In this document: positions 1-64,000 of the stretch, in pieces
Layout: each line of letters opens with the position of its first letter
Numbering within the stretch: position 1 is the stretch's first letter
UHGV virus genome: UHGV-0253196
DNA: 64,000 nt
Source of the DNA: a virus
Reading direction: 5' to 3' (one strand)
Notes under the pieces: generated by a model
What the model was told of the DNA's origin: nothing
Databases searched by the model: none
Seen by the model: the letters and a program-made list of their open reading frames with translations, nothing else
Made by a program: the position numbers and the translations under genes

Positions 1-2906
1 GGCAAGGTAGTAGTATCAAGTTAGGTGTTGGTAAGTTTAGAAACGTTGCATACACTGTACCAATGACAGCAGAAGGTTCCTATACACGTCTGATATTTAG
101 ACCTAGAAATGGCACCATGGTGTTAAATAATATCCGGGTTACTGAAAAACCTTACGTTGATGATAACAAAGTAAGTACAGGTGTTCAATTAATAAATTCG
201 GATATGTTACCTAGTGTAAATAACAACGGTGTTACGATAAATAACAACGGTGATGGTAGTTTTACAGTCAAAGGTACTGCTACAGGATATATTACCAGTA
301 TCTATAATCTATCCTTATCACCCGGAACTTACTGTGTAAGCGGAAGGAAAAATAATACTCAATTTTTTATCCGTGTTAGCAAAGACGGTCAGAATTATGT
401 CAATTATACCAATTCTTTTGAGATAAAGGGTGACGAAGCCTGGGTGAAAGCCTTTATCCAAGTAGACAATGGTAAGACAGCAAACGACACAATATGGCCC
501 ATGCTTAATACAGGTTCCGTAGCAAAGCCATGGGAACCGTTCACACATGGTATTCCAGTGAAAGGACACGTAACACCGACTGAACCATTTGAACCTTATT
601 CAAAGGGCGCACCATCACCAAGTATAGAGTTTAGACAGCCGTTTCATAATGTAGGAGACCCGGTAAATTTAATCAAGTTAAGGTTATCATCTAAATCATT
701 AAACGGTATATCATACACCAACAACGGTGACGGAACGTTCAGTATTGTTGGTACTAACACTCTTGCCGCAGAAAACACCACTTTCAGAATAGACCAGACA
801 GATGGTAATACGTCTGATATAACCACTTACGAGCCGGGTTATTATTCAATGCATTTTGAAGTGTTGGAAGGGGATAACACATCAGAAGAAATAGGTCTTG
901 CGCTGTACTCACCCGGCATGAATAAGACATACGTGAGTGAAGCAACAACACCTATGTACGTGAGGGAGACAATCAAAGATGGAACTATAGTCCTTATCGT
1001 TAAAGGTGGTAAGACTGTAAATTCCAGAATAAGAGTACAGCTACAGAAGGGGTGTTTCTGTACAGACTGGAAACCTTATTCAGAAGGTGGTGTATACGAG
1101 TTCATCACCAGTAAGGGAAGACGTAACCTGTTATCACACACCAACATGGGTTACTACGGTTTTTACGCAACACAGTATTCACGTTTGGAACGTGTGCAGA
1201 CCCCTACTGATAAAAACGCTGTAAAAGCAATATGCACTAAAGCGGGACAGAATTACGGTATAAGAAACAGGGTACCAGACTTTAAGGCAAACACCATTAA
1301 ACCAAACACTATATATCAAGTGTCTTTTGATTACTACTTAAGCACAAACAACAATGTAGAGCTAAGGTGTGATTTACAGCGTGACAAAGATTGGGTCAAA
1401 GTTGTAGAATTTAATGCTAAGGCTACAGAAGTACAGAAGTGGAATAGTGTAGAATTTAATGCTAAGGCTACAGACTTTTTACAGATAAACACTGATTTAA
1501 TATTGACCTTATATGTAAGTAGTGGCAGTAATGCTGTAGGTGATTATATCACCATTCAGAATCTACAGTTACACGAAACAGACTTACCTAACGAGTGGGT
1601 GCCAGCGTTAGAAGACCATACAGCAGGAACACCAAACAATGATGATGTACAGTTATTTGACGCGTCACAGTTACGTCCTTTACACACAGATAAAACTACT
1701 GTGACAGTGGCAAGTAATGTTATCACCATAACCACTACAGAAGCGTGGGGTGGTGCTAAGTACGAAATCACAGAGTTAGTGAGAGGCAGAGAAGTATTTA
1801 TAAGTGGTGTTAAGAAGTCTGTAACGCCCGGTAGTACAGGAGAAACCGCATTGCAAGTTAAAATCACTAAAGCAGATGGCACCAAGTCATATACCTCAGA
1901 GGGACACAGTGTTGTAGTGGAAGACGATATTAAGTCTGCTATCGTTGAATTAGTAACTAATAATACCGGGTCAGACTTAGAAGCACCTAAAACGGCTACT
2001 TTCACTGATGTAATGTTGAACTTTGGTAACAGAGCATACCCATGGAGACCTTATGACCCGTCCACTGCAATAATACCAAAACCGGAATCAGTGAGTGATT
2101 ATATCCAGCGGGCAATGATTAATTTAACAGCACCTTTAAGAAGTTGTGGACTAATCAATCCTGTACGTGATAGAATTGTAAGGACAGGTACTAAAGACGC
2201 GTACAAGTGGAAAGTGCATAGACGTGTAGGTGTTCAAGTATTAAATGGTACTGAGAGTTGGGAAGTGTCTTTCGTGCAAGGTAGTTATATCCGTTTCGCG
2301 TTGATTAACAATGACCTGTACGATATTGCGGGGCCAAGAATGTGTGATGGTCTTCCTTATGAATCAGTGTATGACAACACTATGACACATGAGTGTGTAC
2401 ACAGCAGTTTAGAGGACGGTCGGATAGGAATAACAGTCCTTTTAAGCAGATTAGCAACGTCTGATGTAGCCGGGTTTAAATCGTGGCTGACAAGTAATAA
2501 TCTGACCGTGTTATATGGTAAAGCACAGATTGACTATGAAGACCTGGACGCAACGTCACAAAGACAACTGAGTGCGATAGAAGCATATAACAGTGAACAC
2601 ACAACCTATATGTATACCATGGATAGTGTGAATCCGGAACTGCTTGTAGAATACACAGGTTTTGGACGTTATCTGTTTATTGCAATGTTAGCGGCGGATA
2701 TAGAGCAGTTAAGGAATATGGACAATAGTGTTAAACTCGTAGAGAGGTTCTTAACACAGTTCGTACCGTACTATATAACACCTGTAGTAAGTGGTGAAGT
2801 TGCACAGCAAGAAATAACAGGTACACACCATATGGGTGTTATTGTCACTGAATCAAAGATATACACACTTGTACAGTACAGGTCAGATAACCTAACACCA
2901 CAGTAA
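1..2906 (+). CDS. tail fibre / receptor-binding protein, 5'-truncated (frame open from nt 3; track ORF 63..2906)
   Basis: The reading frame has no stop from the window edge and no RBS precedes ATG 63. Motifs of the form NNGDG(S/T)F(T/S)(V/I)xGT recur. The protein is large, beta-rich and Asn/Thr-rich, and sits just upstream of other fibre-like genes. Confidence 0.5.
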   Translation, partial: QGSSIKLGVGKFRNVAYTVPMTAEGSYTRLIFRPRNGTMVLNNIRVTEKPYVDDNKVSTGVQLINSDMLPSVNNNGVTINNNGDGSFTVKGTATGYITSIYNLSLSPGTYCVSGRKNNTQFFIRVSKDGQNYVNYTNSFEIKGDEAWVKAFIQVDNGKTANDTIWPMLNTGSVAKPWEPFTHGIPVKGHVTPTEPFEPYSKGAPSPSIEFRQPFHNVGDPVNLIKLRLSSKSLNGISYTNNGDGTFSIVGTNTLAAENTTFRIDQTDGNTSDITTYEPGYYSMHFEVLEGDNTSEEIGLALYSPGMNKTYVSEATTPMYVRETIKDGTIVLIVKGGKTVNSRIRVQLQKGCFCTDWKPYSEGGVYEFITSKGRRNLLSHTNMGYYGFYATQYSRLERVQTPTDKNAVKAICTKAGQNYGIRNRVPDFKANTIKPNTIYQVSFDYYLSTNNNVELRCDLQRDKDWVKVVEFNAKATEVQKWNSVEFNAKATDFLQINTDLILTLYVSSGSNAVGDYITIQNLQLHETDLPNEWVPALEDHTAGTPNNDDVQLFDASQLRPLHTDKTTVTVASNVITITTTEAWGGAKYEITELVRGREVFISGVKKSVTPGSTGETALQVKITKADGTKSYTSEGHSVVVEDDIKSAIVELVTNNTGSDLEAPKTATFTDVMLNFGNRAYPWRPYDPSTAIIPKPESVSDYIQRAMINLTAPLRSCGLINPVRDRIVRTGTKDAYKWKVHRRVGVQVLNGTESWEVSFVQGSYIRFALINNDLYDIAGPRMCDGLPYESVYDNTMTHECVHSSLEDGRIGITVLLSRLATSDVAGFKSWLTSNNLTVLYGKAQIDYEDLDATSQRQLSAIEAYNSEHTTYMYTMDSVNPELLVEYTGFGRYLFIAMLAADIEQLRNMDNSVKLVERFLTQFVPYYITPVVSGEVAQQEITGTHHMGVIVTESKIYTLVQYRSDNLTPQ
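1404..1474 (+). repeat. in-frame 45-bp tandem duplication (26-bp identical core GTAGAATTTAATGCTAAGGCTACAGA, twice) inside the tail-fibre gene
   Basis: Read directly from the sequence. It encodes VEFNAKATEVQKWNS followed by VEFNAKATDFLQIN. Confidence 0.6.
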
Positions 2907-2925
2907 AGAAAGGAGCGGTAAAGAA

Positions 2926-3861
2926 ATGGCAACATGGAGAACAGACTGTACGTTCATTACTAATGAAGGGTTAGCTTTAATAGCAAAACTCGCGTTAGGT
3001 GACAAGCAGTTAGAATTAACAAGGTCTGCCTTTGGTAGTGGTAGAGTACCAGAAGCTATGCTGGCAAGACAGACAGCCTTAACAGACGAGGTGAAAAACC
3101 TCGTCTTCACTGATAAGAGAGTGGTAGATAACAGCACCGTGATACAGACACAGATAACCAATGAAGGTGTTACCGCACAGACAAACATCAACCAGTTAGG
3201 GTATTTTGCAAATGACCCGGATAAAGGTGAGATACTCTATCTGATAACACAGTGTGACCAGGACACAGCAGATAAGTTACCAGCGTATGCAGATACTCCT
3301 ACGGTGCTGTCCTACAGCATACAGTTATTCCACGAAAATGGTGTGCAGATAAATGCTACTGTAGACCTTGCCGGGTATGTAAATAATATGCGGTTTAATG
3401 AGTATAAAGCCGAGGTAACAGAGACACTTAATAACTACGTGTTGAAGACCGGGACGCTTAACCTTAACACCGTGGAGTTTAGTATGGCTTCAAGTAAGGT
3501 TCTGCCCGTATCCGCAGAAACGTTACCAAATATTATCGGTAAGATAACAAAATACCTCCATGATTGGGAGCGGTCATATTTAATGACCCTACCAGCCTCT
3601 GGCTGGGCCGGTTCCGCTGATTCCGGGTGGACACAGCGGATAAGGGTAAGTGGTATAGATAACACCACAGATGAATATAAATTCTACAGGACAATACCAG
3701 ATGACGTGAACACACCGGCACTTGCAAAGACCTATAAGAAGTCTGCCGGGTTTGTTGATGAAATGTACCCTGTGAACGTGAGTGGCACAGTGTATGTAGA
3801 AGCAAAGTGTTGGAACAAAGTTCCTACAGTAAACCTTGTGTTTACACTAGAAGGGAGGTAA
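2926..3861 (+). CDS. hypothetical tail-associated structural protein
   Basis: RBS AAAGGAG precedes the start. It lies between two fibre-like genes. Confidence 0.4.
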   Translation: MATWRTDCTFITNEGLALIAKLALGDKQLELTRSAFGSGRVPEAMLARQTALTDEVKNLVFTDKRVVDNSTVIQTQITNEGVTAQTNINQLGYFANDPDKGEILYLITQCDQDTADKLPAYADTPTVLSYSIQLFHENGVQINATVDLAGYVNNMRFNEYKAEVTETLNNYVLKTGTLNLNTVEFSMASSKVLPVSAETLPNIIGKITKYLHDWERSYLMTLPASGWAGSADSGWTQRIRVSGIDNTTDEYKFYRTIPDDVNTPALAKTYKKSAGFVDEMYPVNVSGTVYVEAKCWNKVPTVNLVFTLEGR

Positions 3862-3866
3862 TCATT

Positions 3867-5000
3867 ATGAAGTATATAAATGCGTCTGGCGGTGGTGGAG
3901 GTGGTACTGGTTCTGATGATGTGACAGCACTCAACAAACACGTACTGGAACCGTACACAGCAGTAACAAAAGAGAGTGATGATGACCCCGCAAAAGGAAC
4001 TATGAAGAATTTAGTAGACCGGGCCACAATAACGCACACATCAGATAATGCAACAAAGGTGTTGTTAGCAGATGAAGCCTATATAGCAGAAAACTCAGAT
4101 GGTGTTAGACGTGTTGAGTTACGTTACAACGGTGATGAAGGTTTTATAAAGCCTAACACATTAGTTGCATACCCAGAATCACAAGCAGGAGCAAAGTTTG
4201 GTATTACAGCAGACAAGATAGCAAACGGTCAAGTAGTGTTGGGAATGACCGGGACGTATAAAGGTTTAGGTAATGCTACAGCCGCACAAGTCCTTAGTGG
4301 TTATTCGTTTTCTTCTGCCGCTTTAAGTAATGCCTCTGGTTCTATGCCAGATAGAGGTGCATGGGGTGCGACACTTGCAATCAACGGCAGTGTTACAATA
4401 CCTGCCGGGTATCACAATGGTTCTGGACGAATAACACAAAGTATTGCCACAAAAGGAGCAACCACTATAACACCCATGTCTGCACAGCAGACAGCCGTAA
4501 GTGCTGGCACCTATTGTAGTGGCAATATAATCGTTGCTGGGAACGGCAACTTTGTAGCAGGAAACATTAAAAAGGGAGTAAACATCTGGGGTGTGGTAGG
4601 AACTTTTGAAGGTTGGGTACCTACACCACAGGACTGGTATTACAACGGTGTAAACACCTATGGAGTAGGATGTAATAATGCATACTTCCGATTTGAGAAT
4701 ACCCGCATATACTGTTTTTCTACTTCGTCTTCTAGGGTAAATAGTATCCAATTCAGAAGAGCCTACAACGTACAATCGTATTCAAGACTTAATTTTAATG
4801 GACATTTTATAAGTAACGCGGTGACTATTAAAGTAGACTTAGGAGGAAGTAATATAAGCACCACAGTTACTAATGTACCAAATGGAGCGGGTTCTTTTAG
4901 TATTGATATATCACAGATATCCTCTTTTTCTGGTTCAGAAGTCCTATGGATACGTGACCTTAAAGAAGGTCTGTTCTTTAATAGAATATCACTATCTTAG
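3867..5000 (+). CDS. tail fibre-like protein with N-terminal poly-Gly (SGGGGGGTGSDD)
   Basis: RBS GGGAGG lies 8 nt upstream of ATG 3867. The glycine hinge and the Gly/Thr/Asn-rich C-terminus are typical of fibres. Confidence 0.45.
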   Translation: MKYINASGGGGGGTGSDDVTALNKHVLEPYTAVTKESDDDPAKGTMKNLVDRATITHTSDNATKVLLADEAYIAENSDGVRRVELRYNGDEGFIKPNTLVAYPESQAGAKFGITADKIANGQVVLGMTGTYKGLGNATAAQVLSGYSFSSAALSNASGSMPDRGAWGATLAINGSVTIPAGYHNGSGRITQSIATKGATTITPMSAQQTAVSAGTYCSGNIIVAGNGNFVAGNIKKGVNIWGVVGTFEGWVPTPQDWYYNGVNTYGVGCNNAYFRFENTRIYCFSTSSSRVNSIQFRRAYNVQSYSRLNFNGHFISNAVTIKVDLGGSNISTTVTNVPNGAGSFSIDISQISSFSGSEVLWIRDLKEGLFFNRISLS

Positions 5001-5039
5001 ACCTTTGCTTTTGAAGGTTGTGGTATCCATTACGTAAGT

Positions 5040-5102
5040 GTTTATTAATTAATCTCCATCTGTGTTGGTATCTACCATGCAAGTGGAGATTAATTAATAA
5101 AC
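5040..5102. terminator. bidirectional terminator: near-perfect 19-bp AT-rich palindrome (GTTTATTAATTAATCTCCA / TGGAGATTAATTAATAAAC) with a 25-nt loop
   Basis: Inverted repeat read directly from the sequence. It sits between the convergent genes 3867..5000(+) and 5516..5139(-). Confidence 0.6.
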
Positions 5103-5138
5103 GTCCATATTTTAATAACACACCCCAAAAGTTATAGG

Positions 5139-5516
5139 CTATTCTACATAGATGTGGTAAATCATTAGTTGGTTATTTGGGACATACCAATTTGAGACAA
5201 TTAACTCAAAAATTGAGGTTTGATGAAATGCGGATATATCTGTAATTATAAAGGTATCATCTTTATTGATAACGAAGTTATTGTAGTTTGCTATCTCTAC
5301 ACCATTAAGTTTTTCAATAAATTTAAATTTACCGATTGTGTCGGCGGACGTACATCTTGTCCTTATACAAAGTTTATTAAATGGAGAAAAATTAAATGCA
5401 GAACTTGCAGTTAATTTTACACTCGTTTTATACGGAATATTTAGTAGGATACACCCACTCTCAAATGTCACATCTTGTCCGCTAGTTACGTGTAGACCTA
5501 CTACGTTATTACCCAT
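5139..5516 (-). CDS. hypothetical protein, the only minus-strand gene candidate
   Basis: 125-aa ORF with a weak RBS. It is convergent with the fibre genes and shares the palindromic terminator. Confidence 0.3.
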   Translation of the reverse strand: MGNNVVGLHVTSGQDVTFESGCILLNIPYKTSVKLTASSAFNFSPFNKLCIRTRCTSADTIGKFKFIEKLNGVEIANYNNFVINKDDTFIITDISAFHQTSIFELIVSNWYVPNNQLMIYHIYVE

Positions 5517-5632
5517 CTTGTATAAGTCCCAAGAGCTAGGTACCCAACCTTCAAAAGTTCCTGTAATAGGAACTAGAAATGTGACTTAGAGTGTGGTATA
5601 ATGAAAGACATATGAGAAAGGAGGTTACAGCC

Positions 5633-6046
5633 ATGGACGGTGACGATATCGTAAAAGTAGTAGAAGGTGAGCCGATAGTGACAGACCCCTTAGACATATG
5701 GGTGTTAGACGACCCCGCCAGAAACGGTCACGGTGAAATAGTGTGTTTAAGAGAAAATTCCACAGGTGATGATTCCTTGACACACTACGTCATAGACCAG
5801 TCGCAAATGTTTGCGGGAAAGTGTGATGATTATATCTTAGGTTACTGTTACGAAGTGACGAAAGACAAAGACGGGAAAGTGTTACAGACCAGTGTGTATC
5901 CCTACAAAGACTGGGAGACACTGAACACTATTCAGAGACTTTGGGAAGAATCACAGCGCAACAAAAGAAATCTGGATATGACAAGTGAAACACTCGTTGA
6001 CCTTGACTACAGACAGACAATGATGGAGTTAGGTCTTACACCATAA
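5633..6046 (+). CDS. hypothetical protein
   Basis: RBS AAGGAGG lies 9 nt upstream of ATG 5633. An extended -10 (TGGTATAAT) is at 5593-5603. Confidence 0.5.
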   Translation: MDGDDIVKVVEGEPIVTDPLDIWVLDDPARNGHGEIVCLRENSTGDDSLTHYVIDQSQMFAGKCDDYILGYCYEVTKDKDGKVLQTSVYPYKDWETLNTIQRLWEESQRNKRNLDMTSETLVDLDYRQTMMELGLTP

Positions 6047-6067
6047 TATGAGGAAGGAGGTCTAAAA

Positions 6068-6253
6068 ATGCCGAGTGAAGTTACCTACAAGAATTGCAAG
6101 ACATTGTATATCTTGCGCAAGGAGAGTGGAGGTCTTACTGCTCAGTTTGTGGAACAGCAGAGCAATATCCTTGACACATTTTTAATGGCAGGACGTATCA
6201 CTGAAGAACAGTACACAGAACTGAACGGTATTCTCGCAAATACAGCACAGTAA
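6068..6253 (+). CDS. hypothetical protein
   Basis: Good RBS GGAAGGAGG. Confidence 0.45.
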   Translation: MPSEVTYKNCKTLYILRKESGGLTAQFVEQQSNILDTFLMAGRITEEQYTELNGILANTAQ

Positions 6254-6271
6254 AGACAGGAGGAAGGAACA

Positions 6272-6505
6272 ATGAAGTTAAGACCAAATATCAACAAAGG
6301 CTATGTCAATGCGGGGCCTGGAACACCAGATAAGAAACCTGGAACTGGTGTTGATGTGAAATCAACTCACGTTGCAAAAGACCCTTACACTGGTAGTAAG
6401 AATCCCGGTAAGGGAAAAGACGAACCGAACCATATTGAAGCTGGCCCTGGGGACGAACAGAAAAGACCCGGCACAGGCAAACCGAAAAAGCCCGTAAAGA
6501 AATAA
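6272..6505 (+). CDS. hypothetical Lys/Pro/Gly-rich protein
   Basis: RBS AGGAGGAAGG precedes the start. Confidence 0.4.
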   Translation: MKLRPNINKGYVNAGPGTPDKKPGTGVDVKSTHVAKDPYTGSKNPGKGKDEPNHIEAGPGDEQKRPGTGKPKKPVKK

Positions 6506-6582
6506 AAGACGGTCTTATACAAAAGACAAAGACGTGGAGGACACGTAAACCAGTATAAAGCGAGGTGATAAAGTTGATACAA

Positions 6583-6930
6583 ATGGAAACGTTAATCACA
6601 ATTATTTCCTTGATTGTAGCTGGTGTGTCTTGTATAGGCGGCCTTTACTTTAATACTCGTAATTCCAGCAAAGCTGATACAGACCGGGTGATTGAAGAAG
6701 CAAAAAAGGACGCTAAGTTGGAAGTAAAAATGGAGGAAGTTGTAAGGAGCAATGCTCAGTTGTCCACTGACGTTAAATCGTTACTGTCTGAATTTCAGAA
6801 GACCAGCGAAAGAATGGCATTAAACGAATCGTCTATGAGGTCTTTACACAAGCGCGTTGATTACCTTTTCGATAAGATGGGTATTGACCGCCGAATAACA
6901 GACACGGTGCCGGACAATAAGACAGTTTAG
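6583..6930 (+). CDS. membrane-anchored coiled-coil protein, possibly lysis-associated
   Basis: N-terminal transmembrane segment (LITIISLIVAGVSCIGGLYF) followed by a coiled coil. It lies immediately upstream of the holin. Confidence 0.4.
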   Translation: METLITIISLIVAGVSCIGGLYFNTRNSSKADTDRVIEEAKKDAKLEVKMEEVVRSNAQLSTDVKSLLSEFQKTSERMALNESSMRSLHKRVDYLFDKMGIDRRITDTVPDNKTV

Positions 6931-6945
6931 GAGGTGTAAAGTAAA

Positions 6946-7221
6946 ATGCAGACGCAGGATTTAGGACAATTCATTGTCGAGAATAAGCAGATTATCGTTC
7001 CTGTAGTGTACGTGTTAGGTATGTTCCTTAAGAAAACACCGAAAGTCCTTGATTGGATTATTCCGTGGATTCTTTTAGCAGTGTGCATTGCGCTGTCTAT
7101 CGGAATTGACCTGTATACACCAGAACCGATTAATTTTGCGGTAGCAATCATGCAGGGTATTCTCTGTGCGGGTGAAGCTGTCCTGGTTAATCAGTTAATC
7201 AAGCAGACGAAAAACAAATAA
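6946..7221 (+). CDS. holin (two transmembrane segments, charged C-terminus)
   Basis: 91 aa with two hydrophobic segments and a KQTKNK tail. RBS AGGAGGTG precedes it. It lies directly upstream of the endolysin. Confidence 0.6.
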   Translation: MQTQDLGQFIVENKQIIVPVVYVLGMFLKKTPKVLDWIIPWILLAVCIALSIGIDLYTPEPINFAVAIMQGILCAGEAVLVNQLIKQTKNK

Positions 7222-7225
7222 GCCG

Positions 7226-7258
7226 AAAGACCTGTACAGAAATGTATGGGTCTTTTAT
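7226..7258 (+). terminator. stem-loop after the holin gene
   Basis: AAAGACCTGTACA...TGTATGGGTCTTTT imperfect hairpin followed by a T-run. Confidence 0.35.
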
Positions 7259-7441
7259 GTTATGGGTGTTGTTTATGAAAATTGTATGTAACAAGAACTG
7301 TAGAAAGTGCGGAAAATTAAACGCAAAGACAGACGATAAAGGTTATCCATGGGCGTGGGAGTGCTTGAAATTTAATGAGCGCATACCACAGGAGAGATTA
7401 GAACGTTCAAAGACATTTGTAAGATAAGGAGAGTGTGTTTA

Positions 7442-8341
7442 ATGGCGATTTATGTATCTAAGGCACCGTTAGCCTATCCAATCATTCAGAAGGTCACAGA
7501 CGAGCATTTTAAGTGGCTGGATTATTGCGAGAAAGACTACCAGAAATATTTAGGAACCTATGATAACCCAGAAGATTATCAGCAACACGCCGGGGACGGC
7601 AATATGACCGTGTTTGCTAAACTGTACAAAGAGAAGACAGGTATTGATGTACAGGGACAGCCATGGTGTGACAGTTATCAAGACACTGTACTGATTCATC
7701 TGTTTGGTGTTGATAAAGCAAAGCAGTTATTAGGTGGTTTTAGTGCTTATACACCTACCAGTGCGAATTTTTTTAAACAGATGGGAAGATGGTTCAAAGA
7801 CCCTAATGTCGGTGTACAGGTTTTCTTTAAGAACAGTACACGTATATACCATGTAGGATATGTGTACGATTGGGACGAAAAATATATTTACACCATTGAA
7901 GGTAACACGTCTTCTGCACCGGGAGTTATTGCAAATGGCGGGTGTGTTGCTAAAAAGAAGTATTTAAGAACAGACCCCAAAATTGCAGGTTACGGATTCC
8001 CAGACTATTCTATTGTGAATGTGTTTGAAGAAGGTTGGGTACGTGCCGCAGACGGTGTACGCTGGTGGTATCAGACCAGAGAGGGCAAATATCCTGCAAA
8101 CGTGTGGTGTATTATCAATCACCACTGGTATCTGTTTGACAAAGAAGGTTATATGCTCACTAACTGGCACACATGGGACGGGAAGAATTGTGATGTACCG
8201 GGTGATGAAAACTGGTACTTCCTTGAAACTTCCACTAAACACAACCTTGAAGGTGCTATGTACGGTCAAAGACCAGATAGCGCAGTTGGTCTTTTATCCC
8301 CGCTTTACGTTAGTGACAGTAACTTGATTCCTGTCCCTTAG
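7442..8341 (+). CDS. endolysin: N-terminal CHAP/NlpC-P60-like amidase-peptidase plus C-terminal choline-binding-type cell-wall-binding repeats
   Basis: Catalytic Cys (QPWCDSY) and His (HVGYVYDW...TIEGNT) arrangement of a CHAP domain. The C-terminus carries W/Y/G repeats (WWYQTREGKY, NWHTWDGKN, NWYFLE). RBS AAGGAGAG lies 9 nt upstream of ATG 7442. Confidence 0.7.
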   Translation: MAIYVSKAPLAYPIIQKVTDEHFKWLDYCEKDYQKYLGTYDNPEDYQQHAGDGNMTVFAKLYKEKTGIDVQGQPWCDSYQDTVLIHLFGVDKAKQLLGGFSAYTPTSANFFKQMGRWFKDPNVGVQVFFKNSTRIYHVGYVYDWDEKYIYTIEGNTSSAPGVIANGGCVAKKKYLRTDPKIAGYGFPDYSIVNVFEEGWVRAADGVRWWYQTREGKYPANVWCIINHHWYLFDKEGYMLTNWHTWDGKNCDVPGDENWYFLETSTKHNLEGAMYGQRPDSAVGLLSPLYVSDSNLIPVP

Positions 8342-8460
8342 AAATACCCGCTGTGCGCGGGCGTGAGGCATAATTTATATAAATATATTTAATACACATA
8401 ATTAAATGTTTTATATATATATATATTTATTCTTTTCTTTGTAACACTTTCTTTTCTTAA

Positions 8461-8486
8461 GCCCGGTCTAACCCACCGGGTTTTTG
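8461..8486 (+). terminator. rho-independent terminator (GCCCGGT...ACCGGGTTTTT)
   Basis: GC stem followed by T5. Confidence 0.55.
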
Positions 8487-8546
8487 TTTGCAATAAAATT
8501 GATTCAGTGTTACACTATATCCAAAACTAAAACGAGAGGTGACGAA

Positions 8547-11195
8547 GTGTTAAAAGTAAAACCCGTAGGAAAAGAAAGACACCTATATTTATCAGAGTGC
8601 GCGACATTAACAAACCCCACCAAGAAAGAAGTAAAATCAATTAAATCGGCAACCACCTTTACGAATCCAGCATATGAGCGGGCAAAGAAATATACTCATT
8701 ACACGTCCTATAAGATTCCCCAAACACTATGCTTTAGTAGTGTAGGTTATTTTAGAGGTGTTCCAGCTATCAGATTCCCTATAGGTCTTAGATTTGAGGT
8801 ATCAGAAGACAGACCGATACATAAGGTCATAGACTACAGGGTGTTTGAAAAACCAAAACATAGACCGCCAGAGTTTAAATTAACTTTGCGGGAAGACCAA
8901 GAAAGAGCGTTGCTACAGTACGTGAGTATAAACGCATGGCAAGAAAAACAGCCTTGTGGTCTTGTACAGTTGCCGACCGGGAAAGGAAAGACTATATTAT
9001 CTTTAGCGATAGTGAATGAGTTTAAGTTAAAGACGTTAGTCATAGTGCACACCAATGGTCTTGTTAAAGCCTGGACTGACGATATAAAGAAAGCCTTTGA
9101 TGGTAAAGTTGTGCCGGGTCTTATAAAAGCTAAAAGCAAGACTGTAGGGGACTATATAACCATAGCAACCATACAGACGCTTAATAACATACCAGAGGAC
9201 GAATTAGAGACCTTATTTGATACCTTTGGGCTTATTATACAGGACGAGTGCTTGGTTGGTGATACCTTAATCACCATGCAAGACGGTTCATATAAACCCA
9301 TTAGAGACATTAGAAACGGGGATAAAGTTGCTGTAGGCGGCACCGTTAGTAATGTGTTTAGTAGGAAGTCTGAGATATATGAATTAGTATGCAGACATTC
9401 CACTATAAAAGGTAGTCCTACACACAAGACATGGTGTGTTAAAAAGAAAAACGATAAACACAATTACTATAGTAAGGAAGACCTTGTACAACTTCCGCTA
9501 AAAGACATAACCACGGACTATTTAATACCTGTTAGAGTAGAAGAACCAATAAAGAAACCTAACACTTTAGGCAGTAATTTATGTGCTTTTATCGCACTCA
9601 TAATCTGTAGTGGACACCTAGATAAAAAAAGTAATCGGGTTGTTGTAAATGTATCAAAAAACACTGACTTCTATAGAAGTGTATTTGAAGAAGGGTGTAA
9701 GTGTTTTGGTGTTACTGCAAGTACCAGTTATGATTGCCGAGGAAACTTAAGAATGTGGACAAACAACATAGATATAAGATATTTTCTTGAAACCACTATG
9801 AATATAAACAAAGGTAAAAAGAACAATGTTGTTAGTGTCCCACGCTGGATACTTAATGCGTCAAACACAGAGGTTAAATCCTTTATAGAAACGTGTTTTA
9901 ACTGTAGCGGTGATTTACAGGAAAACAAAGCAATGCACTTTAACTGCGCGTCACAATCGTTTTCTATGGGACTTGTGTTATTACTTAAAAGGTTTGGTGT
10001 ATTAAGCACTATTCACTGTGTTAATAAACGTAAAGGTGTTAAAATTCAATACCGTGTTACTGTAGGAGGTAAGAACTTTAATAAGTTTATGGACACATTT
10101 AATCTGCTGTCATATAAAATGACCGATAGCAGAAATACAGGTAAACGCACGTTCAATAACAGATATGCGGGTAACTACTTTCTTAGTGATGTAGTGAGTT
10201 GTAAGTCTTTAGGTTACACAGAGGACGTATATGATTTCACTGTGAGTAAAGATAACCATAGTTTTATAGCAAATGGCGTTCTAACTCATAATTGCCATCA
10301 CTGCCCTAGTACAAGCTATGAGTTAGTGAATAGATTCAGAGCCACCTATAGATTAGGTCTCACAGCAACACCAGAAAGAAATGACGGTCTCACATTCTTA
10401 ATGACTTTATATTTTGGCGGGTTCTGTTATGAGTACAACAAAGAGTTACAGAAAGACCAGAAGAAAGACAAAGACATTTTACCCTTTGAGGTGATACACC
10501 GGGCCATGAAATATTCCTTTACGCCTATGTTACGTCCAGTGGGACAAAGAGGGTATAAAGTATTGCCATTTGACTATCCCGTGAATAAATATGGCCCGGA
10601 AGATATACCTATTGATTCTATACCTTATAGAGACAGACCGAAAGTAAAGTACAACGAGGTATCAGACCTTGTGATGTTAGATGAAAATAATATCAAACAG
10701 GTGTTACATGATGTGTATACAGAAGGTGTTATTAATAACCGTAGTTGTGTGGTGTTCTTTACCAGTCGTGTGCACTGTGAACACTATTTCCAGAAGTTCA
10801 AAGAAATGGTGACACGCACCACTAGGTATACGTCTGGGAATACAAAGTTTAGTAATATAGCACAGTTATACACAGGTGCCACAAAAGATGATGAAACGTG
10901 TTTAAAACGTGCAATAGACCGAGAAGTGATAGTTACCTTCACCACCTTTGGTAAGAGCACAGAGGGGACTAATATACCGTGTTTAGAAGTAGCGTTTTTA
11001 GTTACGTCTATTAATGACGGTAAAAACACCGAACAGGCCGTAGGACGTATTCGCCGCAAATGTGACACCTACCAGAAATTAGGGCGCGTAAGAGTGTATG
11101 ACTATGACTATAACAAAGTGTATATGTTGAGGTCTCACTACAGAACACGACTTGAAAGATATAAGACCTTGAAAGGTAAAATCATTGATGTATAA
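8547..11195 (+). CDS. SF2 DExH-box DNA helicase (UvsW/type III res-like) interrupted by an intein
   Basis: Motif I LPTGKGKT. Motif II IIQDE|CHH is split by the intein. Also TATPER, TTFGKSTEGTNIP and QAVGRIRR. RBS GAGAGG lies 7 nt upstream of GTG 8547. Confidence 0.75.
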   Translation: MLKVKPVGKERHLYLSECATLTNPTKKEVKSIKSATTFTNPAYERAKKYTHYTSYKIPQTLCFSSVGYFRGVPAIRFPIGLRFEVSEDRPIHKVIDYRVFEKPKHRPPEFKLTLREDQERALLQYVSINAWQEKQPCGLVQLPTGKGKTILSLAIVNEFKLKTLVIVHTNGLVKAWTDDIKKAFDGKVVPGLIKAKSKTVGDYITIATIQTLNNIPEDELETLFDTFGLIIQDECLVGDTLITMQDGSYKPIRDIRNGDKVAVGGTVSNVFSRKSEIYELVCRHSTIKGSPTHKTWCVKKKNDKHNYYSKEDLVQLPLKDITTDYLIPVRVEEPIKKPNTLGSNLCAFIALIICSGHLDKKSNRVVVNVSKNTDFYRSVFEEGCKCFGVTASTSYDCRGNLRMWTNNIDIRYFLETTMNINKGKKNNVVSVPRWILNASNTEVKSFIETCFNCSGDLQENKAMHFNCASQSFSMGLVLLLKRFGVLSTIHCVNKRKGVKIQYRVTVGGKNFNKFMDTFNLLSYKMTDSRNTGKRTFNNRYAGNYFLSDVVSCKSLGYTEDVYDFTVSKDNHSFIANGVLTHNCHHCPSTSYELVNRFRATYRLGLTATPERNDGLTFLMTLYFGGFCYEYNKELQKDQKKDKDILPFEVIHRAMKYSFTPMLRPVGQRGYKVLPFDYPVNKYGPEDIPIDSIPYRDRPKVKYNEVSDLVMLDENNIKQVLHDVYTEGVINNRSCVVFFTSRVHCEHYFQKFKEMVTRTTRYTSGNTKFSNIAQLYTGATKDDETCLKRAIDREVIVTFTTFGKSTEGTNIPCLEVAFLVTSINDGKNTEQAVGRIRRKCDTYQKLGRVRVYDYDYNKVYMLRSHYRTRLERYKTLKGKIIDV
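9249..10292 (+). mobile_element. intein (348 aa) with a degenerate LAGLIDADG homing-endonuclease core, inserted between DE and CHH of helicase motif II
   Basis: N-terminal CLVGDTLI, C-terminal VLTHN, and +1 Cys restoring DECHH. Internal LIICSGHLD and FNCSGDL motifs. Confidence 0.7.
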
Positions 11196-11266
11196 CTATG
11201 TTCATATTGACTAATACTTATAATGAAGCTATAATTAACGTTAGTATAATTTAAGGAGGTAAAATT

Positions 11267-11752
11267 GTGGCATTAAGCATAAGGGACATAAAAAGACAGA
11301 CCTTAGAAGGTAAAGTAGCACGTTACGACCAGATAAGGTCACAGATGAAAGCACTCAGCGAGGAAAAAGACGAATTGTCCAAAGAGATTAAAGAGTTTGC
11401 GTCCAAAGAGGGTGTTAAAGATTCCTCCGGGTCTTATTACTATGACAATGACGGGTTTGTGTTCGGCAGTGTTGCAAAGACCGTGAGAAAGATAAACCAG
11501 GAGAAAGCGATTGCCTTTTTTAAAGAAATGGGTTATTTAAGGTGTATCAAGAAAGTAGAAGTTGTCAATGAAGCCATGGTAGAAAGATACCTTGATGAAG
11601 GTAAGTTGACTGTAGAAGACCTGGAAGACATAACAGACAGCACAACAACCTACAGTGTTTCAGTAACACGCAAGGAAGAAATGCCAGAGGTTGAACAGAC
11701 CTCTTTCTCCATGGCGGCGTCCAGAAAACCAAAGTTAAGAGTAAGGAGGTAA
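11267..11752 (+). CDS. hypothetical protein
   Basis: RBS AAGGAGG precedes GTG. Confidence 0.5.
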   Translation: MALSIRDIKRQTLEGKVARYDQIRSQMKALSEEKDELSKEIKEFASKEGVKDSSGSYYYDNDGFVFGSVAKTVRKINQEKAIAFFKEMGYLRCIKKVEVVNEAMVERYLDEGKLTVEDLEDITDSTTTYSVSVTRKEEMPEVEQTSFSMAASRKPKLRVRR

Positions 11753-12093
11753 TGTATATGCCATTCAAAGGGCCTGTCAAAGTTAAAGTACCGTCTGGTG
11801 AAGTAGTGAATTGCTACTATTTATATGAGTTAGCAGAGAGACTAGGTAGACAGTCCCAGACAGTGAGAAAGTGGGAGATTGCAGGGACTATACCACAAAG
11901 CGGGTTCCGTGATAAATTTAATTGCCGTCTGTATTCCGAGGAACAAATGCAGATTATAATTGAAGAAGCGGAACGCGCCCATTTAAGACCGGGTAGACAC
12001 CCCGCACACACTACGTTTGCTATGCATGTAAGTAGACGCATGAAGGAGTTATCAGACCGTTACATGACACCAAAGAAAAGTGTTGCGGTATGA
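11752..12093 (+). CDS. MerR-like helix-turn-helix DNA-binding protein
   Basis: YELAERLGRQSQTVRKWEIAG resembles a MerR-type HTH. Confidence 0.4.
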   Translation: MYMPFKGPVKVKVPSGEVVNCYYLYELAERLGRQSQTVRKWEIAGTIPQSGFRDKFNCRLYSEEQMQIIIEEAERAHLRPGRHPAHTTFAMHVSRRMKELSDRYMTPKKSVAV

Positions 12094-12122
12094 AATAAAT
12101 TTGTAGAAGGGAAAGAATAAGT

Positions 12123-12254
12123 ATGAAATTTAAAGAAGCATATAGACTTATGAGAGAAGACAAGAAAGTGAAGTTGCCTAGCTGGTCTGGATTTTGGTGT
12201 TGGGATAAAACAAAGAAAGTATTATCATGCACACTAAAGAAGGAGAAGTGTTAG
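12123..12254 (+). CDS. short ORF (43 aa) with a DUF2829-like N-terminal motif, possibly a truncated or frameshifted paralogue
   Basis: MKFKEAYRLMREDKKVKLPSWSGFW fits FxEAxxxMKxxKKVxxxxWxG. RBS GGGAAAG lies upstream. It overlaps the next gene in another frame. Confidence 0.3.
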   Translation: MKFKEAYRLMREDKKVKLPSWSGFWCWDKTKKVLSCTLKKEKC

Positions 12255-12580
12255 ACATACGAGACACCAAGAACGTAGGGTATACACTTACGAATATCTT
12301 TAGTGATGAATGGGAAGAAGCAACACCAATAAACACCCCGCTGATTGGCGGTTCATTAGCAATGTCATTTGAAACGGCATTAATGTTAATGAAGTGTAAG
12401 AAACGTCCTATGAGAAGAAACACCTGGGAAGACGGGACGTATATTATTACATGGGACAGTGCAGAAGGACCGAGACTTAAAAAGACTACGGCTAAATCAT
12501 GTAGCTTTAAAGTATATACACCAACACAAGAAGATATGTTCACAGATGATTGGACATATTTTGTACACAAGGAGGACTAA
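12227..12580 (+). CDS. DUF2829-like protein (family reported as Thoeris anti-defence Tad2), tentative
   Basis: FETALMLMKCKKRPMRRNTWEDGTYI plus the C-terminal DDWTYFVH match my recollection of the FxEALxALKxGKKVxRxGWNGKGMYI...EDWEIV pattern. This is unverified. Confidence 0.35.
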   Translation: MHTKEGEVLDIRDTKNVGYTLTNIFSDEWEEATPINTPLIGGSLAMSFETALMLMKCKKRPMRRNTWEDGTYIITWDSAEGPRLKKTTAKSCSFKVYTPTQEDMFTDDWTYFVHKED

Positions 12581-12583
12581 ACA

Positions 12584-12904
12584 ATGAAAGTACCTGTTAA
12601 GAAAAAGACTGAGGATAAGGTGAAGAAAAGCATTAAGCAATTAAATGCACCAAACCTTACACCAGAGGAAACAGAAGCACTTGAAGACATGTTACAGGAG
12701 ACAGAACCCAGTGGGGTTCCTATTGACCGTCTTAATAAAGTGGTCGAGTTTGTGTTTAACCGTTTCAATCTGCAAGACAAGGACTATCAAATTGATTCTT
12801 ATGCAGAGAAGAATGGTAAGGTGAAATTGAGTGTTAGTAATCCGCAGTACACCGTGGCTGTTACAATCAATGACCGGGAAGAGCACCCAGAACTTGTGTA
12901 TTAA
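12584..12904 (+). CDS. hypothetical protein
   Basis: RBS AGGAGG. Confidence 0.5.
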   Translation: MKVPVKKKTEDKVKKSIKQLNAPNLTPEETEALEDMLQETEPSGVPIDRLNKVVEFVFNRFNLQDKDYQIDSYAEKNGKVKLSVSNPQYTVAVTINDREEHPELVY

Positions 12905-13040
12905 CAAAGAGGAATACGCATGGCTGTAAAAGTGATTGAGTATGGCATAATGATGGGGTTGCCGTGAATTATGAATACAACATTACAGAGAGAAAACTGA
13001 ATTGCTATAGAGTCAGCGAATATTAAGATTTGGAGGATTA

Positions 13041-13187
13041 TGTGGAAGAAAAATGTCTTGATTGTAAATGGTGTGAAATCATTGAGAATGGTGCATATGG
13101 ATTTTTGGGTGAATCGCTATTGACGTGTGCAATAGATGAAGAAGATACGGAAGATATTGCAGTATGCTTTGAACCGAAAGAAAATTA
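13041..13187 (+). CDS. small Cys-rich acidic protein (48 aa, GTG start), not in the ORF track
   Basis: RBS GGAGG lies 5 nt upstream of GTG. The product is EEKCLDCKWCEII...TCAIDEE...VCFEP. Confidence 0.25.
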
Positions 13188-13221
13188 AAATTTCCGAGAG
13201 AACCGGAAGAAAGGAACAGAG

Positions 13222-13503
13222 ATGAAAAAGTCTGATGCGAAATGGAAAGCGAGAATTTTTAAAGACAAGGTATTAAAACCTGCTATCAAAGACCAATTAC
13301 AAATTCTTTCTCAGGTGGTGCTTTGTAGCAAAGAATTAAAAATAGAGTATTACAAAGATGCTGTTTATGCAGATGGAAAGACAAAATTATTTGAACAATA
13401 CCCATCATGTAAACAATGGGAACATAGATATTGTCCAGCTAAAGGAAAGAAATATAGGGGTTATGTAACGCCTGGTGGGTATATGTTTTTTTGGAGACAG
13501 TGA
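13222..13503 (+). CDS. hypothetical protein
   Basis: RBS GAAAGGAACAGAG. Confidence 0.45.
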   Translation: MKKSDAKWKARIFKDKVLKPAIKDQLQILSQVVLCSKELKIEYYKDAVYADGKTKLFEQYPSCKQWEHRYCPAKGKKYRGYVTPGGYMFFWRQ

Positions 13504-13714
13504 AATAGAAATATATTGTAAAGTGATTGCGGCATTTGCTAGTGAGGAATCACCATTAATCATTCCTTTTAGCGAAACGTAAATTAGCTAAACTGACATT
13601 TTGGAGGATGCGAATGTATCAATATTATATATCGGCGGCAACCAATGTTGGTTATGTATCTTTTGTGTATAAACTTGATTTTAAGATGGATATAGTAGTG
13701 AAGGAGCGTTGAAA

Positions 13715-14056
13715 GTGAAAAGAAAGTTAAGCAACCCACAGTTAAGAACACAGACACAGAAGAATGTAAGAAAAGGTAACACCACCGTAACCAGAAAGCG
13801 TGACGGTGTAGAAGATTTAATAGAAAAAGGTGCTGTAGCAGAACTTCCTATTAAGAGACAGTCCAACACAGAACCACTTGTCGGTATGAGTAAGGGTATC
13901 ACCAAGAATATGCAGAACTATGAAAGCCTGCGACTGGACGTGTGGTATAGTGATGTTGTCAGAAAAGGTGAAACACCACAAGACGCATTACAGCGTGTAG
14001 AAGCGGTTATAGATACCGTCCTTGAAAACACTGTAGCGTACTATCTGGACGATTGA
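13715..14056 (+). CDS. hypothetical basic protein
   Basis: RBS GAAGGAG lies 10 nt upstream of GTG 13715. Confidence 0.45.
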   Translation: MKRKLSNPQLRTQTQKNVRKGNTTVTRKRDGVEDLIEKGAVAELPIKRQSNTEPLVGMSKGITKNMQNYESLRLDVWYSDVVRKGETPQDALQRVEAVIDTVLENTVAYYLDD

Positions 14057-14265
14057 GAGGTGTACCTATGAAATACTCCGATAAAGTGTTAGATGGTGTT
14101 AAAAGACTACTCTGGTGCGATTTACACACCATCAACGTTAAGAGACAGAGAGCAGAAAAGCAGGACAACAAAGAACTTGCTAAAATGTACAAAGACCAGG
14201 GAGAATTGATAGCCACACTCATTGCCAATACACCTGGGCTACAGGATAAATTAGGCCAGTCATAA
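14053..14265 (+). CDS. hypothetical protein
   Basis: Its start overlaps the upstream stop (ATGA). RBS GAGAGG. Confidence 0.45.
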   Translation: MRGVPMKYSDKVLDGVKRLLWCDLHTINVKRQRAEKQDNKELAKMYKDQGELIATLIANTPGLQDKLGQS

Positions 14266-14280
14266 GACTGGTCTTCTTTT
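14251..14280 (+). terminator. rho-independent terminator (CCAGTC ATAA GACTGG followed by TCTTCTTTT)
   Basis: Perfect 6-bp stem plus a T-run. Confidence 0.6.
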
Positions 14281-14284
14281 GACC

Positions 14285-14319
14285 TTATATGTGTTTATGT
14301 GTTAAAATGCTAATATAAT
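14285..14319 (+). promoter_or_regulatory. candidate sigma-A promoter of the replication operon (TATAAT at 14314; weak -35)
   Basis: A consensus -10 lies 30 nt upstream of the RBS of gene 14348. Confidence 0.35.
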
Positions 14320-14347
14320 AAATAAGTGTGAGAGAGGGGAATTAAAT

Positions 14348-14935
14348 ATGAACGACATTGACGGTCTTTTGAGCGAGTTTAGAAATGCCAGAGGACAGGA
14401 GTTAAAGCCGCCCCAAAAGAATGATGGTGTTGTAAACAGCGTACACGCTGAGTATGACAAGGGTAAGACACATTCCGCAAGCAAGTGGTATAATCATTTT
14501 CTTGCACTGTATGACGATATGGAAAACACCATAGACGATTGGACAGTAAGAGACTTAATGTACTACTTCCGGGAAAAATCCCGTGAGAATGGGTGTAACT
14601 ATGTTATACACAACATGAGACGTGATATGGGAATCTTCAAGACACTATGTAGTAATTTTAGTAATCGGGACATAGTGTTGATGATTGAATTTCTGTATGA
14701 GAGCGGGCAAAAGTATTTATCATTAGACACCCTACAGCCTACGGTGTTATCTAGTAATTGGGTTATTACTATACAACGTGACGCACACCTGTGGTTAGAC
14801 GATAAGTTTGACCCGGACAAGAAGAACGTTGATAAAAAGAAACCTTCCTTATATAATAAGAAAGCAACACCTTCCAGAGAGTACACAAAGCCAAACACTG
14901 GAGAGAGTAAAGTTAGAATAGGAGCGTGGAAGTAG
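14348..14935 (+). CDS. hypothetical protein, first gene of the replication operon
   Basis: RBS AGAGAGGGGA. Its position is immediately upstream of the helicase loader. Confidence 0.45.
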   Translation: MNDIDGLLSEFRNARGQELKPPQKNDGVVNSVHAEYDKGKTHSASKWYNHFLALYDDMENTIDDWTVRDLMYYFREKSRENGCNYVIHNMRRDMGIFKTLCSNFSNRDIVLMIEFLYESGQKYLSLDTLQPTVLSSNWVITIQRDAHLWLDDKFDPDKKNVDKKKPSLYNKKATPSREYTKPNTGESKVRIGAWK

Positions 14936-15558
14936 TGAGACCAAGAAGAACAAGTTACAAACAGTCAAGTCTTTTGATGGTGGGTATTCCTAAAAAATTC
15001 TGTGAGTGCACACTAAAAGACTACAACACCTTTGGGTCTACAGACTTAGTGGCATTGAAAGACTACATTAGATTTTACATTGAGAATGTAGAAGACACTT
15101 TCAAAGAGTGCCATGGTCTTTATATGTATGGTAGTAACGGTGTGGGTAAAACCATGTTAGCGTCTATTATCCTACGTGAAGCATTTATGTGTCGTTTCAC
15201 TGTCAGACGGTGCACCTTTGCTGATTATATCGCAGAGTACACCAGAGCGTGGTCTTGCACCGGGAAAGACGAAAAAGACGCAATGGAAGATAACCTGTTT
15301 ACATACTACAAGGGTGTTGAGTTCCTTGTGTTAGAAGAAGTGGGGAAAGAGATTGACACAAAGATAGCGCGACCGATATTAGAAGACCTTTTGAGGTATA
15401 GAGAAGAAAAGGGCCTTGTAACCATCATGTGTTCCAACATAACCCCGGAGGACTTCTTTGAGAGATACGGCAACAGTATAATGTCTTTAATGCAGGGTAA
15501 CATGACCCCTATCGAGATTGTGGGGAAAGACCGCCGAGAAGTTAAAGACCACTATTAA
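14926..15558 (+). CDS. DnaC/IstB-like AAA+ helicase loader
   Basis: Walker A YGSNGVGKT and Walker B LVLEEVG, with a size of about 210 aa. Confidence 0.65.
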   Translation: MEVVRPRRTSYKQSSLLMVGIPKKFCECTLKDYNTFGSTDLVALKDYIRFYIENVEDTFKECHGLYMYGSNGVGKTMLASIILREAFMCRFTVRRCTFADYIAEYTRAWSCTGKDEKDAMEDNLFTYYKGVEFLVLEEVGKEIDTKIARPILEDLLRYREEKGLVTIMCSNITPEDFFERYGNSIMSLMQGNMTPIEIVGKDRREVKDHY

Positions 15559-15569
15559 GGAGGAAAGCA

Positions 15570-15929
15570 TTGTTAAAGCTGAAAGTAAGAAAGAAGGTCT
15601 CCGAGACAAAACCGAACACGCATGACTGGGAGTTAATATCCAGTCTTGCAAGACAGATGGTAGATATTGAGCGGGAGATAAACACCCTCAAAGAGAAGTA
15701 CAACGAGGTCAGAAAGCAGTTAGCGTGTGCGAAGTACAACAACCTGCAGTTAGGCAAGAAGTACAGTTACAGGACAGACAAGAGTGTTGTAGAGGGTATA
15801 TTAAGATACCGCACCACCTACGATAATCGAAACGAATACTTTGAGTTGCAGGTAGTAAAGAAAGACGGTCTGATAGGTGAAGTAGTCCGCGTAGTGTTAA
15901 ACCCGGACGGCCTCACTTTGATAGAGTAG
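15570..15929 (+). CDS. hypothetical coiled-coil protein
   Basis: RBS AAGGAGG precedes TTG. Confidence 0.45.
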   Translation: MLKLKVRKKVSETKPNTHDWELISSLARQMVDIEREINTLKEKYNEVRKQLACAKYNNLQLGKKYSYRTDKSVVEGILRYRTTYDNRNEYFELQVVKKDGLIGEVVRVVLNPDGLTLIE

Positions 15930-16017
15930 TTTGTGGCACACAAATAAGTATGATATAATAGCGCATAGTGCAAACAACCATTATGCGCTAATTTTACATA
16001 GAGAGAAGGTGTTATAA

Positions 16018-16446
16018 TTGTTACACGGAAACATATCTAACCAGTCCGGCACAACCATAGCGTTCCGCTGTGAAGACTTCCTTATTAAGTTCCACAATGA
16101 CACATTGACTGATAGAGTTGTGTCTTTCTTTGCGGGTAAAGAGAAACGCGCGGAGGTAGATAACAAAGTGTTAAGTGTCATGGAACACTTGTACAGAAAC
16201 ACAGAGTACAACGTGGACTTAGTGATTGAGAGAAAAAACTACACTGATAAGCTAAAATCCATGGTAGAAGATATGCCATGTAGTCGTGTGGTGTTGATTG
16301 ATAGTCTCAATAACATAGGGTCACGCATTTTAATAGGTGATTTAAGCTACTATGTTGATGACGATTATGAACGTAGGCGGCAGATAAACAGTAACTATGC
16401 AGTGACGCTAAACGAACTTAGAAGTATGACAAGAATAGGACGGTAA
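16018..16446 (+). CDS. hypothetical protein
   Basis: RBS GAGAGAAGGTG precedes TTG. Confidence 0.4.
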   Translation: MLHGNISNQSGTTIAFRCEDFLIKFHNDTLTDRVVSFFAGKEKRAEVDNKVLSVMEHLYRNTEYNVDLVIERKNYTDKLKSMVEDMPCSRVVLIDSLNNIGSRILIGDLSYYVDDDYERRRQINSNYAVTLNELRSMTRIGR

Positions 16447-16451
16447 TCGTT

Positions 16452-17789
16452 TTGAGTGACAAGAACCTAGATAAACTCAATGTTGAGCGGGGTCTTATAT
16501 CAAAGCTGATAGAGACACGGGACATTGAGACCATAACTACATTAGATATAGACACCAGATTCTTTACCGGGGAACACAGACGGGTGTTCAGCTACATAAC
16601 AAAGTTTGTGTTAGAGAATGGCGAGGTGCCAACACCACGTGTTGTAAAGAAGAACTTCCCAAACTACATCATTGAACGATATTACAATGACGACCGGGGA
16701 GAAAAGATTTACGGCACAGCAGAACCACTTGACTATTGGTGTTCAGAGATACGCCGAAAGTTGAAACACAACACCCTTGCAGAAATGATAGAAAAAGCGG
16801 GAGAGACGTTAGGTGAATTTGATACTGAGGAAGCGTATAAGCAGATTAAGAAAGCTATCTCCTATGTTGATAGTGAGGTAGAAATAACTAAGTCGGTAGA
16901 CATTACAGACAGCACCGATAAGCGAAAAGAAGTTTATGAAAAGAAGAAGTTAAACCATGGTATTGTCGGTCTTGAAACAGGTATAATACCTTTAGACAGA
17001 ATCCTAAGAGGTCTTCCAGACGAAACACTGACTATGATAATAGCCACCACCGGAGTGGGAAAAACCTTTATGCAAGTTTTAATTGGTTCTTATCTTGCAT
17101 TAGAGGGTTACAAGGTACAACACTTCATAACTGAAATGTCTGATAATCAAATGCGAGACAGGTATGAAATGATGTTGTACTCAATGACCGTGGGACACAT
17201 AAGCTACAAGCAGTTTAAAGAAGGTAAACTTCCATTTAAGCAGGAGAAGTCTTACTATGAATTTTTAGACGAGATACTACCAGACATAACCCCGGTGATT
17301 CTTACACCCGCAAAGGGTGTTCTTGCAATGAGAGCAGACATAGAGAAAGAGAAACCAGACCTTGTTATGATTGACGGTGTTTACCTCATGCAAGACGACC
17401 AGGGGGCAAAAGACGATTGGTTAAGGGTAGCGCACATTACCCGTGACTTAAAGACCGCCTGTAAAGATTTACACCTACCGTTTTTAGGTAACACACAAGC
17501 AAGTCAAACTACGTCAAAGAAGACCGGGCCAGGACTTGATTCGATTATGTACACACAAGCCATAGGACAAGACTGTGATAACATCATAGCCATGTGGCGT
17601 GATGAAGTGATGTATAATGAGAAAGAAATGGGTGTTAAAGTCTTAAAACAAAGAGAAGGTGAACAAGGTCAGTTCATAATGACCTGGGACTTTGAGACAA
17701 TGACCTTTAAGCCCATTTACAGTGTAGACCAAGACGGTAATTCCAATCCAGAAGAAGATGAAGACGCAGAAGACGCTTTACTGGATTAA
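16452..17789 (+). CDS. dnaB: DnaB-family replicative DNA helicase
   Basis: GLETGIIPLDRILRGLPDETLTMIIATTGVGKTF is the DnaB C-terminal RecA-fold signature. The protein is 445 aa. Confidence 0.8.
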   Translation: MSDKNLDKLNVERGLISKLIETRDIETITTLDIDTRFFTGEHRRVFSYITKFVLENGEVPTPRVVKKNFPNYIIERYYNDDRGEKIYGTAEPLDYWCSEIRRKLKHNTLAEMIEKAGETLGEFDTEEAYKQIKKAISYVDSEVEITKSVDITDSTDKRKEVYEKKKLNHGIVGLETGIIPLDRILRGLPDETLTMIIATTGVGKTFMQVLIGSYLALEGYKVQHFITEMSDNQMRDRYEMMLYSMTVGHISYKQFKEGKLPFKQEKSYYEFLDEILPDITPVILTPAKGVLAMRADIEKEKPDLVMIDGVYLMQDDQGAKDDWLRVAHITRDLKTACKDLHLPFLGNTQASQTTSKKTGPGLDSIMYTQAIGQDCDNIIAMWRDEVMYNEKEMGVKVLKQREGEQGQFIMTWDFETMTFKPIYSVDQDGNSNPEEDEDAEDALLD

Positions 17790-17853
17790 TAGCATTAGAC
17801 GGTGTTTGAATAGCACCGTTTTTGTTGTATAATGACACATATTTGAAAGAGAG

Positions 17854-18054
17854 GTGATTGTATTGTTTACTCGTTATAGAATCATGAAGACCCTGGACAC
17901 GTTAAAAGGTGAATGTCATGTTCGGTGTGTTTCATGCGGGAAACTAATGACACCAAAAGAAGTGTATTATTTTGGAACCACCTGTGAAAAGTGTGAGCAA
18001 AAACAGTTAAAGAGGTTAGAGAATGAGCGAGTTATTGACGAAAGAACAAGTTGA
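17854..18054 (+). CDS. small zinc-ribbon protein
   Basis: CVSCGK...CEKCEQ forms a CxxC...CxxC pattern. Confidence 0.4.
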   Translation: MIVLFTRYRIMKTLDTLKGECHVRCVSCGKLMTPKEVYYFGTTCEKCEQKQLKRLENERVIDERTS

Positions 18055-19027
18055 GGACTTATTAGATTACATAAGTGTTGATAAAGTAGGGGTGTGGAAG
18101 GGTAGTAATATCCAGTTTTGTTGTCCTATACACGGTGAATCACACCCATCATGCGGAATCACTACGGAAGCTATAGACAGAGACACGGGCAGAACATTTC
18201 AAGCGTTTAACTGTCTTGCGTGTGGTGCACACGGTAACTTAGTTAAATTCCTGTGGAAAAGTATGCCAGACGATTTCAAGACATATTGGGACGCCGCTTA
18301 CTTTATGCAGGAGCGTTATAATCTGTTTTATGAGTTTGACCCGGACAGTGTTGAATCAGTTGCGCGCTATGATGAACAATACGAGGACAATGACGATTCA
18401 GAAAGAAGAATAATTAAGCCAAAGTATTTCATAGCACCATTTGAGAGCGGCAAGAAGACCTATAGATATTTCTTTGAGCGGGGATTTACAAAGTCCGAAA
18501 TGAAAGAATACATGATAGGTCTTGACCGTGAGAGTAAGACCATCACTATACCCGACTTTTGGGAAGACGGTCAGTTAGCGGGTGTTATTGGTCGTTATGT
18601 GTCACCACACAGAAGACACAATGAGCGGTATAAAATATACGACTATCCCAAGAATGATTTAATATACCCGCTGGACAAAATTAAGCCTGTCAACAACACC
18701 ATTATCATTATGGAATCCATGCTAGATACAATACGTGTTAGACGACTGGGTTATGAGAACGCCGGGTGCATTAAAGGTATGTTAATGTCTGCAAGACAAG
18801 CTAGATGGCTACGCGAGAATTGCGCGTGTGTCATAGACCTGTTTGATAATGATAGTGGTGGTATTAAAGCTCGGAAGATTGCAAAAGAACGTCTTTATGA
18901 TATAAACTATAAAACGTGTGTTTATCCAGAGTACGGGAAAGACCCGTGCGACTGGGAAGACGAGGATTTAATAGAAACTATTGAGAGTGCAAAAACTATG
19001 CACGTATTTAAAGTACCACGATTATAA
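18023..19027 (+). CDS. DNA primase (CHC2 zinc finger plus Toprim)
   Basis: CCPIHGESHPSCGI zinc finger and the DNDSGG Toprim motif. Confidence 0.75.
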   Translation: MSELLTKEQVEDLLDYISVDKVGVWKGSNIQFCCPIHGESHPSCGITTEAIDRDTGRTFQAFNCLACGAHGNLVKFLWKSMPDDFKTYWDAAYFMQERYNLFYEFDPDSVESVARYDEQYEDNDDSERRIIKPKYFIAPFESGKKTYRYFFERGFTKSEMKEYMIGLDRESKTITIPDFWEDGQLAGVIGRYVSPHRRHNERYKIYDYPKNDLIYPLDKIKPVNNTIIIMESMLDTIRVRRLGYENAGCIKGMLMSARQARWLRENCACVIDLFDNDSGGIKARKIAKERLYDINYKTCVYPEYGKDPCDWEDEDLIETIESAKTMHVFKVPRL

Positions 19028-19039
19028 GGAGGTAGTGTA

Positions 19040-19465
19040 ATGGCTGTATATGCATATGAGAAAGTAAAAACACCAAAAGAAAAAGCAGAGTTATATAAGT
19101 CACAACTTAGGTCATTCTACGGGTCTTTAGAAAATGCTGTAAACTATCGTGTGTGTTCATTGGACTATTCCGTCATAGACAAAGGTATAGTGGATTGTGT
19201 GAACACCTTCAATCAACATGGTCTGCACACCATATACTCATGTTCGGGACATAGTGAGACTGATAATGCCTTTGTGGTGTTTGCGACATATGTCACCCGC
19301 GAAAAGATAGAGCACGAGTTTGAGTTGTTAGGTATCAAGAAAGGTGTGTATGAGATAGAGAAGAAGTCCATGTTCCAAGGTGAAGTAACCACACTAAAGG
19401 TAACAATACCACCAGACAGTAAAGAGTATTTCTATATCTGTAGTTTTCCAAAACACCGGAAATAG
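19040..19465 (+). CDS. hypothetical protein
   Basis: RBS AAGGAGG. Confidence 0.5.
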   Translation: MAVYAYEKVKTPKEKAELYKSQLRSFYGSLENAVNYRVCSLDYSVIDKGIVDCVNTFNQHGLHTIYSCSGHSETDNAFVVFATYVTREKIEHEFELLGIKKGVYEIEKKSMFQGEVTTLKVTIPPDSKEYFYICSFPKHRK

Positions 19466-19474
19466 AAGGGATTG

Positions 19475-19503
19475 TTGCACTTTGTAAATTGCCATGATAT
19501 AAT
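19475..19503 (+). promoter_or_regulatory. sigma-A-type promoter TTGCAC-17-TATAAT
   Basis: Hexamers and spacer read directly from the sequence. It lies upstream of the SSB gene. Confidence 0.6.
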
Positions 19504-19547
19504 GCAATAGTCAATTCAAAACCATAAGATAAAAGGAGAGTGACACA

Positions 19548-20552
19548 ATGAGTAGAAAACTGTTTAACACGGGGTATACCGCTGTTAAAGAGGAAAAAGA
19601 ACGTCAAGAGAGAAACCGCGAGAAAGTAAAGGGTAAACTTTGGGACTTCTACCTGTCTGATGATGGTGACGAAGCACAAGTACGTTTCTTGACCGAGGAA
19701 CCTGTAAACTACTATGCACATTCTGTTCCAGAAAAAGGCGGCAGGTATCAAGAACACATATGCACCCAAGATGATGATTGTGAGTATTGCAACGAGGGTG
19801 ACAAACCGCAGTTCAAGAGTGCGTACCTTATCTGGGACAAGCGGGAGTATGAGACCACCAACGAAAAGGGTAAGAAAGTTAAGAAGTCCGGGTGCTTAAG
19901 ACTGTACACCCAGGGGACTAAAGTAACGTCACAGCTTGCCCGCATTTCATCAAAGAGTGGTATCACTGTGAAAGACCTTAATATTGTTCGTTCCGGGAAA
20001 GGGACACAAACGTCCTATATGTTTGAAAACGATTTTGAGCGGGAACCTTTAACTGCTGATGAAGTTCGTGAAATGCTGGCAGTGTTGCCAGAAGAACAGC
20101 AAGCTATGTATAAGGGTGACGTTAAGAAGGGTAACAAGTCCTTGCTTAATGTAGTCATGGCACAGCTTGAAATGCGTATGGACGATTACGAAGAAGACAA
20201 GAACACCAATTATGATGAAGACGAGGATTATGACGAATCAGACGGTGATGAAGACGAGGAAGAAACACCCAGAAGGTATTCAAAGTCCAGCACAAAAAAG
20301 ACTTCTAATAAACGTACATCATCAAACAAACGTAAGCGTTACGAAGACGAGGACGAAGAAGATGAAGACGACTATGAGGAAGATTATGACGAAGATGAAG
20401 ACGAGGACGATTACTACATTCCAGATGATGAAGACGAGGAAGACGATTTTCCAATGAACAGTCCCCGGTCTTCCAGAAAGTCCGCACCAGCAAAGAGAAC
20501 ACCCGCACCCAAGAGTAACAAGGGACGTTCAAAGGGTCTGTTCAGAAAGTAA
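19548..20552 (+). CDS. ssDNA-binding protein, T4 gp32-like, with a zinc site and a very acidic C-terminal tail
   Basis: HICTQDDDCEYC forms an H-C-C-C zinc site like gp32. The long DEDED-rich C-terminus is as in gp32. It sits in the replication module. Confidence 0.5.
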   Translation: MSRKLFNTGYTAVKEEKERQERNREKVKGKLWDFYLSDDGDEAQVRFLTEEPVNYYAHSVPEKGGRYQEHICTQDDDCEYCNEGDKPQFKSAYLIWDKREYETTNEKGKKVKKSGCLRLYTQGTKVTSQLARISSKSGITVKDLNIVRSGKGTQTSYMFENDFEREPLTADEVREMLAVLPEEQQAMYKGDVKKGNKSLLNVVMAQLEMRMDDYEEDKNTNYDEDEDYDESDGDEDEEETPRRYSKSSTKKTSNKRTSSNKRKRYEDEDEEDEDDYEEDYDEDEDEDDYYIPDDEDEEDDFPMNSPRSSRKSAPAKRTPAPKSNKGRSKGLFRK

Positions 20553-20604
20553 AACTACACACTGTATAGTGTAGAAATAAAACACACATAAGGAGAAAAA
20601 AGAC

Positions 20605-20883
20605 ATGAGTAAATTAGGAATCAAGGAAGTAGCTGAGAGAGTTGCAGAGAAGACCGGGAAAAGTGTGAAACTGTCCAAAGACGTTATCAATGCCACACTT
20701 GAAACAATCCAGGAGGAACTTGCCGAGGGCAATGACGTTGCGTTTGTGGGCTATGTGTCCTTTAACGTTGAAGAAGTTGCCGCACGTTCCGGCAGTTGTG
20801 CAGGACGGAAATGGTCTAAACCCGCACACTCTGTAGTGAAAGCAAAGCTGGGAGCAAAACTGAAAAACGCTGTAGAGGAATAA
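20605..20883 (+). CDS. HU/IHF-family histone-like DNA-binding protein
   Basis: Full-length HU signature: KEVAERVAEKTG...NDVAFVGYVSFNVEEVAARSG...KPAHSVVKAKLGAKLKNAV. Confidence 0.8.
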   Translation: MSKLGIKEVAERVAEKTGKSVKLSKDVINATLETIQEELAEGNDVAFVGYVSFNVEEVAARSGSCAGRKWSKPAHSVVKAKLGAKLKNAVEE

Positions 20884-20894
20884 GTCTTTCGTGT

Positions 20895-20923
20895 TTGACT
20901 GATTGTAGGTGTTATGCTATGAT
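20895..20923 (+). promoter_or_regulatory. sigma-A-type promoter TTGACT-17-TATGAT upstream of the DNA polymerase, overlapping the HU terminator hairpin
   Basis: Read directly from the sequence. Confidence 0.55.
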
Positions 20924-20969
20924 AACAACGTAGTGTAGCACCTATTTTTATTGTAGAGAAGGTGAGAGA

Positions 20970-23168
20970 ATGAAAGACGAAAGACTTAGAATGATGAAGC
21001 CCGTGGTCTACAATTCGTTATTCTCCAAGTGGTATCCTGTAAGACCGCGAATAGAAAAATACACCATTGTAGACACCATTCCAAAACTTAGGAAGTTGGC
21101 GAAAAAAGCAAAGAAACAGACTGAATTTTCTTTTGATACAGAGACCAACGGGTTAAGAGCATACGGGCCAGACAAGAATTTCAGATGTGTGTGTATCACA
21201 ATGAGCTGGGGGCCTAGAAATAACTATTATATCCCGCTTGCACACTTGCGTGACGAGGACATAGATAGAAACCTTGATTTAAGTGTTGCACGTCCTTTGT
21301 TAAATAAGATACTGGGCCGCAAAGACGTAAGATTGATAGGACATAACATAAAATTTGATATGCACGTATTAGCGCGTATTGGCGTTTATGTAAAGACAAG
21401 AGACTTATTCGACACAATGGTAGGTGTTTGGCTATGTGATGAAAACACACCTAACGGTTTGAAAGAATCTTCAAAGATTAAGATGGATATAGACCAGACC
21501 CATTTTGCAGACGCAGTGGCTACAGTTCCAAAAGAAGTTAAAAAGCGTTTTGGTCTTAAGCCTAACAGTAAAGCCACGTATGACCTTGTGCTGATAGACG
21601 AAGGTGCACCATACGCGTTAGATGATAGTTACTTTACCTGGGAACTGTACTTAGGTTTGTTAGAAGAACTTGAACATGAAGAAATGGATAAGATTTTCTA
21701 CAAACACTATATGCCGTTCATATGGACACTGTATCATATGGAAGAACGAGGTATCACCGTTGATGTAGACAAGCTTAGACACATGGGTGTTGATATGGAC
21801 AAAGACCTTGAAGACCTCATGTATCAGATGGTAGAGATTGCAGGTATACAGTTTAATCCGTCTTCACAGCAGTTAGGTGAATTATTGTTTGGTTATGTTA
21901 AAGAAGACAAGCTGAACGAAAAGACAGGTAAGATAACCAAAGCAAACCCAAACTGGGACATTATCAAGCGTTCCTTTAAGTTCCGTATCATAAGCACCAC
22001 ACCAAAAGGTGCACCACAAGTTAATAATGACGTGTTGTGGAAATTATCGCGCTTAGAATATAAAAAGAATAAGCGCAAACAGCAAGGTGTAGAATTTGTA
22101 AAGCTGTTAATGTCCTACAACAAAATCAAAAAGTTAAAGAGTGCTTTTGTTGACGGTCTGTTAGACCAGATATATGATGATGGGAAAGCACACCCTTCCT
22201 ATAACATCATAGGGACAGACACGGGACGTTTAAGCTGTACAAGCCCTAACCTACAGCAGTTGCCGAAAGCAGAGGAAGAAGACCAGTACCAGATTAGAAG
22301 TGTGTTTATCGGTAGCTTAGATAAGTTCACGGGTAAACGTAAAAAGTTAATCGCGTGTGATTATGCTAACCTGGAAATGCGTGTTCTTGCACACTTCTCA
22401 AAAGACAAGAATTTGATAGATATGTTCTTGTCCGGGGCAGATACACATGGTGCCACTGCTGTTAATATGTTCAATCTTGACTGTGAACCGAATGAGGTAA
22501 AGAAGAAGTATCACCATTTGAGACAAGCCGCGAAAACCATTAACTTTATGTTGATGTATGGCGGCGGTAGATTCAGACTATATACTGCACTTAAGGACGA
22601 CCAATCTTCACCTATTGATTTAGGTAGTGAGGAATACACCACACTGTATGCTAAACAGATAGCAGAGTTCAAGCGCAATTTCCGGGGACGTAAAGTACCT
22701 AGTGACGGGGAGATAGTAGCACAGATTTACATTGACCGTTACTTTGATTCATACAAGGGTGTTGCTGAGTTCATTAAAAGAGAAAAACGCTATGCACATA
22801 GACATGGGTATGTGTACACCTTAAAACGCCGTAAAAGACGTATCCCAGACATTAACAGTGATAACTTTGGTACTGTAGGGTATTGTGAACGTGTTAGTGT
22901 TAATGCACCTATCCAAGGTAGCGCGGCAGACATAACGTCCAGTGCACAGAACCGTGTTGACCTTGACGAGTTTTTTGTAGAACACGGTGCACTGTTATTA
23001 CTCCAAGTGCATGATGAACTTGTCATGGAATGTCCAGAAGAACACGTAGAGGTAGTCACTAAACGTCTGCAAGAGTTAATGGCACACCCATTCGGTGATA
23101 ACATTGAACTGAACCTACCACTTAGAGCAGACGCAGATTCAGGGGATTCCTACCAGGATGCCAAGTAA
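20970..23168 (+). CDS. family-A (Pol I-type) DNA polymerase with a 3'-5' exonuclease domain
   Basis: Exo I FSFDTETNGL. Motif A DYANLEMRVLAH. Motif B RQAAKTINFMLMYG. Motif C QVHDELVMEC. Confidence 0.85.
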   Translation: MKDERLRMMKPVVYNSLFSKWYPVRPRIEKYTIVDTIPKLRKLAKKAKKQTEFSFDTETNGLRAYGPDKNFRCVCITMSWGPRNNYYIPLAHLRDEDIDRNLDLSVARPLLNKILGRKDVRLIGHNIKFDMHVLARIGVYVKTRDLFDTMVGVWLCDENTPNGLKESSKIKMDIDQTHFADAVATVPKEVKKRFGLKPNSKATYDLVLIDEGAPYALDDSYFTWELYLGLLEELEHEEMDKIFYKHYMPFIWTLYHMEERGITVDVDKLRHMGVDMDKDLEDLMYQMVEIAGIQFNPSSQQLGELLFGYVKEDKLNEKTGKITKANPNWDIIKRSFKFRIISTTPKGAPQVNNDVLWKLSRLEYKKNKRKQQGVEFVKLLMSYNKIKKLKSAFVDGLLDQIYDDGKAHPSYNIIGTDTGRLSCTSPNLQQLPKAEEEDQYQIRSVFIGSLDKFTGKRKKLIACDYANLEMRVLAHFSKDKNLIDMFLSGADTHGATAVNMFNLDCEPNEVKKKYHHLRQAAKTINFMLMYGGGRFRLYTALKDDQSSPIDLGSEEYTTLYAKQIAEFKRNFRGRKVPSDGEIVAQIYIDRYFDSYKGVAEFIKREKRYAHRHGYVYTLKRRKRRIPDINSDNFGTVGYCERVSVNAPIQGSAADITSSAQNRVDLDEFFVEHGALLLLQVHDELVMECPEEHVEVVTKRLQELMAHPFGDNIELNLPLRADADSGDSYQDAK

Positions 23169-23207
23169 AATCTGACAGTTATCAAGACGCAAAGTAAGAG
23201 GTGTTAT

Positions 23208-23381
23208 ATGAAAGACCAAAAATGGGTTGACCTGTGTGGTAATTGTGCTAATATTAATATGTGTGAATCTTATTGTTATGGTTCCATGTACAGAAGGAGC
23301 ACGGTTAAGTATTTGCGCTTTAAGTTTAGTGTTTGGTTACAACACCAGATTGACAAGGTGTTTGCAATAAGGTAATTTGAC
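23208..23381 (+). CDS. small Cys-rich protein (57 aa), not in the track
   Basis: RBS AAGAGGTG. CGNC...CESYC cysteine pattern. Confidence 0.25.
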
Positions 23382-23405
23382 AAGTTTCTTTGTTGATGTT
23401 ATATT
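23377..23405 (+). promoter_or_regulatory. sigma-A-type promoter TTGACA-17-TATATT
   Basis: Read directly from the sequence. Confidence 0.55.
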
Positions 23406-23463
23406 TCACCTATCAGCAAATAAGCTGTCACAAAATACAAAAGTAGAAAAGGAGATTGAAAAC

Positions 23464-23892
23464 ATGGCAACAACGACAAGTAAGTTATCAGGAAACGCAG
23501 TAAAGAAGAATGTAGGTGCACAGGCACCGAAAGCAACACCAGCACCCGCACCACAGGCGACACCCGCACCCGTCCAGGATAAGACTTCCAGTGTTGACCC
23601 TAAAGGTGTATCAAAGTTCCTTGAAAGTGTTCGCACGAATAATGTAGAGGACATTGTGTGGGCGATTGTGACCGCCGGGGAATTTGACACCCTCACCAAT
23701 GAAGCTATTGAGGAAGCTGTACAGAACGTAAGTAATGCTTTAGGTGTTGTCGATATGGAACACCGTACAGAGATTGACAACCTTTCTAAAGAACTGGACG
23801 CTATGCGTGAGCAGTTAGAAGGTGCACTTGCAGAACGTGACAAAGCAAATGACCGTGTAAAAATGCTGTGCGGTATTATTGCTGATATGTAA
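23464..23892 (+). CDS. hypothetical protein with a PAPAPQATPAP linker
   Basis: RBS AAGGAGATTG precedes ATG 23464. Confidence 0.5.
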   Translation: MATTTSKLSGNAVKKNVGAQAPKATPAPAPQATPAPVQDKTSSVDPKGVSKFLESVRTNNVEDIVWAIVTAGEFDTLTNEAIEEAVQNVSNALGVVDMEHRTEIDNLSKELDAMREQLEGALAERDKANDRVKMLCGIIADM

Positions 23893-24004
23893 GACGTATT
23901 ACAATTTACATGAAGTAGGGTATTGACCTCCTAGTGTGTTTATGCTAATATGTACGTGTGATTAACACACTCGTACAACGCTAAACATATTAGGAGGTTT
24001 TCAT

Positions 24005-24724
24005 ATGAAAGACAAGAAAGAGAAGTCGATGTTTAGTGACGAGAGGACAAAGTTTATTTATTTCGACTTTGTTATAATTAGTGCGATACTTGCTTTTATC
24101 AGTATACGAGGTGAGTATGTACACGCTGTATTGTGGGCCGTTGTTGAATTGATTGTGACCCCGTTCATTGTGAGAAAAGGTGTTCGTTTACAGCTTATGT
24201 TGTTCACCATAATAGCGTTTTTCGCTCTCACAGTAGCGGGCGTGTCAGTCAACAAAATGTTTAAGACAGCCCAAGCTAGTTCAAGTGCTGTAATATCTGA
24301 GAGTGTAGCGGCAGAAATGTCCTCCATGAACGCCGAACTTGAAAGACTAAAGAAAGAGTCCGAAAAGCAGAGCGAGCGCGAGAGCGTCCGAGAATCATTA
24401 GACGCATATTATACCGCCGAATACCCCGGAGAAACGCCTACAGACACCGTAGAAGACGCTACAGATACCACAGCGAACCAGCAAACAGAAACACCAGAAA
24501 CAACCACAAAAGAGTTTGATGGCAAGATACCTACAAGCAGAATGATTTACACAGGTTCCGACTTGTTCTGGACAGCCACAAACGACTACTACGGTCACGT
24601 ACTTAAAACAACATTGAATGAAATAACCATTGAGTTAGCAAACGGTGATGTTGTAGTACAGCCTAGAAAGTCAATCATGCAAGCTGATTTATATGGGTAT
24701 AACCCAAACAATGTAGACCAGTAA
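24005..24724 (+). CDS. membrane protein (three N-terminal transmembrane segments) with an acidic linker
   Basis: RBS AGGAGG. Hydrophobic N-terminal segments. Confidence 0.5.
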   Translation: MKDKKEKSMFSDERTKFIYFDFVIISAILAFISIRGEYVHAVLWAVVELIVTPFIVRKGVRLQLMLFTIIAFFALTVAGVSVNKMFKTAQASSSAVISESVAAEMSSMNAELERLKKESEKQSERESVRESLDAYYTAEYPGETPTDTVEDATDTTANQQTETPETTTKEFDGKIPTSRMIYTGSDLFWTATNDYYGHVLKTTLNEITIELANGDVVVQPRKSIMQADLYGYNPNNVDQ

Positions 24725-24766
24725 GCACACAAAAGAAATAAGCGTTGTATAGGTGTTAATCACATT

Positions 24767-24794
24767 GGGCGGGACTTAATTGTCCCGTCTTTTT
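24767..24794 (+). terminator. rho-independent terminator (GGGCGGGAC..GTCCCGTC followed by TTTTT)
   Basis: Read directly from the sequence. Confidence 0.55.
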
Positions 24795-24802
24795 ACGTGA
24801 AA

Positions 24803-24831
24803 TTGACTTATATTTTGAAAAATGTTATGAT
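24803..24831 (+). promoter_or_regulatory. sigma-A-type promoter TTGACT-17-TATGAT
   Basis: Read directly from the sequence. Confidence 0.5.
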
Positions 24832-24870
24832 TGTATTACTAAATTACAATACATAAGGAGGAAGTGTTAA

Positions 24871-25062
24871 ATGGCTAATGAAAGATACACCATCCTGGTA
24901 GAACCATGTCTTACAGACCGGGCCGCACAGACCTACAAGAAAAGATATAACACACTGTCTGAGTTCTACACCACAGCGATTTTAAATCAGCTTGAAAATG
25001 ATGGGGACTTTGATATTCGTGATGAATACCAGGAGGTGTTAGAACGTGCCGAAGAAAATTAG
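24871..25062 (+). CDS. hypothetical small acidic protein
   Basis: RBS AAGGAGGAAG. Confidence 0.4.
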   Translation: MANERYTILVEPCLTDRAAQTYKKRYNTLSEFYTTAILNQLENDGDFDIRDEYQEVLERAEEN

Positions 25063-26185
25063 TTTAAAGACAAAAGGTAGTGTTGGTGTTTCCAGAAACC
25101 AGCAGACAGAAAAGAGTACACCAAAACCACAGAACAAAGCAATAACCCCGGCTCAAAAGAAGTTGTTAGACGAACTGTCAAAGAAGTTCGGAGAGAATGT
25201 AGTATTATTAGGTGTTCCAGAAAAGCGCATAGTGATACAGAGAATAAGAACAGGGTCATTATCACTTGACATAGACTTAGGTGGTGGTATACCTTGCGGT
25301 AGATATACAGAGATTGCAGGGCCGTTGTCTTCTACTAAAACTACAACGTCCTTGCATATTTTGCGCAACGCGCAGAGAATGGGTAAAGTGTGTGTTTTAG
25401 TAGACGCAGAGGGAACTACAGACCCAGAGTATTTAGAGCGTTTAGGTATTAACCCTAATATGCTTTACTATTCCCGTCCAGACAGTTTAGAGGAAGCGGC
25501 ACAGTTGTTGTTAGACCTACAAAAAAGTGGTCTTGTACAAGTTGGTCTTTTAGACAGTATCGCCGCTTTAGGTGCCAACAAAGAGAATGAGAGTGAAATG
25601 CAAGACACCACCCAATTAGGTGTTACACAGAAGTTGTGGGGAGAGTTTTTCCGTAAATACCAGATGAACAACAATCGTTTAGAACGAATGGGTAATGAAG
25701 CGTTCACCTTAATCGGTCTTAACCAGTTGCGTGAGAAGATAGGTGTTATGCACGGAGACCCGGAATACAGTCCAGGAGGACGTGCAAAAGGTTTTACTGC
25801 AAGTGTTGAACTTAGATTCCGCACAGGTGATTGGATTTATGAAGGTAAGGGACAAGACAAGAAACCAGTAGGTCAAGTAGTCAAGTATAAGATAACCAAG
25901 AACAAGACCTACGCGAGAATGAGAAGTGGGGAGTTTGACTTTTACTTTGAAGAAAATGAAGCGGGTGTTCCTAAAAGTTATGTTGATAACCAGAAAGAAA
26001 TAGTTGTGTTAGGATACAAGTATAACGTCATTGAAAGAAGTGGCGGGTGGTTCAAATATAACGGTGAGAAGTACCAGGGACTTGATTCTATTATTTCCGC
26101 GCTGAAAGAGCAACCACACCTGTTAGAAGAAATCAGGGAGAAGATTTACAAAGTTGCTATTGTAGGTAACCATTATGAAGCATGA
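25046..26185 (+). CDS. RecA/UvsX-family recombinase
   Basis: RecA-fold core (GGGIPCGRYTEIAGPLSSTKTT...VCVLVDAEG) and RecA-like length. RBS AGGAGGTG precedes GTG. Confidence 0.6.
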   Translation: MPKKISLKTKGSVGVSRNQQTEKSTPKPQNKAITPAQKKLLDELSKKFGENVVLLGVPEKRIVIQRIRTGSLSLDIDLGGGIPCGRYTEIAGPLSSTKTTTSLHILRNAQRMGKVCVLVDAEGTTDPEYLERLGINPNMLYYSRPDSLEEAAQLLLDLQKSGLVQVGLLDSIAALGANKENESEMQDTTQLGVTQKLWGEFFRKYQMNNNRLERMGNEAFTLIGLNQLREKIGVMHGDPEYSPGGRAKGFTASVELRFRTGDWIYEGKGQDKKPVGQVVKYKITKNKTYARMRSGEFDFYFEENEAGVPKSYVDNQKEIVVLGYKYNVIERSGGWFKYNGEKYQGLDSIISALKEQPHLLEEIREKIYKVAIVGNHYEA

Positions 26186-26420
26186 GTTTAATATAGGTTA
26201 TGACGCAATAATAGACCGTCTGGAAAAGAGTAGTCAGTATTTAATGTCGTGTTATAATTGTAGATACTTTCAGAAGTGTAAAGGTGATACTGAGGAAGTA
26301 TGTCAGAATGAAGACGTGCTAGAGTATGACATGATGATGAACGGTAACAACATTTGTTGTCTTAGGTGGAAACCACCAGAAAGAGCAAACAAGAAACGTT
26401 ACAAGCTGTTAGGAAGGTAG
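26175..26420 (+). CDS. Cys-rich small protein
   Basis: CYNCRYFQKCKGDTEEVCQ...CCLRW cysteine pattern. Confidence 0.4.
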   Translation: MKHEFNIGYDAIIDRLEKSSQYLMSCYNCRYFQKCKGDTEEVCQNEDVLEYDMMMNGNNICCLRWKPPERANKKRYKLLGR

Positions 26421-26422
26421 TT

Positions 26423-26614
26423 ATGAAATACGTAAAGGTAGAAAAGACCTGTGCTGTATGCAAGTGTGTTAGATGTGAGCACAACAGTCTTATAAACAGG
26501 GACTGTTTTAATTGCATTAAGTGTTACGGGTTTGCCAATTATGTTGATAAACATGGTGAGGGGTGTACCTATGATAAGAACAAAGAAAGAACGTTCAAAG
26601 AGACAGGAGAGTAG
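26423..26614 (+). CDS. Cys-rich small protein (8 Cys)
   Basis: CAVCKCVRCEH...CFNCIKCYG cysteine pattern. ATG 26423 follows RBS GGAAGG. Confidence 0.35.
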   Translation: MKYVKVEKTCAVCKCVRCEHNSLINRDCFNCIKCYGFANYVDKHGEGCTYDKNKERTFKETGE

Positions 26615-27092
26615 AGTTGCAAGAGAAGTAAACGGGCGTGTTACACTTGCCAGCGGCGCATTGTGGATGGCAAAAGGTGATGTGCGCAGTAGTGATTACT
26701 TAGTAGAGTGTAAGACCACAGAAAAGAAAGTATACCCGTTAAGTATTAAGACGTGGTTAAAGATAACAGATGAAGCTACAAGTGATGGGTTCCGTATTCC
26801 TGTTATGTGTATTGACCTTGAAGACGGGGTGCACAAGAAAGCAGTGTTTAAGTGTTCAGACTTCTTTGAGGACAAACCGCGTAGGGTAGTAAGAAGTTCT
26901 GGTCTATTCTACGAGGAAGATGATACCATAGAATCAGAACGTTATTTGACCGCAAAACAAGTACCTGTCACTGAAAAGGATAAGGTGTTTTATGTGTCCG
27001 GGAAAATAGAACACGTTACCATGTCTTTTGAATTATGTGTTGTAGACTGGGACGTGTTTGTAAGACGAGTTATAGAGAAGGAGGTATCATAA
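26571..27092 (+). CDS. PD-(D/E)xK nuclease, Holliday-junction-resolvase-like (RecU/Hjc type)
   Basis: E..(D)..ECK arrangement: ESRVAREVNG...AKGDVRSSDYLVECK. It is a paralogue of 29319..29795. Confidence 0.5.
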   Translation: MIRTKKERSKRQESRVAREVNGRVTLASGALWMAKGDVRSSDYLVECKTTEKKVYPLSIKTWLKITDEATSDGFRIPVMCIDLEDGVHKKAVFKCSDFFEDKPRRVVRSSGLFYEEDDTIESERYLTAKQVPVTEKDKVFYVSGKIEHVTMSFELCVVDWDVFVRRVIEKEVS

Positions 27093-27472
27093 TGAATGTT
27101 AAGCACTTGAACATTGCGGTCGTGTGTAATGGGCGCAGAGAGTTAAACGCCGCTATGTTTGATATAATAGAGGCTGAAAATTCAAAAGGTGCTATCGTCC
27201 AGAAATATATTAAAGGACAGGAATTGCGTGTTATGTACCCAGAACTTATAGTCATCTTTAAAGCAATACTCGTAGGTGATTACAGAAACGCACACGGTAT
27301 GCGTTATGATGGTGTATTGTACGAGACAGGCAGTTTCTACGCCAGAGAGTTTGCATTAGAGGTGGTGGAGTGTTGCACACTGAAAAGCAAGATAGCAGAG
27401 GCGTTTCATTTAATGGAAATATCACAGTATTTGAGAAGTAAACACATTTACAGGTGTGTAAAAGGAGACTAG
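27092..27472 (+). CDS. hypothetical protein
   Basis: RBS AAGGAGG precedes ATG 27092. Confidence 0.45.
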   Translation: MNVKHLNIAVVCNGRRELNAAMFDIIEAENSKGAIVQKYIKGQELRVMYPELIVIFKAILVGDYRNAHGMRYDGVLYETGSFYAREFALEVVECCTLKSKIAEAFHLMEISQYLRSKHIYRCVKGD

Positions 27473-27475
27473 CAG

Positions 27476-28372
27476 ATGGCTTTAAAAGACTACTATTCGG
27501 CAATGAATAAGACAGACAGTTTTGTCATTAAACCGCTGGACATTTACCTTATGTCCTTGAATAAAGAAGACAATGACAGGGCTATTGATGTTAATGCACC
27601 TTCACAGATTGGGACGTGTATGCGCGCTAGATACTATGCGCGTACCAAGACCGAGAAAGACGGGTGTGCAGTGAGCGCAAGAGCAAGACGAATATTTGAT
27701 AACGGGAGCGGTATGCATGAAAGAATACAGCACTACCTCACAGAACAAGGTATGCTGGTGTTAGACGAGATACCCGTTGTTAATGACAAGTACAACATAC
27801 AGGGACACACAGACGGTCTTCTTGACTGTGTAGACGCGCACCGTGTGTTAGAGTTAAAGTCCATGAATGACCGGGAATTTAATAATCTTAAGAAACCAAA
27901 AGACGAACACGTTATGCAGGGTCTTGTGTACGTGTTCTGTATTGAAACCCGGAGGAAATATTTACACCAGAGATACAAGACCTATGAGCAGTTTTTAATC
28001 TGTAAAGCGGCACGTATGAGAAGTTACGCTAAATACTATCAGCATTTGAAAGGAGGTAGAAAACACACCCGTGAAGAAAAGATTAGGTTCCAGTGTGAGT
28101 TACACAATAAGATGGACAGAATCTTAATGAAAGTGAACAAGCCTATCACTGATGTGGTGTTTCTTTATGAGAACAAGAACAACCAGGACTTGAAAGAGTT
28201 CCTTGTAAGCACCAAAGAGGCCCAATCAAAGGTCATTCTCAAAAACATACTTGATGATTGTGTTTATCTCAATGAGTGTGTGCGGCGTAAGAAAGTACCA
28301 CAGAGAGAATTTGAAAGCAGGTCAAGTCAAGGGTGTAAGTATTGTAACTACAAGACAGAGTGTTGGCTATAA
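27476..28372 (+). CDS. Cas4/RecB-family PD-(D/E)xK exonuclease with a C-terminal Fe-S cysteine cluster
   Basis: N-terminal Cys (GTCMRARYY). D/E...ELK core (HTDGLLD...LELKSMN). C-terminal CKYCNYKTEC. Confidence 0.6.
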   Translation: MALKDYYSAMNKTDSFVIKPLDIYLMSLNKEDNDRAIDVNAPSQIGTCMRARYYARTKTEKDGCAVSARARRIFDNGSGMHERIQHYLTEQGMLVLDEIPVVNDKYNIQGHTDGLLDCVDAHRVLELKSMNDREFNNLKKPKDEHVMQGLVYVFCIETRRKYLHQRYKTYEQFLICKAARMRSYAKYYQHLKGGRKHTREEKIRFQCELHNKMDRILMKVNKPITDVVFLYENKNNQDLKEFLVSTKEAQSKVILKNILDDCVYLNECVRRKKVPQREFESRSSQGCKYCNYKTECWL

Positions 28373-28389
28373 GAAAGGAGAATTAAGTT

Positions 28390-28665
28390 ATGACAAGAGA
28401 ATTAAAGGCGGCAATAGAAGACCTCAAAGAAGGTATTAATTTAATGTCAGAAGCCATTATCACTATAGTTACAGAGGTAGCAAAAGTGATTGACGAGGAA
28501 GACATAGATATTGACAGTGAAGAAGACCTTGAAGGATTTGTAGAAAGATTTTTAGAGACACCAGAAGAAGACCTTCCAGAGTTAGAGGAAATCACGGACG
28601 AAAACCCTGTAAACTCACGCGAAACACTGATAATTGAAGACGAGGATATAAGAGCATGGGACTAA
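28390..28665 (+). CDS. hypothetical acidic protein
   Basis: RBS AAGGAGAA. Confidence 0.45.
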   Translation: MTRELKAAIEDLKEGINLMSEAIITIVTEVAKVIDEEDIDIDSEEDLEGFVERFLETPEEDLPELEEITDENPVNSRETLIIEDEDIRAWD

Positions 28666-29213
28666 AGCCGAAACAGAAACAGCCACCTAACACCCCTACC
28701 AAAAAAGTTAATCCCCACCAGCTACACAAAAACTACATGGCAAACATGGAAGAACAGCTTAACAAAGAAGACATAGTGTTGTTTGACGAGGAACTACTAA
28801 ACGTAGACCAGGACTTTTTAAGTCTTCCATCACGTATCACAGAAGTACACCCAAAAGAACTAGGTGAATACTTAAGTGCATTTACACAGTACAAAATGTA
28901 CGTGAGGACTATACTGTCCCGCACTGAATTGTGTATCGAGGAAAAGAAAAGGGTATATACAGACGTGAGTAATCCTTACTACCGGGAATACACACAGTCC
29001 AGGTTATCAGAACGCGCAAAAGACCAGCTTGTGCAGAGTGAGCCGGAGGTGCAAGAAAGCTACTATGAATTGGTAGACTACATCAATAAGTCTAACACCC
29101 TAAAGAGTGTGTTAGAAAACATAGAGGACGCTATCTTTTTAATAAGTCGTGAAATATCCCGCAGAACAGGTGATATGAAGGACGAGAATAGACAGCACAA
29201 TGTAGGTAGATAG
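28656..29213 (+). CDS. hypothetical protein
   Basis: Overlaps the upstream stop. Confidence 0.45.
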   Translation: MGLKPKQKQPPNTPTKKVNPHQLHKNYMANMEEQLNKEDIVLFDEELLNVDQDFLSLPSRITEVHPKELGEYLSAFTQYKMYVRTILSRTELCIEEKKRVYTDVSNPYYREYTQSRLSERAKDQLVQSEPEVQESYYELVDYINKSNTLKSVLENIEDAIFLISREISRRTGDMKDENRQHNVGR

Positions 29214-29223
29214 TCAGTGTTTT

Positions 29224-29251
29224 AGTGCGTCTGAAATATGACGCACTTTTC
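29224..29251 (+). terminator. rho-independent terminator (AGTGCGTC..GACGCACT followed by TTTT)
   Basis: Perfect 8-bp stem. Confidence 0.65.
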
Positions 29252-29253
29252 AT

Positions 29254-29282
29254 TTGCTTAAATACATATAATGCGGTATAAT
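29254..29282 (+). promoter_or_regulatory. sigma-A-type promoter TTGCTT-17-TATAAT
   Basis: Read directly from the sequence. The track ATG at 29271 lies inside this promoter, so the real start is moved to TTG 29319. Confidence 0.55.
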
Positions 29283-29318
29283 GATAACCACAATAAAGTG
29301 CAGAAAGGAGTTAAGAAA

Positions 29319-29795
29319 TTGCCAAAGTTAAAGATTAACAGTAAGGGTGCAGAGAACAAAGAAAAAGTGCACAGAGAAGCCCAGAGAAGGGGAAAGAGAA
29401 ACAAAGTCAAAGGTGGTGAGTATGAACGCAAAGTTGCTGAAATACTCAAAGGTATGTTAGGTGTTGAGTTTGTGAGAACACCGCAGAGCGGAGGGTTTGC
29501 AAAGAAATCGGACGCAAACACCAAAGACTTTAGAGGTGACATTATACCGCTTGACGCAGACGTTGAGACGGTCTTGCATATAGAGTGCAAGAACTATAAG
29601 AACTGGGCCATGCCAAAGTGGGTAGCACAGGCTGAGAGTGATTGTCCCAAAGGTAAGATTCCTTGTATTATCTTCCACAAGTACGGAACCTCACGGGACT
29701 ATATCGTGTTAGACCTCAAACACTTCTTAAAACTTATCCATATCCCGGAGGTTATCATAAAGACCGTGACAAAGAAAAGGGGTGCTAGTAAATGA
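29319..29795 (+). CDS. PD-(D/E)xK nuclease (RecU/Hjc-like), paralogue of 26571..27092
   Basis: EYERKVAEILKG...FRGDIIPLDADVETVLHIECK. RBS GAAAGGAG lies 8 nt upstream of TTG. Confidence 0.5.
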   Translation: MPKLKINSKGAENKEKVHREAQRRGKRNKVKGGEYERKVAEILKGMLGVEFVRTPQSGGFAKKSDANTKDFRGDIIPLDADVETVLHIECKNYKNWAMPKWVAQAESDCPKGKIPCIIFHKYGTSRDYIVLDLKHFLKLIHIPEVIIKTVTKKRGASK

Positions 29796-30166
29796 TGGTG
29801 TTGTTAAATGTAAGCTGGGCTATTGTAGCGTGTGTGATTGCGCGATACCTTTACAAACACCCAATTTTAAGAATACATGGTCGTTCAATGTACCCCACAT
29901 ACAAAGATGGTGATGTTGTGCTGGGCTTAAGATACAACTACAAACACTGTGACATAAGACAAGGTTCTGTAGTTGTAGTGAATAGTCCGAATGGTGTTAA
30001 AGCCATAAAGAGAGCCACAGCGTTTAAGTACAAAGAAGGTATTATGTATGTGTGGGTTGAGGGTGATAACCCCAGTGAAAGTTATGACAGCAGAAACTAC
30101 GGGTGGTTGACTACAAAAGACATTGTAGCGATTGACCCTAAACCAAGAGTAAAGGAGAAAGTATAA
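29792..30166 (+). CDS. type I signal peptidase (S26 family, SipW-like)
   Basis: N-terminal transmembrane segment. GRSMYPT matches the catalytic Ser box. GDNPSESYDSRNYG matches SPase box E. Confidence 0.7.
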   Translation: MMVLLNVSWAIVACVIARYLYKHPILRIHGRSMYPTYKDGDVVLGLRYNYKHCDIRQGSVVVVNSPNGVKAIKRATAFKYKEGIMYVWVEGDNPSESYDSRNYGWLTTKDIVAIDPKPRVKEKV

Positions 30167-30168
30167 CC

Positions 30169-30468
30169 ATGGGTAAGACAGAAAACACCAACACCGAAGG
30201 AGTTACCATTGTCCATGTTTCCTCAGACACCAACGTGCAGAAGTTGGCAGGTAGTCTTTTAACTGCCATTGAAAATAGCACCGCTGTAGAGGTGAGAGCG
30301 ATTGGTGCCGGGGCAGTGAACCAGATGTATAAAGCTATCGCAAGTGCGAGAGGTTATGTTGCGCGTAAAGGACGTGACCTGTATATAAGACCCGGCTTTG
30401 ATGAAGTCATTGAAGAAGGTTCTGAAAAGACAAAGACCGTCATGGTCGCAAGACTTATTGTGATGTAA
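30169..30468 (+). CDS. SpoVS-like (stage V sporulation protein S) homologue
   Basis: AIGAGAVNQMYKAIASARGYVARKGRDLYIRPGF...TKTVMVARLIV aligns along the whole bacterial SpoVS. Confidence 0.7.
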   Translation: MGKTENTNTEGVTIVHVSSDTNVQKLAGSLLTAIENSTAVEVRAIGAGAVNQMYKAIASARGYVARKGRDLYIRPGFDEVIEEGSEKTKTVMVARLIVM

Positions 30469-30488
30469 GACCGAAAGGAGAAGTCATA

Positions 30489-30698
30489 ATGAGCAAGATA
30501 TTGGGGTATTTCACAGAAGACGAGATTTATTACCACGGAAAGAAACAACCACCTAGAAAGACCAAAATAATAGCCATAGGGTGTAACCCAATGTTTAGTA
30601 TTGAAGACTACGCCGAAGATGAAGATATACAGGTGTTAAGTGAAGACGAAAATTGGTACACCATAAAGAAGAAAGACATAATATTAGGGGAGTGTTAA
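30489..30698 (+). CDS. hypothetical protein
   Basis: RBS AAAGGAGAAG. Confidence 0.45.
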   Translation: MSKILGYFTEDEIYYHGKKQPPRKTKIIAIGCNPMFSIEDYAEDEDIQVLSEDENWYTIKKKDIILGEC

Positions 30699-30699
30699 T

Positions 30700-31086
30700 A
30701 TGAAAACGAGTATTACAAAAATGTTCACCTTTGAAGCGGCACACAGATTACCTAACTATGTAGGTGCGTGCGCTAATCTTCACGGTCATTCTTATAAACT
30801 TGCCGTGACTGTCACCACAGATAAGCCTTTAAATAAAGACCGCAACGCAACGGGTATGATAATGGATTTTAAAGTCCTCAAAGACATTGTGAACCGAAAG
30901 GTTGTCGGCCCGTTAGACCATTCACTGTTAAATGACTTTTACTACAACCCCACCGCCGAGATTATGGTAGAAGACTTTGCCGCGAATATACAGGCAGGAC
31001 TTGATGATTTTGATGAAAGTGTGTACGTTTCAAACATTAAGTTGTGGGAGACCGAAGACAGCTATGCAGAGTGGTCGAGAGACTAG
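30700..31086 (+). CDS. queD: 6-carboxy-5,6,7,8-tetrahydropterin synthase QueD
   Basis: PTPS-fold signature FTFEAAHRLPNY...CANLHGHSY. 128 aa. Confidence 0.8.
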   Translation: MKTSITKMFTFEAAHRLPNYVGACANLHGHSYKLAVTVTTDKPLNKDRNATGMIMDFKVLKDIVNRKVVGPLDHSLLNDFYYNPTAEIMVEDFAANIQAGLDDFDESVYVSNIKLWETEDSYAEWSRD

Positions 31087-31103
31087 AGAAAGAGGTGTTG
31101 TAT

Positions 31104-31745
31104 ATGATGTTCTATCATGAGATATTTTTATCTATACAGGGTGAATCCAGTGACGCAGGACGCCCTTGTATATTTGTAAGAATGTACGGCTGTCCGATTG
31201 GGTGTTCATATTGCGACCAGCCCCAGGAAAAGAGTGACAGAAAGCGTATTGGTGTTGACACCATGTTATCAAAGATATACGCATTGAAGTGTAAGAACGT
31301 GTGCTTCACAGGTGGAGAACCTATGATTTACGCGCAGGAACTTATACCCGTGTTTATCGAACTTACCGACCGGGGCTACACCGTGTCCGTAGAGACCAGC
31401 GGGTGTGTAGAGTTAGAGTCTTACCCCGTGAGAAGGTCATTTAAGTACGTGATGGATATTAAATGCCCCAGTAGTGAGGTGTCAGAGAAGAACATTTACA
31501 GAAACCTTGCGTACTTACAGCCACATGACGAGGTGAAGTTTGTCGTGGCAGACGAGAAGGACTACCAATTTGCCCGTAACGTGTTAAAGCGTTATAATAC
31601 CAGTGCGCAAATTTTATTTAGTCCCATGTTTGACACAGACGGCAAAGCAGTGATAGGACAAGAACTTGTGAACTGGATTTTGAGAGACAAGCTGTTTAAT
31701 GCCCGGGTTCAGATTCAGTTACACAAAATTCTGTCAGTGAGGTAA
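31104..31745 (+). CDS. queE: 7-carboxy-7-deazaguanine synthase QueE (radical SAM)
   Basis: IFLSIQGESSDAGRPCIFVRMYGCPIGCSYCD is a QueE-type N-terminus with a CxxxCxxC cluster. GGEP motif. RBS AGAGGTG. Confidence 0.8.
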   Translation: MMFYHEIFLSIQGESSDAGRPCIFVRMYGCPIGCSYCDQPQEKSDRKRIGVDTMLSKIYALKCKNVCFTGGEPMIYAQELIPVFIELTDRGYTVSVETSGCVELESYPVRRSFKYVMDIKCPSSEVSEKNIYRNLAYLQPHDEVKFVVADEKDYQFARNVLKRYNTSAQILFSPMFDTDGKAVIGQELVNWILRDKLFNARVQIQLHKILSVR

Positions 31746-31749
31746 ACAC

Positions 31750-32472
31750 ATGATTGGAAAACGTAACCCAGAAAAAGACCAAGACTATTACAATGGTCTG
31801 ATTGAGAGTATATGGTATAATCTAGTAGAGGTTAAATCAGAACTTACAGGTATTAAAGAGGAAGTAAACAAAGACCATCCATTTAAAGAAGACCCAGGAC
31901 ACCTTAGTGCTGAAAGATTACCCGTAAAGAAAAATACTATTAGGGAGCACTTAAAGGAGGGTTATCTTCCTAAAAGACCCGTTAAGGTGTTCAGTAACCG
32001 GGACGAAGCATATGATTGTTTATACTACTGGTTAGAGAAGTTATATCTTACCGATTGGGCCATAAAACTTAAATTCGTGCGGATAAATGAAGAACCACTT
32101 AATGACGAACAGTCTGGCGACGTACGCAGAGTATTTGAGCAGAAAGCGGCGATAATCACCCTTCCATTGCCAGACGATAACTTTCTTGACGCTTGCAAAA
32201 GCAGTGTTGCGAGAGTGGGCCACGAACAGTCTTTGGTGCATGAGTTATTGCACTTAAAGGAAGACCCTGTACAGTTTGTAGAAGATGGTGATTATACCGC
32301 CGGGTTCTATAACATACACAAACACAATGAAGTTGAAATGATGGCAAGAACACTGTTAATGGTGAAGTACAACTTATCGCCGTCTTACTTCAATAACGTA
32401 GACAGAAAGGAGAACGACAATGGCTTGTGGCACAAAGAAACCGAAGACACCGAAGAAACCCAAAAAGAATAA
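31750..32472 (+). CDS. hypothetical protein with an HExxH motif (HELLH)
   Basis: SLVHELLHL. It lies inside the deazaguanine cluster. Confidence 0.4.
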   Translation: MIGKRNPEKDQDYYNGLIESIWYNLVEVKSELTGIKEEVNKDHPFKEDPGHLSAERLPVKKNTIREHLKEGYLPKRPVKVFSNRDEAYDCLYYWLEKLYLTDWAIKLKFVRINEEPLNDEQSGDVRRVFEQKAAIITLPLPDDNFLDACKSSVARVGHEQSLVHELLHLKEDPVQFVEDGDYTAGFYNIHKHNEVEMMARTLLMVKYNLSPSYFNNVDRKENDNGLWHKETEDTEETQKE

Positions 32473-32487
32473 GAAGTAGGACAACCG

Positions 32488-32518
32488 AAGACCTGTGCTA
32501 ATAAAGACAGGTCTTTTC
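32488..32518 (+). terminator. stem-loop (AAGACCTGT..ACAGGTCTT followed by TT)
   Basis: Perfect 9-bp stem. Confidence 0.5.
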
Positions 32519-32520
32519 GT

Positions 32521-32847
32521 ATGAAAGGAATACATGACATGGGACAGATATCAAAATTAGCTGAAAATGCGTATGAAACCGCAGTTGCGCACGGTTGGTA
32601 TGACACACCAGTTTCGTTTGGTGAGGAAGTTGTGTTGTGTCACAGTGAGTTATCCGAAGCACTACAGGAGTTTAGAGTAGGAGGGTTTGGAACACGTAAA
32701 GACAAGATAACTGAGGAACTAGCAGACACAGTTATAAGGATTTTTACTCTAAGTTCAAGACACCAGCTTGACATTGAAGCGGCAATATTAAAGAAGATGG
32801 AAAAGAACAAAGACAGACCATACAGACATGGAGGAAAGTTACTATGA
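32521..32847 (+). CDS. MazG-like nucleoside triphosphate pyrophosphohydrolase (start may be ATG 32539)
   Basis: EExxE...EELAD motifs: CHSELSEALQEFR, EELADTVIRIF. Confidence 0.6.
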   Translation: MKGIHDMGQISKLAENAYETAVAHGWYDTPVSFGEEVVLCHSELSEALQEFRVGGFGTRKDKITEELADTVIRIFTLSSRHQLDIEAAILKKMEKNKDRPYRHGGKLL

Positions 32848-34559
32848 GTAAACCAGTTGTAGTATTAAATAGTGGAGGTTTTGACAGCACCGTATTGTTA
32901 CATTATGTAAAAGAGGTTGAAGAAGACAGTCTTGTATACTCACTGTTTTTTGAATACGGTCAGCGTTCCATGGAACAAGAAAGACGCTGTGCGCGTAAAA
33001 ACTCTGTAGACCTTGACGCGCAGTATATAGGTGTCAGTCTTCCAAAGATATACTGGACTGGCAGTGACTTCTATAATGAGGGAGGGTTTAAGGTAGACAA
33101 GCAGTATCTTGAAATGAGAAATTTAATTTTTCTGTCATATGCTCTTTCCTTTGCAGAGAGTGTAGGTGCAGAAAAGGTTTATCTTGCAGTGCTGAAATCA
33201 CACCACGGGTATCCAGACACATCACCTAGATTTATTAGTGCTATGAATGAGGTATCGAATATAATAGGTGTTAGTATTGAAGCACCATTTATAGAGAGTG
33301 ACAAATACAACCTTGTTGGTCTTGCTTACAAGTACGGCATTACTGAAAACGACTTTCACAGTTGTGATAAACCTACTACAGACGGGAAACCGTGTGGCGT
33401 GTGTGATGATTGTGAGGTAGTAAAAGAAATCATGTCCCAGTTAGAGTTAAAACACCCACGGGACGTAAAGTTTAGTCCAAGAGGAACACATGAACAGTAT
33501 GAGACCGTCTATAAAGAGTACCCGGTGAGTGAGTTAAGATTCACCATAAATAACAGGTGCCAGTTTAGTTGCGCTCATTGTTACTACGGATATGAGACTT
33601 CACACCGGGAAGACCTATCAGAGAAGGAACTTACTGAATTTGCTATCAGACTTCACAAGCAGTTTGGGTTTAAGAGTATTCACTATTGCGGCAAAGAACC
33701 TATGATTGATAGCGCGATATTTGATTCCATAAGGACACTTAGGAAGGTGTTACCCGTTGACATTGAATACAGTGTTGTAACAAACGGCTTAACTGTGACT
33801 GAATACTATGAGCAGTTAGTGAATGAAAGGTTGTTAGACAAGGTGTTCCTGTCCGTTGATGATATTGAGACAGTGACGGATAAAGAACAGAAGTTACGAA
33901 ACACCAGTAGGCATATATTAAATGCTATAGACTTCCTGGTTACGAATAAAGTTCCGTTACAAGTGTTTATTGACCTTCACAAAGGTAACTACAACTACAT
34001 CAATGAAATGTTGTATCAGTTAGTGAAGTTAGGTGTTAGAGAGTTTTTCGTCCGGGCAATAATGCCAATAGGTAACGCCGAAGACCTTGAACCTCTGTCC
34101 ATAGCAGAGATAGCGGAAGTGTACAGTAAACTTAAGAGGTTGACAAACTATTACCACACCACCGTTAAAGACTTTAAAGTACTTCTTACTTTAGGTAAAG
34201 ACGTTATAGTCCGTATGCAGGAGCGTGACATTGACGATATGACAAAAGACGAGGAAGACTTAATAGAAATGGTTGCAAAGTCTTTAGAGTATAACACAGA
34301 CGTTGTTGTGCCGGGAATGAGTATATACCCGGAGGAAGTTTGCACACAGTTTCTTGATACTCTTACCCTTACATCAGACGGGTATGTGTTAGGCTGTACT
34401 TCCGCTGTAAGCTGTAGTGAGTACTGGAAACACAGCGCGTTTGATATAAATACACCAGACGAGGACTTCAAGAATCGTTTGATTGAAGCAAGAAGTAAGG
34501 TGTTAGAGTATGACGGTGAAAATTGTCCATTTTCTTGTCCCAAAAGTATTGACATTTAA
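32844..34559 (+). CDS. queC: fusion protein: QueC (7-cyano-7-deazaguanine synthase) N-terminal domain plus a radical SAM domain with a SPASM/twitch-like C-terminal Cys cluster
   Basis: N-terminus has VVLNSGGFDST (PP-loop) and the QueC zinc motif CDKPTTDGKPCGVCDDC. Residues from about 225 onwards have CQFSCAHCYYG (Cx3Cx2C), GKEPM, and C-terminal GCTSAVSC...CPFSC. Confidence 0.7.
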   Translation: MSKPVVVLNSGGFDSTVLLHYVKEVEEDSLVYSLFFEYGQRSMEQERRCARKNSVDLDAQYIGVSLPKIYWTGSDFYNEGGFKVDKQYLEMRNLIFLSYALSFAESVGAEKVYLAVLKSHHGYPDTSPRFISAMNEVSNIIGVSIEAPFIESDKYNLVGLAYKYGITENDFHSCDKPTTDGKPCGVCDDCEVVKEIMSQLELKHPRDVKFSPRGTHEQYETVYKEYPVSELRFTINNRCQFSCAHCYYGYETSHREDLSEKELTEFAIRLHKQFGFKSIHYCGKEPMIDSAIFDSIRTLRKVLPVDIEYSVVTNGLTVTEYYEQLVNERLLDKVFLSVDDIETVTDKEQKLRNTSRHILNAIDFLVTNKVPLQVFIDLHKGNYNYINEMLYQLVKLGVREFFVRAIMPIGNAEDLEPLSIAEIAEVYSKLKRLTNYYHTTVKDFKVLLTLGKDVIVRMQERDIDDMTKDEEDLIEMVAKSLEYNTDVVVPGMSIYPEEVCTQFLDTLTLTSDGYVLGCTSAVSCSEYWKHSAFDINTPDEDFKNRLIEARSKVLEYDGENCPFSCPKSIDI

Positions 34560-34576
34560 TACTCATGGTGTATAAT
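34549..34576 (+). promoter_or_regulatory. sigma-A-type promoter TTGACA-16-TATAAT embedded in the 3' end of the queC-fusion gene
   Basis: Read directly from the sequence. A 6-bp hairpin (GTAGGT..ACCTAC) lies in the leader. Confidence 0.55.
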
Positions 34577-34665
34577 TGTATTCAGAGATTTAGGAATGGC
34601 GTAGGTCTTCCGTATTTACCTACAGCCTAGTCCCTTGCTCACAATACGATAAGGAGGTAAACACC

Positions 34666-34842
34666 ATGATGAATGTTTACGCAGAATCCCCCAAAGGTGG
34701 CGGGCGTGCCGCTGGTGGTAATGCACAGCAGACTGCACCCGCACCGACCAGAGGTGGAGTAAGAGCCACACTGGGTAGAGCGGCTACAGGTGCAAGAAAC
34801 GCGCTGAACAGGATTATTCGTCCCAGAGGACGTAACCGTTAA
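34666..34842 (+). CDS. small Gly/Ala/Arg-rich basic protein (58 aa), markedly GC-rich, not in the track
   Basis: Strong RBS AAGGAGGT lies 8 nt upstream of ATGATG. It has its own promoter and terminator. Confidence 0.4.
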   Translation: MMNVYAESPKGGGRAAGGNAQQTAPAPTRGGVRATLGRAATGARNALNRIIRPRGRNR

Positions 34843-34864
34843 TCAGTCCCGCACCAAGAAAGAG

Positions 34865-34898
34865 AGAAGTCCTAATAAACTGGGACTTCTTTTCTTTT
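34865..34898 (+). terminator. rho-independent terminator (AGAAGTCC..GGACTTCT followed by TTTCTTTT)
   Basis: Read directly from the sequence. Confidence 0.65.
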
Positions 34899-34944
34899 AC
34901 CCGGATTTATGTTATACTGTCTTAAAAAGAAAGGAGACAACACA

Positions 34945-35199
34945 ATGTATATTGAATCACCAAGAGACAAAGAAGGAGTTAGAGACTGGGAAGCAGAAGA
35001 AGACGCACAGGCTTTATTAAAAGCCCGCCAAATTAACTCAGACCCCGTGAGAAAAGCGAAAGCACAGGCGGTTATAAGGAGTACCCAGGCCACGTTACAA
35101 GGTGCGTTGACTGGGACACCTCCTGTAAACACACCGAGTTCAAGAAATAACCCCGCCACTATCGGACAGTTAAACATTCCCGGCAGAAACAAAAGATAA
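34945..35199 (+). CDS. hypothetical protein
   Basis: RBS AAAGGAGACA precedes ATG 34945. Confidence 0.4.
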   Translation: MYIESPRDKEGVRDWEAEEDAQALLKARQINSDPVRKAKAQAVIRSTQATLQGALTGTPPVNTPSSRNNPATIGQLNIPGRNKR

Positions 35200-35254
35200 C
35201 ACCAGAACACCACAAACACATTATATACTTACAGAAGACAGAAAGGAATCGCGC

Positions 35255-35806
35255 ATGAACGATAAATACAATTTGAGTTCAAAAGAGCAGGAGATAGCCA
35301 GCCATATAAAAGGTATAATGAGTTTGCTAGGTATTGAGGAAACACCATCAAACATAGACACCCCAAAGCGGATAGCGAAAATGTATAGCCGCGAAGTGTT
35401 TAGCAGTGAAGGTAAAGACCTAGCCGAACTTGACGCACAAATGACTACTTTCATTAACACGGATTTAAGTTCAATGCCCGTGACAATGACCGGGATTAAG
35501 TTTAGTTCCATGTGTGCACACCACTGGCTACCATTTTTCGGTGAAGTAGAGATAAGCTACACACCGTTTACCAAAGTGATTGGGTTGTCAAAACTGCCGC
35601 GAGTTGTGAAGTGGTTCAGTAAAAAGCCACAGACCCAGGAAGAAATGACGAAAGAGATAGGGAACTACTTAGCAGTGTTCCTTAATCCCCGTAAACTGTC
35701 CGTGAAGGTAACAGCATTGCATACTTGCGTAGCGTGTAGGGGAATTGAGAGCGTAGGGACAGAGACCATAACTGAATACAGATATAACAGAGGGGAAGAC
35801 GCTTAA
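35255..35806 (+). CDS. folE: GTP cyclohydrolase I FolE
   Basis: MCAHHWLPFFGEVEISYTP matches CEHHLVPF. GLSKLPRVVKWFSKKPQTQEEMT matches GLSKLxR...QERLT. Confidence 0.8.
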   Translation: MNDKYNLSSKEQEIASHIKGIMSLLGIEETPSNIDTPKRIAKMYSREVFSSEGKDLAELDAQMTTFINTDLSSMPVTMTGIKFSSMCAHHWLPFFGEVEISYTPFTKVIGLSKLPRVVKWFSKKPQTQEEMTKEIGNYLAVFLNPRKLSVKVTALHTCVACRGIESVGTETITEYRYNRGEDA

Positions 35807-35870
35807 CGGCGTCTTTTCTTTTGCGCGCAATATGATATAATAAGTACATAACTTATGAAAGAGGTGAACC

Positions 35871-36452
35871 ATGAAGGTAGCAATATTTAATGGCAGTTCA
35901 AGACAGCATAGTAACAGTGAACTAATCTCAGGTGAATTAAGACGTATATTTGAGCGTCTAGGGTATGACACCGTAGTGCTCAATGCAAGTGACATGACAG
36001 GCTGTAGACCATGTAATCAATGTGGATTCTGTAGTTCAGTAGGTAGCTGTATATATGAAAGAGATACTCTGGGACAACACCATATTAAATGTATATGGGC
36101 TAGTGACATATGGGTGATTGTAACACCTGTGTATTGCTTTTCCATGTCCCCGCCGACCTTGACGTTACTGTCCCGGTTTTATTCTTATGGCCCAGAAGTG
36201 TTGCAAGATAAAGTTGTGTCTTCTGTGATAGTAAGTGGCAGTAGCGGTAGATATGGTGGAAAGAGCCTTGTAAATGAATCCTTTAAGCGATACTTTGAAT
36301 ATACAGGTGCTAACTATACAAACAAGCCCATAGGTATCACTACAAACGACACCGTGTTAGAAGACCTGCATACACTTACACCACGGTTAAGACTATTTTG
36401 TAAAGACTTGATAAGGAGAGCGAAAAATGCTGAAAATAGTACCAAGGACTAA
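35871..36452 (+). CDS. iron-sulfur flavoprotein (NADPH-dependent FMN reductase fold with a compact Cx2Cx2Cx2C..C motif)
   Basis: MKVAIFNGSSRQHSNSE flavodoxin-like start. CRPCNQCGFCSSVGSC cluster. Confidence 0.55.
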   Translation: MKVAIFNGSSRQHSNSELISGELRRIFERLGYDTVVLNASDMTGCRPCNQCGFCSSVGSCIYERDTLGQHHIKCIWASDIWVIVTPVYCFSMSPPTLTLLSRFYSYGPEVLQDKVVSSVIVSGSSGRYGGKSLVNESFKRYFEYTGANYTNKPIGITTNDTVLEDLHTLTPRLRLFCKDLIRRAKNAENSTKD

Positions 36453-38595
36453 AAAGAAACCCGTACCAAAGAAAAAGGTTCCACCAAAAAAGAAGACCAC
36501 CACGCCCGTAGAGATAGACGAGACCCCGGAAGTAGAGGAAGAACCAAAAAAGAACTATAGTTCTCTGCATGATGTAATGGACACTAACAGACCTTTTAAG
36601 TTAGTGTTTTCTGGCGTTGAGAATGAAAGCTACTATGACATACTTTTTGATTGCGGCGTGCGTAGCTTTCTAATGTCCTATCACTATATCCAGAGCAAGC
36701 ACATTAAAATGCGTGATAGGTTTGATGGGACGGGTGTTAAACTGTTTATTGATAGTGGCGCGCATACATACCAGAATGACCCTAAATATCTGGAACTTCC
36801 GTTAGAGTATTGGGAGAAGCACTTGCAGAAGTACCTTAACTGGGTTGAGCGGAATAGAAAGTATATATTTGCCATAGCAAGTTTTGACTTTGAGAACATT
36901 GTAGGTGCAGACACAGTAGATAGGTGGAACCGAGAATACTTAGAACCGTTCATGTTGCGCACAGGTATACCAGTGTGTTTCGTGTGGCACCAAAATTCAA
37001 AGTATGACTGGGAGTTCTATTGCAAGCGTTATCCCTATGTGGGATTTTCGTCTGTCAATACAGAAGGTGAAGCCATAGAACTATCAGAGTATAAACAAAG
37101 ACTGAAAGTGGCAGAGAAGAACGAAGCACTTGTACACGGGTTCGGTATGACGCGTACAGGTATGTTGACTGAACTTCCCTTCTACACCTCAGATAGTACG
37201 ACATGGCTTGTGGGTTTGCAGTATGGGGAAATGAACTACTGGAATGGCACCAAAATGAACCGCCTTAAGAAAGACAAGTGGAAATCACCTGCTGTACTAT
37301 CAGAGTTTGAGAGAAGGTATAACTCAGACCAAACACTGTTAGAGCAGGAAGACATAACCGAGGTGATAAAAGTCAATGTGTTTGCTTTCCTTGACGCAGA
37401 GGATTATATCGTCACCAAGCTACGTTCTCAAATGTACTGGTTAAAAGCAAAGACAACTAAACGGGACGTGAATAACTTACCGCCAGACTTCTTTCCAGAC
37501 CCTGACATGGTGATGGTGTGTTTAGACGAAGGTGATAAAAGTGTAGTGTCATATGCTCAGAAATTTAATATCAACCCGGAATATGCTGACGCTGACTTTT
37601 TAGTGTGTTGTGCTACATTGTTCCTTAACTGGGATAACTCAATATACAGTGACTGTAAGGACATACTCATTGAGGACGAAGCAGTGATTAAATCCCTCCA
37701 TGACACACTGATAAACAGGATAGTCCCAGGTGTTGATGAAATGGTCGAAGACCTAACGCAGTTATTCAAAGAGTGCATAAGCGGCGAGAATGACAAGCTA
37801 TTACAGATAGGCACCAACTTTGACCGCGCACAGAAAGAGCGTGAACACTATATAGAGGAAGAAGACGAGTATGAGGAAGTAGAAGTATCAGAAGGTGAGA
37901 TAAGGGCCGCTGTGTATAACAACATTCCTAAAGACCGTCTTCTTACCGCAGGTGAAGATTCCGCGCCAGAGATTACGGAACTTGACGCAGAAATATTTAA
38001 CGGCACAGGTATAACACCACGTTTTGATGATAGAGGTAAATTCCTTAAAGGTGTTAGACAAGTAAAGAAACCAAAGTCCGTGTACAGTAAGAAGTTCCCT
38101 AAACTGGCGTGTGCTACGTGTTTCGCGGCAAGTACGTGTCCAGAATACAAAGACGGCTATGTGTGTGCTTATAATAAGCTGTTCAGCAACTATGACACAC
38201 GTAACATGGGTGACATTGTAGAAGCTATGCAATCCATGGCAAGTGTGAACATGGGCCGCCTACAGAAAGCAATGCTGTTTGAGACACTAGGTGGTGCATT
38301 AGACCCACAGGTATCACAGCTTATTAATCAGAACGTCACTTTGCTGAACAACCTTAAGTCAATGTATGAGAACACCAACGCAATGGTGCTTAAACAGACC
38401 CGCAATATAAGACAGGACGGAAGTGTAGAAGAATCTGTGCAAGTAACCAATCCTCAGAGCATGGGTATTATGGAACAGTTACTATCAAAGATAATGCCTA
38501 GTAGTGATAAAGAAGACGAGGTTATAGTTGAATCAGAGGACGTAACACCCAAAAAGAAAAGCAGTGCATATGCAGACCTGGAAGAAGACGATTAA
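36427..38595 (+). CDS. dpdA: DpdA-like tRNA-guanine-transglycosylase-fold protein (putative DNA 7-deazaguanine transglycosylase) with a lysine-rich N-terminus and a roughly 400-aa C-terminal extension
   Basis: LFIDSGAHTYQ is compatible with the TGT DSGGFQ Asp motif. HGFGMTRTGMLTELPFYTSDSTTW fits GxGxT...DxFDC. It is co-located with folE, queDEC. A late Cys cluster CATCFAASTC...C is present. Confidence 0.5.
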   Translation: MLKIVPRTKKKPVPKKKVPPKKKTTTPVEIDETPEVEEEPKKNYSSLHDVMDTNRPFKLVFSGVENESYYDILFDCGVRSFLMSYHYIQSKHIKMRDRFDGTGVKLFIDSGAHTYQNDPKYLELPLEYWEKHLQKYLNWVERNRKYIFAIASFDFENIVGADTVDRWNREYLEPFMLRTGIPVCFVWHQNSKYDWEFYCKRYPYVGFSSVNTEGEAIELSEYKQRLKVAEKNEALVHGFGMTRTGMLTELPFYTSDSTTWLVGLQYGEMNYWNGTKMNRLKKDKWKSPAVLSEFERRYNSDQTLLEQEDITEVIKVNVFAFLDAEDYIVTKLRSQMYWLKAKTTKRDVNNLPPDFFPDPDMVMVCLDEGDKSVVSYAQKFNINPEYADADFLVCCATLFLNWDNSIYSDCKDILIEDEAVIKSLHDTLINRIVPGVDEMVEDLTQLFKECISGENDKLLQIGTNFDRAQKEREHYIEEEDEYEEVEVSEGEIRAAVYNNIPKDRLLTAGEDSAPEITELDAEIFNGTGITPRFDDRGKFLKGVRQVKKPKSVYSKKFPKLACATCFAASTCPEYKDGYVCAYNKLFSNYDTRNMGDIVEAMQSMASVNMGRLQKAMLFETLGGALDPQVSQLINQNVTLLNNLKSMYENTNAMVLKQTRNIRQDGSVEESVQVTNPQSMGIMEQLLSKIMPSSDKEDEVIVESEDVTPKKKSSAYADLEEDD

Positions 38596-38610
38596 ACCCG
38601 TCTTCTTTTC
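38584..38610 (+). terminator. rho-independent terminator (GAAGACG..CGTCTTC followed by TTTT)
   Basis: Read directly from the sequence. Confidence 0.6.
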
Positions 38611-38626
38611 CATTTTACAGGATTAC

Positions 38627-38654
38627 TTGACAGTTTCCTTATTAAAGCTATAAT
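38627..38654 (+). promoter_or_regulatory. sigma-A-type promoter TTGACA-16-TATAAT
   Basis: Read directly from the sequence. Confidence 0.6.
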
Positions 38655-38692
38655 AATGCCATTAAACACCCAATACGAAAGCGAGGAACACC

Positions 38693-39436
38693 ATGAAGAA
38701 ATCAACTCTATTTAAAATGACAAGGCCGCACCCAATTAAAGCATTTTTAGACCGCATAACCCGCAAGTTTATGGACTGGGTAAATAACCTGCTTTTAGCC
38801 ATGACTAAACACCCGCTCTTTGGGAAGTTCGTAAAACTGCATGAGAAAAGAACTGTACACCCCTTTAGAAATCTGTCTGATGGCATAATGCACTTAGGGA
38901 CTGTTAGTGATTCATATATGACCTGGACAGCCACAGGTATTCTTGAGTGTGTAGAAACCAGCATTAAATCACACATAACCATATTTGACCGGGGCCGTTT
39001 CTTTGAACATGAGCAGTGCTGGGTAGACAAGAACGTGCGTTGCAAGTTAGGTATAACAAGACTTACCGTGTTGTTGAACGGCGAAATTAAAGAGATAGAA
39101 GCGCGAGGTAAAAGACAATGGTTTAATATCTATAACACCCATACTACATTAGCACCATTTGACCTTCATGATGGCAATACTAAAGAGGTGCGAGAAGAAA
39201 GAGTGGTCGTTAATTTCAGTGAGGTGATGGGATATAACTTTAGAATACCCGTAACAATAGGTAGTATGTGTAACATGACCGAGGATGATATTATAGTCGA
39301 GACAATGATGTGTATTAGACATTTCGCAGAAAACAACTATGAGTTATACCGGGAAGTGTTTGATAAGTGTGTTATACCCAATGACTTAACATGGATAACA
39401 CCCATTCCAGAAATTAGGCCACTGAGAAAGGAATAA
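38693..39436 (+). CDS. hypothetical protein
   Basis: RBS AGCGAGGAACACC. Confidence 0.5.
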   Translation: MKKSTLFKMTRPHPIKAFLDRITRKFMDWVNNLLLAMTKHPLFGKFVKLHEKRTVHPFRNLSDGIMHLGTVSDSYMTWTATGILECVETSIKSHITIFDRGRFFEHEQCWVDKNVRCKLGITRLTVLLNGEIKEIEARGKRQWFNIYNTHTTLAPFDLHDGNTKEVREERVVVNFSEVMGYNFRIPVTIGSMCNMTEDDIIVETMMCIRHFAENNYELYREVFDKCVIPNDLTWITPIPEIRPLRKE

Positions 39437-39438
39437 CT

Positions 39439-39467
39439 TTGACAGCATTTACCATATGTGCTACACT
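39439..39467 (+). promoter_or_regulatory. sigma-A-type promoter TTGACA-17-TACACT
   Basis: Read directly from the sequence. Confidence 0.5.
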
Positions 39468-39514
39468 GTACCAGTATCACTATTAAACAACCACATACAA
39501 AAGGAGGAAAAGAA

Positions 39515-40195
39515 ATGGCAGTAATCAGAACAAGTACAGGTGAGAAGCCCAAGAGAGGAGAGCTGTACTACGTCTATCCGCAGATGGCGTGGGACAATGA
39601 TGATTCTGAGAAAGGGACAAGCAGAACTGATGTAAAGAGTGGGAGACCCGCTATCATTATTGGTAATGACGCTGGGAATGGTGCTTCTGATATGTGTGTT
39701 ATTGCGTGGCTTACACGTCAAGACAAAGCACCTTTACCAGAACACGTTACAGTACCTTCCGGCCCCGCCAAAGAATCAACTATGTTGCTGGAACACCCCA
39801 TCACCGTGTCTCAATCGCGTTTAGGTGAAAAGATTAGCACCTGTTCCACACCATTAATGAAGAAAGTTGATTCTGCATTGCTGGTATCTATAGGTATATG
39901 TGATACCTTACAAGACGCTGAATATCTGTTAAAATGTCGTGCTATGGTGTATGACTTGCAAGCGCAGGTAGATACATATAAGCACGAACTTAAAGAGAAA
40001 GACGCGGAAATTAAATCATTAAAAGATAAACTTGAAGTTAGTGACACCAATATAAGGGATTTAAGTAACAGGTTAGAGTGTGCAGAAAATCAGAACACCT
40101 ATAACCCAAGTGATTTAAAACTTGAATTGGTGTTAAATGAGCGGGATTATTTGAGGGACCTTGTTAAGCTGTCAATGACAGGAGGTATTATCTAA
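39515..40195 (+). CDS. MazF/PemK-like (CcdB/MazF fold) domain protein with a C-terminal coiled coil
   Basis: GELYYVYP, KSGRPAIIIGND, MCVIAWLTRQ, PEHVTVP and ESTMLLEHPITVSQSRLGEKI parallel the MazF/PemK motifs GDIVxVDF, RPAVVLS, VVVPLTS, HVxL and IDKxRL. Confidence 0.45.
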   Translation: MAVIRTSTGEKPKRGELYYVYPQMAWDNDDSEKGTSRTDVKSGRPAIIIGNDAGNGASDMCVIAWLTRQDKAPLPEHVTVPSGPAKESTMLLEHPITVSQSRLGEKISTCSTPLMKKVDSALLVSIGICDTLQDAEYLLKCRAMVYDLQAQVDTYKHELKEKDAEIKSLKDKLEVSDTNIRDLSNRLECAENQNTYNPSDLKLELVLNERDYLRDLVKLSMTGGII

Positions 40196-40256
40196 TGAGT
40201 GTGAGAAGGGACGTATATTTAAGTAGACACGTTATACAGTGAAAGGGGGCATACAT

Positions 40257-40562
40257 ATGACAAATAAACAGCGAGAGGATTATGCCCGTTATATTTCACG
40301 ATTGACAATACAAGAATTGGGCGAAGAATGGGACAGCGTAACAGAAGACATTTTAAGAAAGGCACACAAGAAGCGCAAGACCAATGATAAAATTGTAATT
40401 GAATACCCATGGGTAAAGAAGCAGGAAGAAACACCATCTAAAAAGGTGTTGAAAGTCAGAAAAAAGAAAAAACATAAACCTTCTTTGTGTGCGAAAAAGA
40501 AGGGAAAGAAGAAATGCAAAAGATTTATACCCCCCGTACCAGGGAGAAAGCGCAACAATTAA
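40257..40562 (+). CDS. hypothetical protein with a highly basic Lys-rich C-terminus
   Basis: RBS AAAGGGGG precedes ATG 40257. Confidence 0.45.
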   Translation: MTNKQREDYARYISRLTIQELGEEWDSVTEDILRKAHKKRKTNDKIVIEYPWVKKQEETPSKKVLKVRKKKKHKPSLCAKKKGKKKCKRFIPPVPGRKRNN

Positions 40563-40759
40563 TATCGTATTACATTTCAAAGTGGGAACAGTCTAATCAC
40601 CCGGTAGTCATTAAAGACGCAGACTTAGAAGACCTTGTAAAAGCTATTTACAGACGGGCCGCGAACACAAAGACTACAGAACGTGAAGCAGTATGGGACT
40701 ATTTGACAGAGTTCTACACAGATACACCAGAAGATGATGATTGGTTCATTGAAGATTAA
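40514..40759 (+). CDS. hypothetical acidic protein (overlaps the upstream gene in another frame)
   Basis: ATG 40514. The overlap makes this one uncertain. Confidence 0.35.
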   Translation: MQKIYTPRTREKAQQLISYYISKWEQSNHPVVIKDADLEDLVKAIYRRAANTKTTEREAVWDYLTEFYTDTPEDDDWFIED

Positions 40760-40897
40760 GTAGTTCATGTAGGATATGCACAGATGGAAGTTTGTGTGTA
40801 TCCTATTTTTGTGTTACAATACTTTGTAGAAACACCACACCGTTACATTAAGGGTCATTAGTGACCCACCATGAAATACATATAAGGAGGCCATATA

Positions 40898-41077
40898 ATG
40901 AGTAAGAAAGACGGAAACGCCCACGTAGTCCCTAACTGCACGATAACAAGGATGTTAAGTGCGAATGAGAGCAAAACACCTTTACCTACACTTGATAGTA
41001 AAGGAGTGTGCTCAGGTGTTATGAAAGGTAAAACACCATACGCGCTGTGTCAGCAGTGCCGAGTATTTAAGAAGTAA
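40898..41077 (+). CDS. small zinc-ribbon protein (59 aa), not in the track
   Basis: Strong RBS TAAGGAGG. Four Cys (NCT...C...CQQC). It is followed by a perfect 11-bp terminator hairpin. Confidence 0.45.
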   Translation: MSKKDGNAHVVPNCTITRMLSANESKTPLPTLDSKGVCSGVMKGKTPYALCQQCRVFKK

Positions 41078-41079
41078 GA

Positions 41080-41112
41080 AACAACGCCCTATATTGTACA
41101 GGGCGTTGTTTA
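41080..41112 (+). terminator. perfect 11-bp hairpin AACAACGCCCT..AGGGCGTTGTT
   Basis: Read directly from the sequence. Confidence 0.6.
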
Positions 41113-41132
41113 TCAAAGGAGGAAATAAATGT

Positions 41133-41660
41133 ATGCCAATGACATACGAACAAGAATGGTGTGCCGATAAAGAAACACTTAACAAAGTAGAGGCGTTAAG
41201 AATAACCTTTGATATTGAAGTAGGTAATAGTAATGTTAAAGGTGTGATGTGCACCAATGAACCAGAGTGTTTAGGTATACAGTCCAGTGTTACCTCTGAG
41301 TTCATAGAGAGATTAACACTAGGTATGATTTATTATGTAGCCGACAAATTAGACGCTAAAGGAGACATACACATAAACTGTGCTACTATGGGTGTTAAGC
41401 GTAACAACCACTCTAAATACCATCACTACAGCATTGAAGCGTGTTGGGATAATGTACTGTGCAAAAACACGCCGCCGTATAATAGGAGTGCAACCATAAA
41501 TGTAAAAGACAGCTATATCTATGAGGTAGAACCGCTACAGTTTAAAGAGACTGTGCGGGAGTATATTGCAGATAACCTTGTAACCATAACAGCAACAACA
41601 CAGGAGGATAATAATGACAGCAGACCAGATAATCCAGCAGTTGGAGTTAGTGAAACTTAA
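41133..41660 (+). CDS. hypothetical protein
   Basis: RBS AAGGAGG lies 10 nt upstream of ATG 41133. Confidence 0.5.
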   Translation: MPMTYEQEWCADKETLNKVEALRITFDIEVGNSNVKGVMCTNEPECLGIQSSVTSEFIERLTLGMIYYVADKLDAKGDIHINCATMGVKRNNHSKYHHYSIEACWDNVLCKNTPPYNRSATINVKDSYIYEVEPLQFKETVREYIADNLVTITATTQEDNNDSRPDNPAVGVSET

Positions 41661-42621
41661 GCACAAAGATAAGTGCGTAGGTGTAGGTGAATTAAGTATA
41701 TACCATATGTGTGACGATTGCGCGTAAGTTAAAAGAGACTACACAGTTTAAGCTGGAAAGTAGCGATAATACAGATATGACATTAGAATGTAAGAATGGT
41801 ATCTATACAGTGTATGATAAACATGGTGCCGTAGTAGCTGAGTTTTTAGCTTACCACTAACACCTCACAAATTTTAAAATCGAGCCGGGTTAAAAGTAAA
41901 AGACCTTACACAATAAAAAGGAGATAGAGAAGACTATCATAGACCTTTAAATGTGTAGGGTCTTTCTTTGTGCAAATAACCGCGCATTTAATGAATAACC
42001 CTATTAAAATTTAAAAATGGGCCGGGTAAAGATTAATTAGTGAACTAAAATGAATAAAGAGAGTATCTATATAAGCCATACAAGCTCATTTAACACATAT
42101 TCTCATGACCTCTTTGAGGTCTATCATACCATTACCGCGGACGGAAGTTCCGCAATTTTGGTGTTTTGAGACCATTTTTGAGGACATTTAAGGTGTGTTT
42201 GTCCGTACAGGAAAGACGTGTCTATTTTTCACCTATTCAATTTTCAAAAAAAGACCAAAAGTTTACATCTATTGTTATCTCACCCCGGGAATTTTCGACA
42301 CTTTTATCAAAAAATAACAGTAATACTAAACTTTACATAGGACTGGGTTATAAGTGTTTCTAACACCATGAGGAAACACCAAAGTGTGTTAGAATGGTGT
42401 TTTTGTACGCCAGAGAAAGACACAGGTGTAAACACCAAACCAACACCAAAACGAGGACACCTAACACAGTCATTGATTGGGTTGGTGTTGTCCTAACACT
42501 GTGTTGACACACTAAAAGACCAACACGAAAATACTAGACAAACACCAAAAAGGATGATACACTAAACACTATATAGTACCTTTACAACCACACATCTACT
42601 ATTGAAAGAGAGGGTCTAGTT

Positions 42622-42951
42622 ATGAAAATTAAATCACCCGGCACACTTTTACACACAAACACCGAAACACCTGTAAAACCTAGTGTTATAACACCAGATA
42701 ACACACCGCCAGACACTATTGAGTGGTGTCAATGTCGTTGTTACGAACGTGTTATGAGGTGTTGTGATTGTCACCAAAAGATAGACACTGCTTTTCATTA
42801 TAATCACTACTTGTCCAAACACAGTGACGACCAGGGTTATTGGTGGCGTTTCTTTTGTCCCGCGTGTTATGAAAAACACAAAGATGATACAGACCTAGAG
42901 ACACTGTATAGGACACACGAAAGTTGTTGTTTACCAGATGAATTTGAGTAA
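42622..42951 (+). CDS. Cys/His-rich zinc-binding protein
   Basis: CQCRCYERVMRCCDCHQK...CPACYEKH. RBS GAGAGGG. Confidence 0.45.
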   Translation: MKIKSPGTLLHTNTETPVKPSVITPDNTPPDTIEWCQCRCYERVMRCCDCHQKIDTAFHYNHYLSKHSDDQGYWWRFFCPACYEKHKDDTDLETLYRTHESCCLPDEFE

Positions 42952-43067
42952 TACCATTAAAGCGGCGCACATTTAATTTAGTGTGACCGCTTTTCTTATG
43001 CCCGCCAGACGCACTAGAACGTCCATAAAGACCGGGAACAGCAGTGTTTAACACAATGTACGTGGGT

Positions 43068-43096
43068 TTGCATAATGTGTGTATTTGTGCTATACT
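43068..43096 (+). promoter_or_regulatory. sigma-A-type promoter TTGCAT-17-TATACT
   Basis: Read directly from the sequence. Confidence 0.55.
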
Positions 43097-43136
43097 ATGT
43101 GTAGTTGATAGAGACGTAGAAAAGGAGAGCGATACA

Positions 43137-43832
43137 ATGAAAAAGACACTTAAACCTAGAGAGACCAGCACAGACTTTACAGACACATGGGTCATAATTA
43201 AAGGACAATATAGCAACCTAAAAGGTGTTGATTCCTTTGACCCAGAAGACCCAGATACACATGAGTGGTATCAAGCACTAGACAGAAACACCTATCACAC
43301 AGTGGCGTGTGGGTCTAACTTTGAAAATGTTATTCGTGGCCTAATGAATAATGTGAAGGGATTTAAGACACAAGAGGCGTACTATAAGTTCCTGGGTGAG
43401 ACCACCACTGAGGACTACTACCGTGTACACTTTTTAGGTATGCCACCATACAGTGTGAGAGAGAAAGAGGTGATGGCGAAGGAAGGTGTTTCGTGTGCTG
43501 TGTCAACACCCATGAAAGACCTGTACAAGCAGGTGGTGGACGCGTATGGTGATTACTACTACGAAGAAGTAGAAGACGCTGTGGCGAGGGCTTACCGTGA
43601 GTTATACGCAAGTACACGAAAGACCGCCAGGGGCAGTGTTAAGAAGACCAAACTGGTGGCAAAGAAAACACCCAAGCCTACACCAACACCACAGAGGAAC
43701 GGAGCGGCTAAGAAGACTGTGTTAAAGCCAAAGAAGGAGCCGGAGTATTTAATATTAGAAGAACCTGCAACACCAAAGGTAACACTTAAAAAGAATAAGA
43801 TTAAGTTGTCCTTGAAACACAGGAGGACATAA
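43137..43832 (+). CDS. hypothetical protein with a basic Lys/Pro/Thr tail
   Basis: RBS AAAAGGAGAG precedes ATG 43137. Confidence 0.5.
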   Translation: MKKTLKPRETSTDFTDTWVIIKGQYSNLKGVDSFDPEDPDTHEWYQALDRNTYHTVACGSNFENVIRGLMNNVKGFKTQEAYYKFLGETTTEDYYRVHFLGMPPYSVREKEVMAKEGVSCAVSTPMKDLYKQVVDAYGDYYYEEVEDAVARAYRELYASTRKTARGSVKKTKLVAKKTPKPTPTPQRNGAAKKTVLKPKKEPEYLILEEPATPKVTLKKNKIKLSLKHRRT

Positions 43833-43990
43833 CACCACAAGACCATCTTACTGTATAGGTAGGGTGGTCTTTCTTATTATATACGCGCACACGCGTATAC
43901 GCGTGTTTAGTGTGTTTTGTGCAATGTGTCCAGTGTTTGTGAGTGTGTTTGTGCACTTGTACTAAAAGCGATAAAACACCAAAAAACACA

Positions 43991-44019
43991 TTGACAAACA
44001 CCAAAATGGTCTATATACT
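43991..44019 (+). promoter_or_regulatory. sigma-A-type promoter TTGACA-17-TATACT, flanked by AACACCAAA motifs
   Basis: Read directly from the sequence. Confidence 0.6.
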
Positions 44020-44087
44020 TGACGTAGAAACACCAAACAACACAACACAAAGAGCGTGAGAAACGCTAGAAAGAGAGAGAGAAGACC

Positions 44088-44321
44088 ATGGCTGAATTTT
44101 GTGAGTACACAACACCTTTAACAGCTGATGAAATGACCGCACTCGCTGAGATTATCGCCTCCGTGAAAGCGCGTGTCGAAAAAGAAGTAAAAGAACTTTA
44201 TCCGCAGAACATGACAGACCCGGTTAAGTCAAAGTATTTTGTTCGTTCTTTTACCATTGATTCTATTCATCAGCAGACCATGACGCTGTACAAGTTTCTT
44301 GATAATAACAAATTGATTTAA
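44088..44321 (+). CDS. hypothetical protein
   Basis: Conserved leader GAAAGAGAGAGAGAAGACCATG. Confidence 0.45.
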   Translation: MAEFCEYTTPLTADEMTALAEIIASVKARVEKEVKELYPQNMTDPVKSKYFVRSFTIDSIHQQTMTLYKFLDNNKLI

Positions 44322-44382
44322 CACCAAAAGACCGGGCGGGTTGAAACACACCCGCTCAAACACCAGAAAAGGAGATTAGATT

Positions 44383-44859
44383 ATGCAAGACTTTGGAATG
44401 TTAGCACATTGTGTTAGAAACAACAAGACCAGTGACAAGACCGCAAGCGGTTCCGTTATGAACACCACCATGTATGCGAAGGTAGGTAAAGAGAAACGTT
44501 CCGTGTGCGAAGTGAACCAGTTTTCAAGTGGCAATGAGCATGTGTCACAGTTCTCATTTAGTGACCGGGCAGGTATTAGTTCCGCACTCACTGTCATTGT
44601 GAATGATGAAACAGGTATCACCACCTGTAAACACCCTCATGTTGTGTGTGAGGACAGATGGGTGTTAAAGAACCTCGACATATTCCAGAAGGTGTATCTA
44701 GTGACAGACCCCGCAGATGTACCCAAGTGGTTTAATGATATGTTCCTTGAAATTATGGACAGATTACTGTATGATTGTGAGTGTGACGATTTACCGGAAA
44801 TTCTTGTGAACGTCCGTGACTATATCAGTGGGTTATCAAGACCCGTAGGAAAGGAGTAG
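44383..44859 (+). CDS. hypothetical protein
   Basis: RBS AAAAGGAGAT. Confidence 0.5.
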   Translation: MQDFGMLAHCVRNNKTSDKTASGSVMNTTMYAKVGKEKRSVCEVNQFSSGNEHVSQFSFSDRAGISSALTVIVNDETGITTCKHPHVVCEDRWVLKNLDIFQKVYLVTDPADVPKWFNDMFLEIMDRLLYDCECDDLPEILVNVRDYISGLSRPVGKE

Positions 44860-44861
44860 TT

Positions 44862-45281
44862 ATGAGTAAAGACTACATTAAAATCTCACCCCAACATGGT
44901 GTGAATCCCTCAATGATTATTTGCCCGTATTGCAGAGAGCCGAAAGGTATTGCACTCATGGGAAGACTACCACAAGACCGTGAAGCACCAAAAGAGGTCA
45001 TTGCAGACTATGAACCGTGTGACAACTGCAAGAAGTTGTTTGCCGGAGGTGTGTTGTGTTTGGACGTTGTAGAAACACCAACGTTTGAAAACCAGCAACC
45101 CGTGTTTGAGGACAAGAATATTAAACTCTATCCGACATTCCGTTTCATGGTGTTAAATAGAGAGTTTGCGCGGGAGAATTTTAATCTGAGTGAAGACCAA
45201 GACACCATGGTTATGGCGCATAGTGCTTTTGACCATTTATATAGTCAGATACAGTCTTTCATGGAACCCGCCGAAAATTAA
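44862..45281 (+). CDS. zinc-ribbon protein (CPYCRE...CDNCKK)
   Basis: RBS GGAAAGGAG. Confidence 0.5.
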   Translation: MSKDYIKISPQHGVNPSMIICPYCREPKGIALMGRLPQDREAPKEVIADYEPCDNCKKLFAGGVLCLDVVETPTFENQQPVFEDKNIKLYPTFRFMVLNREFARENFNLSEDQDTMVMAHSAFDHLYSQIQSFMEPAEN

Positions 45282-45301
45282 GCGTTTTAACGTGCACACT
45301 A

Positions 45302-45331
45302 TTGACAGTGTTTTAGGACGTGTGTTATAGT
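45302..45331 (+). promoter_or_regulatory. sigma-A-type promoter TTGACA-17/18-TTATAGT
   Basis: Read directly from the sequence. Confidence 0.45.
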
Positions 45332-45415
45332 GTGTACTGTAAAGCACTTAACGAGTGCTAGGTAACACAACCACATATTATATAGTGCGCAAGAGTGCGC
45401 AGAAAGGACAAGACT

Positions 45416-45826
45416 ATGTTAAAATCAAAGAAATTGAAACCGAGGTTAAATGTAAAGAGAGCGTTAGACGTGGAAAAAGAAACACCAAAAGCAGAGCCTA
45501 AGAAAAAGACCAAGTTTGAGGATAAGTACACACCAGAGTTTGACCCGGTAGAGGTAGTCATGAGTGATAAGTACAAACTTATCTTAACTGTCCAGCGTGA
45601 CAACGAAAATGGTCTTTTAGAGTTAGACATTCGCACATACCAGACCACAGACTTGTACACCGGGTTCACCAAGAAGGGTGTTCGTGTCCCGTTAGAGAAA
45701 GTGGCTAACCTTGAATCCGCATTATATGACATATTAGAGAAGTGCGAGGAACATGACCTCATGGAAGAGGCATTTGAGTATGAAGAATGTGGTGCCAGAG
45801 AGTATGCGGAATCAGACGAGGAATAA
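45416..45826 (+). CDS. hypothetical protein
   Basis: Conserved leader (hairpin plus GAAAGGACAAGACTATG). Confidence 0.5.
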   Translation: MLKSKKLKPRLNVKRALDVEKETPKAEPKKKTKFEDKYTPEFDPVEVVMSDKYKLILTVQRDNENGLLELDIRTYQTTDLYTGFTKKGVRVPLEKVANLESALYDILEKCEEHDLMEEAFEYEECGAREYAESDEE

Positions 45827-46247
45827 TTGAATAAAGTACCTATAACAGACACGCTATGAGCACAAGAAAGACCGCCATAGCGTGTCTTTTTGTTGTCTTG
45901 CTACACCATAGCCCACACAACGCATTACAAGTCATTTCCAGCCCTTTTGTGTGTCTTACCCTAACCATATATCACCTAACACGCCTAAATGCCGTTTACG
46001 TGCCTTGTAGTGCGTCACAGACCATAAACACCACATACACACATACACATACGCGCACATATACGCGCGTGTGACGCATTGTACGCCACATAGACACGTC
46101 TTATTTAATCCACCTGCACTTATTCCCGCAACACCAAAACAAGACAACAGAAGCAAATTTTAAACACTAAAAACACCCGCAAACCCTTGTAAATACGTTG
46201 TTTTATTGATTTTGTCTGAATGTCCACAAATTTATTGCAAAAAAGTG

Positions 46248-46276
46248 TTGACAAGTGTTTGCGGGTGTGCTAGACT
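46248..46276 (+). promoter_or_regulatory. sigma-A-type promoter TTGACA-17-TAGACT
   Basis: Read directly from the sequence. Confidence 0.55.
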
Positions 46277-46357
46277 GTAGTCAGAAGCACAAACAACCAC
46301 ACACAAGCAACACCAAAATTCACAGTGCGCTATAGCGCAAGAAAGAGAGAAAAGACT

Positions 46358-47167
46358 ATGACAAAGACAAACACAACCAACAACGCAACCGTAAACACAA
46401 ACACCAACGCAAGCGCAAAGAAAGCAACTATCCCCGTCATGAGCAAAGAGACCATGCAGAGCAAGACCAACAAAGACTTGCGCGATTATATCGACAACTA
46501 CTTTACCGACAAGTTACTTGCCCACTACAACATGACGCGCCCCAACGATAAAGCCAAAAAAGCTGATTTGATTGACTTTATCACTAGTGTGTATGACGCA
46601 ATTCGTAACAAAAATGCACAGACCGCCCCGGTAGCCGCAAGTGTGAAACCTGCACCTGCTAAAAAGCCCGTTCCCGCGAAAAAGACCACAACACCCGCAA
46701 AGACCGAAAAGAAAGACCCGGTTGAGCCTGTAGAAACTCAAACGAGAACCAGCCGCAAAGAACGCGAACTTGCTACTAAGTTCCCGGACTTCATTGAGAG
46801 ACAGGTAGACGACACCATGGTGAAGTACACCAAGTGTGATGATATGTACCACACGATTGATGATATTCACAAAGCGTCAGACGACGGTTATACACTCCTG
46901 TTCGCTTGTTTCTGGTCTCCGCGTCTGCTTAAGCAGTTCGATTACAAAGCACAGTTTGATGTTGACAGTGTTCCTAAAGCGTTCCCTGATAACCTGGACG
47001 TGGCAGAGTTGTTGCTCACCTGTGACACAATGCCTAAACTGTTCGCCCTGTCACTTGAGACCGAAGCCATGTATGCGTTCCGGGAAGAAGACTTAGAACC
47101 TGTAGACGGTATCAGAGTGTCCGCCGGGTTAGAGTTTGAGATTTACCAGCACAAAGACGCCGAGTAG
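46358..47167 (+). CDS. hypothetical protein with a Thr/Asn-rich N-terminus and an HeH/SAP-like segment
   Basis: Conserved leader GAAAGAGAGAAAAGACTATG. KDLRDYIDNYF...ADLIDFI segment. Confidence 0.5.
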   Translation: MTKTNTTNNATVNTNTNASAKKATIPVMSKETMQSKTNKDLRDYIDNYFTDKLLAHYNMTRPNDKAKKADLIDFITSVYDAIRNKNAQTAPVAASVKPAPAKKPVPAKKTTTPAKTEKKDPVEPVETQTRTSRKERELATKFPDFIERQVDDTMVKYTKCDDMYHTIDDIHKASDDGYTLLFACFWSPRLLKQFDYKAQFDVDSVPKAFPDNLDVAELLLTCDTMPKLFALSLETEAMYAFREEDLEPVDGIRVSAGLEFEIYQHKDAE

Positions 47168-47246
47168 TTAGAGCGTAAACCGGGAGGGTGAAATTCCCTC
47201 CCACCTAAACCAAAAGACCAACACACATAGAGAGGGAGGACTTCTA

Positions 47247-47690
47247 ATGAAAACCACAAACACTACTTTGCTTGACGCATTAAAGACCATCAACACCGTG
47301 ACCGAGGACTACAGCGTGGCTATCTACGTTGAGGAAGGCTACAGGCATTATGATTTAACAGACCAGCGCGATATGTGGTTCTGTGTGAGAATCATTGAAA
47401 CCGCCGACCAGCAGGAAATCTCCATTGCCGAGGCCGCAGAGCAGTACATGAACTATGTTGAAATTGAAGGATGTGCACACCGCTGTACACAATGCGCACA
47501 TTGCTACAAGGGCAAGTGCATGATGTACAAACACAATAACCAGACATGGGACGAATATCTGAAAGACATTGAACCTAAGACCGTTCTGTCAAAAGAAATC
47601 ATTAAGTTGGCGAACTCCGTAGAAGGTGAGCAAGACGATAAGTTGCTTGTAACCGATTTAATCGCACTTGCAGAAAAGGAGGGAGCATGA
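47247..47690 (+). CDS. Cys-rich protein (CAHRCTQCAHCYKGKC)
   Basis: RBS GAGGGAGGA. Confidence 0.5.
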   Translation: MKTTNTTLLDALKTINTVTEDYSVAIYVEEGYRHYDLTDQRDMWFCVRIIETADQQEISIAEAAEQYMNYVEIEGCAHRCTQCAHCYKGKCMMYKHNNQTWDEYLKDIEPKTVLSKEIIKLANSVEGEQDDKLLVTDLIALAEKEGA

Positions 47691-47878
47691 CAAAATGGTT
47701 AAATGTTAAATTAGAGAAAGACCTTGCCGATAAGTTAAGAACTTATTTAAAGGAACAGGAAATCACTTTTGAGACTTCACAAGCTGGCGACCTTACTCAC
47801 TTTGAAATCCTTGTAACAAGCCGGGATATGAAAATCGCAATAAACCGCGCATTACTAAAATTTGAGATAGACCAGTAA
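47687..47878 (+). CDS. hypothetical protein
   Basis: ATGA overlap with the upstream gene. Confidence 0.45.
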   Translation: MTKWLNVKLEKDLADKLRTYLKEQEITFETSQAGDLTHFEILVTSRDMKIAINRALLKFEIDQ

Positions 47879-47887
47879 AAACAATAT

Positions 47888-47940
47888 AGACACCTATATG
47901 GGCGGTACTTATAATAGACCACTATATAAGGTGTCTTTTA
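47888..47940 (+). terminator. long hairpin terminator (AGACACCTATAT ... ATATAAGGTGTCT followed by TTTA)
   Basis: Roughly 12-bp stem, read directly from the sequence. Confidence 0.55.
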
Positions 47941-48838
47941 TATGGTGCCCCATATGTGATTTGCGCTGAAAGTTTCGGCCTACAAAAGAAGGTATTTAAC
48001 ACCCATATATTAAACACAATATACACCCTATTAGTCCTTTAATATAAGCTCCTATATAAAGCTCCACAATGCACATATACAGCCCCTATATACATAGTGT
48101 GTATAAGTGTGCGCCGAAATTTTAAACACGCCCTACGTGCCGTGTGTGCGTCCTGTCATGTGTGTGTGTTGTGTTTGCATAACATTTGTAATTGTTCAAT
48201 TAGTTTTAAGTGTTGCATTAAGTCCAGCAATTCCAGACGCAAGACCACCCTTAAGTCACCCCGTACACCACCCTACACGCTACCTAGTGTCACAGACTAG
48301 GACAGACTAGGAAATGAAAATGTAGGATAGGTAGATAGTGTGTTCCCATAGTGTATAGACCCCACCCATTAAGTCCAACTCACACAAGGTAATGTTAAGT
48401 CCTGCCATGTAAAATTCCTGCCATATTCCCTTCTATATAACACCCTCTGTAGCGTCCTGCAAGCGTGTTTCCTGCCATTCTACCCCTATGCCCTATACAA
48501 TGTTCCATAACACCCATAAACACCCGTAAGACGCCGGATAAATGATACTCATATCATAATGTGTACATTAATACAAAACACAAGAACATACACACCACTA
48601 AGACACAGCGTTAAACACCAGATACGAGGAAATGAGCGCGATATTTAATAACACTAAAACGTCTGAAAGCTGTGATAGGTGCGTAATGCTGAAATATGTA
48701 CCTAAAGACTGATTTAATCTAGTGTTTAGTGTGTTTTTAATTACCCGGAATCGAGTGAGAGAAGGTTGCGACAGCACCTTCCTCGATACTCGTCCGCTCG
48801 TGCGCCTACGCACGTAGGTGCGCGTGTGCGGATAAATC

Positions 48839-48960
48839 TTTTTCTTTTTTTCTAATTAATCTTTTATTTATTATCTTTTCTTTTGTGTTACTTTTCTTTT
48901 CGTTTCTTGTTTTTCTATTAAACCTCTTTTCTTTCTTTTTCTGTGCCACTTTTTCCAGAT
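48839..48960. repeat. polypyrimidine (C/T) tract of about 120 nt on the + strand
   Basis: Compositional bias read directly from the sequence. It lies inside the 1.2-kb ORF-free region. Confidence 0.6.
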
Positions 48961-49069
48961 AGTAAACAATTATTTACCATTTTGGAGAGTGCAATTTGAC
49001 AGGTTGTTTGTTTGATGTTAAAATGTGTCTTACGTTAAAGTTTTGTTTGTGAAAGCGAGGTGGTGAAAG

Positions 49070-49495
49070 TTGTTTGACATTCCGAAATACGAACCTGTCC
49101 AGGAGGACGAGTTGGTGTTGTTTGAAATGAGTGAAGCAGAGAAAGAGTGTTCCAAGTTAATGCAAGTGCATTTGTGGTTATCAGAACTGCGGGACAAATA
49201 TGATTTTAGTGTTCCGAAAAGCATTACATATCCAGAAGGTGTTTGTGTTGATGAAGGTGTTTCACTGTTCAACTCAAAAGTGTGTTCATTTGTCAGTGTT
49301 GAAGACTGGTCTAGTGAACGACTTGAAAAAGAGGGAGTGTTCCCGGATTGTGTCTGTGTTGACTTAGACCAGTATGGGAATTTACCTTTAGTGATGTATG
49401 AGGTGTTAAAGAAAGTTAGTGTTGCAGAGTGTAAAGACGTGTTAGTAGGATTACCCGTTTGGGTCATGGAGGAAAATGATGAAGATAAAAATTAG
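49070..49495 (+). CDS. hypothetical acidic protein (TTG start)
   Basis: RBS GAGGTGG lies 7 nt upstream of TTG. Confidence 0.45.
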   Translation: MFDIPKYEPVQEDELVLFEMSEAEKECSKLMQVHLWLSELRDKYDFSVPKSITYPEGVCVDEGVSLFNSKVCSFVSVEDWSSERLEKEGVFPDCVCVDLDQYGNLPLVMYEVLKKVSVAECKDVLVGLPVWVMEENDEDKN

Positions 49496-49715
49496 TGAGA
49501 GGGACATTATATCAACTAATCCCATTACAAACCTTGAATTAATTAAGTGCGGCGAAGATTTTATAAACGCAGTTAAGGATAGAAATATTGTTGTGGACAA
49601 AGTTATTTCTACCGGGTGTGTTTTGTTTACGAAGGTGTGTTATTTTGCCTTTGTTTTAGGAAGGAAGAAGTTTCTTAAATCACACTTTGACACCCAGAAG
49701 GACAGCAAGTTTTAA
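49476..49715 (+). CDS. hypothetical protein
   Basis: Overlapping start. Confidence 0.4.
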   Translation: MMKIKISERDIISTNPITNLELIKCGEDFINAVKDRNIVVDKVISTGCVLFTKVCYFAFVLGRKKFLKSHFDTQKDSKF

Positions 49716-49733
49716 GGAGAAGGTTAAATACAA

Positions 49734-50093
49734 ATGACGTTGAGAGAATTATATATTAAGTGGGGACCGATTGAGTTTTCGTCTTGTACTGAAAATGGTG
49801 AAGACATGAAACAGTTTTTCCGGGAGTTTAGAGTTGCGTTGTTTAGTGAGTGTCTTAAAAAACACTTGATTAGTAAGTGTAGTTTGGGACATTATTATAT
49901 TTCCGGTGAAATTTTAGATAAGCATGGTAACAGTGTTTACTACTGCATATCTGATGTGCGCACACATACAAGACTATACCCGTTTAAGGTCATGTACCGC
50001 AAAGACAATAAGTCACCTAACCAGTGGTGTTGTCTTGCAGACCTCCCCAGTAAAGCGGGAGAGTACATAAAGAAGGAGTATGTCTCATGTTGA
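49734..50093 (+). CDS. hypothetical protein
   Basis: RBS AAGGAGAAGG. Confidence 0.45.
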   Translation: MTLRELYIKWGPIEFSSCTENGEDMKQFFREFRVALFSECLKKHLISKCSLGHYYISGEILDKHGNSVYYCISDVRTHTRLYPFKVMYRKDNKSPNQWCCLADLPSKAGEYIKKEYVSC

Positions 50094-50317
50094 TAGGTAT
50101 ACTTCCGTATGTTAGGATATTCACCATTGTGGTAGCTGTAGCCTTGTATTTATTTGTGTGGTGGTATCTGTACGAACATTTTGATGAATTTGTCCGCACA
50201 AGTTATGGTTATCCGTGTTTTGAAAGATTCATGGGTTATTTTTATTTTGTGTGGATAATGATTCATGCGTTAGCTGTGTTTGGTGTTTGTGTCTATGCGT
50301 GGTTAGTAGTTCTATAA
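50087..50317 (+). CDS. small membrane protein (two transmembrane segments)
   Basis: Hydrophobic segments. Confidence 0.4.
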   Translation: MLIGILPYVRIFTIVVAVALYLFVWWYLYEHFDEFVRTSYGYPCFERFMGYFYFVWIMIHALAVFGVCVYAWLVVL

Positions 50318-50337
50318 ATTACAAAAGGAGAATAGTT

Positions 50338-50958
50338 ATGTTAAACAGAAGTAGAAGAAGGGAAATTGAAGAAAGACTTAAAAAAGGAACCATGAATCCC
50401 GGACATTTGAATAGTCTGTCCGTAAATGACCTAGCGTCATTATGTCATGCGTTAGGTGTTGAGACTACACACAAGCGCACAGATATGGTAAACGCCTTAT
50501 TGCGTCTGAATGGTAAGAGTGTCAAGGTTCCTTCTGCGCCGACCTATAACGTGTCCCGTGACGGTCTTAATGAAATGATTCTTGAATGTCTCAGTGACCC
50601 TACCAACCCGGCAACCGCTAAAATGCGGGAGGAAATATCAGAGACACTTGTGGTTGCAATGCTGTTTGTGTTGCGCAATAAGTATGGTTTTGCACAGAAA
50701 CGTATTGACGGCTTTCTGAAAGAATTTAATGACGTGACAGACGGTATCACCAGCGGACAGTTAAGTCTTTCCGAAATGCACAAGGAGATTGCGAAGCCAT
50801 ATAAAGACGGTAAGTGTAACCTTAAGATTAGGTACGAGAGTGGCCCAGTCAATAATTGGATAAGGAATGAAGTGTCTGAGACTATTGCAGGTATGAAGAC
50901 ATTAGGTTGTATATCCTGTCCATTTAAAGAAACCAGGAATAGTGGTGTTGACAACTGA
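50338..50958 (+). CDS. hypothetical protein with an N-terminal HeH/SAP-like motif
   Basis: LSVNDLASLCHALGVETTHKRTDMVNALL. RBS AAAGGAGAATAG. Confidence 0.5.
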   Translation: MLNRSRRREIEERLKKGTMNPGHLNSLSVNDLASLCHALGVETTHKRTDMVNALLRLNGKSVKVPSAPTYNVSRDGLNEMILECLSDPTNPATAKMREEISETLVVAMLFVLRNKYGFAQKRIDGFLKEFNDVTDGITSGQLSLSEMHKEIAKPYKDGKCNLKIRYESGPVNNWIRNEVSETIAGMKTLGCISCPFKETRNSGVDN

Positions 50959-51124
50959 TTTTTAATGTGATATACTGTGTTCAAGCTAAGAAATTAGCTT
51001 ACACAGTTCCCATTGAGGAATACCCCCAATTCAAAGGTCACGGTGTTGCAGATTAATCCTCCCGTGTTTGACATGTTATCACCACTGTAAACGGTTCATA
51101 ACCCACCGTGGCTTTTTCCACTCC

Positions 51125-51154
51125 TTGCCAGAGTGTGAGACACCTTTCTATAAT
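51125..51154 (+). promoter_or_regulatory. sigma-A-type promoter TTGCCA-18-TATAAT driving the tRNA-like gene
   Basis: Read directly from the sequence. The predicted transcription start falls about 8 nt before the tRNA-like 5' end. Confidence 0.55.
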
Positions 51155-51169
51155 GGATATGTATTGGGA

Positions 51170-51249
51170 GCAAGTGTCGTGTCGGACGACCTACAAGGTT
51201 TAGTATTCTCCTTTCCTAGTATGAATGGGTTCGATTCCCGTTACTTGCA
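51170..51249 (+). tRNA. tRNA-like gene (80 nt, class-II-like): 7-bp acceptor stem, canonical T-arm GGGTTCGATTCCC, 3-bp D-stem with GG in the loop, long variable region, GTA at anticodon positions 34-36, but a defective anticodon stem and non-canonical residues 33 and 37
   Basis: Acceptor GCAAGTG pairs with TACTTGC. T-stem ATGGG pairs with CCCGT around loop TTCGATT. It has its own promoter. It overlaps a spurious track ORF (51068..51253). Confidence 0.4.
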
Positions 51250-51361
51250 TTGACACCGTATGGTGGTTGATGGTTCGTGGTTGTACCTAGATACTACCTG
51301 TGTGAAGCGGTGTTACAATGTCTTGTCAACTTAATAACTAACTTCTCTTTCAGTAAGTATA

Positions 51362-51390
51362 AGTGGTTTTACCACTGGTTTTCTTACAAC
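51362..51390 (+). terminator. hairpin AGTGGT TTTA CCACT followed by GGTTTTCTT
   Basis: Read directly from the sequence. Confidence 0.45.
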
Positions 51391-51396
51391 GGAATT

Positions 51397-51450
51397 AAGA
51401 CCTATGCCTATAGAACACGTTAGCGTGTTGCGGGTGTAGGTCTTTTTCTT
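51397..51450 (+). terminator. hairpin AAGACCTA...TAGGTCTT followed by TTTCTTT
   Basis: 8-bp stem with a long loop. Confidence 0.45.
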
Positions 51451-51533
51451 TGTGTTTGCTTTATACGTGTGGTATGTGTTATACTGTTCCACGTAACAAA
51501 TTTGTAACAAATGAAAAATGGAGGTTATACAGA

Positions 51534-52118
51534 ATGAAGAAAGCAGTAATACTAACACTGTGGTTAATAATCTTAATGTGTGTTTCATTTACCGCAGGAG
51601 CAGAAGAAAAGGAACCCGTAAACGTGATAACACTTGCAAGTGTCCCGGCAACAATACCATATGATTTAACTAATGGTGTTAAAGAAAGTGTAGAAAATAG
51701 CGTTGCTTCTATTATAGAAGAAACACCAGCACCACAAGCCGAGATAGTTCCTAGAGAGGAACCAGTGCAAGAGTTTGTTCCTGTGATACCTCACACAGAG
51801 GAAGACGTGTATTTGCTGGCACAGTTGATTAACAGCGAAGCCGGGATAGAAAGTCCACAATGTCAAGCGTATGTGGCAAGTGTTGTTATTAATAGGTTGA
51901 ATAGTCCAGAGTTCCCAAACACCATAGATGGTGTGATATTTGATAGAAAGTTTGGAGTTCAATTCAGTGTAACGTTGCGGAACAAAAAAGGACACAGACC
52001 CATTGATAATACCCCGTCTGAACAGCAGATACAGATAGCGCGGCATTGCCTTAATAACGGAAGTGTGTTACCATCTGATGTGTTAGTATTTTATTCTACC
52101 AGTTGTGATTCTGGGTAG
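51534..52118 (+). CDS. secreted SleB/CwlJ-family cell-wall hydrolase
   Basis: Signal peptide MKKAVILTLWLIILMCVSFTAGA. LLAQLINSEAGIESPQCQAYVASVVINRLNSPEFPNTIDGVIF...QFS matches the SleB-type hydrolase domain. Confidence 0.7.
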   Translation: MKKAVILTLWLIILMCVSFTAGAEEKEPVNVITLASVPATIPYDLTNGVKESVENSVASIIEETPAPQAEIVPREEPVQEFVPVIPHTEEDVYLLAQLINSEAGIESPQCQAYVASVVINRLNSPEFPNTIDGVIFDRKFGVQFSVTLRNKKGHRPIDNTPSEQQIQIARHCLNNGSVLPSDVLVFYSTSCDSG

Positions 52119-52197
52119 GTAACAAGCCGAAAGAGATACACACAGGTAGACCACACAATATTTTCATACAGCCACAAATGACAAGGAGGATTTAGTT

Positions 52198-52746
52198 ATG
52201 ATTATGCCGAAACCCTATGAACTGTATTCACATTTTGGCACCAAAGAGGTGTACGTTGTAGTGTGTACCGGGTACTGCAAGAACATGGGTTACATGGTTA
52301 CTTTAAGAGAAGTAAACTCTGAACTTGCAGACGATATTGTGGTTCCTGTTAAAGACTTCAATGAGGAATTAGAAGACAAGTACGACCAGCGTTATCCGTA
52401 CAGCCGAGTTACTTTATCACACATTACACATAATCCCCGGCAGACACTTAGTGTCATTCCTACGTGTGAACTTGTCGCAGAACTTAATTCCCGTGGTGAA
52501 AGTTTCTATGGTATTGACCGTAGCATGATAGTAGACCACTACTATGATTTAGGCGTTAATATCCCTACTTTTGAGGACGGAGACTTTACGTTTATTAAAC
52601 GGAAGGAGGCGCAGACAAAAGACCAGATGTTACAGACGTTACAGTCTATGGAGATTGAAGCACAGAATTGCGGTGGTAAACCAATAGCTGTAAGACACCA
52701 TATTGTGATAGAGGTGAGAGACCCGGAGAGCGAAAGACCAATTTAA
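52198..52746 (+). CDS. hypothetical protein
   Basis: RBS AAGGAGGATT. Confidence 0.5.
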   Translation: MIMPKPYELYSHFGTKEVYVVVCTGYCKNMGYMVTLREVNSELADDIVVPVKDFNEELEDKYDQRYPYSRVTLSHITHNPRQTLSVIPTCELVAELNSRGESFYGIDRSMIVDHYYDLGVNIPTFEDGDFTFIKRKEAQTKDQMLQTLQSMEIEAQNCGGKPIAVRHHIVIEVRDPESERPI

Positions 52747-52805
52747 CATTATGTGCGCTACGTGCTATAATACACGTATCGTTAAATATAGAAAGGAGTT
52801 ATACA

Positions 52806-53912
52806 ATGGCAGTAAAGTTTAGAGTTAGACCAGAAAATAGTGTTAGTAATATTCCGGTTCCGTTTGAGACTGAAAGACAGCGGGAGATATTGATTCCAAA
52901 CAAAGATAAACTTACTCTTGAGGACTTGTATAATAAGTCACGGGACATACAGAGTAAGTGCCAGGACGCAAGTGTGATACTCACCACACCAGACACGGTG
53001 CACTACGATAGTGACCGGGACGAGTTTAGTTTCGTGACTGATGAAGGTGTTTTCCACACACTTGTGACAGACCATTCAAAATCACAAATGTGTAATAGAC
53101 TAGGAATACCTGTACGTTTCTTGCAGAGATTACAAGGTGCTGGTCTTCATGAATTAGCGTCTGAAAACATCAACACCCTGTTTACTACGGGTGATATGAA
53201 ACCTTTGTTCCTGCGTATGTACACAGATTCAGACAGACGTTATTTAAGAGGTATGCTTACACCGTCATACAGTCCAATGGACACTGGCGTAGTGTTAGAT
53301 AGTGTTATGGAATCTGTATCCGGGACAGACATTGAGAACTATAAGGTGAAATCATTCACACTGACACCAGAGCGTTTTCACACACGACTGACCGGGCCAA
53401 AGTTAAACATTCCCGGTGAAGACTTATACTCCGGTATTCAGATTGATTCCTCAGACGTAGGTAAGTCCAGTCTGTCCGTGAAGTATTTGATATACAAGTT
53501 AGTGTGTAAGAACGGTCTCATGGTGGCAAAGAAAGACTTCACCTTGTTTGAGAGAGTACACAAAGGTATGTCACCGTTAGAGTTTAGGGACAAGTTTGTT
53601 TCCTCTATAGAAAGACTACCAGAGTTGGTTGCTGTAGCTGAACACTTAATAACGTCCACCATGACTAAAGGCGAAACCTACGACTTTGAGAATATGGAAG
53701 AAGATGTTATGACGCATTTTATTAAGAGTGTCAAACACAAGACCGCACTTTCAGATAAAAGTATGGATAAAGTAATTGAACTTATGCAGATAAGGTATAC
53801 CCCTACACGCTGGGGACTTATCAATAGCATAACAGAAGTTGCGCAGGACTTCACTTTATCCAGACGGTTAGAGTTAGAGAAGATTGCGGGAGATATGTTG
53901 CTTGTTGCGTAA
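52806..53912 (+). CDS. hypothetical protein (368 aa)
   Basis: RBS AAAGGAG. Confidence 0.5.
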   Translation: MAVKFRVRPENSVSNIPVPFETERQREILIPNKDKLTLEDLYNKSRDIQSKCQDASVILTTPDTVHYDSDRDEFSFVTDEGVFHTLVTDHSKSQMCNRLGIPVRFLQRLQGAGLHELASENINTLFTTGDMKPLFLRMYTDSDRRYLRGMLTPSYSPMDTGVVLDSVMESVSGTDIENYKVKSFTLTPERFHTRLTGPKLNIPGEDLYSGIQIDSSDVGKSSLSVKYLIYKLVCKNGLMVAKKDFTLFERVHKGMSPLEFRDKFVSSIERLPELVAVAEHLITSTMTKGETYDFENMEEDVMTHFIKSVKHKTALSDKSMDKVIELMQIRYTPTRWGLINSITEVAQDFTLSRRLELEKIAGDMLLVA

Positions 53913-54297
53913 GCTAGAGTGTACAATAGAAGAAGACCTTAAGACGTTGGGTATTGTGCTTAATAGTACCCAACTGGTCTTCAAGCCTTACAGTAAGTCC
54001 ATGTATGCGTGTTACAGGGCCAAAACTGATAAAGTCTACCTGTATTTGTATCAAGACGCGGGAAAGACCAAAATTTACGATTATAAACACTATCTCACAC
54101 AGGTAGTACATGAAATGTGTCACGTCATTCAGTATTATGACCCGTTGTGGGTGCGCAAGAAAAATGTAATGCACGATAATAAGTTCTGGGAAATGTTAGA
54201 CCACTACTTATTAGAAGCAGAGCAGTTTTATCTATTTGATAAGGAGGTAATAACTAAAGATGACAGGTTCTTTACGTGCAAAAAGAACGAAGGTTGA
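53884..54297 (+). CDS. SprT-like zinc metallopeptidase domain protein (HExxH)
   Basis: YRAKTDKVYLYLYQ...VVHEMCHVIQY. Confidence 0.4.
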   Translation: MREICCLLRKLECTIEEDLKTLGIVLNSTQLVFKPYSKSMYACYRAKTDKVYLYLYQDAGKTKIYDYKHYLTQVVHEMCHVIQYYDPLWVRKKNVMHDNKFWEMLDHYLLEAEQFYLFDKEVITKDDRFFTCKKNEG

Positions 54298-54541
54298 ATT
54301 GAAAGACCTTCCTATTAAAGATAAGTTAGAGACAGTAATCAGCAGAACACTTTTAAATGCGTTTGAGTGGCTGTTTGTGCTTATCACGGTAGTGTCCCTA
54401 CTCAGCGCGTGTGCATTGCTGGTTTTAGTCATGTACAAAGTCTATTGTGGACAGTACACGGACGCTGTTAAACTATGTGTAGTGTTAGTTACTATGGTGT
54501 TAATCAACATTGTCGTTGAACCACCAGAGAGAAAGGTTTAA
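54260..54541 (+). CDS. small membrane protein
   Basis: Two hydrophobic segments. Confidence 0.4.
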   Translation: MTGSLRAKRTKVELKDLPIKDKLETVISRTLLNAFEWLFVLITVVSLLSACALLVLVMYKVYCGQYTDAVKLCVVLVTMVLINIVVEPPERKV

Positions 54542-54556
54542 AAAGGTGTTTGCAAA

Positions 54557-54895
54557 ATGACCGATAATGTGTTAGAATCTAACAGTAATCAGAAAACGTC
54601 CACAAACGAGGACACAACATTTGCCCAAGTGGTAGATATGTCCCGCGAAGATTTTAAAAAATATTGCGAGGGTATGAACGCAACGTTACTTTTAGGTCTT
54701 AGAAATTTACTGGCCTCCACCTACGTCAATGTAGAAAGTGCAAAAGACAAAGTTGTTGATATGATGGTGAAAGACGCTAAGGTGAAAGAAGACCCTGTAT
54801 ACCAGAAACACTTACAGGACTTATACTTATTGTTACAAGACCTAGAAGACAAGGCGGCCTACATACGTGCGTTATTAACTGCCCCGCTTAATTAA
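54557..54895 (+). CDS. hypothetical protein
   Basis: ORF with ATG start. Confidence 0.45.
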   Translation: MTDNVLESNSNQKTSTNEDTTFAQVVDMSREDFKKYCEGMNATLLLGLRNLLASTYVNVESAKDKVVDMMVKDAKVKEDPVYQKHLQDLYLLLQDLEDKAAYIRALLTAPLN

Positions 54896-55004
54896 TAGAT
54901 TAGGACGCAGACGAGAAAGTGAAATGTGGTGTTGACACGCTGAATCTAGTGTGTTATAGTAACACCACAACAACAAAAACACACCACGAAAAGGAGAAAA
55001 GAAA

Positions 55005-56069
55005 ATGAACAAAAAGTTACTGGGAGCAATCGAAGAAGCAATTAAGGGACTGAACATGGTTGCAGAGGCAATCAAAGCAGAAGGTGCAGACGTAGACGAG
55101 ACCAGCGCACCCGCAAAGAAGACACCTGCGGGAAGAAAAGCAAGTGATAAGAAAGCACCTGTAAAGTCCTCCCCAGCGAGGAAGACCGCAGACGAGGACG
55201 AAGATGATTCTGCTGGTGAGTACACCTATGAAGAACTCATGGATATGCCGTACAACGACATGAAGAAGTACGCCAAGTCCGTTGGTGTTACTGCAATGGG
55301 TTCCCGTGAGAAGATTGTCAATGACATTCTTAAGACCTATGGTGTTGAAGCCCCGGACGAAGAAGATGAAGACGAGGACGAAGCACCCAAGAAGAAAGCA
55401 CCTGCCAGCAAAAAGGCACCTGCTGGGAAGAAGACCCCCGCAAGCAAGAATTCTGCACCCGTTGAAGAAGAAGACGAGGAAGACGAAGAAGAAGATGAAG
55501 TGACCGCACAGGTCAACGAAGCTGTAAAAGACATGGAAGACAGCGAGATTGCAGAACTGCTTAAACAGGCGGGTCTTCCGTCCAAGGGTAAGAGAACTGC
55601 TTTGATTGCCCGTGTTATCAAAGGTGTTAAAGACGAAGTGATTGACCTGGACGGCGAAGAAGATGAAGACGAGGACGAGGAAAGTATCTACGATTCTCTG
55701 AATGACTACGAGAACAATGAGGAAATCCCGGAGGAAAGAGCCGCCGCTATCAAGAAGTTTGAAGCCGCGACCAACAAGAAGGTAAAAGCAAAGACCTTGA
55801 AGATGGCTATGATTAAGAAAGCACTCACCGCGTACTATGGTGATGAAGCTGACCTGTCCGAAGCAGGTGACGAAGAACTGGTTGAAGCCTATATCGACAT
55901 GAAGTGTCGCTTCATTGATGATGAAGGTGATAACTATGATGGCACAGACGACGCTTACTATGTGAATGGTATGCTTGCTTGCCACGGATATATCTGCGAA
56001 GAATCCGAAGACGGTTCCTCTCTTGTTTGCCCGGTGTGCGGTGCCGAGTACGAGAACGAAGCCGAGTAA
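55005..56069 (+). CDS. highly acidic protein with two SAP/HeH-type motifs and a C-terminal zinc ribbon
   Basis: ELLKQAGLPSKGKRTALIARVI is a SAP motif. Poly-D/E tracts. CPVCGAEY. RBS AAAGGAGAAAAG. Confidence 0.55.
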   Translation: MNKKLLGAIEEAIKGLNMVAEAIKAEGADVDETSAPAKKTPAGRKASDKKAPVKSSPARKTADEDEDDSAGEYTYEELMDMPYNDMKKYAKSVGVTAMGSREKIVNDILKTYGVEAPDEEDEDEDEAPKKKAPASKKAPAGKKTPASKNSAPVEEEDEEDEEEDEVTAQVNEAVKDMEDSEIAELLKQAGLPSKGKRTALIARVIKGVKDEVIDLDGEEDEDEDEESIYDSLNDYENNEEIPEERAAAIKKFEAATNKKVKAKTLKMAMIKKALTAYYGDEADLSEAGDEELVEAYIDMKCRFIDDEGDNYDGTDDAYYVNGMLACHGYICEESEDGSSLVCPVCGAEYENEAE

Positions 56070-56180
56070 TAAGACAGCCTGGGAAAGACCTAATCTATAA
56101 TTTAATTTGTGCGCACATTTAAAACAAAGGGAAACGCTGACGAGTGTTTCCCTTTTGTAATATAGAAAGGAAATACACAT

Positions 56181-56921
56181 ATGATGGAGTATAGAAGAAT
56201 ACCCAAAGGTGGTCTTTTCATAGACACCAAAGACGTTGACGACAATCTTATGACGTACACCAAACTGTACAAGGACAGACACAACCAGAGTGAATCCCTG
56301 TGCGGCGAAGAAACTATCCGCAATCATAGACCGGGTGTTGTGAATGAGCCGTTATTTAATGTGATACGCGATAAGTTCCAGCGGGCCAAAGAAGACATCC
56401 CTATAACCTTCTATCGGAAACCGATTAAGCTGTACACGTCTATCCGGGAGACAGAACACACCAATTTGATTGTGTATGATAAGTGTATTCTGAAAGGTGA
56501 ATATCCTGCATATCCACAAGGGTTCCTGTATGATGGCAGTACAACGATAGAATCATATGACCGTGAGAATTTCTATGACCTTATCATGTTGTCGGCGTTT
56601 GAAACACTCAATACTGTAGTAAATAAGGAGTTAGTTCGTGTTGCGGATATAAGAAAAGACTATGTATCTCATTCAACACCACTTCCAATAGGTGCGTGTT
56701 ATCTCAATGACTGTTACGTGGTAGTAACCACGCTTGCCATACATATGCCTTATTTTGCGCGGTTATCGGTGTCTTTAAATGAAAAGTATGATATAATGCC
56801 ATTGCATGAAATAAAGGATATGTTGCTTAATAACAGTGTTTGTTATCCTAACATGGGTGCGTTGTATGAGTTGTTCGCGTCCATGAATGAAATCAAAGGA
56901 GGAAAAGACCATGAGAGTTAA
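56181..56921 (+). CDS. hypothetical protein
   Basis: RBS GAAAGGAAAT. Confidence 0.5.
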   Translation: MMEYRRIPKGGLFIDTKDVDDNLMTYTKLYKDRHNQSESLCGEETIRNHRPGVVNEPLFNVIRDKFQRAKEDIPITFYRKPIKLYTSIRETEHTNLIVYDKCILKGEYPAYPQGFLYDGSTTIESYDRENFYDLIMLSAFETLNTVVNKELVRVADIRKDYVSHSTPLPIGACYLNDCYVVVTTLAIHMPYFARLSVSLNEKYDIMPLHEIKDMLLNNSVCYPNMGALYELFASMNEIKGGKDHES

Positions 56922-57309
56922 TAACGTAACTACCGTGTCTGGAATGACCCGTAACGTGGAGAACATTTCCCACAAGCCGAGAAGGTTCCAGCACCAGATT
57001 GAAGAAGACATAAAAGCAGAGAAAGAGTTATATGGTGAGTCTGTAGCATACGAGGAACCGCGCACCATTGAAACACCTTTGAATTACACAGGTGCAGTAC
57101 CTAAGTTTATCACCAAAGAGAAAGCAATACACTACTTTGAACAGAACGCGAAGGGTGAAGTTGCGGAGTTATATATTAAGACCGCAATGTGGTTAAGACA
57201 GAGTTTGTCCAATAAGAAAGACTACCAGGAAGTGTTGAAAGCTGTGCAGAGTAAAGACCTGTCTTCAAGTAATGTAGAAGACTTAGCGGAGGAAGAAGGT
57301 ACTGTATGA
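56911..57309 (+). CDS. hypothetical protein
   Basis: RBS AAAGGAGG precedes ATG 56911. Confidence 0.45.
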   Translation: MRVNNVTTVSGMTRNVENISHKPRRFQHQIEEDIKAEKELYGESVAYEEPRTIETPLNYTGAVPKFITKEKAIHYFEQNAKGEVAELYIKTAMWLRQSLSNKKDYQEVLKAVQSKDLSSSNVEDLAEEEGTV

Positions 57310-58718
57310 TTTTCCATAAGTTGAAACCGCGCGGGTATTATGATTTAACACAGTACCGGGCCACGTCACCTATGTTCTCTGACTATACCACACCTAAAAT
57401 GTATGAAGCAGACGAGGTAATGTATTTAGTCCCAATGACCGCAAAGGAAGTGTTAGAAGACACAGAGAACCAGCACTTTAAAGACGCACTGGAACTGATT
57501 GAAGAAAAGCTGGACGGTAAGCGGGCCACGCTTCATATGTATTATGACGAGTTTTCATATTCCCGTGTGTTTGGGCGCAGTAAGAGTGTAGTCACTGAAT
57601 GGCTATCAGAAGACACAGACCGTTTGCCACATTTGCGTGACCTAATATTTGATGAAGAATGGGCCGGGACGATAATTGACGGTGAGTTGAGAATACCCGG
57701 TTACGAGTTTAAAGAAGTGTCCAGTACCTTAAACTGTTTAGTAGAGGAAGCGATAAGCAGACAGCTTGAATATGGTCACGTTGTATTGAACGCTTTTGAC
57801 ATTATGTATTATAAAGGTGAGTGTGTGGAGAACTTACCACTTATCAAGCGAAAAGAGTTGCTTCATGAGGTTATAGAAATGCTACAGTCACCCTACGTCA
57901 TAGAACACCCATACTACGAGGGAATATGTGAAGTGCAAGAACTGACCGATAAAGACGGTCAAAGACTGTTAAAAGACATTACAGAGCGTTCAGAGCATAG
58001 TCAATATGTGACGTTGTTCCGTGAGATAAACGCACAGCGAAAACACACAGAAGAAAGCGGCACCTACAATTTAACACGCAAAGCATTTTACGAGTATATT
58101 GTACTTACAGGTGGGGAAGGTGTTATGATTAAAGACCGCAACGGTGTGTATGAAGAAGATAAGCGCACAAGGGCTTATCAGAAGATTAAAAAGACTATGA
58201 CAGTTGACGCTTTCATAATGGGATTCACACCACCTACCAAAGAGTACAAAGGTAAATTCCAAGACCCGCAAATTTGGCGTTATTGGGAAGACGAAGACGA
58301 AGTGTTGTGGGACACCTCCATTGAGGAAGACCTTAAGTATGTAGAAGACAATGTGGTCAACTGTAAGCCCGTGTCCAAGTATTTTGCTGAAAACTGGGTA
58401 GGCACTATGCGTTTTGGTGTTATCATCACTAAAGACGAGATAAAGAAACTGCCTAAGAAAAAGAAGTTTGTGGTGGAAGACTTTGTGTTTAATGGTGTTG
58501 ATGTTAAAGTAGTTGAAATAGGTGAGTGTTCCGGGTATGACGAAGACGTTAGAAAATACCTATCTGATAATCCAGATTCACACATAGGTGAGACTGTAGA
58601 AATCAAGTGCAACGGTATATTTGATGATACAGGTAAGTTAAGACATCCCCGTTTTGTGAGATTCAGACCAGACAAGTTAAACACTGATTGTACATGGAGG
58701 GAACACATTGACAGGTAG
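57306..58718 (+). CDS. ATP-dependent DNA ligase (could instead be an RNA ligase)
   Basis: Motif I EEKLDGKRATL (KxDG). EGVMIKDRNGVYEEDKR resembles motif IV/V. 470 aa. Confidence 0.7.
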   Translation: MIFHKLKPRGYYDLTQYRATSPMFSDYTTPKMYEADEVMYLVPMTAKEVLEDTENQHFKDALELIEEKLDGKRATLHMYYDEFSYSRVFGRSKSVVTEWLSEDTDRLPHLRDLIFDEEWAGTIIDGELRIPGYEFKEVSSTLNCLVEEAISRQLEYGHVVLNAFDIMYYKGECVENLPLIKRKELLHEVIEMLQSPYVIEHPYYEGICEVQELTDKDGQRLLKDITERSEHSQYVTLFREINAQRKHTEESGTYNLTRKAFYEYIVLTGGEGVMIKDRNGVYEEDKRTRAYQKIKKTMTVDAFIMGFTPPTKEYKGKFQDPQIWRYWEDEDEVLWDTSIEEDLKYVEDNVVNCKPVSKYFAENWVGTMRFGVIITKDEIKKLPKKKKFVVEDFVFNGVDVKVVEIGECSGYDEDVRKYLSDNPDSHIGETVEIKCNGIFDDTGKLRHPRFVRFRPDKLNTDCTWREHIDR

Positions 58719-58736
58719 TGTAAATCGTGATAGACT
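58708..58736 (+). promoter_or_regulatory. sigma-A-type promoter TTGACA-17-TAGACT inside the 3' end of the ligase gene
   Basis: Read directly from the sequence. Confidence 0.5.
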
Positions 58737-58829
58737 TCTTGTGTTGTTATATAGAAGCGGCTAAACCTAAGTCTGAAATGACAAAAGTTTACCGTGACTT
58801 ATGCAGACTGTACACAGGAGGACGACACC

Positions 58830-59186
58830 ATGAATGTAATTGCAATCAGAAGGAATAAGACCTACAAATACCCATTAAGACTAAACACCAAGTATGCCAC
58901 TTGTGAAGGTGGTAAGCACCTAACCCGTTGGGACGTATTTAAAATGTGGGTGCGCAGAAGAATATATTTGCCAATACTATATGACCACATTCTGTATGGA
59001 GGTAAGCCAGAGTATGGAGATACTTGTTGTCCATTATGCGGTTGGGATACCTGTGATTTAGATTCCCATTGGTGGGTAGAAGGTTCATCAAACCACTACA
59101 GCAATCCAGATGGGCATGAGAGTTGGACTACACACTATCTTTGTCCCAAGTGTGGCATACAGTTTCAGACCTTTGACAGCAATTAA
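58830..59186 (+). CDS. zinc-binding protein immediately upstream of the terminase (possible small terminase or HNH-like accessory; unresolved)
   Basis: RBS ACAGGAGGAC precedes ATG 58830. CCPLCGW...CPKCG. Confidence 0.4.
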   Translation: MNVIAIRRNKTYKYPLRLNTKYATCEGGKHLTRWDVFKMWVRRRIYLPILYDHILYGGKPEYGDTCCPLCGWDTCDLDSHWWVEGSSNHYSNPDGHESWTTHYLCPKCGIQFQTFDSN

Positions 59187-59220
59187 GTGCTGGAAATAAA
59201 CTTAATAGTAGTGTATAATA

Positions 59221-59258
59221 AAGCCACGGTGATTAAAGCCGCTGGCTTTATTTTTATG
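59221..59258 (+). terminator. hairpin AAAGCC GCT GGCTTT followed by ATTTTTAT
   Basis: Read directly from the sequence. Confidence 0.5.
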
Positions 59259-59277
59259 TAAGAAAGGGTGTGATTGT

Positions 59278-62200
59278 GTGTCTCATAAATTGGGACGTTT
59301 TATTTTGTGGTGGAAAATAACACTGTGTTTTCTGCTGTCATGGGTGTTAGACCTTTGTGATTGTACACTTGTTAGAGTTATAGAGGTCACAGTGTTTGCC
59401 GGGAGAGTGAAGACTACAGACCTAGTGAACATGATATTTAATTTCTGTGAGCTATATTCTGGCAAGACTATGTTCCCGTACCAAGCACAGTTCTCAAAGA
59501 GGGTTATCCGTTCAATACTGTTAAATGACGGTGAAGAAATAACAGCCCTGTTTGCGCGACAATCTGGTAAGTCAGAGACCATAGCAATAACAGTTGGTGG
59601 TCTTATGATTATGTTGCCACAGCTTGCCAATATGCCAATGTTCGCGGGAGACACAAGACTTGAAATGTTCAAAGACGGTCTCTGGGTTGGTATATTCGCG
59701 CCCGGTAAACGACAAGCAGAGATTACCTATAACCGTGTAAGACAGCGGTTGCAGTGTAAGACCGCATTAGCAGTAATGCAAGACCCGGAATTTAATCTAT
59801 ACTTCCACACGTCCAACGGGCAAACGTGTTCACTGTCTAACGGTTCTTTCGTTACGTGTATATCAGCGTCCGACCAGTCCAACATTGAGGGTGAATCTTT
59901 CAAACTTATTATATGTGAGGAATGTCAAGACATATCCAACTATAAGATTAGAAAGTGTTTGACTGGTGACACACTTGTGCTGACTGATAGTGGTAAGTAT
60001 AAAAGGCTTGATGAAATAGTAAAAGACCAAACAGATAGTGTTGTGTGCTATGACAGTACAATGTCTTATTTGCAGGTGAGAAAGCCCAAAGAGTATTTAG
60101 ATAATGGCGTTCAAGACGTATATGAGATAACACTAGATAACGGGGAGACTATAAAAGCTACAGAAAACCATCAGTTTTACACGTATAACCAAAAGACCCA
60201 CGGCGAGAAGTGTGCATTTAGGACTGTAAATCAAATAAAGGACAGTATGTGTAATGACCGTCCTTTAAGAATAGGTGTACCTGCGAGATTGCCTTACTTT
60301 TCAGATGAAAAGCAGAATGACTACGAAGAAGGGTTAATTTTAGGTTATTTCTTAGGTGACGGGTGCACAGTATCGACACCTAAGTTTATAGGTGATATAC
60401 CTACGTGTAATAGACTTTATGATACTATTCGTAGATGTATAGACCCGGATATAAAAATGACAGAAACACACTACAATGAACAGAATGGTATGTTAGAGGT
60501 GTGTTTTTCTACTGAAACGAATAAGAAGTATTCTAACTCACTTAGGAACTTCTTTATGTGGTATGGTTTAGCCGATAAAACGGGTGTTGATAAAAAGTTG
60601 CCAGAAAACACGCTGTACTCAAAACAGTTCTATAGAGGTCTTATAGAAGGACTTATAGAGACAGACGGCAGTATAGAGTGTTGTTGTACTAAACCTGTTA
60701 TATCCTTTGCGGGAATATCAAAACACCTTGTAGAACAAGTAAAAGAAATACTTAATCGTTTTGGTGTTCATTCTACAATACACAGTGTTGATAACACAGG
60801 AGGTTTATCTAAAAACTCAAAGACCTTGTGGTTACTTCACATTAAGTCAGTTCATGACATAAGGTTGTTTGCGGAGGAATTTGTGTTATTTAGAAAGCAA
60901 GTGTATTTGAATGAAGCACTTGAAACAGTCAAGGACAAAGAAGATAGGGAGGTGTCTAAATACTATTCCGAAGAAATGCGTTTCTGTGCGGTAAAGAGTA
61001 TTGAGTATGTAGGTAAGGAACACACCTACTGTTTAAGTGTTGAAGGTAGAAACTTTATAGCAAATGGTATGATAAGTTCAAATAGCATACACCCAATGGG
61101 CGCCGCTTATAATGCTACCATAGTTAAGATTGGTACTGCTACCACCTTTAAGGGTGATTTTTATGACGCTATACAGCGTAACAAGACCAACTACGAGCAT
61201 AAGAAAAAAGAGTACCGCAAGCGTGGCAGTAATATATCTACACTTGTTCGGAACCATTTTGAGTATGACTATAAAGTGGCCGCTAAGTATAACCCTAAGT
61301 ACGCCAAGTATGTTGAACAGGAAATGAAGCGTTTAGGCGAAAACTCAGACGAGTTTAGAATGGCGTACTGTGTTACACCAGAAACGCGTATACTTACAGC
61401 AGACCTACGACACGTAAGGGCAGACCAAATTAAACCGGGAGATAAGTTGATAGGTTTTGATGAAAATGTACCAAGTAAGTATGGACAAAGAAGATTCAGA
61501 GAGTCTATTGTTGAAGATGTGGGTGTGATACAAAGACCTTGTTATAAGTTGACACTTGAAGATGGAACCAGTGTAACAAGTTCATCTGAACATATGTGGT
61601 TAGTGTTTACCGCAGGAAGTAGAACACAGTGGAAGAAGACAGAAGATTTAATGCTTACTGACCGGATATATAAAGTAAGTGACGTGTGGGATACCCCAGA
61701 TGAACTTAATTATAAGATAGGATACTTATCCGCCGCATTTGACGGGGAAGGTTGTGTGTGCCAGTTAAAAGGTAAAATCAGTCAAGTGTCATTTTCACAG
61801 CGTAACAATGCTATGCTTAAAAAAGTAAAACAGTATCTAACAGATTTAGGGTTTACTTATGGTGAACGGGTAGAGCATAGAGAAGGTTACGATTCTGTTC
61901 ATCATTTGTACTTAACAGGTGGTAAATATGAATTGTATAGATTTTTAGGTACAGTAAGACCACAAAGATTGCTGAATAATTTTGATGTTAATAGATTAGG
62001 TACTCTCAGATGTGTAAATTATGCTAGTAGAGGTTTTACACATCCATGTGTTATAAAAAAGCAGTTTATAGGTGTTCAGACAGTTATACCTATAAGGACT
62101 TCTACACGAACCTTTGTCGCTAATGGTTTTGCTAGCCATAACTGCTTAGAGTGGATTATCGAACGTGGTATGTTCGTTGATATAGATAAGTTTGAGGTTG

Positions 62201-62934
62201 CAAATGGTGAACCAATGCTTGAACGTGTTTCTTATGACAAGAAAGCTAAACACGTTGCTGGTATAGACGTAGGTGGTAAGAATGACGATACCATTATCAC
62301 CATAGTAGAGGTAGACTGGTCTATGCCTGTTATCATGGAGGAACGTACAGAAGATTCCGGGCAAAGAATCATGTATGAAGCGTATAACACCTTTATTGTA
62401 GACTGGTGTTGTATAGCAAATGAGCCGGATTATGAAATTCAGTACAACATGATAATACACTACTTAAACAATTTCTGGGTAGTCCGTGTTGTGTGTGACG
62501 CAACCAGAGAGGCAAGTTTGGCCCATAGACTAAGAGCAAATTTAAGGTGTGAAGTCATACCATACATTTTCACCACGGTGTCTAAGTCCGAACTGTACAA
62601 GCTGTTAGACACAGAAATATCTTCCGGGCGCGCAAGAGTTCCATGCGGTGAAGCTACGAAAGAGACCAAAGAGTATAAGTCATTCATGAAGCAGTTAGGT
62701 GATTTACAAAAAGGCTGGTCTGGTGCGCACATGGTATGTTGCCACGGTTCCGGGAAAGACGACCATGATGATTACTGTGACAGTTGGGCTTTAGCTGTGT
62801 GGGGTGCTAGTAGTAAGGGAGAAGAAAATAACACAGAGACACGGGAAAATAAGTTCATGAAGAAGACACCAAACGAAAAGACCGCAAACAACAGACGTAA
62901 TTGTTTGACGGCGCGAAGAATGAGAAGGAGGTAA
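59278..62934 (+). CDS. terL: terminase large subunit interrupted by two inteins; the extein is about 584 aa. The start is uncertain: GTG 59278 gives a hydrophobic N-terminus, and the real start may be ATG near 59431 or 59473
   Basis: Walker A ARQSGKSE, Walker B-like LIICEE, and a C-terminal nuclease-like acidic region. The portal gene follows. Confidence 0.7.
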   Translation: MSHKLGRFILWWKITLCFLLSWVLDLCDCTLVRVIEVTVFAGRVKTTDLVNMIFNFCELYSGKTMFPYQAQFSKRVIRSILLNDGEEITALFARQSGKSETIAITVGGLMIMLPQLANMPMFAGDTRLEMFKDGLWVGIFAPGKRQAEITYNRVRQRLQCKTALAVMQDPEFNLYFHTSNGQTCSLSNGSFVTCISASDQSNIEGESFKLIICEECQDISNYKIRKCLTGDTLVLTDSGKYKRLDEIVKDQTDSVVCYDSTMSYLQVRKPKEYLDNGVQDVYEITLDNGETIKATENHQFYTYNQKTHGEKCAFRTVNQIKDSMCNDRPLRIGVPARLPYFSDEKQNDYEEGLILGYFLGDGCTVSTPKFIGDIPTCNRLYDTIRRCIDPDIKMTETHYNEQNGMLEVCFSTETNKKYSNSLRNFFMWYGLADKTGVDKKLPENTLYSKQFYRGLIEGLIETDGSIECCCTKPVISFAGISKHLVEQVKEILNRFGVHSTIHSVDNTGGLSKNSKTLWLLHIKSVHDIRLFAEEFVLFRKQVYLNEALETVKDKEDREVSKYYSEEMRFCAVKSIEYVGKEHTYCLSVEGRNFIANGMISSNSIHPMGAAYNATIVKIGTATTFKGDFYDAIQRNKTNYEHKKKEYRKRGSNISTLVRNHFEYDYKVAAKYNPKYAKYVEQEMKRLGENSDEFRMAYCVTPETRILTADLRHVRADQIKPGDKLIGFDENVPSKYGQRRFRESIVEDVGVIQRPCYKLTLEDGTSVTSSSEHMWLVFTAGSRTQWKKTEDLMLTDRIYKVSDVWDTPDELNYKIGYLSAAFDGEGCVCQLKGKISQVSFSQRNNAMLKKVKQYLTDLGFTYGERVEHREGYDSVHHLYLTGGKYELYRFLGTVRPQRLLNNFDVNRLGTLRCVNYASRGFTHPCVIKKQFIGVQTVIPIRTSTRTFVANGFASHNCLEWIIERGMFVDIDKFEVANGEPMLERVSYDKKAKHVAGIDVGGKNDDTIITIVEVDWSMPVIMEERTEDSGQRIMYEAYNTFIVDWCCIANEPDYEIQYNMIIHYLNNFWVVRVVCDATREASLAHRLRANLRCEVIPYIFTTVSKSELYKLLDTEISSGRARVPCGEATKETKEYKSFMKQLGDLQKGWSGAHMVCCHGSGKDDHDDYCDSWALAVWGASSKGEENNTETRENKFMKKTPNEKTANNRRNCLTARRMRRR
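59956..61083 (+). mobile_element. intein 1 (376 aa) with a LAGLIDADG homing-endonuclease domain, inserted after YKIRK in the terminase ATPase domain
   Basis: CLTGDTLVLTDSG start and NFIANGMISSN end, with +1 Ser. Internal LILGYFLGDGC and GLIEGLIETDGS. Confidence 0.65.
61369..62142 (+). mobile_element. intein 2 (258 aa, LAGLIDADG-type) in the terminase nuclease domain
   Basis: CVTPETRILTADL start and TFVANGFASHN end, with +1 Cys. Internal IGYLSAAFDGEGCV. Confidence 0.65.
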
Positions 62935-62937
62935 CAA

Positions 62938-64000
62938 ATGAATAGTTTCAGCAGGACACTTGATAGTACACCGTCTTACTTATTAGACCCGGTGTTAAGC
63001 AGTGGTGAGTTGTCCACCAAACAGAAAGAAGACCTTGAAAACCAGATAAGAGCGTGGAACTTCTATAAGGGGTATCACTGGGAAGAACTGCCAGAGCAGG
63101 ACAAACCAGAGATTACCGTGAACTACTGTAGAAAGTTCGTGGATAAGTATGTAGCGTTTGAGTTAGGTAATTCATTCACCATCACAGTGAACAAGAAGTT
63201 AGACGAAGAAGTGTTGACAGAAGATGGTGAAACACTGTTAGACTACCTTAACAACGTGTGGGTGAATAATAATCAATATGACCTAACCGTTGAGATAGGT
63301 CAGATGAAAGCAATCACCGCCAGAGCGTGGGTTCAAGTCCGTTTTGAAGAACCGGGAGAGTTTGAAGACCCATTCGGTTTTTATCCGAAGGGCCGCATAA
63401 GGTTGTTACTTCATAACAGTAAGACAGTGTTTGCGGATTATGATGAACACGATAAGACAAAGCTGGTGAAACTTACTTTAATGTACTACTATGACACCTA
63501 CACCTCAGTAGGTTTAACACGTAGACCCACACTGACTAAAGTCCAGTATAAGCAAGTATGGACTAAGGATAGTTGTGTTGTTACAGACAATGGTGTATCA
63601 AAGACCTACCCTAATAGATATGGTATCATACCGTTTGTGCAGATAAAGAATTTAAGTGACGCAGACACCACCTGGGGACGTGGAGACCTTGATGATATTA
63701 TTCCTCTTAATATGGAAGTGAATCTTAAAAAGAGTGATATATCGGAAATCATTGAGTATCATTCCGCACCCATCACGATTGTGTATGGTGCAAAGATTGG
63801 TAGTCTTGAAAAGGGCGCGAATAAAATGTGGGGTGGTATACCCAAAGACGCGAAAGTACAGAACCTTGAAATGCAGAGTGAGTTAGGCGCGTCAAGGGCA
63901 TATGTAGACGATACCAAAGAGGAAATGTGCCAGATAGCAAGTGTACCTAGTCAGTCTTTAGGTGGTGCTACAGCTATCAGTAATACCAGTGGTGTTGCAC
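62938..64000 (+). CDS. portal protein, 3'-truncated at the window edge (not in the ORF track)
   Basis: RBS AAGGAGG lies 7 nt upstream of ATG 62938. The frame is open to the window end. It lies immediately downstream of terL. Confidence 0.55.
   Translation, partial: MNSFSRTLDSTPSYLLDPVLSSGELSTKQKEDLENQIRAWNFYKGYHWEELPEQDKPEITVNYCRKFVDKYVAFELGNSFTITVNKKLDEEVLTEDGETLLDYLNNVWVNNNQYDLTVEIGQMKAITARAWVQVRFEEPGEFEDPFGFYPKGRIRLLLHNSKTVFADYDEHDKTKLVKLTLMYYYDTYTSVGLTRRPTLTKVQYKQVWTKDSCVVTDNGVSKTYPNRYGIIPFVQIKNLSDADTTWGRGDLDDIIPLNMEVNLKKSDISEIIEYHSAPITIVYGAKIGSLEKGANKMWGGIPKDAKVQNLEMQSELGASRAYVDDTKEEMCQIASVPSQSLGGATAISNTSGVA

Follow-up and report, generated by a model that had tools for sequence, protein, structure and literature searches.

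A gene on the plus strand of a 64,000-nt stretch of virus genome UHGV-0253196 (the window) encodes a 226-aa protein whose first 130 residues, judged by sequence signature and predicted fold, are a genuine MazF-type domain. The protein is proposed to be a phage-borne, antitoxin-less endoribonuclease of the MazF family which is active and used in infection. This reading draws on sequence comparison and structural modelling, and we give it about an even chance of being correct. The family to which the gene belongs, as a divergent member, has already been catalogued and automatically annotated, and its C-terminal module is unstudied. The features discussed below are listed in Table 1.

Table 1 Features of the MazF-like gene and its neighbourhood in the window
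Feature	Position	Strand	Basis or remark
Promoter-like site, perfect sigma-70/sigma-A consensus TTGACA-16-TATAAT	38627..38654	+	12/12 consensus positions; between a DpdA-like gene and orf247
orf247, upstream neighbour, 247 aa	38693..39436	+	ORF; no family match
Second promoter-like site TTGACA-17-TACACT, TG before -10	39439..39467	+	10/12; consensus match only
Shine-Dalgarno sequence AAAGGAGG of the MazF-like gene	39500..39507	+	Direct reading; strong; ATG 7 nt on
MazF-like CDS, 226 aa, complete, with C-terminal helical extension	39515..40195	+	ORF, Pfam, PHROG and PDB matches
MazF/PemK endoribonuclease domain (predicted), aa 1-130	39515..39904	+	Pfam PF02452, PDB alignments, AF2/Foldseek
Enlarged acidic beta1-beta2 loop, aa 22-43, PQMAWDNDDSEKGTSRTDVKSG	39578..39643	+	Alignment; AF2 low confidence
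R44 codon, equivalent of catalytic Arg25 of Bacillus MazF	39644..39646	+	Invariant column; role from PMC7354611
T67 codon, equivalent of catalytic Thr48 of Bacillus MazF	39713..39715	+	(Nearly) invariant column; role from PMC7354611
Long alpha-helix, aa 132-193, candidate dimeric coiled coil	39908..40093	+	Heptad analysis; AF2 pLDDT 93-97; weak Pfam matches
Second helix, aa 198-222, LKLELVLNERDYLRDLVKLSMTG	40106..40180	+	AF2 pLDDT ~81-85; weak counterpart of the family terminal helix
orf101, downstream neighbour, 101 aa, C-terminal half very basic	40257..40562	+	ORF; no family match
orf81, 81 aa, overlaps the end of orf101, C-terminus TPEDDDWFIED acidic/aromatic	40514..40759	+	ORF; no family match
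Terminator-like hairpin and T-run	40769..40806	+	17-pair stem, then TTTTGTGTTA; pattern match only

MazF domain and catalytic residues

The open reading frame that an earlier note had placed at 39515-40195 was found to be real, running from an ATG at 39515 to a stop codon that ends at 40195. The five MazF/PemK motifs described in the same note were all recovered in the 226-aa protein (G15ELYYV, R44PAIIIGND, V62IAWLTRQ, H77VTVP and E93HPITVSQSRLGEKI). When the protein was searched against Pfam, PemK_toxin (PF02452) was matched at aa 40-124 with an E-value of 1.3 × 10−14 (54.7 bits; gathering cut-off, 23.1), and the same Pfam family was matched by 60/60 of the phage family members scanned. In the PDB search, MazF structures from S. 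aureus and B. subtilis were aligned to aa 42-133 with E-values of 7 × 10−12 to 6 × 10−11. Together with the match to PHROG 1936 (see below), these scores place the MazF similarity of the protein far above chance.

The AF2 model of the 226-aa protein has a mean pLDDT of 82.5, with values of ~85-93 in the MazF domain. The assignment had been made to depend on a structural match to the SH3-like MazF barrel, and such a match was obtained. When the model was compared using Foldseek, B. subtilis YdcE/MazF and S. aureus MazF were matched with E-values of ~5 × 10−10, target-normalised TM scores of 0.78-0.89 and 31-35 % identity. The best 50 PDB matches were all MazF-family toxins, including the MoxT/PemK homologue 4HKE (E-values 5 × 10−10 to 2 × 10−6; target-normalised TM scores 0.68-0.89).

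Arg25 and Thr48 of Bacillus MazF were reported to be essential for catalysis by mutagenesis (PMC7354611). In the alignment with PDB MazF sequences, R44 and T67 correspond to these two residues without a gap between them, and both columns are invariant or nearly so in phage family alignments of 60, 125 and 102 sequences. Three roles had been suggested for the protein in the earlier note, namely a host-shutoff RNase, a toxin mimic or an antitoxin-titrating decoy. The strict conservation of the catalytic Arg/Thr pair favours a working RNase rather than a mimic or decoy without activity.

In the family alignment, the beta1-beta2 loop of the window protein is ~9 residues longer and replaces the GSEQ motif of the family, and its residues 26-39 were modelled by AF2 with pLDDT below 50. 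In characterised MazF proteins, this loop helps to bind RNA and the antitoxin. Given its greater length, the replacement of GSEQ and the low model confidence, the substrate specificity, and even the activity, of the protein could differ.

C-terminal helices

The protein had also been described as carrying an appended coiled coil of 110 aa. The helical extension was borne out but its length was not, as 96 aa follow residue 130 and the coiled coil is shorter. Heptad analysis of helix 132-193 gave about eight regular heptads at aa 135-190. Of the two heptad core positions (a and d), one is occupied by L, V, V, L, I, L, I and L across 138-187, and the other by C, L, Y, K, L, S, L and A. Four or more hydrophobic heptads inside a predicted helix were taken to define a coiled coil, and helix 132-193 contains such a run. 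Coiled-coil Pfam families match the long helix weakly, and it ends at a break (NQNTYNPSD) before the second helix.

Most members of the phage family have a C-terminal extension that ends in a conserved helix, ERDxYKxLYExLL, a hallmark defined in this analysis from the family alignments and not a published criterion. In its strict form, the motif was found in 147/268 proteins against 0.66 expected from shuffles. The linker between the MazF domain and this terminal helix is very variable in length and composition. The window protein has NERDYLRDLVKLSM as the candidate counterpart of this motif. A position-specific scoring matrix of the terminal helix scored it at -16.6, between family members (31 or higher) and the null distribution (-46 ± 11; p ~0.006), and an HMM built without the query gave 2.4 bits, which is no significant match and was equalled by 3.6 % of shuffles. 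The weak match of another segment, DTYKH at aa 153-157, was not significant either. From these two scores, the canonical tail motif was not established in the window protein, whose second helix seems to resemble the terminal helix of the family only weakly.

Phage MazF-like family

The MazF-like protein had been regarded as unusual, a view that did not hold. A large phage family that is already catalogued, PHROG 1936 ("MazF-like growth inhibitor"; E-value 6.8 × 10−19), includes the protein, and aa 9-197 match profile positions 6-174 of 188, so that part of the C-terminal extension is included. In addition, a protein of 95 % identity, A0A8S5QRG6, already carries the label "PemK-like protein [Myoviridae sp. 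ctgXL3]". At an E-value cut-off of 1 × 10−3, 1787 family representatives were collected, and among the best 153 of them 131 extend at least 40 aa past the domain. At least 472 loci of the family were found in IMG/VR.

Relatives with 82-97 % identity and the same gene context are located on metagenomic contigs of 81-84 kb. When 50,697 deposited phages were searched, no close DNA relatives were found by megablast, and tblastn matched the MazF domain only, at 31-38 % identity. The annotated phages FP_Lagaffe and FP_Brigit each have one solitary MazF-like copy amid replication-region genes. Our literature search found annotation-level mentions of phage MazF-like proteins with C-terminal extensions and no functional study of them.

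Gene neighbourhood and search for an antitoxin

The MazF-like gene is located in a co-directional block that follows a host-type consensus promoter and comes after replication and 7-deazaguanine DNA-modification genes. The gene content of the phage is of the virulent type and includes a DNA polymerase, helicases and a primase of its own. Perfect TTGACA-N16-TATAAT sites occur twice in the 64 kb, against 0.11 expected from shuffles. The one at 38627-38654, just before the preceding ORF, is the putative start of the unit in which the MazF-like gene would be transcribed, and placing this gene in the early-gene region is plausible. The second promoter-like site lies directly upstream of the MazF-like gene. 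The terminator-like hairpin is possibly the end of a unit made up of orf247, the MazF-like gene, orf101 and orf81.

The earlier note had seen no obvious antitoxin upstream, and the searches agreed with it. No family match was found for orf247, orf101 or orf81 in Pfam, PHROG, NCBIfam or PADLOC, the last two giving coiled-coil noise only. A type II MazEF module has a small antitoxin gene of the MazE, EndoAI or PemI type next to the toxin gene, in most cases on its upstream side and overlapping it; here the adjoining upstream gene encodes 247 aa and lies 78 nt away. This gene is kept in the same phage lineage only. When 21 MazF clusters of relatives were compared, the neighbours ranged from 42 to 495 aa and no conserved neighbour gene was found, the widest family spanning at most 3 clusters. 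Likewise, no antitoxin-type Pfam domains were found in the neighbours of family members in prophage contexts. As a speculation, orf81 might be a trans-acting partner of the MazF-like protein.

Proposed role and alternative explanations

In the proposed mechanism, the MazF-like protein would be produced during infection and would dimerise as other MazF proteins do. Judging from the heptads and the monomer model, the heptad helices probably pair as a parallel coiled-coil stalk, and the C-terminal helices may stabilise or regulate the dimer. The protein would cut single-stranded RNA at a short sequence motif, and host transcripts, possibly also the phage's own early transcripts, would be degraded. 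It would thereby serve to take over the host or to turn over mRNA, much as RegB of phage T4 does, and would not be part of a classical two-gene addiction module.

UACAU is the site cut by Bacillus and Staphylococcus MazF. On the coding strand it was observed 51 times against 65 expected (z = -2.2), a mild depletion that gives no sign of self-protection by site avoidance. Self-protection of the phage by this route was not adopted, although this protein may cut at a different site. The strongly avoided words in the phage DNA are restriction-type sites, unrelated to MazF.

The C-terminal helices could instead be a built-in antitoxin that blocks the RNA-binding groove of the MazF dimer, either in cis or from one subunit to the other. 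Its release would then need a trigger, for example proteolysis, a partner protein or a switch to another oligomeric state. We consider such a single-chain toxin-antitoxin unlikely. It would agree with the finding that a separate antitoxin gene is conserved nowhere in the family and that a terminal helix which is amphipathic, strongly conserved and tethered is present in nearly all members; in the short member P0189, this helix was modelled with a pLDDT of 91 despite a linker of only 51. A few members also have an N-terminal DNA-binding domain of the helix-turn-helix (HTH) type, which is what a typical antitoxin has as its other half, and in one sub-lineage a poly-G tract right at the domain-tail junction puts the tail in or out of frame. 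However, when the tail and full-length family profiles were compared using hhalign with a profile of 36 EndoAI/MazE sequences, the probability was below 1 %, and with the B. subtilis MazE sequence alone it was 0.3 %. The tail profile matched no PDB antitoxin, its sole match being the leucine zipper of MafA (ERDLYKEKYEKL, E-value 0.009), which was read as coiled-coil compatibility and not as homology. A resemblance of ERDLYKxLY in the tail to NRDLMRRGY61 of B. subtilis MazE, of which Tyr61 is a reported MazF contact (PMC7354611), was dropped as evidence because the profile-profile comparison gave no support for homology. Mean-field direct-coupling analysis gave no domain-tail couplings above noise, the best inter-module pairs ranking 15-19 with noise-level scores in an alignment that is too shallow (183 unique sequences, Meff 120). 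The pTM values of the AF2 models (0.62 and 0.65 for the window protein and P0189) suggest that the tail is not confidently placed against the domain. In the window protein, the tail sits past a rigid 62-residue helix which, if continuous, keeps it from reaching its own MazF domain, and the canonical motif was not established there. Tail-less or frameshifted variants are common (9/17 related contigs), and thus the tail is not obviously essential. An antitoxin role of the tail is possible, and the homology, covariation and docking checks gave it no support. It is similarly unlikely that the C-terminal helices are a built-in switch, in which the tethered terminal helix would keep the RNase inactive until freed by a cue and the poly-G tract, which would be hypermutable, would toggle this control in some lineages.

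A classical type II pair, in which orf247 or orf101/orf81 would be an antitoxin that escaped recognition and the pair would serve for addiction or exclusion, seems quite unlikely. The four ORFs apparently form one unit from the consensus promoter to the terminator-like hairpin and are co-conserved in related contigs (L001-L005), and antitoxins diverge fast and are often missed by profile searches. The C-terminus of orf81 also fits, as the RNA-mimicking C-termini of some antitoxins resemble an acidic, aromatic tail of this kind. Against this pairing stand the empty family searches for all three ORFs, the failure to find a neighbour family common to the wider MazF-like family, and the form of orf247. 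mazE genes are short and translationally coupled to the toxin gene, unlike orf247 with its length and a gap that holds a promoter-like site. The remaining explanation, which we regard as very unlikely, is an anti-defence decoy or modulator that is not mainly a nuclease and titrates a host MazE-type antitoxin or forms heterodimers with host MazF. Manipulation of host MazEF by phages is on record for phi3T (PMC10769878), and the 31-35 % identity of the MazF domain to Firmicute MazF makes a cross-interaction with host MazEF conceivable. On the other hand, the catalytic Arg/Thr and the surrounding RNA-binding motifs are invariant among family members of ~30 % identity, which points to selection for enzymatic activity, and titration of MazE would free the host toxin, with no obvious gain for a lytic phage.

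Significance

MazF toxins have usually been studied as bacterial two-gene modules and, lately, as anti-phage or phage-manipulated systems. The gene described here represents a very large set of phage MazF homologues in which the catalytic residues are kept, a partner gene is absent and the C-terminal helical module is unstudied. If these homologues are active RNases, as the endoribonuclease reading holds, they would give phages of gut Firmicutes, and related phages, a widespread means of taking over the host or turning over mRNA, and would also yield new sequence-specific RNases. If the tail were instead an internal antitoxin or switch, MazF would join the short list of single-chain toxin-antitoxins and the safe carriage of a toxin by a phage would be explained; under the switch reading, the protein would be the first example of a self-contained MazF that a phage carries with no need of an antitoxin gene. 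For the window gene alone the gain is modest, as it is a divergent member of an annotated family.

Comparison with known systems

The Firmicute MazF/EndoA structures used for comparison were B. subtilis YdcE/MazF (1NE8, 4MDX and 4ME7), S. aureus MazF (4MZM) and B. cereus MazF (7BXY). They have in common with the window protein the fold, the catalytic Arg/Thr and the core RPxxxxxND ... T ... LPxHV ... LxE. The window protein differs from them in its 96 extra C-terminal residues, which form two helices, and in the longer, acidic beta1-beta2 loop. Its gene has no adjoining gene of the EndoAI/MazE type and, in contrast to the chromosomal toxin-antitoxin operon, lies on a phage of ~82 kb with its own replication genes.

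The members of PHROG 1936, for example gp50 of Faecalibacterium phage FP_Lagaffe, gp83 of FP_Brigit and UniProt A0A8S5QRG6, share with the window protein the architecture of a MazF domain followed by a C-terminal extension. Their genes, like the window gene, are found in phages or prophages, are solitary and are co-directional with early and replication-region genes. However, the linker of the window protein is one long heptad helix whereas theirs is short or disordered, and most of the characterised carriers are temperate siphoviruses of Clostridia.

RegB of phage T4 is a sequence-specific endoribonuclease that inactivates mRNAs during infection; its fold is like that of bacterial toxins, and it has no antitoxin. 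It is the best functional analogue for the role proposed here for the MazF-like protein. The analogy is one of function: RegB has a RelE/YoeB-like and not a MazF fold, it lacks a coiled-coil extension, and a sequence relationship is not expected.

CapRel-SJ46 and EzeT are single-polypeptide toxin-antitoxins, and the C-terminal antitoxin region of CapRel is a regulatory switch. They resemble the window protein in that a toxin domain and an appended region are present in one polypeptide with no separate antitoxin gene. They belong to other toxin families, however, and are host defence genes whereas the MazF-like gene is carried by a phage. In addition, the tail of the window protein has neither homology to MazE nor evidence of contact with the toxin domain.

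In Bacillus phage phi3T, AimX and YosL bind and inactivate MazF, and phi3T_93 binds MazE and thereby releases MazF (PMC10769878). MazF activity is presented there as a lever of the phage during infection and in lysis-lysogeny decisions. The phi3T products described there are inhibitors and releasers of host MazF and not a MazF homologue of the phage's own, whereas the window phage has one.

Identity and predicted fold of the MazF-like protein

The MazF-like ORF is intact (226 codons) and AAAGGAGG ends 7 nt ahead of its ATG. When its product was compared with protein families, it matched PemK_toxin of Pfam (54.7 bits; E = 1.3e-14; gathering threshold 23.1) and PHROG 1936, "MazF-like growth inhibitor" (6.8e-19). 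Residues 42-133 matched MazF/PemK chains of solved structures from S. aureus, B. subtilis, B. anthracis and B. cereus (7e-12 to 6e-11), and all five MazF motifs quoted in the earlier note were found. As judged from sequence, this similarity does not stem from chance, and the domain is almost certainly a MazF domain. The MazF-like nature of the gene is already covered by automatic annotation and PHROGs, and the gene itself is no discovery.

An AF2 model was computed from a 125-sequence family alignment (mean pLDDT 82.5; MazF domain about 85-93). Its best 50 Foldseek matches in PDB were exclusively MazF-family toxin structures, led by B. subtilis YdcE (1NE8), S. aureus MazF and the B. subtilis MazF-MazE complex (E from about 5e-10; target-normalised TM 0.78-0.89; identity 31-35 %). 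The predicted MazF fold is supported, and the barrel, whose absence the earlier note had named as refuting its claim, is backed by both the model and its matches.

In HMMER alignments, R44 aligns to Arg25 and T67 to Thr48 of Bacillus MazF, both catalytic by mutagenesis (PMC7354611), with no intervening gap. At the Arg column, three family alignments (60, 125 and 102 sequences) show no variation, and at the Thr column none or almost none. Because these columns are conserved despite an overall identity to the query of only about 25-35 %, an active nuclease is favoured over an inactive mimic. The beta1-beta2 loop is about 9 residues longer, acidic (WDNDDSE), without the GSEQ motif of the family and modelled at pLDDT <50. 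The substrate specificity of Bacillus MazF cannot be transferred to this protein.

Relatives and the C-terminal tail

Only four close homologues (82-97 % identity) were found in a collection of 5.8 billion proteins, all on metagenomic contigs of 81-84 kb with the same gene context; one of them is the BFVD/UniProt entry "PemK-like protein [Myoviridae sp. ctgXL3]" (95 % identity). A DNA-level search of deposited phage genomes found none close to the window. The distant family comprises 1787 cluster representatives (E ≤ 1e-3), and at least 472 IMG/VR loci were confirmed by domain-based patterns. Members lie amid replication-region genes in the temperate phages FP_Lagaffe (gp50) and FP_Brigit (gp83) and also occur in Clostridia prophages (e.g. 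[Clostridium] symbiosum, Blautia).

Five relatives (P0006, P0010, P0014, P0008 and P0020) combine at least two MazF domains in the same chain and may be single-chain MazF 'dimers'; examples are proteins of 287 and 266 aa with two matched stretches and one of 471 aa with four. In a minority of the tail-bearing members (P0051, P0128, P0143 and P0037), an N-terminal HTH DNA-binding domain (XRE, HTH_38 or sigma-70 region 4 type) is fused to the MazF domain. In the family alignment, P0011, P0032, P0052, P0060 and P0146 have in common a short motif, NG-SGYYDPTAYEAI, ahead of the domain.

The earlier note had described an appended coiled coil of 110 aa; the extension past the domain has only 96 residues, with a predicted helical heptad region. 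From about 135 to 190, hydrophobic residues recur in regular heptads, with L, V, V, L, I, L, I, L at one core position (a or d) and C, L, Y, K, L, S, L, A at the other, followed by a break (NQNTYNPSD) and a second amphipathic segment. AF2 gave helices at 132-193 (pLDDT 93-97) and 198-222 (about 81-85), with a pTM of 0.62. This extension is fairly described as a predicted coiled coil (about eight heptads) followed by another, shorter helix.

Among the best 153 of the 1787 representatives, a sample biased by the full-length query, 131 extend at least 40 residues past the domain. These extensions differ widely in size and make-up, some being short disordered linkers and others long coiled coils, and most terminate in a conserved amphipathic helix (consensus h-x-h-x-x-ERDxYKxLYExLLxxh). 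Of 268 proteins, 147 have its strict core, E[RK][DNE]x[YF][KR], within 45 residues of the C-terminus (0.66 expected from shuffling); the core was also found in 63 of 93 MazF ORFs from fetched loci and in FP_Lagaffe gp50. The C-terminus of the window protein, LKLELVLNERDYLRDLVKLSMTGGII, weakly resembles this helix: its PSSM score is -16.6, versus at least 31 for true members and -46 ± 11 for shuffles and linker windows (p about 0.006), and a family-helix HMM made without the query had no significant match in it. Because of these two results, we treat the protein as a divergent member with the architecture in common and the motif not demonstrably so.

One sub-lineage has a poly-G tract (7-11 G) exactly at the domain-tail junction (L061, L063, L064, L068, L070, L071, L073, L074, L077, L082, L083, L086, L087, L090, L091, L093 and L094), at about position 3331 of the locus (535 in L074, 3328 in L068); it is absent from the window gene. 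The tail is in frame with G9 (8 contigs), replaced by an out-of-frame basic tail with G8/G11 (5 contigs) and cut by a stop directly past the tract with G7/G10 (4 contigs). It looks like a phase-variable or slippery tail switch, with homopolymer sequencing error as an alternative. No functional study in the literature searched dealt with the solitary, tail-bearing architecture as a trait of the whole family, with the conserved terminal helix or with the poly-G junction of phage MazF-like proteins.

Genomic surroundings and transcription signals

Every substantial ORF of the window lies on the plus strand, and no tRNA genes were found in it. The 7-deazaguanine DNA-modification module looks complete.

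Features of the window in listed order
Feature	Coordinates	Strand	Remark
Tail fibres		+	first; annotation matches
Endolysin		+	annotation matches
Replication block (helicases, DnaB-like helicase, primase, SSB-like protein, DNA polymerase, UvsX-like recombinase, Cas4-like exonuclease)		+	after endolysin
7-deazaguanine DNA-modification block	30700-38595	+	after replication block
PTPS/QueD	30700-31086		deazaguanine block
QueE-like	31044-31745		deazaguanine block
QueC-radical-SAM fusion, 571 aa	32844-34559		deazaguanine block
Perfect promoter consensus	34549-34576
FolE (GTP cyclohydrolase I)	35255-35806		deazaguanine block
FMN-reductase-like gene	35871-36452		deazaguanine block
DpdA/TGT-like transglycosylase, 722 aa	36427-38595		deazaguanine block
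Perfect promoter consensus	38627-38654		between DpdA-like gene and orf247
orf247	38693-39436	+	after deazaguanine block
Weaker promoter-like site	39439-39467		pattern match
MazF-like ORF	39515-40195	+	ATG at 39515, stop ends 40195
Small ORFs without assigned function, long run		+	after MazF-like gene
Terminator-like hairpin	40769-40806		pattern match
DNA ligase, terminase-like protein		+	last

A small-terminase PHROG gave a weak match to the C-terminal portion of the DpdA-like protein. GC skew is positive in every 2-kb bin except 46-48 kb, and cumulative skew climbs almost steadily. The phage probably modifies its own DNA, yet restriction-type words are strongly avoided on both strands, including GGACC (3 observed, about 55 expected) and GGTCC (0, about 32). 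GCAGC (0, 32), GAGTC (5, 29) and CCCGGG (2, 28) are also avoided, and GAGGAG (1, 31) and GAAGAG (3, 36) are depleted on the coding strand.

Perfect TTGACA-N16-TATAAT occurs only twice in 64 kb (0.11 expected). The position of the two sites between genes, one within the deazaguanine block and one past its end, suggests host-sigma-dependent transcription units. It is plausible that orf247, the MazF-like gene, orf101 and orf81 would form one such unit, read early or in the middle phase by the host polymerase. The overlapping small ORFs orf101 and orf81 (40257-40759), downstream of the MazF-like gene, are opposite in charge: the C-terminal half of orf101 is poly-lysine/arginine, and the end of orf81, TPEDDDWFIED, is acidic and aromatic.

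Possible roles of the protein

In the reading that we prefer, the phage would express an active, sequence-specific MazF-type endoribonuclease during infection, its C-terminal helices would dimerise or regulate it, and it would serve turnover of host or early mRNA. We infer this role separately from the domain identity, and hold the chances of the whole to be about even. A classical toxin-antitoxin pair, with an unrecognised neighbouring gene as the antitoxin, seems to us rather improbable. Neither orf247 nor orf101 and orf81 matched any Pfam, PHROG, NCBIfam or PADLOC model, in agreement with the earlier remark that no obvious antitoxin lies upstream. When two upstream and two downstream same-strand ORFs were surveyed at 91 loci, whose MazF genes fall into 21 clusters when grouped at 70 % identity, each neighbour family was confined to 3 clusters at most; immediate neighbours are 42 to 495 aa long and lie at variable distances, and MazE, RHH and AbrB antitoxin domains were absent from the precomputed Pfam annotations of the neighbours. 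The MazF-like genes of this family do seem to stand alone, although antitoxins that evolve fast might be missed by such a survey.

This absence of a partner gene would also suit a single-chain toxin-antitoxin with the tail as built-in antitoxin or regulator, as would the tethered conserved helix, the N-terminal HTH domains (3-4 of 60 members scanned) and the poly-G junction of one sub-lineage. We regard it as unlikely: homology of the tail to the toxin-binding part of EndoAI/MazE was unsupported by single-sequence and profile comparison, even though the tail locally resembles the stretch around Tyr61 of MazE, a residue reported to contact MazF (PMC7354611). The only PDB match of the tail profile, the MafA leucine zipper, shows only compatibility with a coiled coil. 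Tail-domain covariation gave no inter-module signal in an underpowered alignment (Meff 120), and in the AF2 monomer model of P0189, a family member of only 145 aa, a confident tail helix (pLDDT up to 91) on a low-confidence linker (51) does not dock confidently, since pTM is only 0.65. The 62-residue helix of the window protein, if continuous, would keep its terminal helix well away from the MazF domain of the same chain. As for a decoy or modulator of host MazEF, phages do manipulate MazEF (PMC10769878), but the invariance of the catalytic residues points to an enzyme, and we consider this role very unlikely.

Avoidance of UACAU as self-protection was unconvincing (coding strand, 51 observed versus 65 expected; z = -2.2). 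For the preferred reading, an endoribonuclease acting on host or early mRNA, T4 RegB is a functional analogue of the proposed role.

Follow-up and report, generated by a model that had tools for sequence, protein, structure and literature searches.

A tRNA-shaped module that lies between RNA domains and is cut by RNase P and RNase Z is known from mascRNA/MALAT1 and from tRNA punctuation. The YrlA-type Y RNAs (Rfam RF02553), which are partners of Ro60/Rsr, also contain a tRNA mimic with a canonical T arm inside a noncoding RNA. This mimic is permuted, its parts running in the order T arm, closed acceptor-like stem-loop and D arm, and the ends of YrlA form the Ro60-binding stem. The tRNA-like domains of YrlA undergo RNase P cleavage, CCA addition and tRNA modifications, and the RNA carries the motif GNCGAAN0-1G near its 5' end (PMC4201824). 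GOLLD and ROOL are large, highly structured phage noncoding RNAs near tRNA islands, and GOLLD sometimes carries tRNAs covalently in the linker between two domains (PMC12286853; PMC5737381).

The locus described here belongs to the phage genome UHGV-0253196, from which one stretch of 64,000 nucleotides (the window) was analysed. All genes of the window are on the + strand. The element of interest is 80 nt long (51170-51249, + strand) and is located within a 575-nt gap, with a gene for 206 amino acids (50335-50958) on one side and a Hydrolase_2/SleB-like secreted gene (51534-52118) on the other; a 182-aa gene, a DUF932 gene, a DNA ligase gene and an intein-containing terminase gene lie downstream of the hydrolase. 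An earlier note on this DNA had described a promoter-driven tRNA-like gene, and the parts it named are all present at 51125-51249. The T arm is AUGGG-UUCGAUU-CCCGU and includes GGGTTCGATTCCC, the acceptor stem GCAAGUG/UACUUGC has 7 bp with one G.U pair among them, a short hairpin occupies the D-arm position, and GTA falls at linear positions 34-36 (G34 T35 A36). An A follows directly 3' of the acceptor stem, and CCA is not encoded. As judged from comparison with related phages, this element is the middle domain of a conserved noncoding RNA of about 465-470 nt in a small group of human-gut phages.

When compared with YrlA, the element has the normal tRNA arm order and an open acceptor stem. The YrlA model gave no match at E up to 10 in 50900-51550, and the same search mode finds YrlA in L074, a more distant relative with a YrlA-type Y RNA at the window-equivalent locus (Y-unit core at 1051-1107, 33.4 bits, E 1.7e-5, with a TROVE gene adjacent). 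The constant sequences of the relatives' Y-RNA units are absent from the window. The L074 TROVE protein has no tblastn match in the 64-kb window, which leaves about 18 kb of the phage genome aside, and no TROVE domain appeared among the window ORFs scanned against Pfam. With the wrong topology, no Rfam match, no TROVE gene in the window and no Y-unit constants, the element was rejected as a YrlA or other Y RNA. Its invariant D-like loop region GUCGGACG is one mismatch from the YrlA motif, which may be a coincidence. The GOLLD and ROOL models of Rfam also failed to match the window RNA even at E up to 10, and the window RNA differs from both in being shorter (about 465 nt) and in being known from one narrow phage clade only. 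A tmRNA was rejected, since neither ARAGORN nor Rfam finds one and only 48 nt separate the acceptor strand from the T arm. The likeness to mascRNA/MALAT1 and to tRNA punctuation lies in the tRNA shape between RNA domains, where cuts by RNase P and RNase Z would be possible; on the other hand, the element has no sequence or Rfam relationship to mascRNA/MALAT1, and its processing is a prediction.

Standard detectors do not report the element. ARAGORN, which the earlier note had proposed as a check, found zero tRNA and zero tmRNA genes in the whole 64-kb window. No Rfam model matches the element at gathering score, the best match in permissive mode being tRNA-Sec with 18.7 bits (E 0.6) against a threshold of 47, so that it is not detected as a canonical decoding tRNA. 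Nevertheless, the element is more than a chance match, because its T-loop motif is rare, a model of tRNA-Leu finds it alone, and it is conserved with compensatory changes. For the first of these, only 0.21 occurrences of GGTTCRANTCC are expected by chance in the window; the sole further match, at 63330, sits within the portal gene and was dismissed as chance. For the second, a reciprocal covariance model was built from nine tRNA-Leu genes of relatives alone, and in 64 kb it picks out the element and nothing else (30.2 bits, E about 1e-5).

For the third, relatives were gathered via proteins identical or similar to those of the flanking genes in Logan and ENA assemblies. About 22 loci from separate sequencing runs share the gene order and the gap of the window, and the element recurs in about 20 related gut-phage contigs. 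A scan of JGI/ENA metagenomes added one relative from a human-gut assembly (L014, 97% identical); L015, from the same scan, is eukaryote-like DNA in which a 20-mer matches by chance. IMG/VR lacks the family: exact-pattern scans of it with three conserved 22-25-mers gave no match, and the 39 loci recovered there with the gapped pattern TGTCGGAC...GGTTCGAWTCC were all ordinary tRNAs or chance matches. The intergenic region has no blastn match among GenBank phages. Among cultured phages, Bacillus phage BCD7 comes closest (38% identity of the polymerase); in the syntenic gap of BCD7 there are repeated hairpins of an unrelated kind, and a tRNA-like element is missing.

Among the relatives, the gap exists in 14 distinct full-length variants and the element in 8, with L012 and L013 as clearly divergent lineages. 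At 4-fold degenerate sites of three flanking genes, these two lineages are 42-57% identical to the window, which is saturation, whereas the element retains 73-80% identity to them and the 150 nt 3' of the element 84-91%. In the 8-variant alignment, the acceptor, D-position and T helices are paired in 100% of cells, and both sides have changed in 5 of their pairs: 1-72 and 5-68 (each G-C to A-U), two adjacent pairs of the D-like hairpin, and one T-stem pair. The 12-bp stack of acceptor and T arm, with its UUCRANY T loop, is thus fully paired in every variant and carries compensatory changes. The observed pairing values were reached by 0 of 500 shuffles, with no slid register near; the covariation comes from three divergent lineages only. 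The G.U pairs indicate that the + strand is the one that folds. No ORF over the conserved noncoding region is common to all lineages, and L012 and L013 have frame-breaking indels in the 3' domain (insertions of 8 nt and 2 nt, respectively). Therefore, the conservation acts on RNA or DNA and not on protein; the small-ORF explanation of the conserved flanks was rejected on the same grounds, and its best candidate loses the ATG in L012. Taken together, the comparison of variants indicates that the element is a real, evolutionarily maintained tRNA-shaped RNA. The earlier note had regarded a covariance score below threshold, combined with no conservation in relatives, as refutation; the Rfam score is indeed below threshold, yet the element is conserved with compensatory changes.

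These figures also bear on the suggestion that the element is a degenerate relic, that is, a decaying pseudogene that outlived a lost tRNA array and now serves no function. A disrupted anticodon arm would fit such a history, as would the tRNA arrays of relatives, with up to 10 genes at the slot where the window has none. However, an identity of 73-80% despite saturated neutral sites speaks for purifying selection and disfavours a decaying relic. Compensatory changes are found in four helices, and the cloverleaf-like fold is the minimum free energy (MFE) structure in 7 of the 8 variants. We regard a pseudogene as very unlikely.

The alignment, pair counts, MFE folds and covariance-model matches agree on a four-way junction for the tRNA-like domain (51170-51249, + strand). 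Its parts, all on the + strand, are the acceptor helix (51170-75 with 51243-48), a D-like hairpin (51176-90) whose loop GUCGG has an invariant GG, a long arm (51191-51223), the T arm (51224-42, T loop UUCGAUU at 51230-36) and the discriminator-position A (51249). The four-way junction is the unconstrained MFE fold in seven of eight variants, and the window variant is within 0.8 kcal/mol. A classical D stem GUG/CAC is still possible in L012, but the remodelled hairpin accounts better for the four coordinated changes in L013. Both the compensatory changes and the folds show that a single long arm fills the stretch from the D-like hairpin to the T arm. Its pairing is kept though the sequence differs, as UAC.AGG/CCU.GUA in the window, CACAUAA/UUAUGUG in L012 and CAUAUAGG/CUUAUAUG in L013. 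The element had been described as class II with a long variable region; the nearest real tRNAs are indeed class II tRNA-Leu, but there is no separate variable arm.

The anticodon arm is broken, as had been said before: in its place stands a helix of 6-8 bp with an apical loop of 16-22 nt. In the window, folds and alignment place the enlarged loop UUUAGUAUUCUCCUUU at 51199-51214 (+ strand), comprising an anticodon-loop remnant UUUAGUA (51199-51205), in which the GTA is 51203-05, and a conserved pyrimidine tract UUCUCCUUU (51206-14). The tract is found in the apical loop of every variant, and UUCUCC and UUU of the loop are invariant, apart from a single C-to-U change in L008. The remnant is near-intact in 7 of the 8 variants and not kept in L012, which reads UUUAUCAAAG in place of GTA. 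A 5-bp anticodon stem with a 7-nt loop, U33 and a conserved anticodon was not found, and L012 differs in both the sequence and the length of the loop. A possible loop-loop pairing of GUAUUCU (51202-08) with GGAAUAC (51016-22) was discarded, not being conserved in the L005 lineage.

GTA had been taken as the anticodon of a tRNA-Tyr. The D loop of the element is about 5 nt shorter than that of tRNA-Leu, and therefore its linear positions 34-36 are not the canonical 34-36. In the canonical register the loop is UUUAGUA, one base off the UUUAGGA of a relative's tRNA-Leu(UAG), and a 4-nt insertion then follows. From the alignment we conclude that the GTA is a coincidence of numbering and not an anticodon. 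TGT requires U33 (U33-G34-U35), and the base 5' of the G in the element is A; neither this feature of a TGT substrate nor a conserved GUA is present.

The phage does encode QueD, QueC, FolE, a radical SAM enzyme resembling QueE and a TGT/DpdA-like protein of 722 aa, but the proposed link to Tyr and queuosine finds no support in the element, where the G is preceded by the wrong base and GTA is lost in L012. That the element is an odd functional decoding tRNA, or a queuosine/TGT substrate, is highly improbable. Its acceptor stem, T arm and discriminator A would suit such a role, as would the genes for preQ0 synthesis and the TGT/DpdA-like protein, although phage DpdA systems reportedly act on DNA and not on tRNA. 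Against it stand the lack of a 7-nt loop on a 5-bp stem, a loop of variable length, the unconserved GTA, and the failure of ARAGORN and Rfam to recognize the element.

That the element descends from a tRNA is well supported. Descent specifically from a phage class II tRNA-Leu is suggested by sequence comparison and is our best guess. The 7 best non-self matches of the element's own covariance model are tRNA-Leu genes in the arrays of relatives (26-30 bits), compared with at most 25 bits for other isotypes and at most 16 bits for tRNA-Ser; in the reciprocal direction, however, the 30 bits that the element obtains from the tRNA-Leu model are no better than those of real non-Leu tRNAs (32-36 bits). 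The class II tRNA-Leu(UAA/UAG) genes of relatives, for example L095 4425-4508 and L086 4165-4252, share with the element a 7-bp acceptor with the wobble pair G7.U66, GUG at 10-12, GG in the D-position loop, the discriminator-position A, and the genomic slot and strand. The T stem GCAGG/CCUGU is identical between the L012 element and the L095 tRNA-Leu. On the other hand, the element differs from tRNA-Leu in its shorter D loop and re-paired D stem, in having no 7-nt anticodon loop, separate variable arm or encoded CCA, in being missed by ARAGORN and at the Rfam threshold, and in being embedded in long conserved structured flanks.

Other similarities compete with this assignment. An nhmmer match of the element favours a relative's tRNA-Lys. 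Over its 3' 21 nt, it has exactly the sequence of tRNA-Gly genes from Bacilli, Lachnospiraceae and candidate-phyla-radiation MAGs, which raises the question of a DNA-level element, either an attachment site copying a host tRNA 3' end or a replication origin. In those tRNA-Gly genes, however, a discriminator U is followed by CCA, in contrast to the A of the element. The element has a full 5' acceptor strand, which covaries with its 3' partner, the G.U pairs point to a + strand RNA, and there is no integrase among the scanned ORFs (not every ORF was scanned). An attP copy was rejected for these reasons, and a DNA-level explanation can hardly be entertained.

The resemblance to tRNA-Leu would also serve a decoy, and a decoy, as the earlier note had allowed, or another non-decoding function is possible. 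As an uncharged or unchargeable look-alike of tRNA-Leu, the element would titrate a tRNA-binding host factor or lead it astray; examples would be defence nucleases that target tRNA, LeuRS, T-box leaders and modification enzymes. The tRNA-Leu-like acceptor stem, the discriminator A, the elbow elements and the near-intact UUUAGUA in most variants fit this idea, and so does the heavy investment of relatives in tRNAs and tRNA mimics at the equivalent locus. Bacterial LeuRS does not read the anticodon, which also favours it. Nevertheless, the UUUAGUA remnant is not kept in L012. In the remodelled D arm position 8 is paired, the usual linkers are gone, and the length of the arm is unlike that of a tRNA; ruler-type readers such as T-box leaders should therefore not fit. 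We rate the decoy as rather unlikely.

We now turn to the RNA that surrounds the element. The earlier note had placed a promoter directly on the element, and a site with TTGCCA (51125-30), an 18-nt spacer and TATAAT (51149-54) is present in the window (51125-51154, + strand, 11/12 match). In L005, L012 and L013 it falls below the scan threshold. We account for this by the position of its -10 in a variable A/T-rich linker; its -35 lies within a conserved hairpin loop. Another promoter, P1 (50948-50976, + strand), has TTGACA, a 17-nt spacer and TG-n-TATACT, an 11/12 match with an extended -10. It is the single match in 64 kb to the full-consensus pattern TTGACA-N14-16-TGNTATAMT, lies 180 nt upstream of the internal promoter-like site, and is kept in all three of these lineages. 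Judged by this conservation, P1 probably drives the whole noncoding RNA.

RNAalifold on the 14 distinct sequences predicts the locus to be structured throughout from P1 to a long hairpin with a U run, with 122 pairs, 18 of them with compensatory changes. All the following features are on the + strand. The 5' domain (50983-51169) contains a GAAA-capped hairpin (50983-51000, with compensatory changes), a long hairpin with CCUCC in its loop (51036-51113, with compensatory changes in the stem) and the hairpin CACUC-CUUGCCA-GAGUG. CCCAAU (51023-28) and AUUGGG (51162-67) form a long-range helix that stops 2 nt short of the tRNA-like domain. The U run that follows the 5' domain lacks conservation, and transcription is therefore expected to continue into the element. 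The 3' domain (51250-51396) is almost invariant, with 84-100% identity to all relatives, and comprises two hairpins, one of 65 nt (51252-51316) and one that is nested in GUAAG/CUUAC with a U run behind it (51362-51385); compensatory changes occur in its hairpins. A long GC-rich hairpin followed by UUUUU (51397-51450), in which the apical pair changes from G-C to A-U in a compensatory manner, is likely the intrinsic terminator of the noncoding RNA according to the predicted fold. The 3' limit of the locus is the extended -10-like TGTTATACT (51477-51485) upstream of the Hydrolase_2 gene. The predicted fold places the 5' leader of the element in a helix with sequence further upstream, and RNase P could be impeded as a result.

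Since the element lies exactly between two independently folded domains, the tRNA shape may be pure punctuation. It would then only recruit RNase P and RNase Z, with the 5' (50983-51169) and 3' (51250-51450) domains as the functional products and the excised piece idle. The 3' domain is better conserved than the tRNA-like domain (84-100% versus 73-80% identity), and tRNA punctuation and MALAT1/mascRNA operate in this manner. However, the conservation of UUCUCCUUU and of the GG in the D-like loop goes well past what processing needs, and compensatory changes maintain the long arm, although the acceptor/T stack alone would suffice for RNase P and RNase Z. We consider pure punctuation unlikely.

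The same slot has been filled differently in more distant phages. Through homologues of the DUF932 protein (34-45% identity), a far larger group of phages of 60-85 kb was reached. Upstream of their hydrolase and DUF932 genes, ARAGORN found at least one tRNA in half of the IMG/VR loci (18 of 36), the largest array having 10 tRNAs in one locus, with tRNA-Leu among the array genes. A Ro60/TROVE gene is present in 12 of the 36 loci, and Y-RNA units stand between the tRNA array and the TROVE gene. None of these (tRNA arrays, Y RNAs or Ro60) was found in the window. One parallel in layout is L086, in which a strong promoter and a long leader precede tRNA-Gly, a spacer separates this gene from tRNA-Leu, and a trailer and a terminator come before the promoter motif that also precedes the hydrolase gene of the window; from promoter to terminator, this two-tRNA operon has the layout of the window locus. 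Shared motifs between the flanking domains of the window and the relatives' Y RNA and tRNA-operon leaders were looked for by local alignment against shuffles and rejected (z at most 1.8).

On balance, we favour, with moderate confidence, the reading of the element as an exapted, tRNA-Leu-derived mimic without a decoding function in the middle of a ~465-nt RNA, probably freed by RNase P and RNase Z. We call it non-decoding because ARAGORN and Rfam miss it, its loop has 16-22 nt and the GTA is not conserved. Of the tRNA, it would have kept the acceptor/T-arm stack of 12 bp, a canonical T loop and, in the D position, a loop with GG. The D arm would have been remodelled into a new hairpin, and the anticodon stem, anticodon loop and variable arm merged into one arm of 6-8 bp, whose 16-22-nt loop always contains UUCUCCUUU. 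Transcription would start from the strong conserved promoter at 50948-76 and end at the hairpin 51397-51450. Because the acceptor/T minihelix and the elbow are intact, the transcript should be a substrate for host RNase P, which would cut 5' at 51169/70, and for RNase Z, which would cut 3' after A51249, both sites being predicted from the shape alone; CCA might then be added by a CCA-adding enzyme. Such processing would free a stable 80-nt tRNA-shaped RNA and part the 5' domain from the 3' domain. The likely effector surface would be the enlarged pyrimidine-rich loop, which may pair with purine-rich, Shine-Dalgarno-like RNA or bind a protein.

A bolder version of this exaptation would treat the ~465-nt transcript as a new class of large structured phage RNA in which the exapted tRNA-Leu body displays an anti-Shine-Dalgarno mimic; it would capture the Shine-Dalgarno sequences of mRNAs or disturb ribosomes during infection, and in this clade would stand in functionally for the island of tRNA array, Y RNA and Ro60 at the equivalent locus of relatives. 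The loop UCUCCUUUCCUA resembles the Firmicute 16S end CCUCCUUUCUA, sharing k-mers with this 3' tail, a resemblance noticed post hoc, and further CCUCC and CACCUUUCUA tracts occur in the 5' domain. Across the entire RNA, k-mers of the 16S tail are in excess (17 five-mers, compared to 6.9 in shuffles), again for a similarity noticed post hoc. We hold this version to be quite unlikely.

The usual view of tRNA islands in phages is that they supply tRNAs for decoding. The window locus would instead represent a former tRNA gene that lost decoding and has been selected as the tRNA-shaped domain of a larger structured RNA. As the equivalent locus of relatives carries a tRNA array, Y RNA or Ro60, it would be a naturally occurring example of tRNA exaptation. 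For annotation, the lesson is that such an element escapes standard tRNA finders and Rfam alike. With three lineages and clear helices, this small group of phages would provide a defined system for asking what phages use tRNA mimics for.

Within the 5' domain of the noncoding RNA, a hairpin at 51036-51113 is formed by an 11-bp stem, and compensatory changes in this stem were found in both of the divergent close relatives that share the gap (L012 and L013). The loop that the stem closes carries CCUCC, the anti-Shine-Dalgarno core, in every case. The U run 3' of the hairpin is not conserved. The 3' domain (51250-51396) is a block of about 150 nt with almost no variation, the identity being 84-100% even when lineages with saturated synonymous sites are included. 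Within it lie a 65-nt hairpin in which compensatory changes occur, an extended -10-like element TGTTACAAT at 51311-51319, whose counterpart in L012 is TGTTATAAT, and a CU-rich tract CUUCUCUUUCAGUAA with a resemblance to boxA antitermination sites.

Among the more distant phage relatives, a Ro60/TROVE gene is preceded by 1-3 tandem Y-RNA units in six loci (L082-L084, L098, L103 and L116, at about 2100-3600), and the same arrangement exists in L074 (815-1335) and L075 (1199-1625). In each unit, the 7 nt past GGGUUGUGUAG are complementary to the 7 nt ahead of CGUUUUUCUCC, and these segment pairs covary from unit to unit (AUAAAGU/ACUUUAU, AUUUAGC/GCUAAAU and UUAUUGU/ACAAUAA). The Rfam YrlA match in the units covers only the core of T arm, acceptor-like stem and D arm, with a score below the gathering score, and some of the units are called as odd tRNAs by ARAGORN. 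Another distant locus, L086, has an operon of two tRNAs, Gly-UCC and Leu-UAA (3568-4420), that is equipped with a consensus promoter and a terminator; its leader measures about 290 nt and its spacer 195 nt. Tracts that resemble the anti-Shine-Dalgarno sequence occur several times in the leader (ACCUCC, CCUUUCUA and CUCCUU).

Elsewhere in the window, inteins with a LAGLIDADG homing-endonuclease domain are present in the terminase large subunit (59278-62934) and in a ResIII/DEAD-type helicase (8484-11195). A 7-deazaguanine gene cluster at 30700-38595 consists of a QueD-like protein, a radical SAM (QueE-like) enzyme, a QueC-radical SAM fusion, GTP cyclohydrolase I, an FMN reductase and a TGT/DpdA-like protein of 722 aa, the C-terminal part of which weakly matches a family whose annotation is small terminase subunit. 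Also, a 245-aa protein (39458-40195) combines a MazF/PemK-like endoribonuclease toxin domain with a C-terminal extension.

In another branch of relatives (L078, 1760-2661; also L080), the slot upstream of the hydrolase/DUF932 genes is a gene-free gap of 900 nt, A/T-rich and repeat-rich, in which no tRNA and no RNA-family match was found. In Bacillus phage BCD7, the nearest cultured phage, the gap upstream of the DUF932 gene (4354-4830) holds a three-fold repeat of a tetraloop-capped hairpin, two of the tetraloops being GAAA, with CAUACUA and a terminator-like hairpin following. These repeats, which carry no annotation in the BCD7 record, may be small RNAs.
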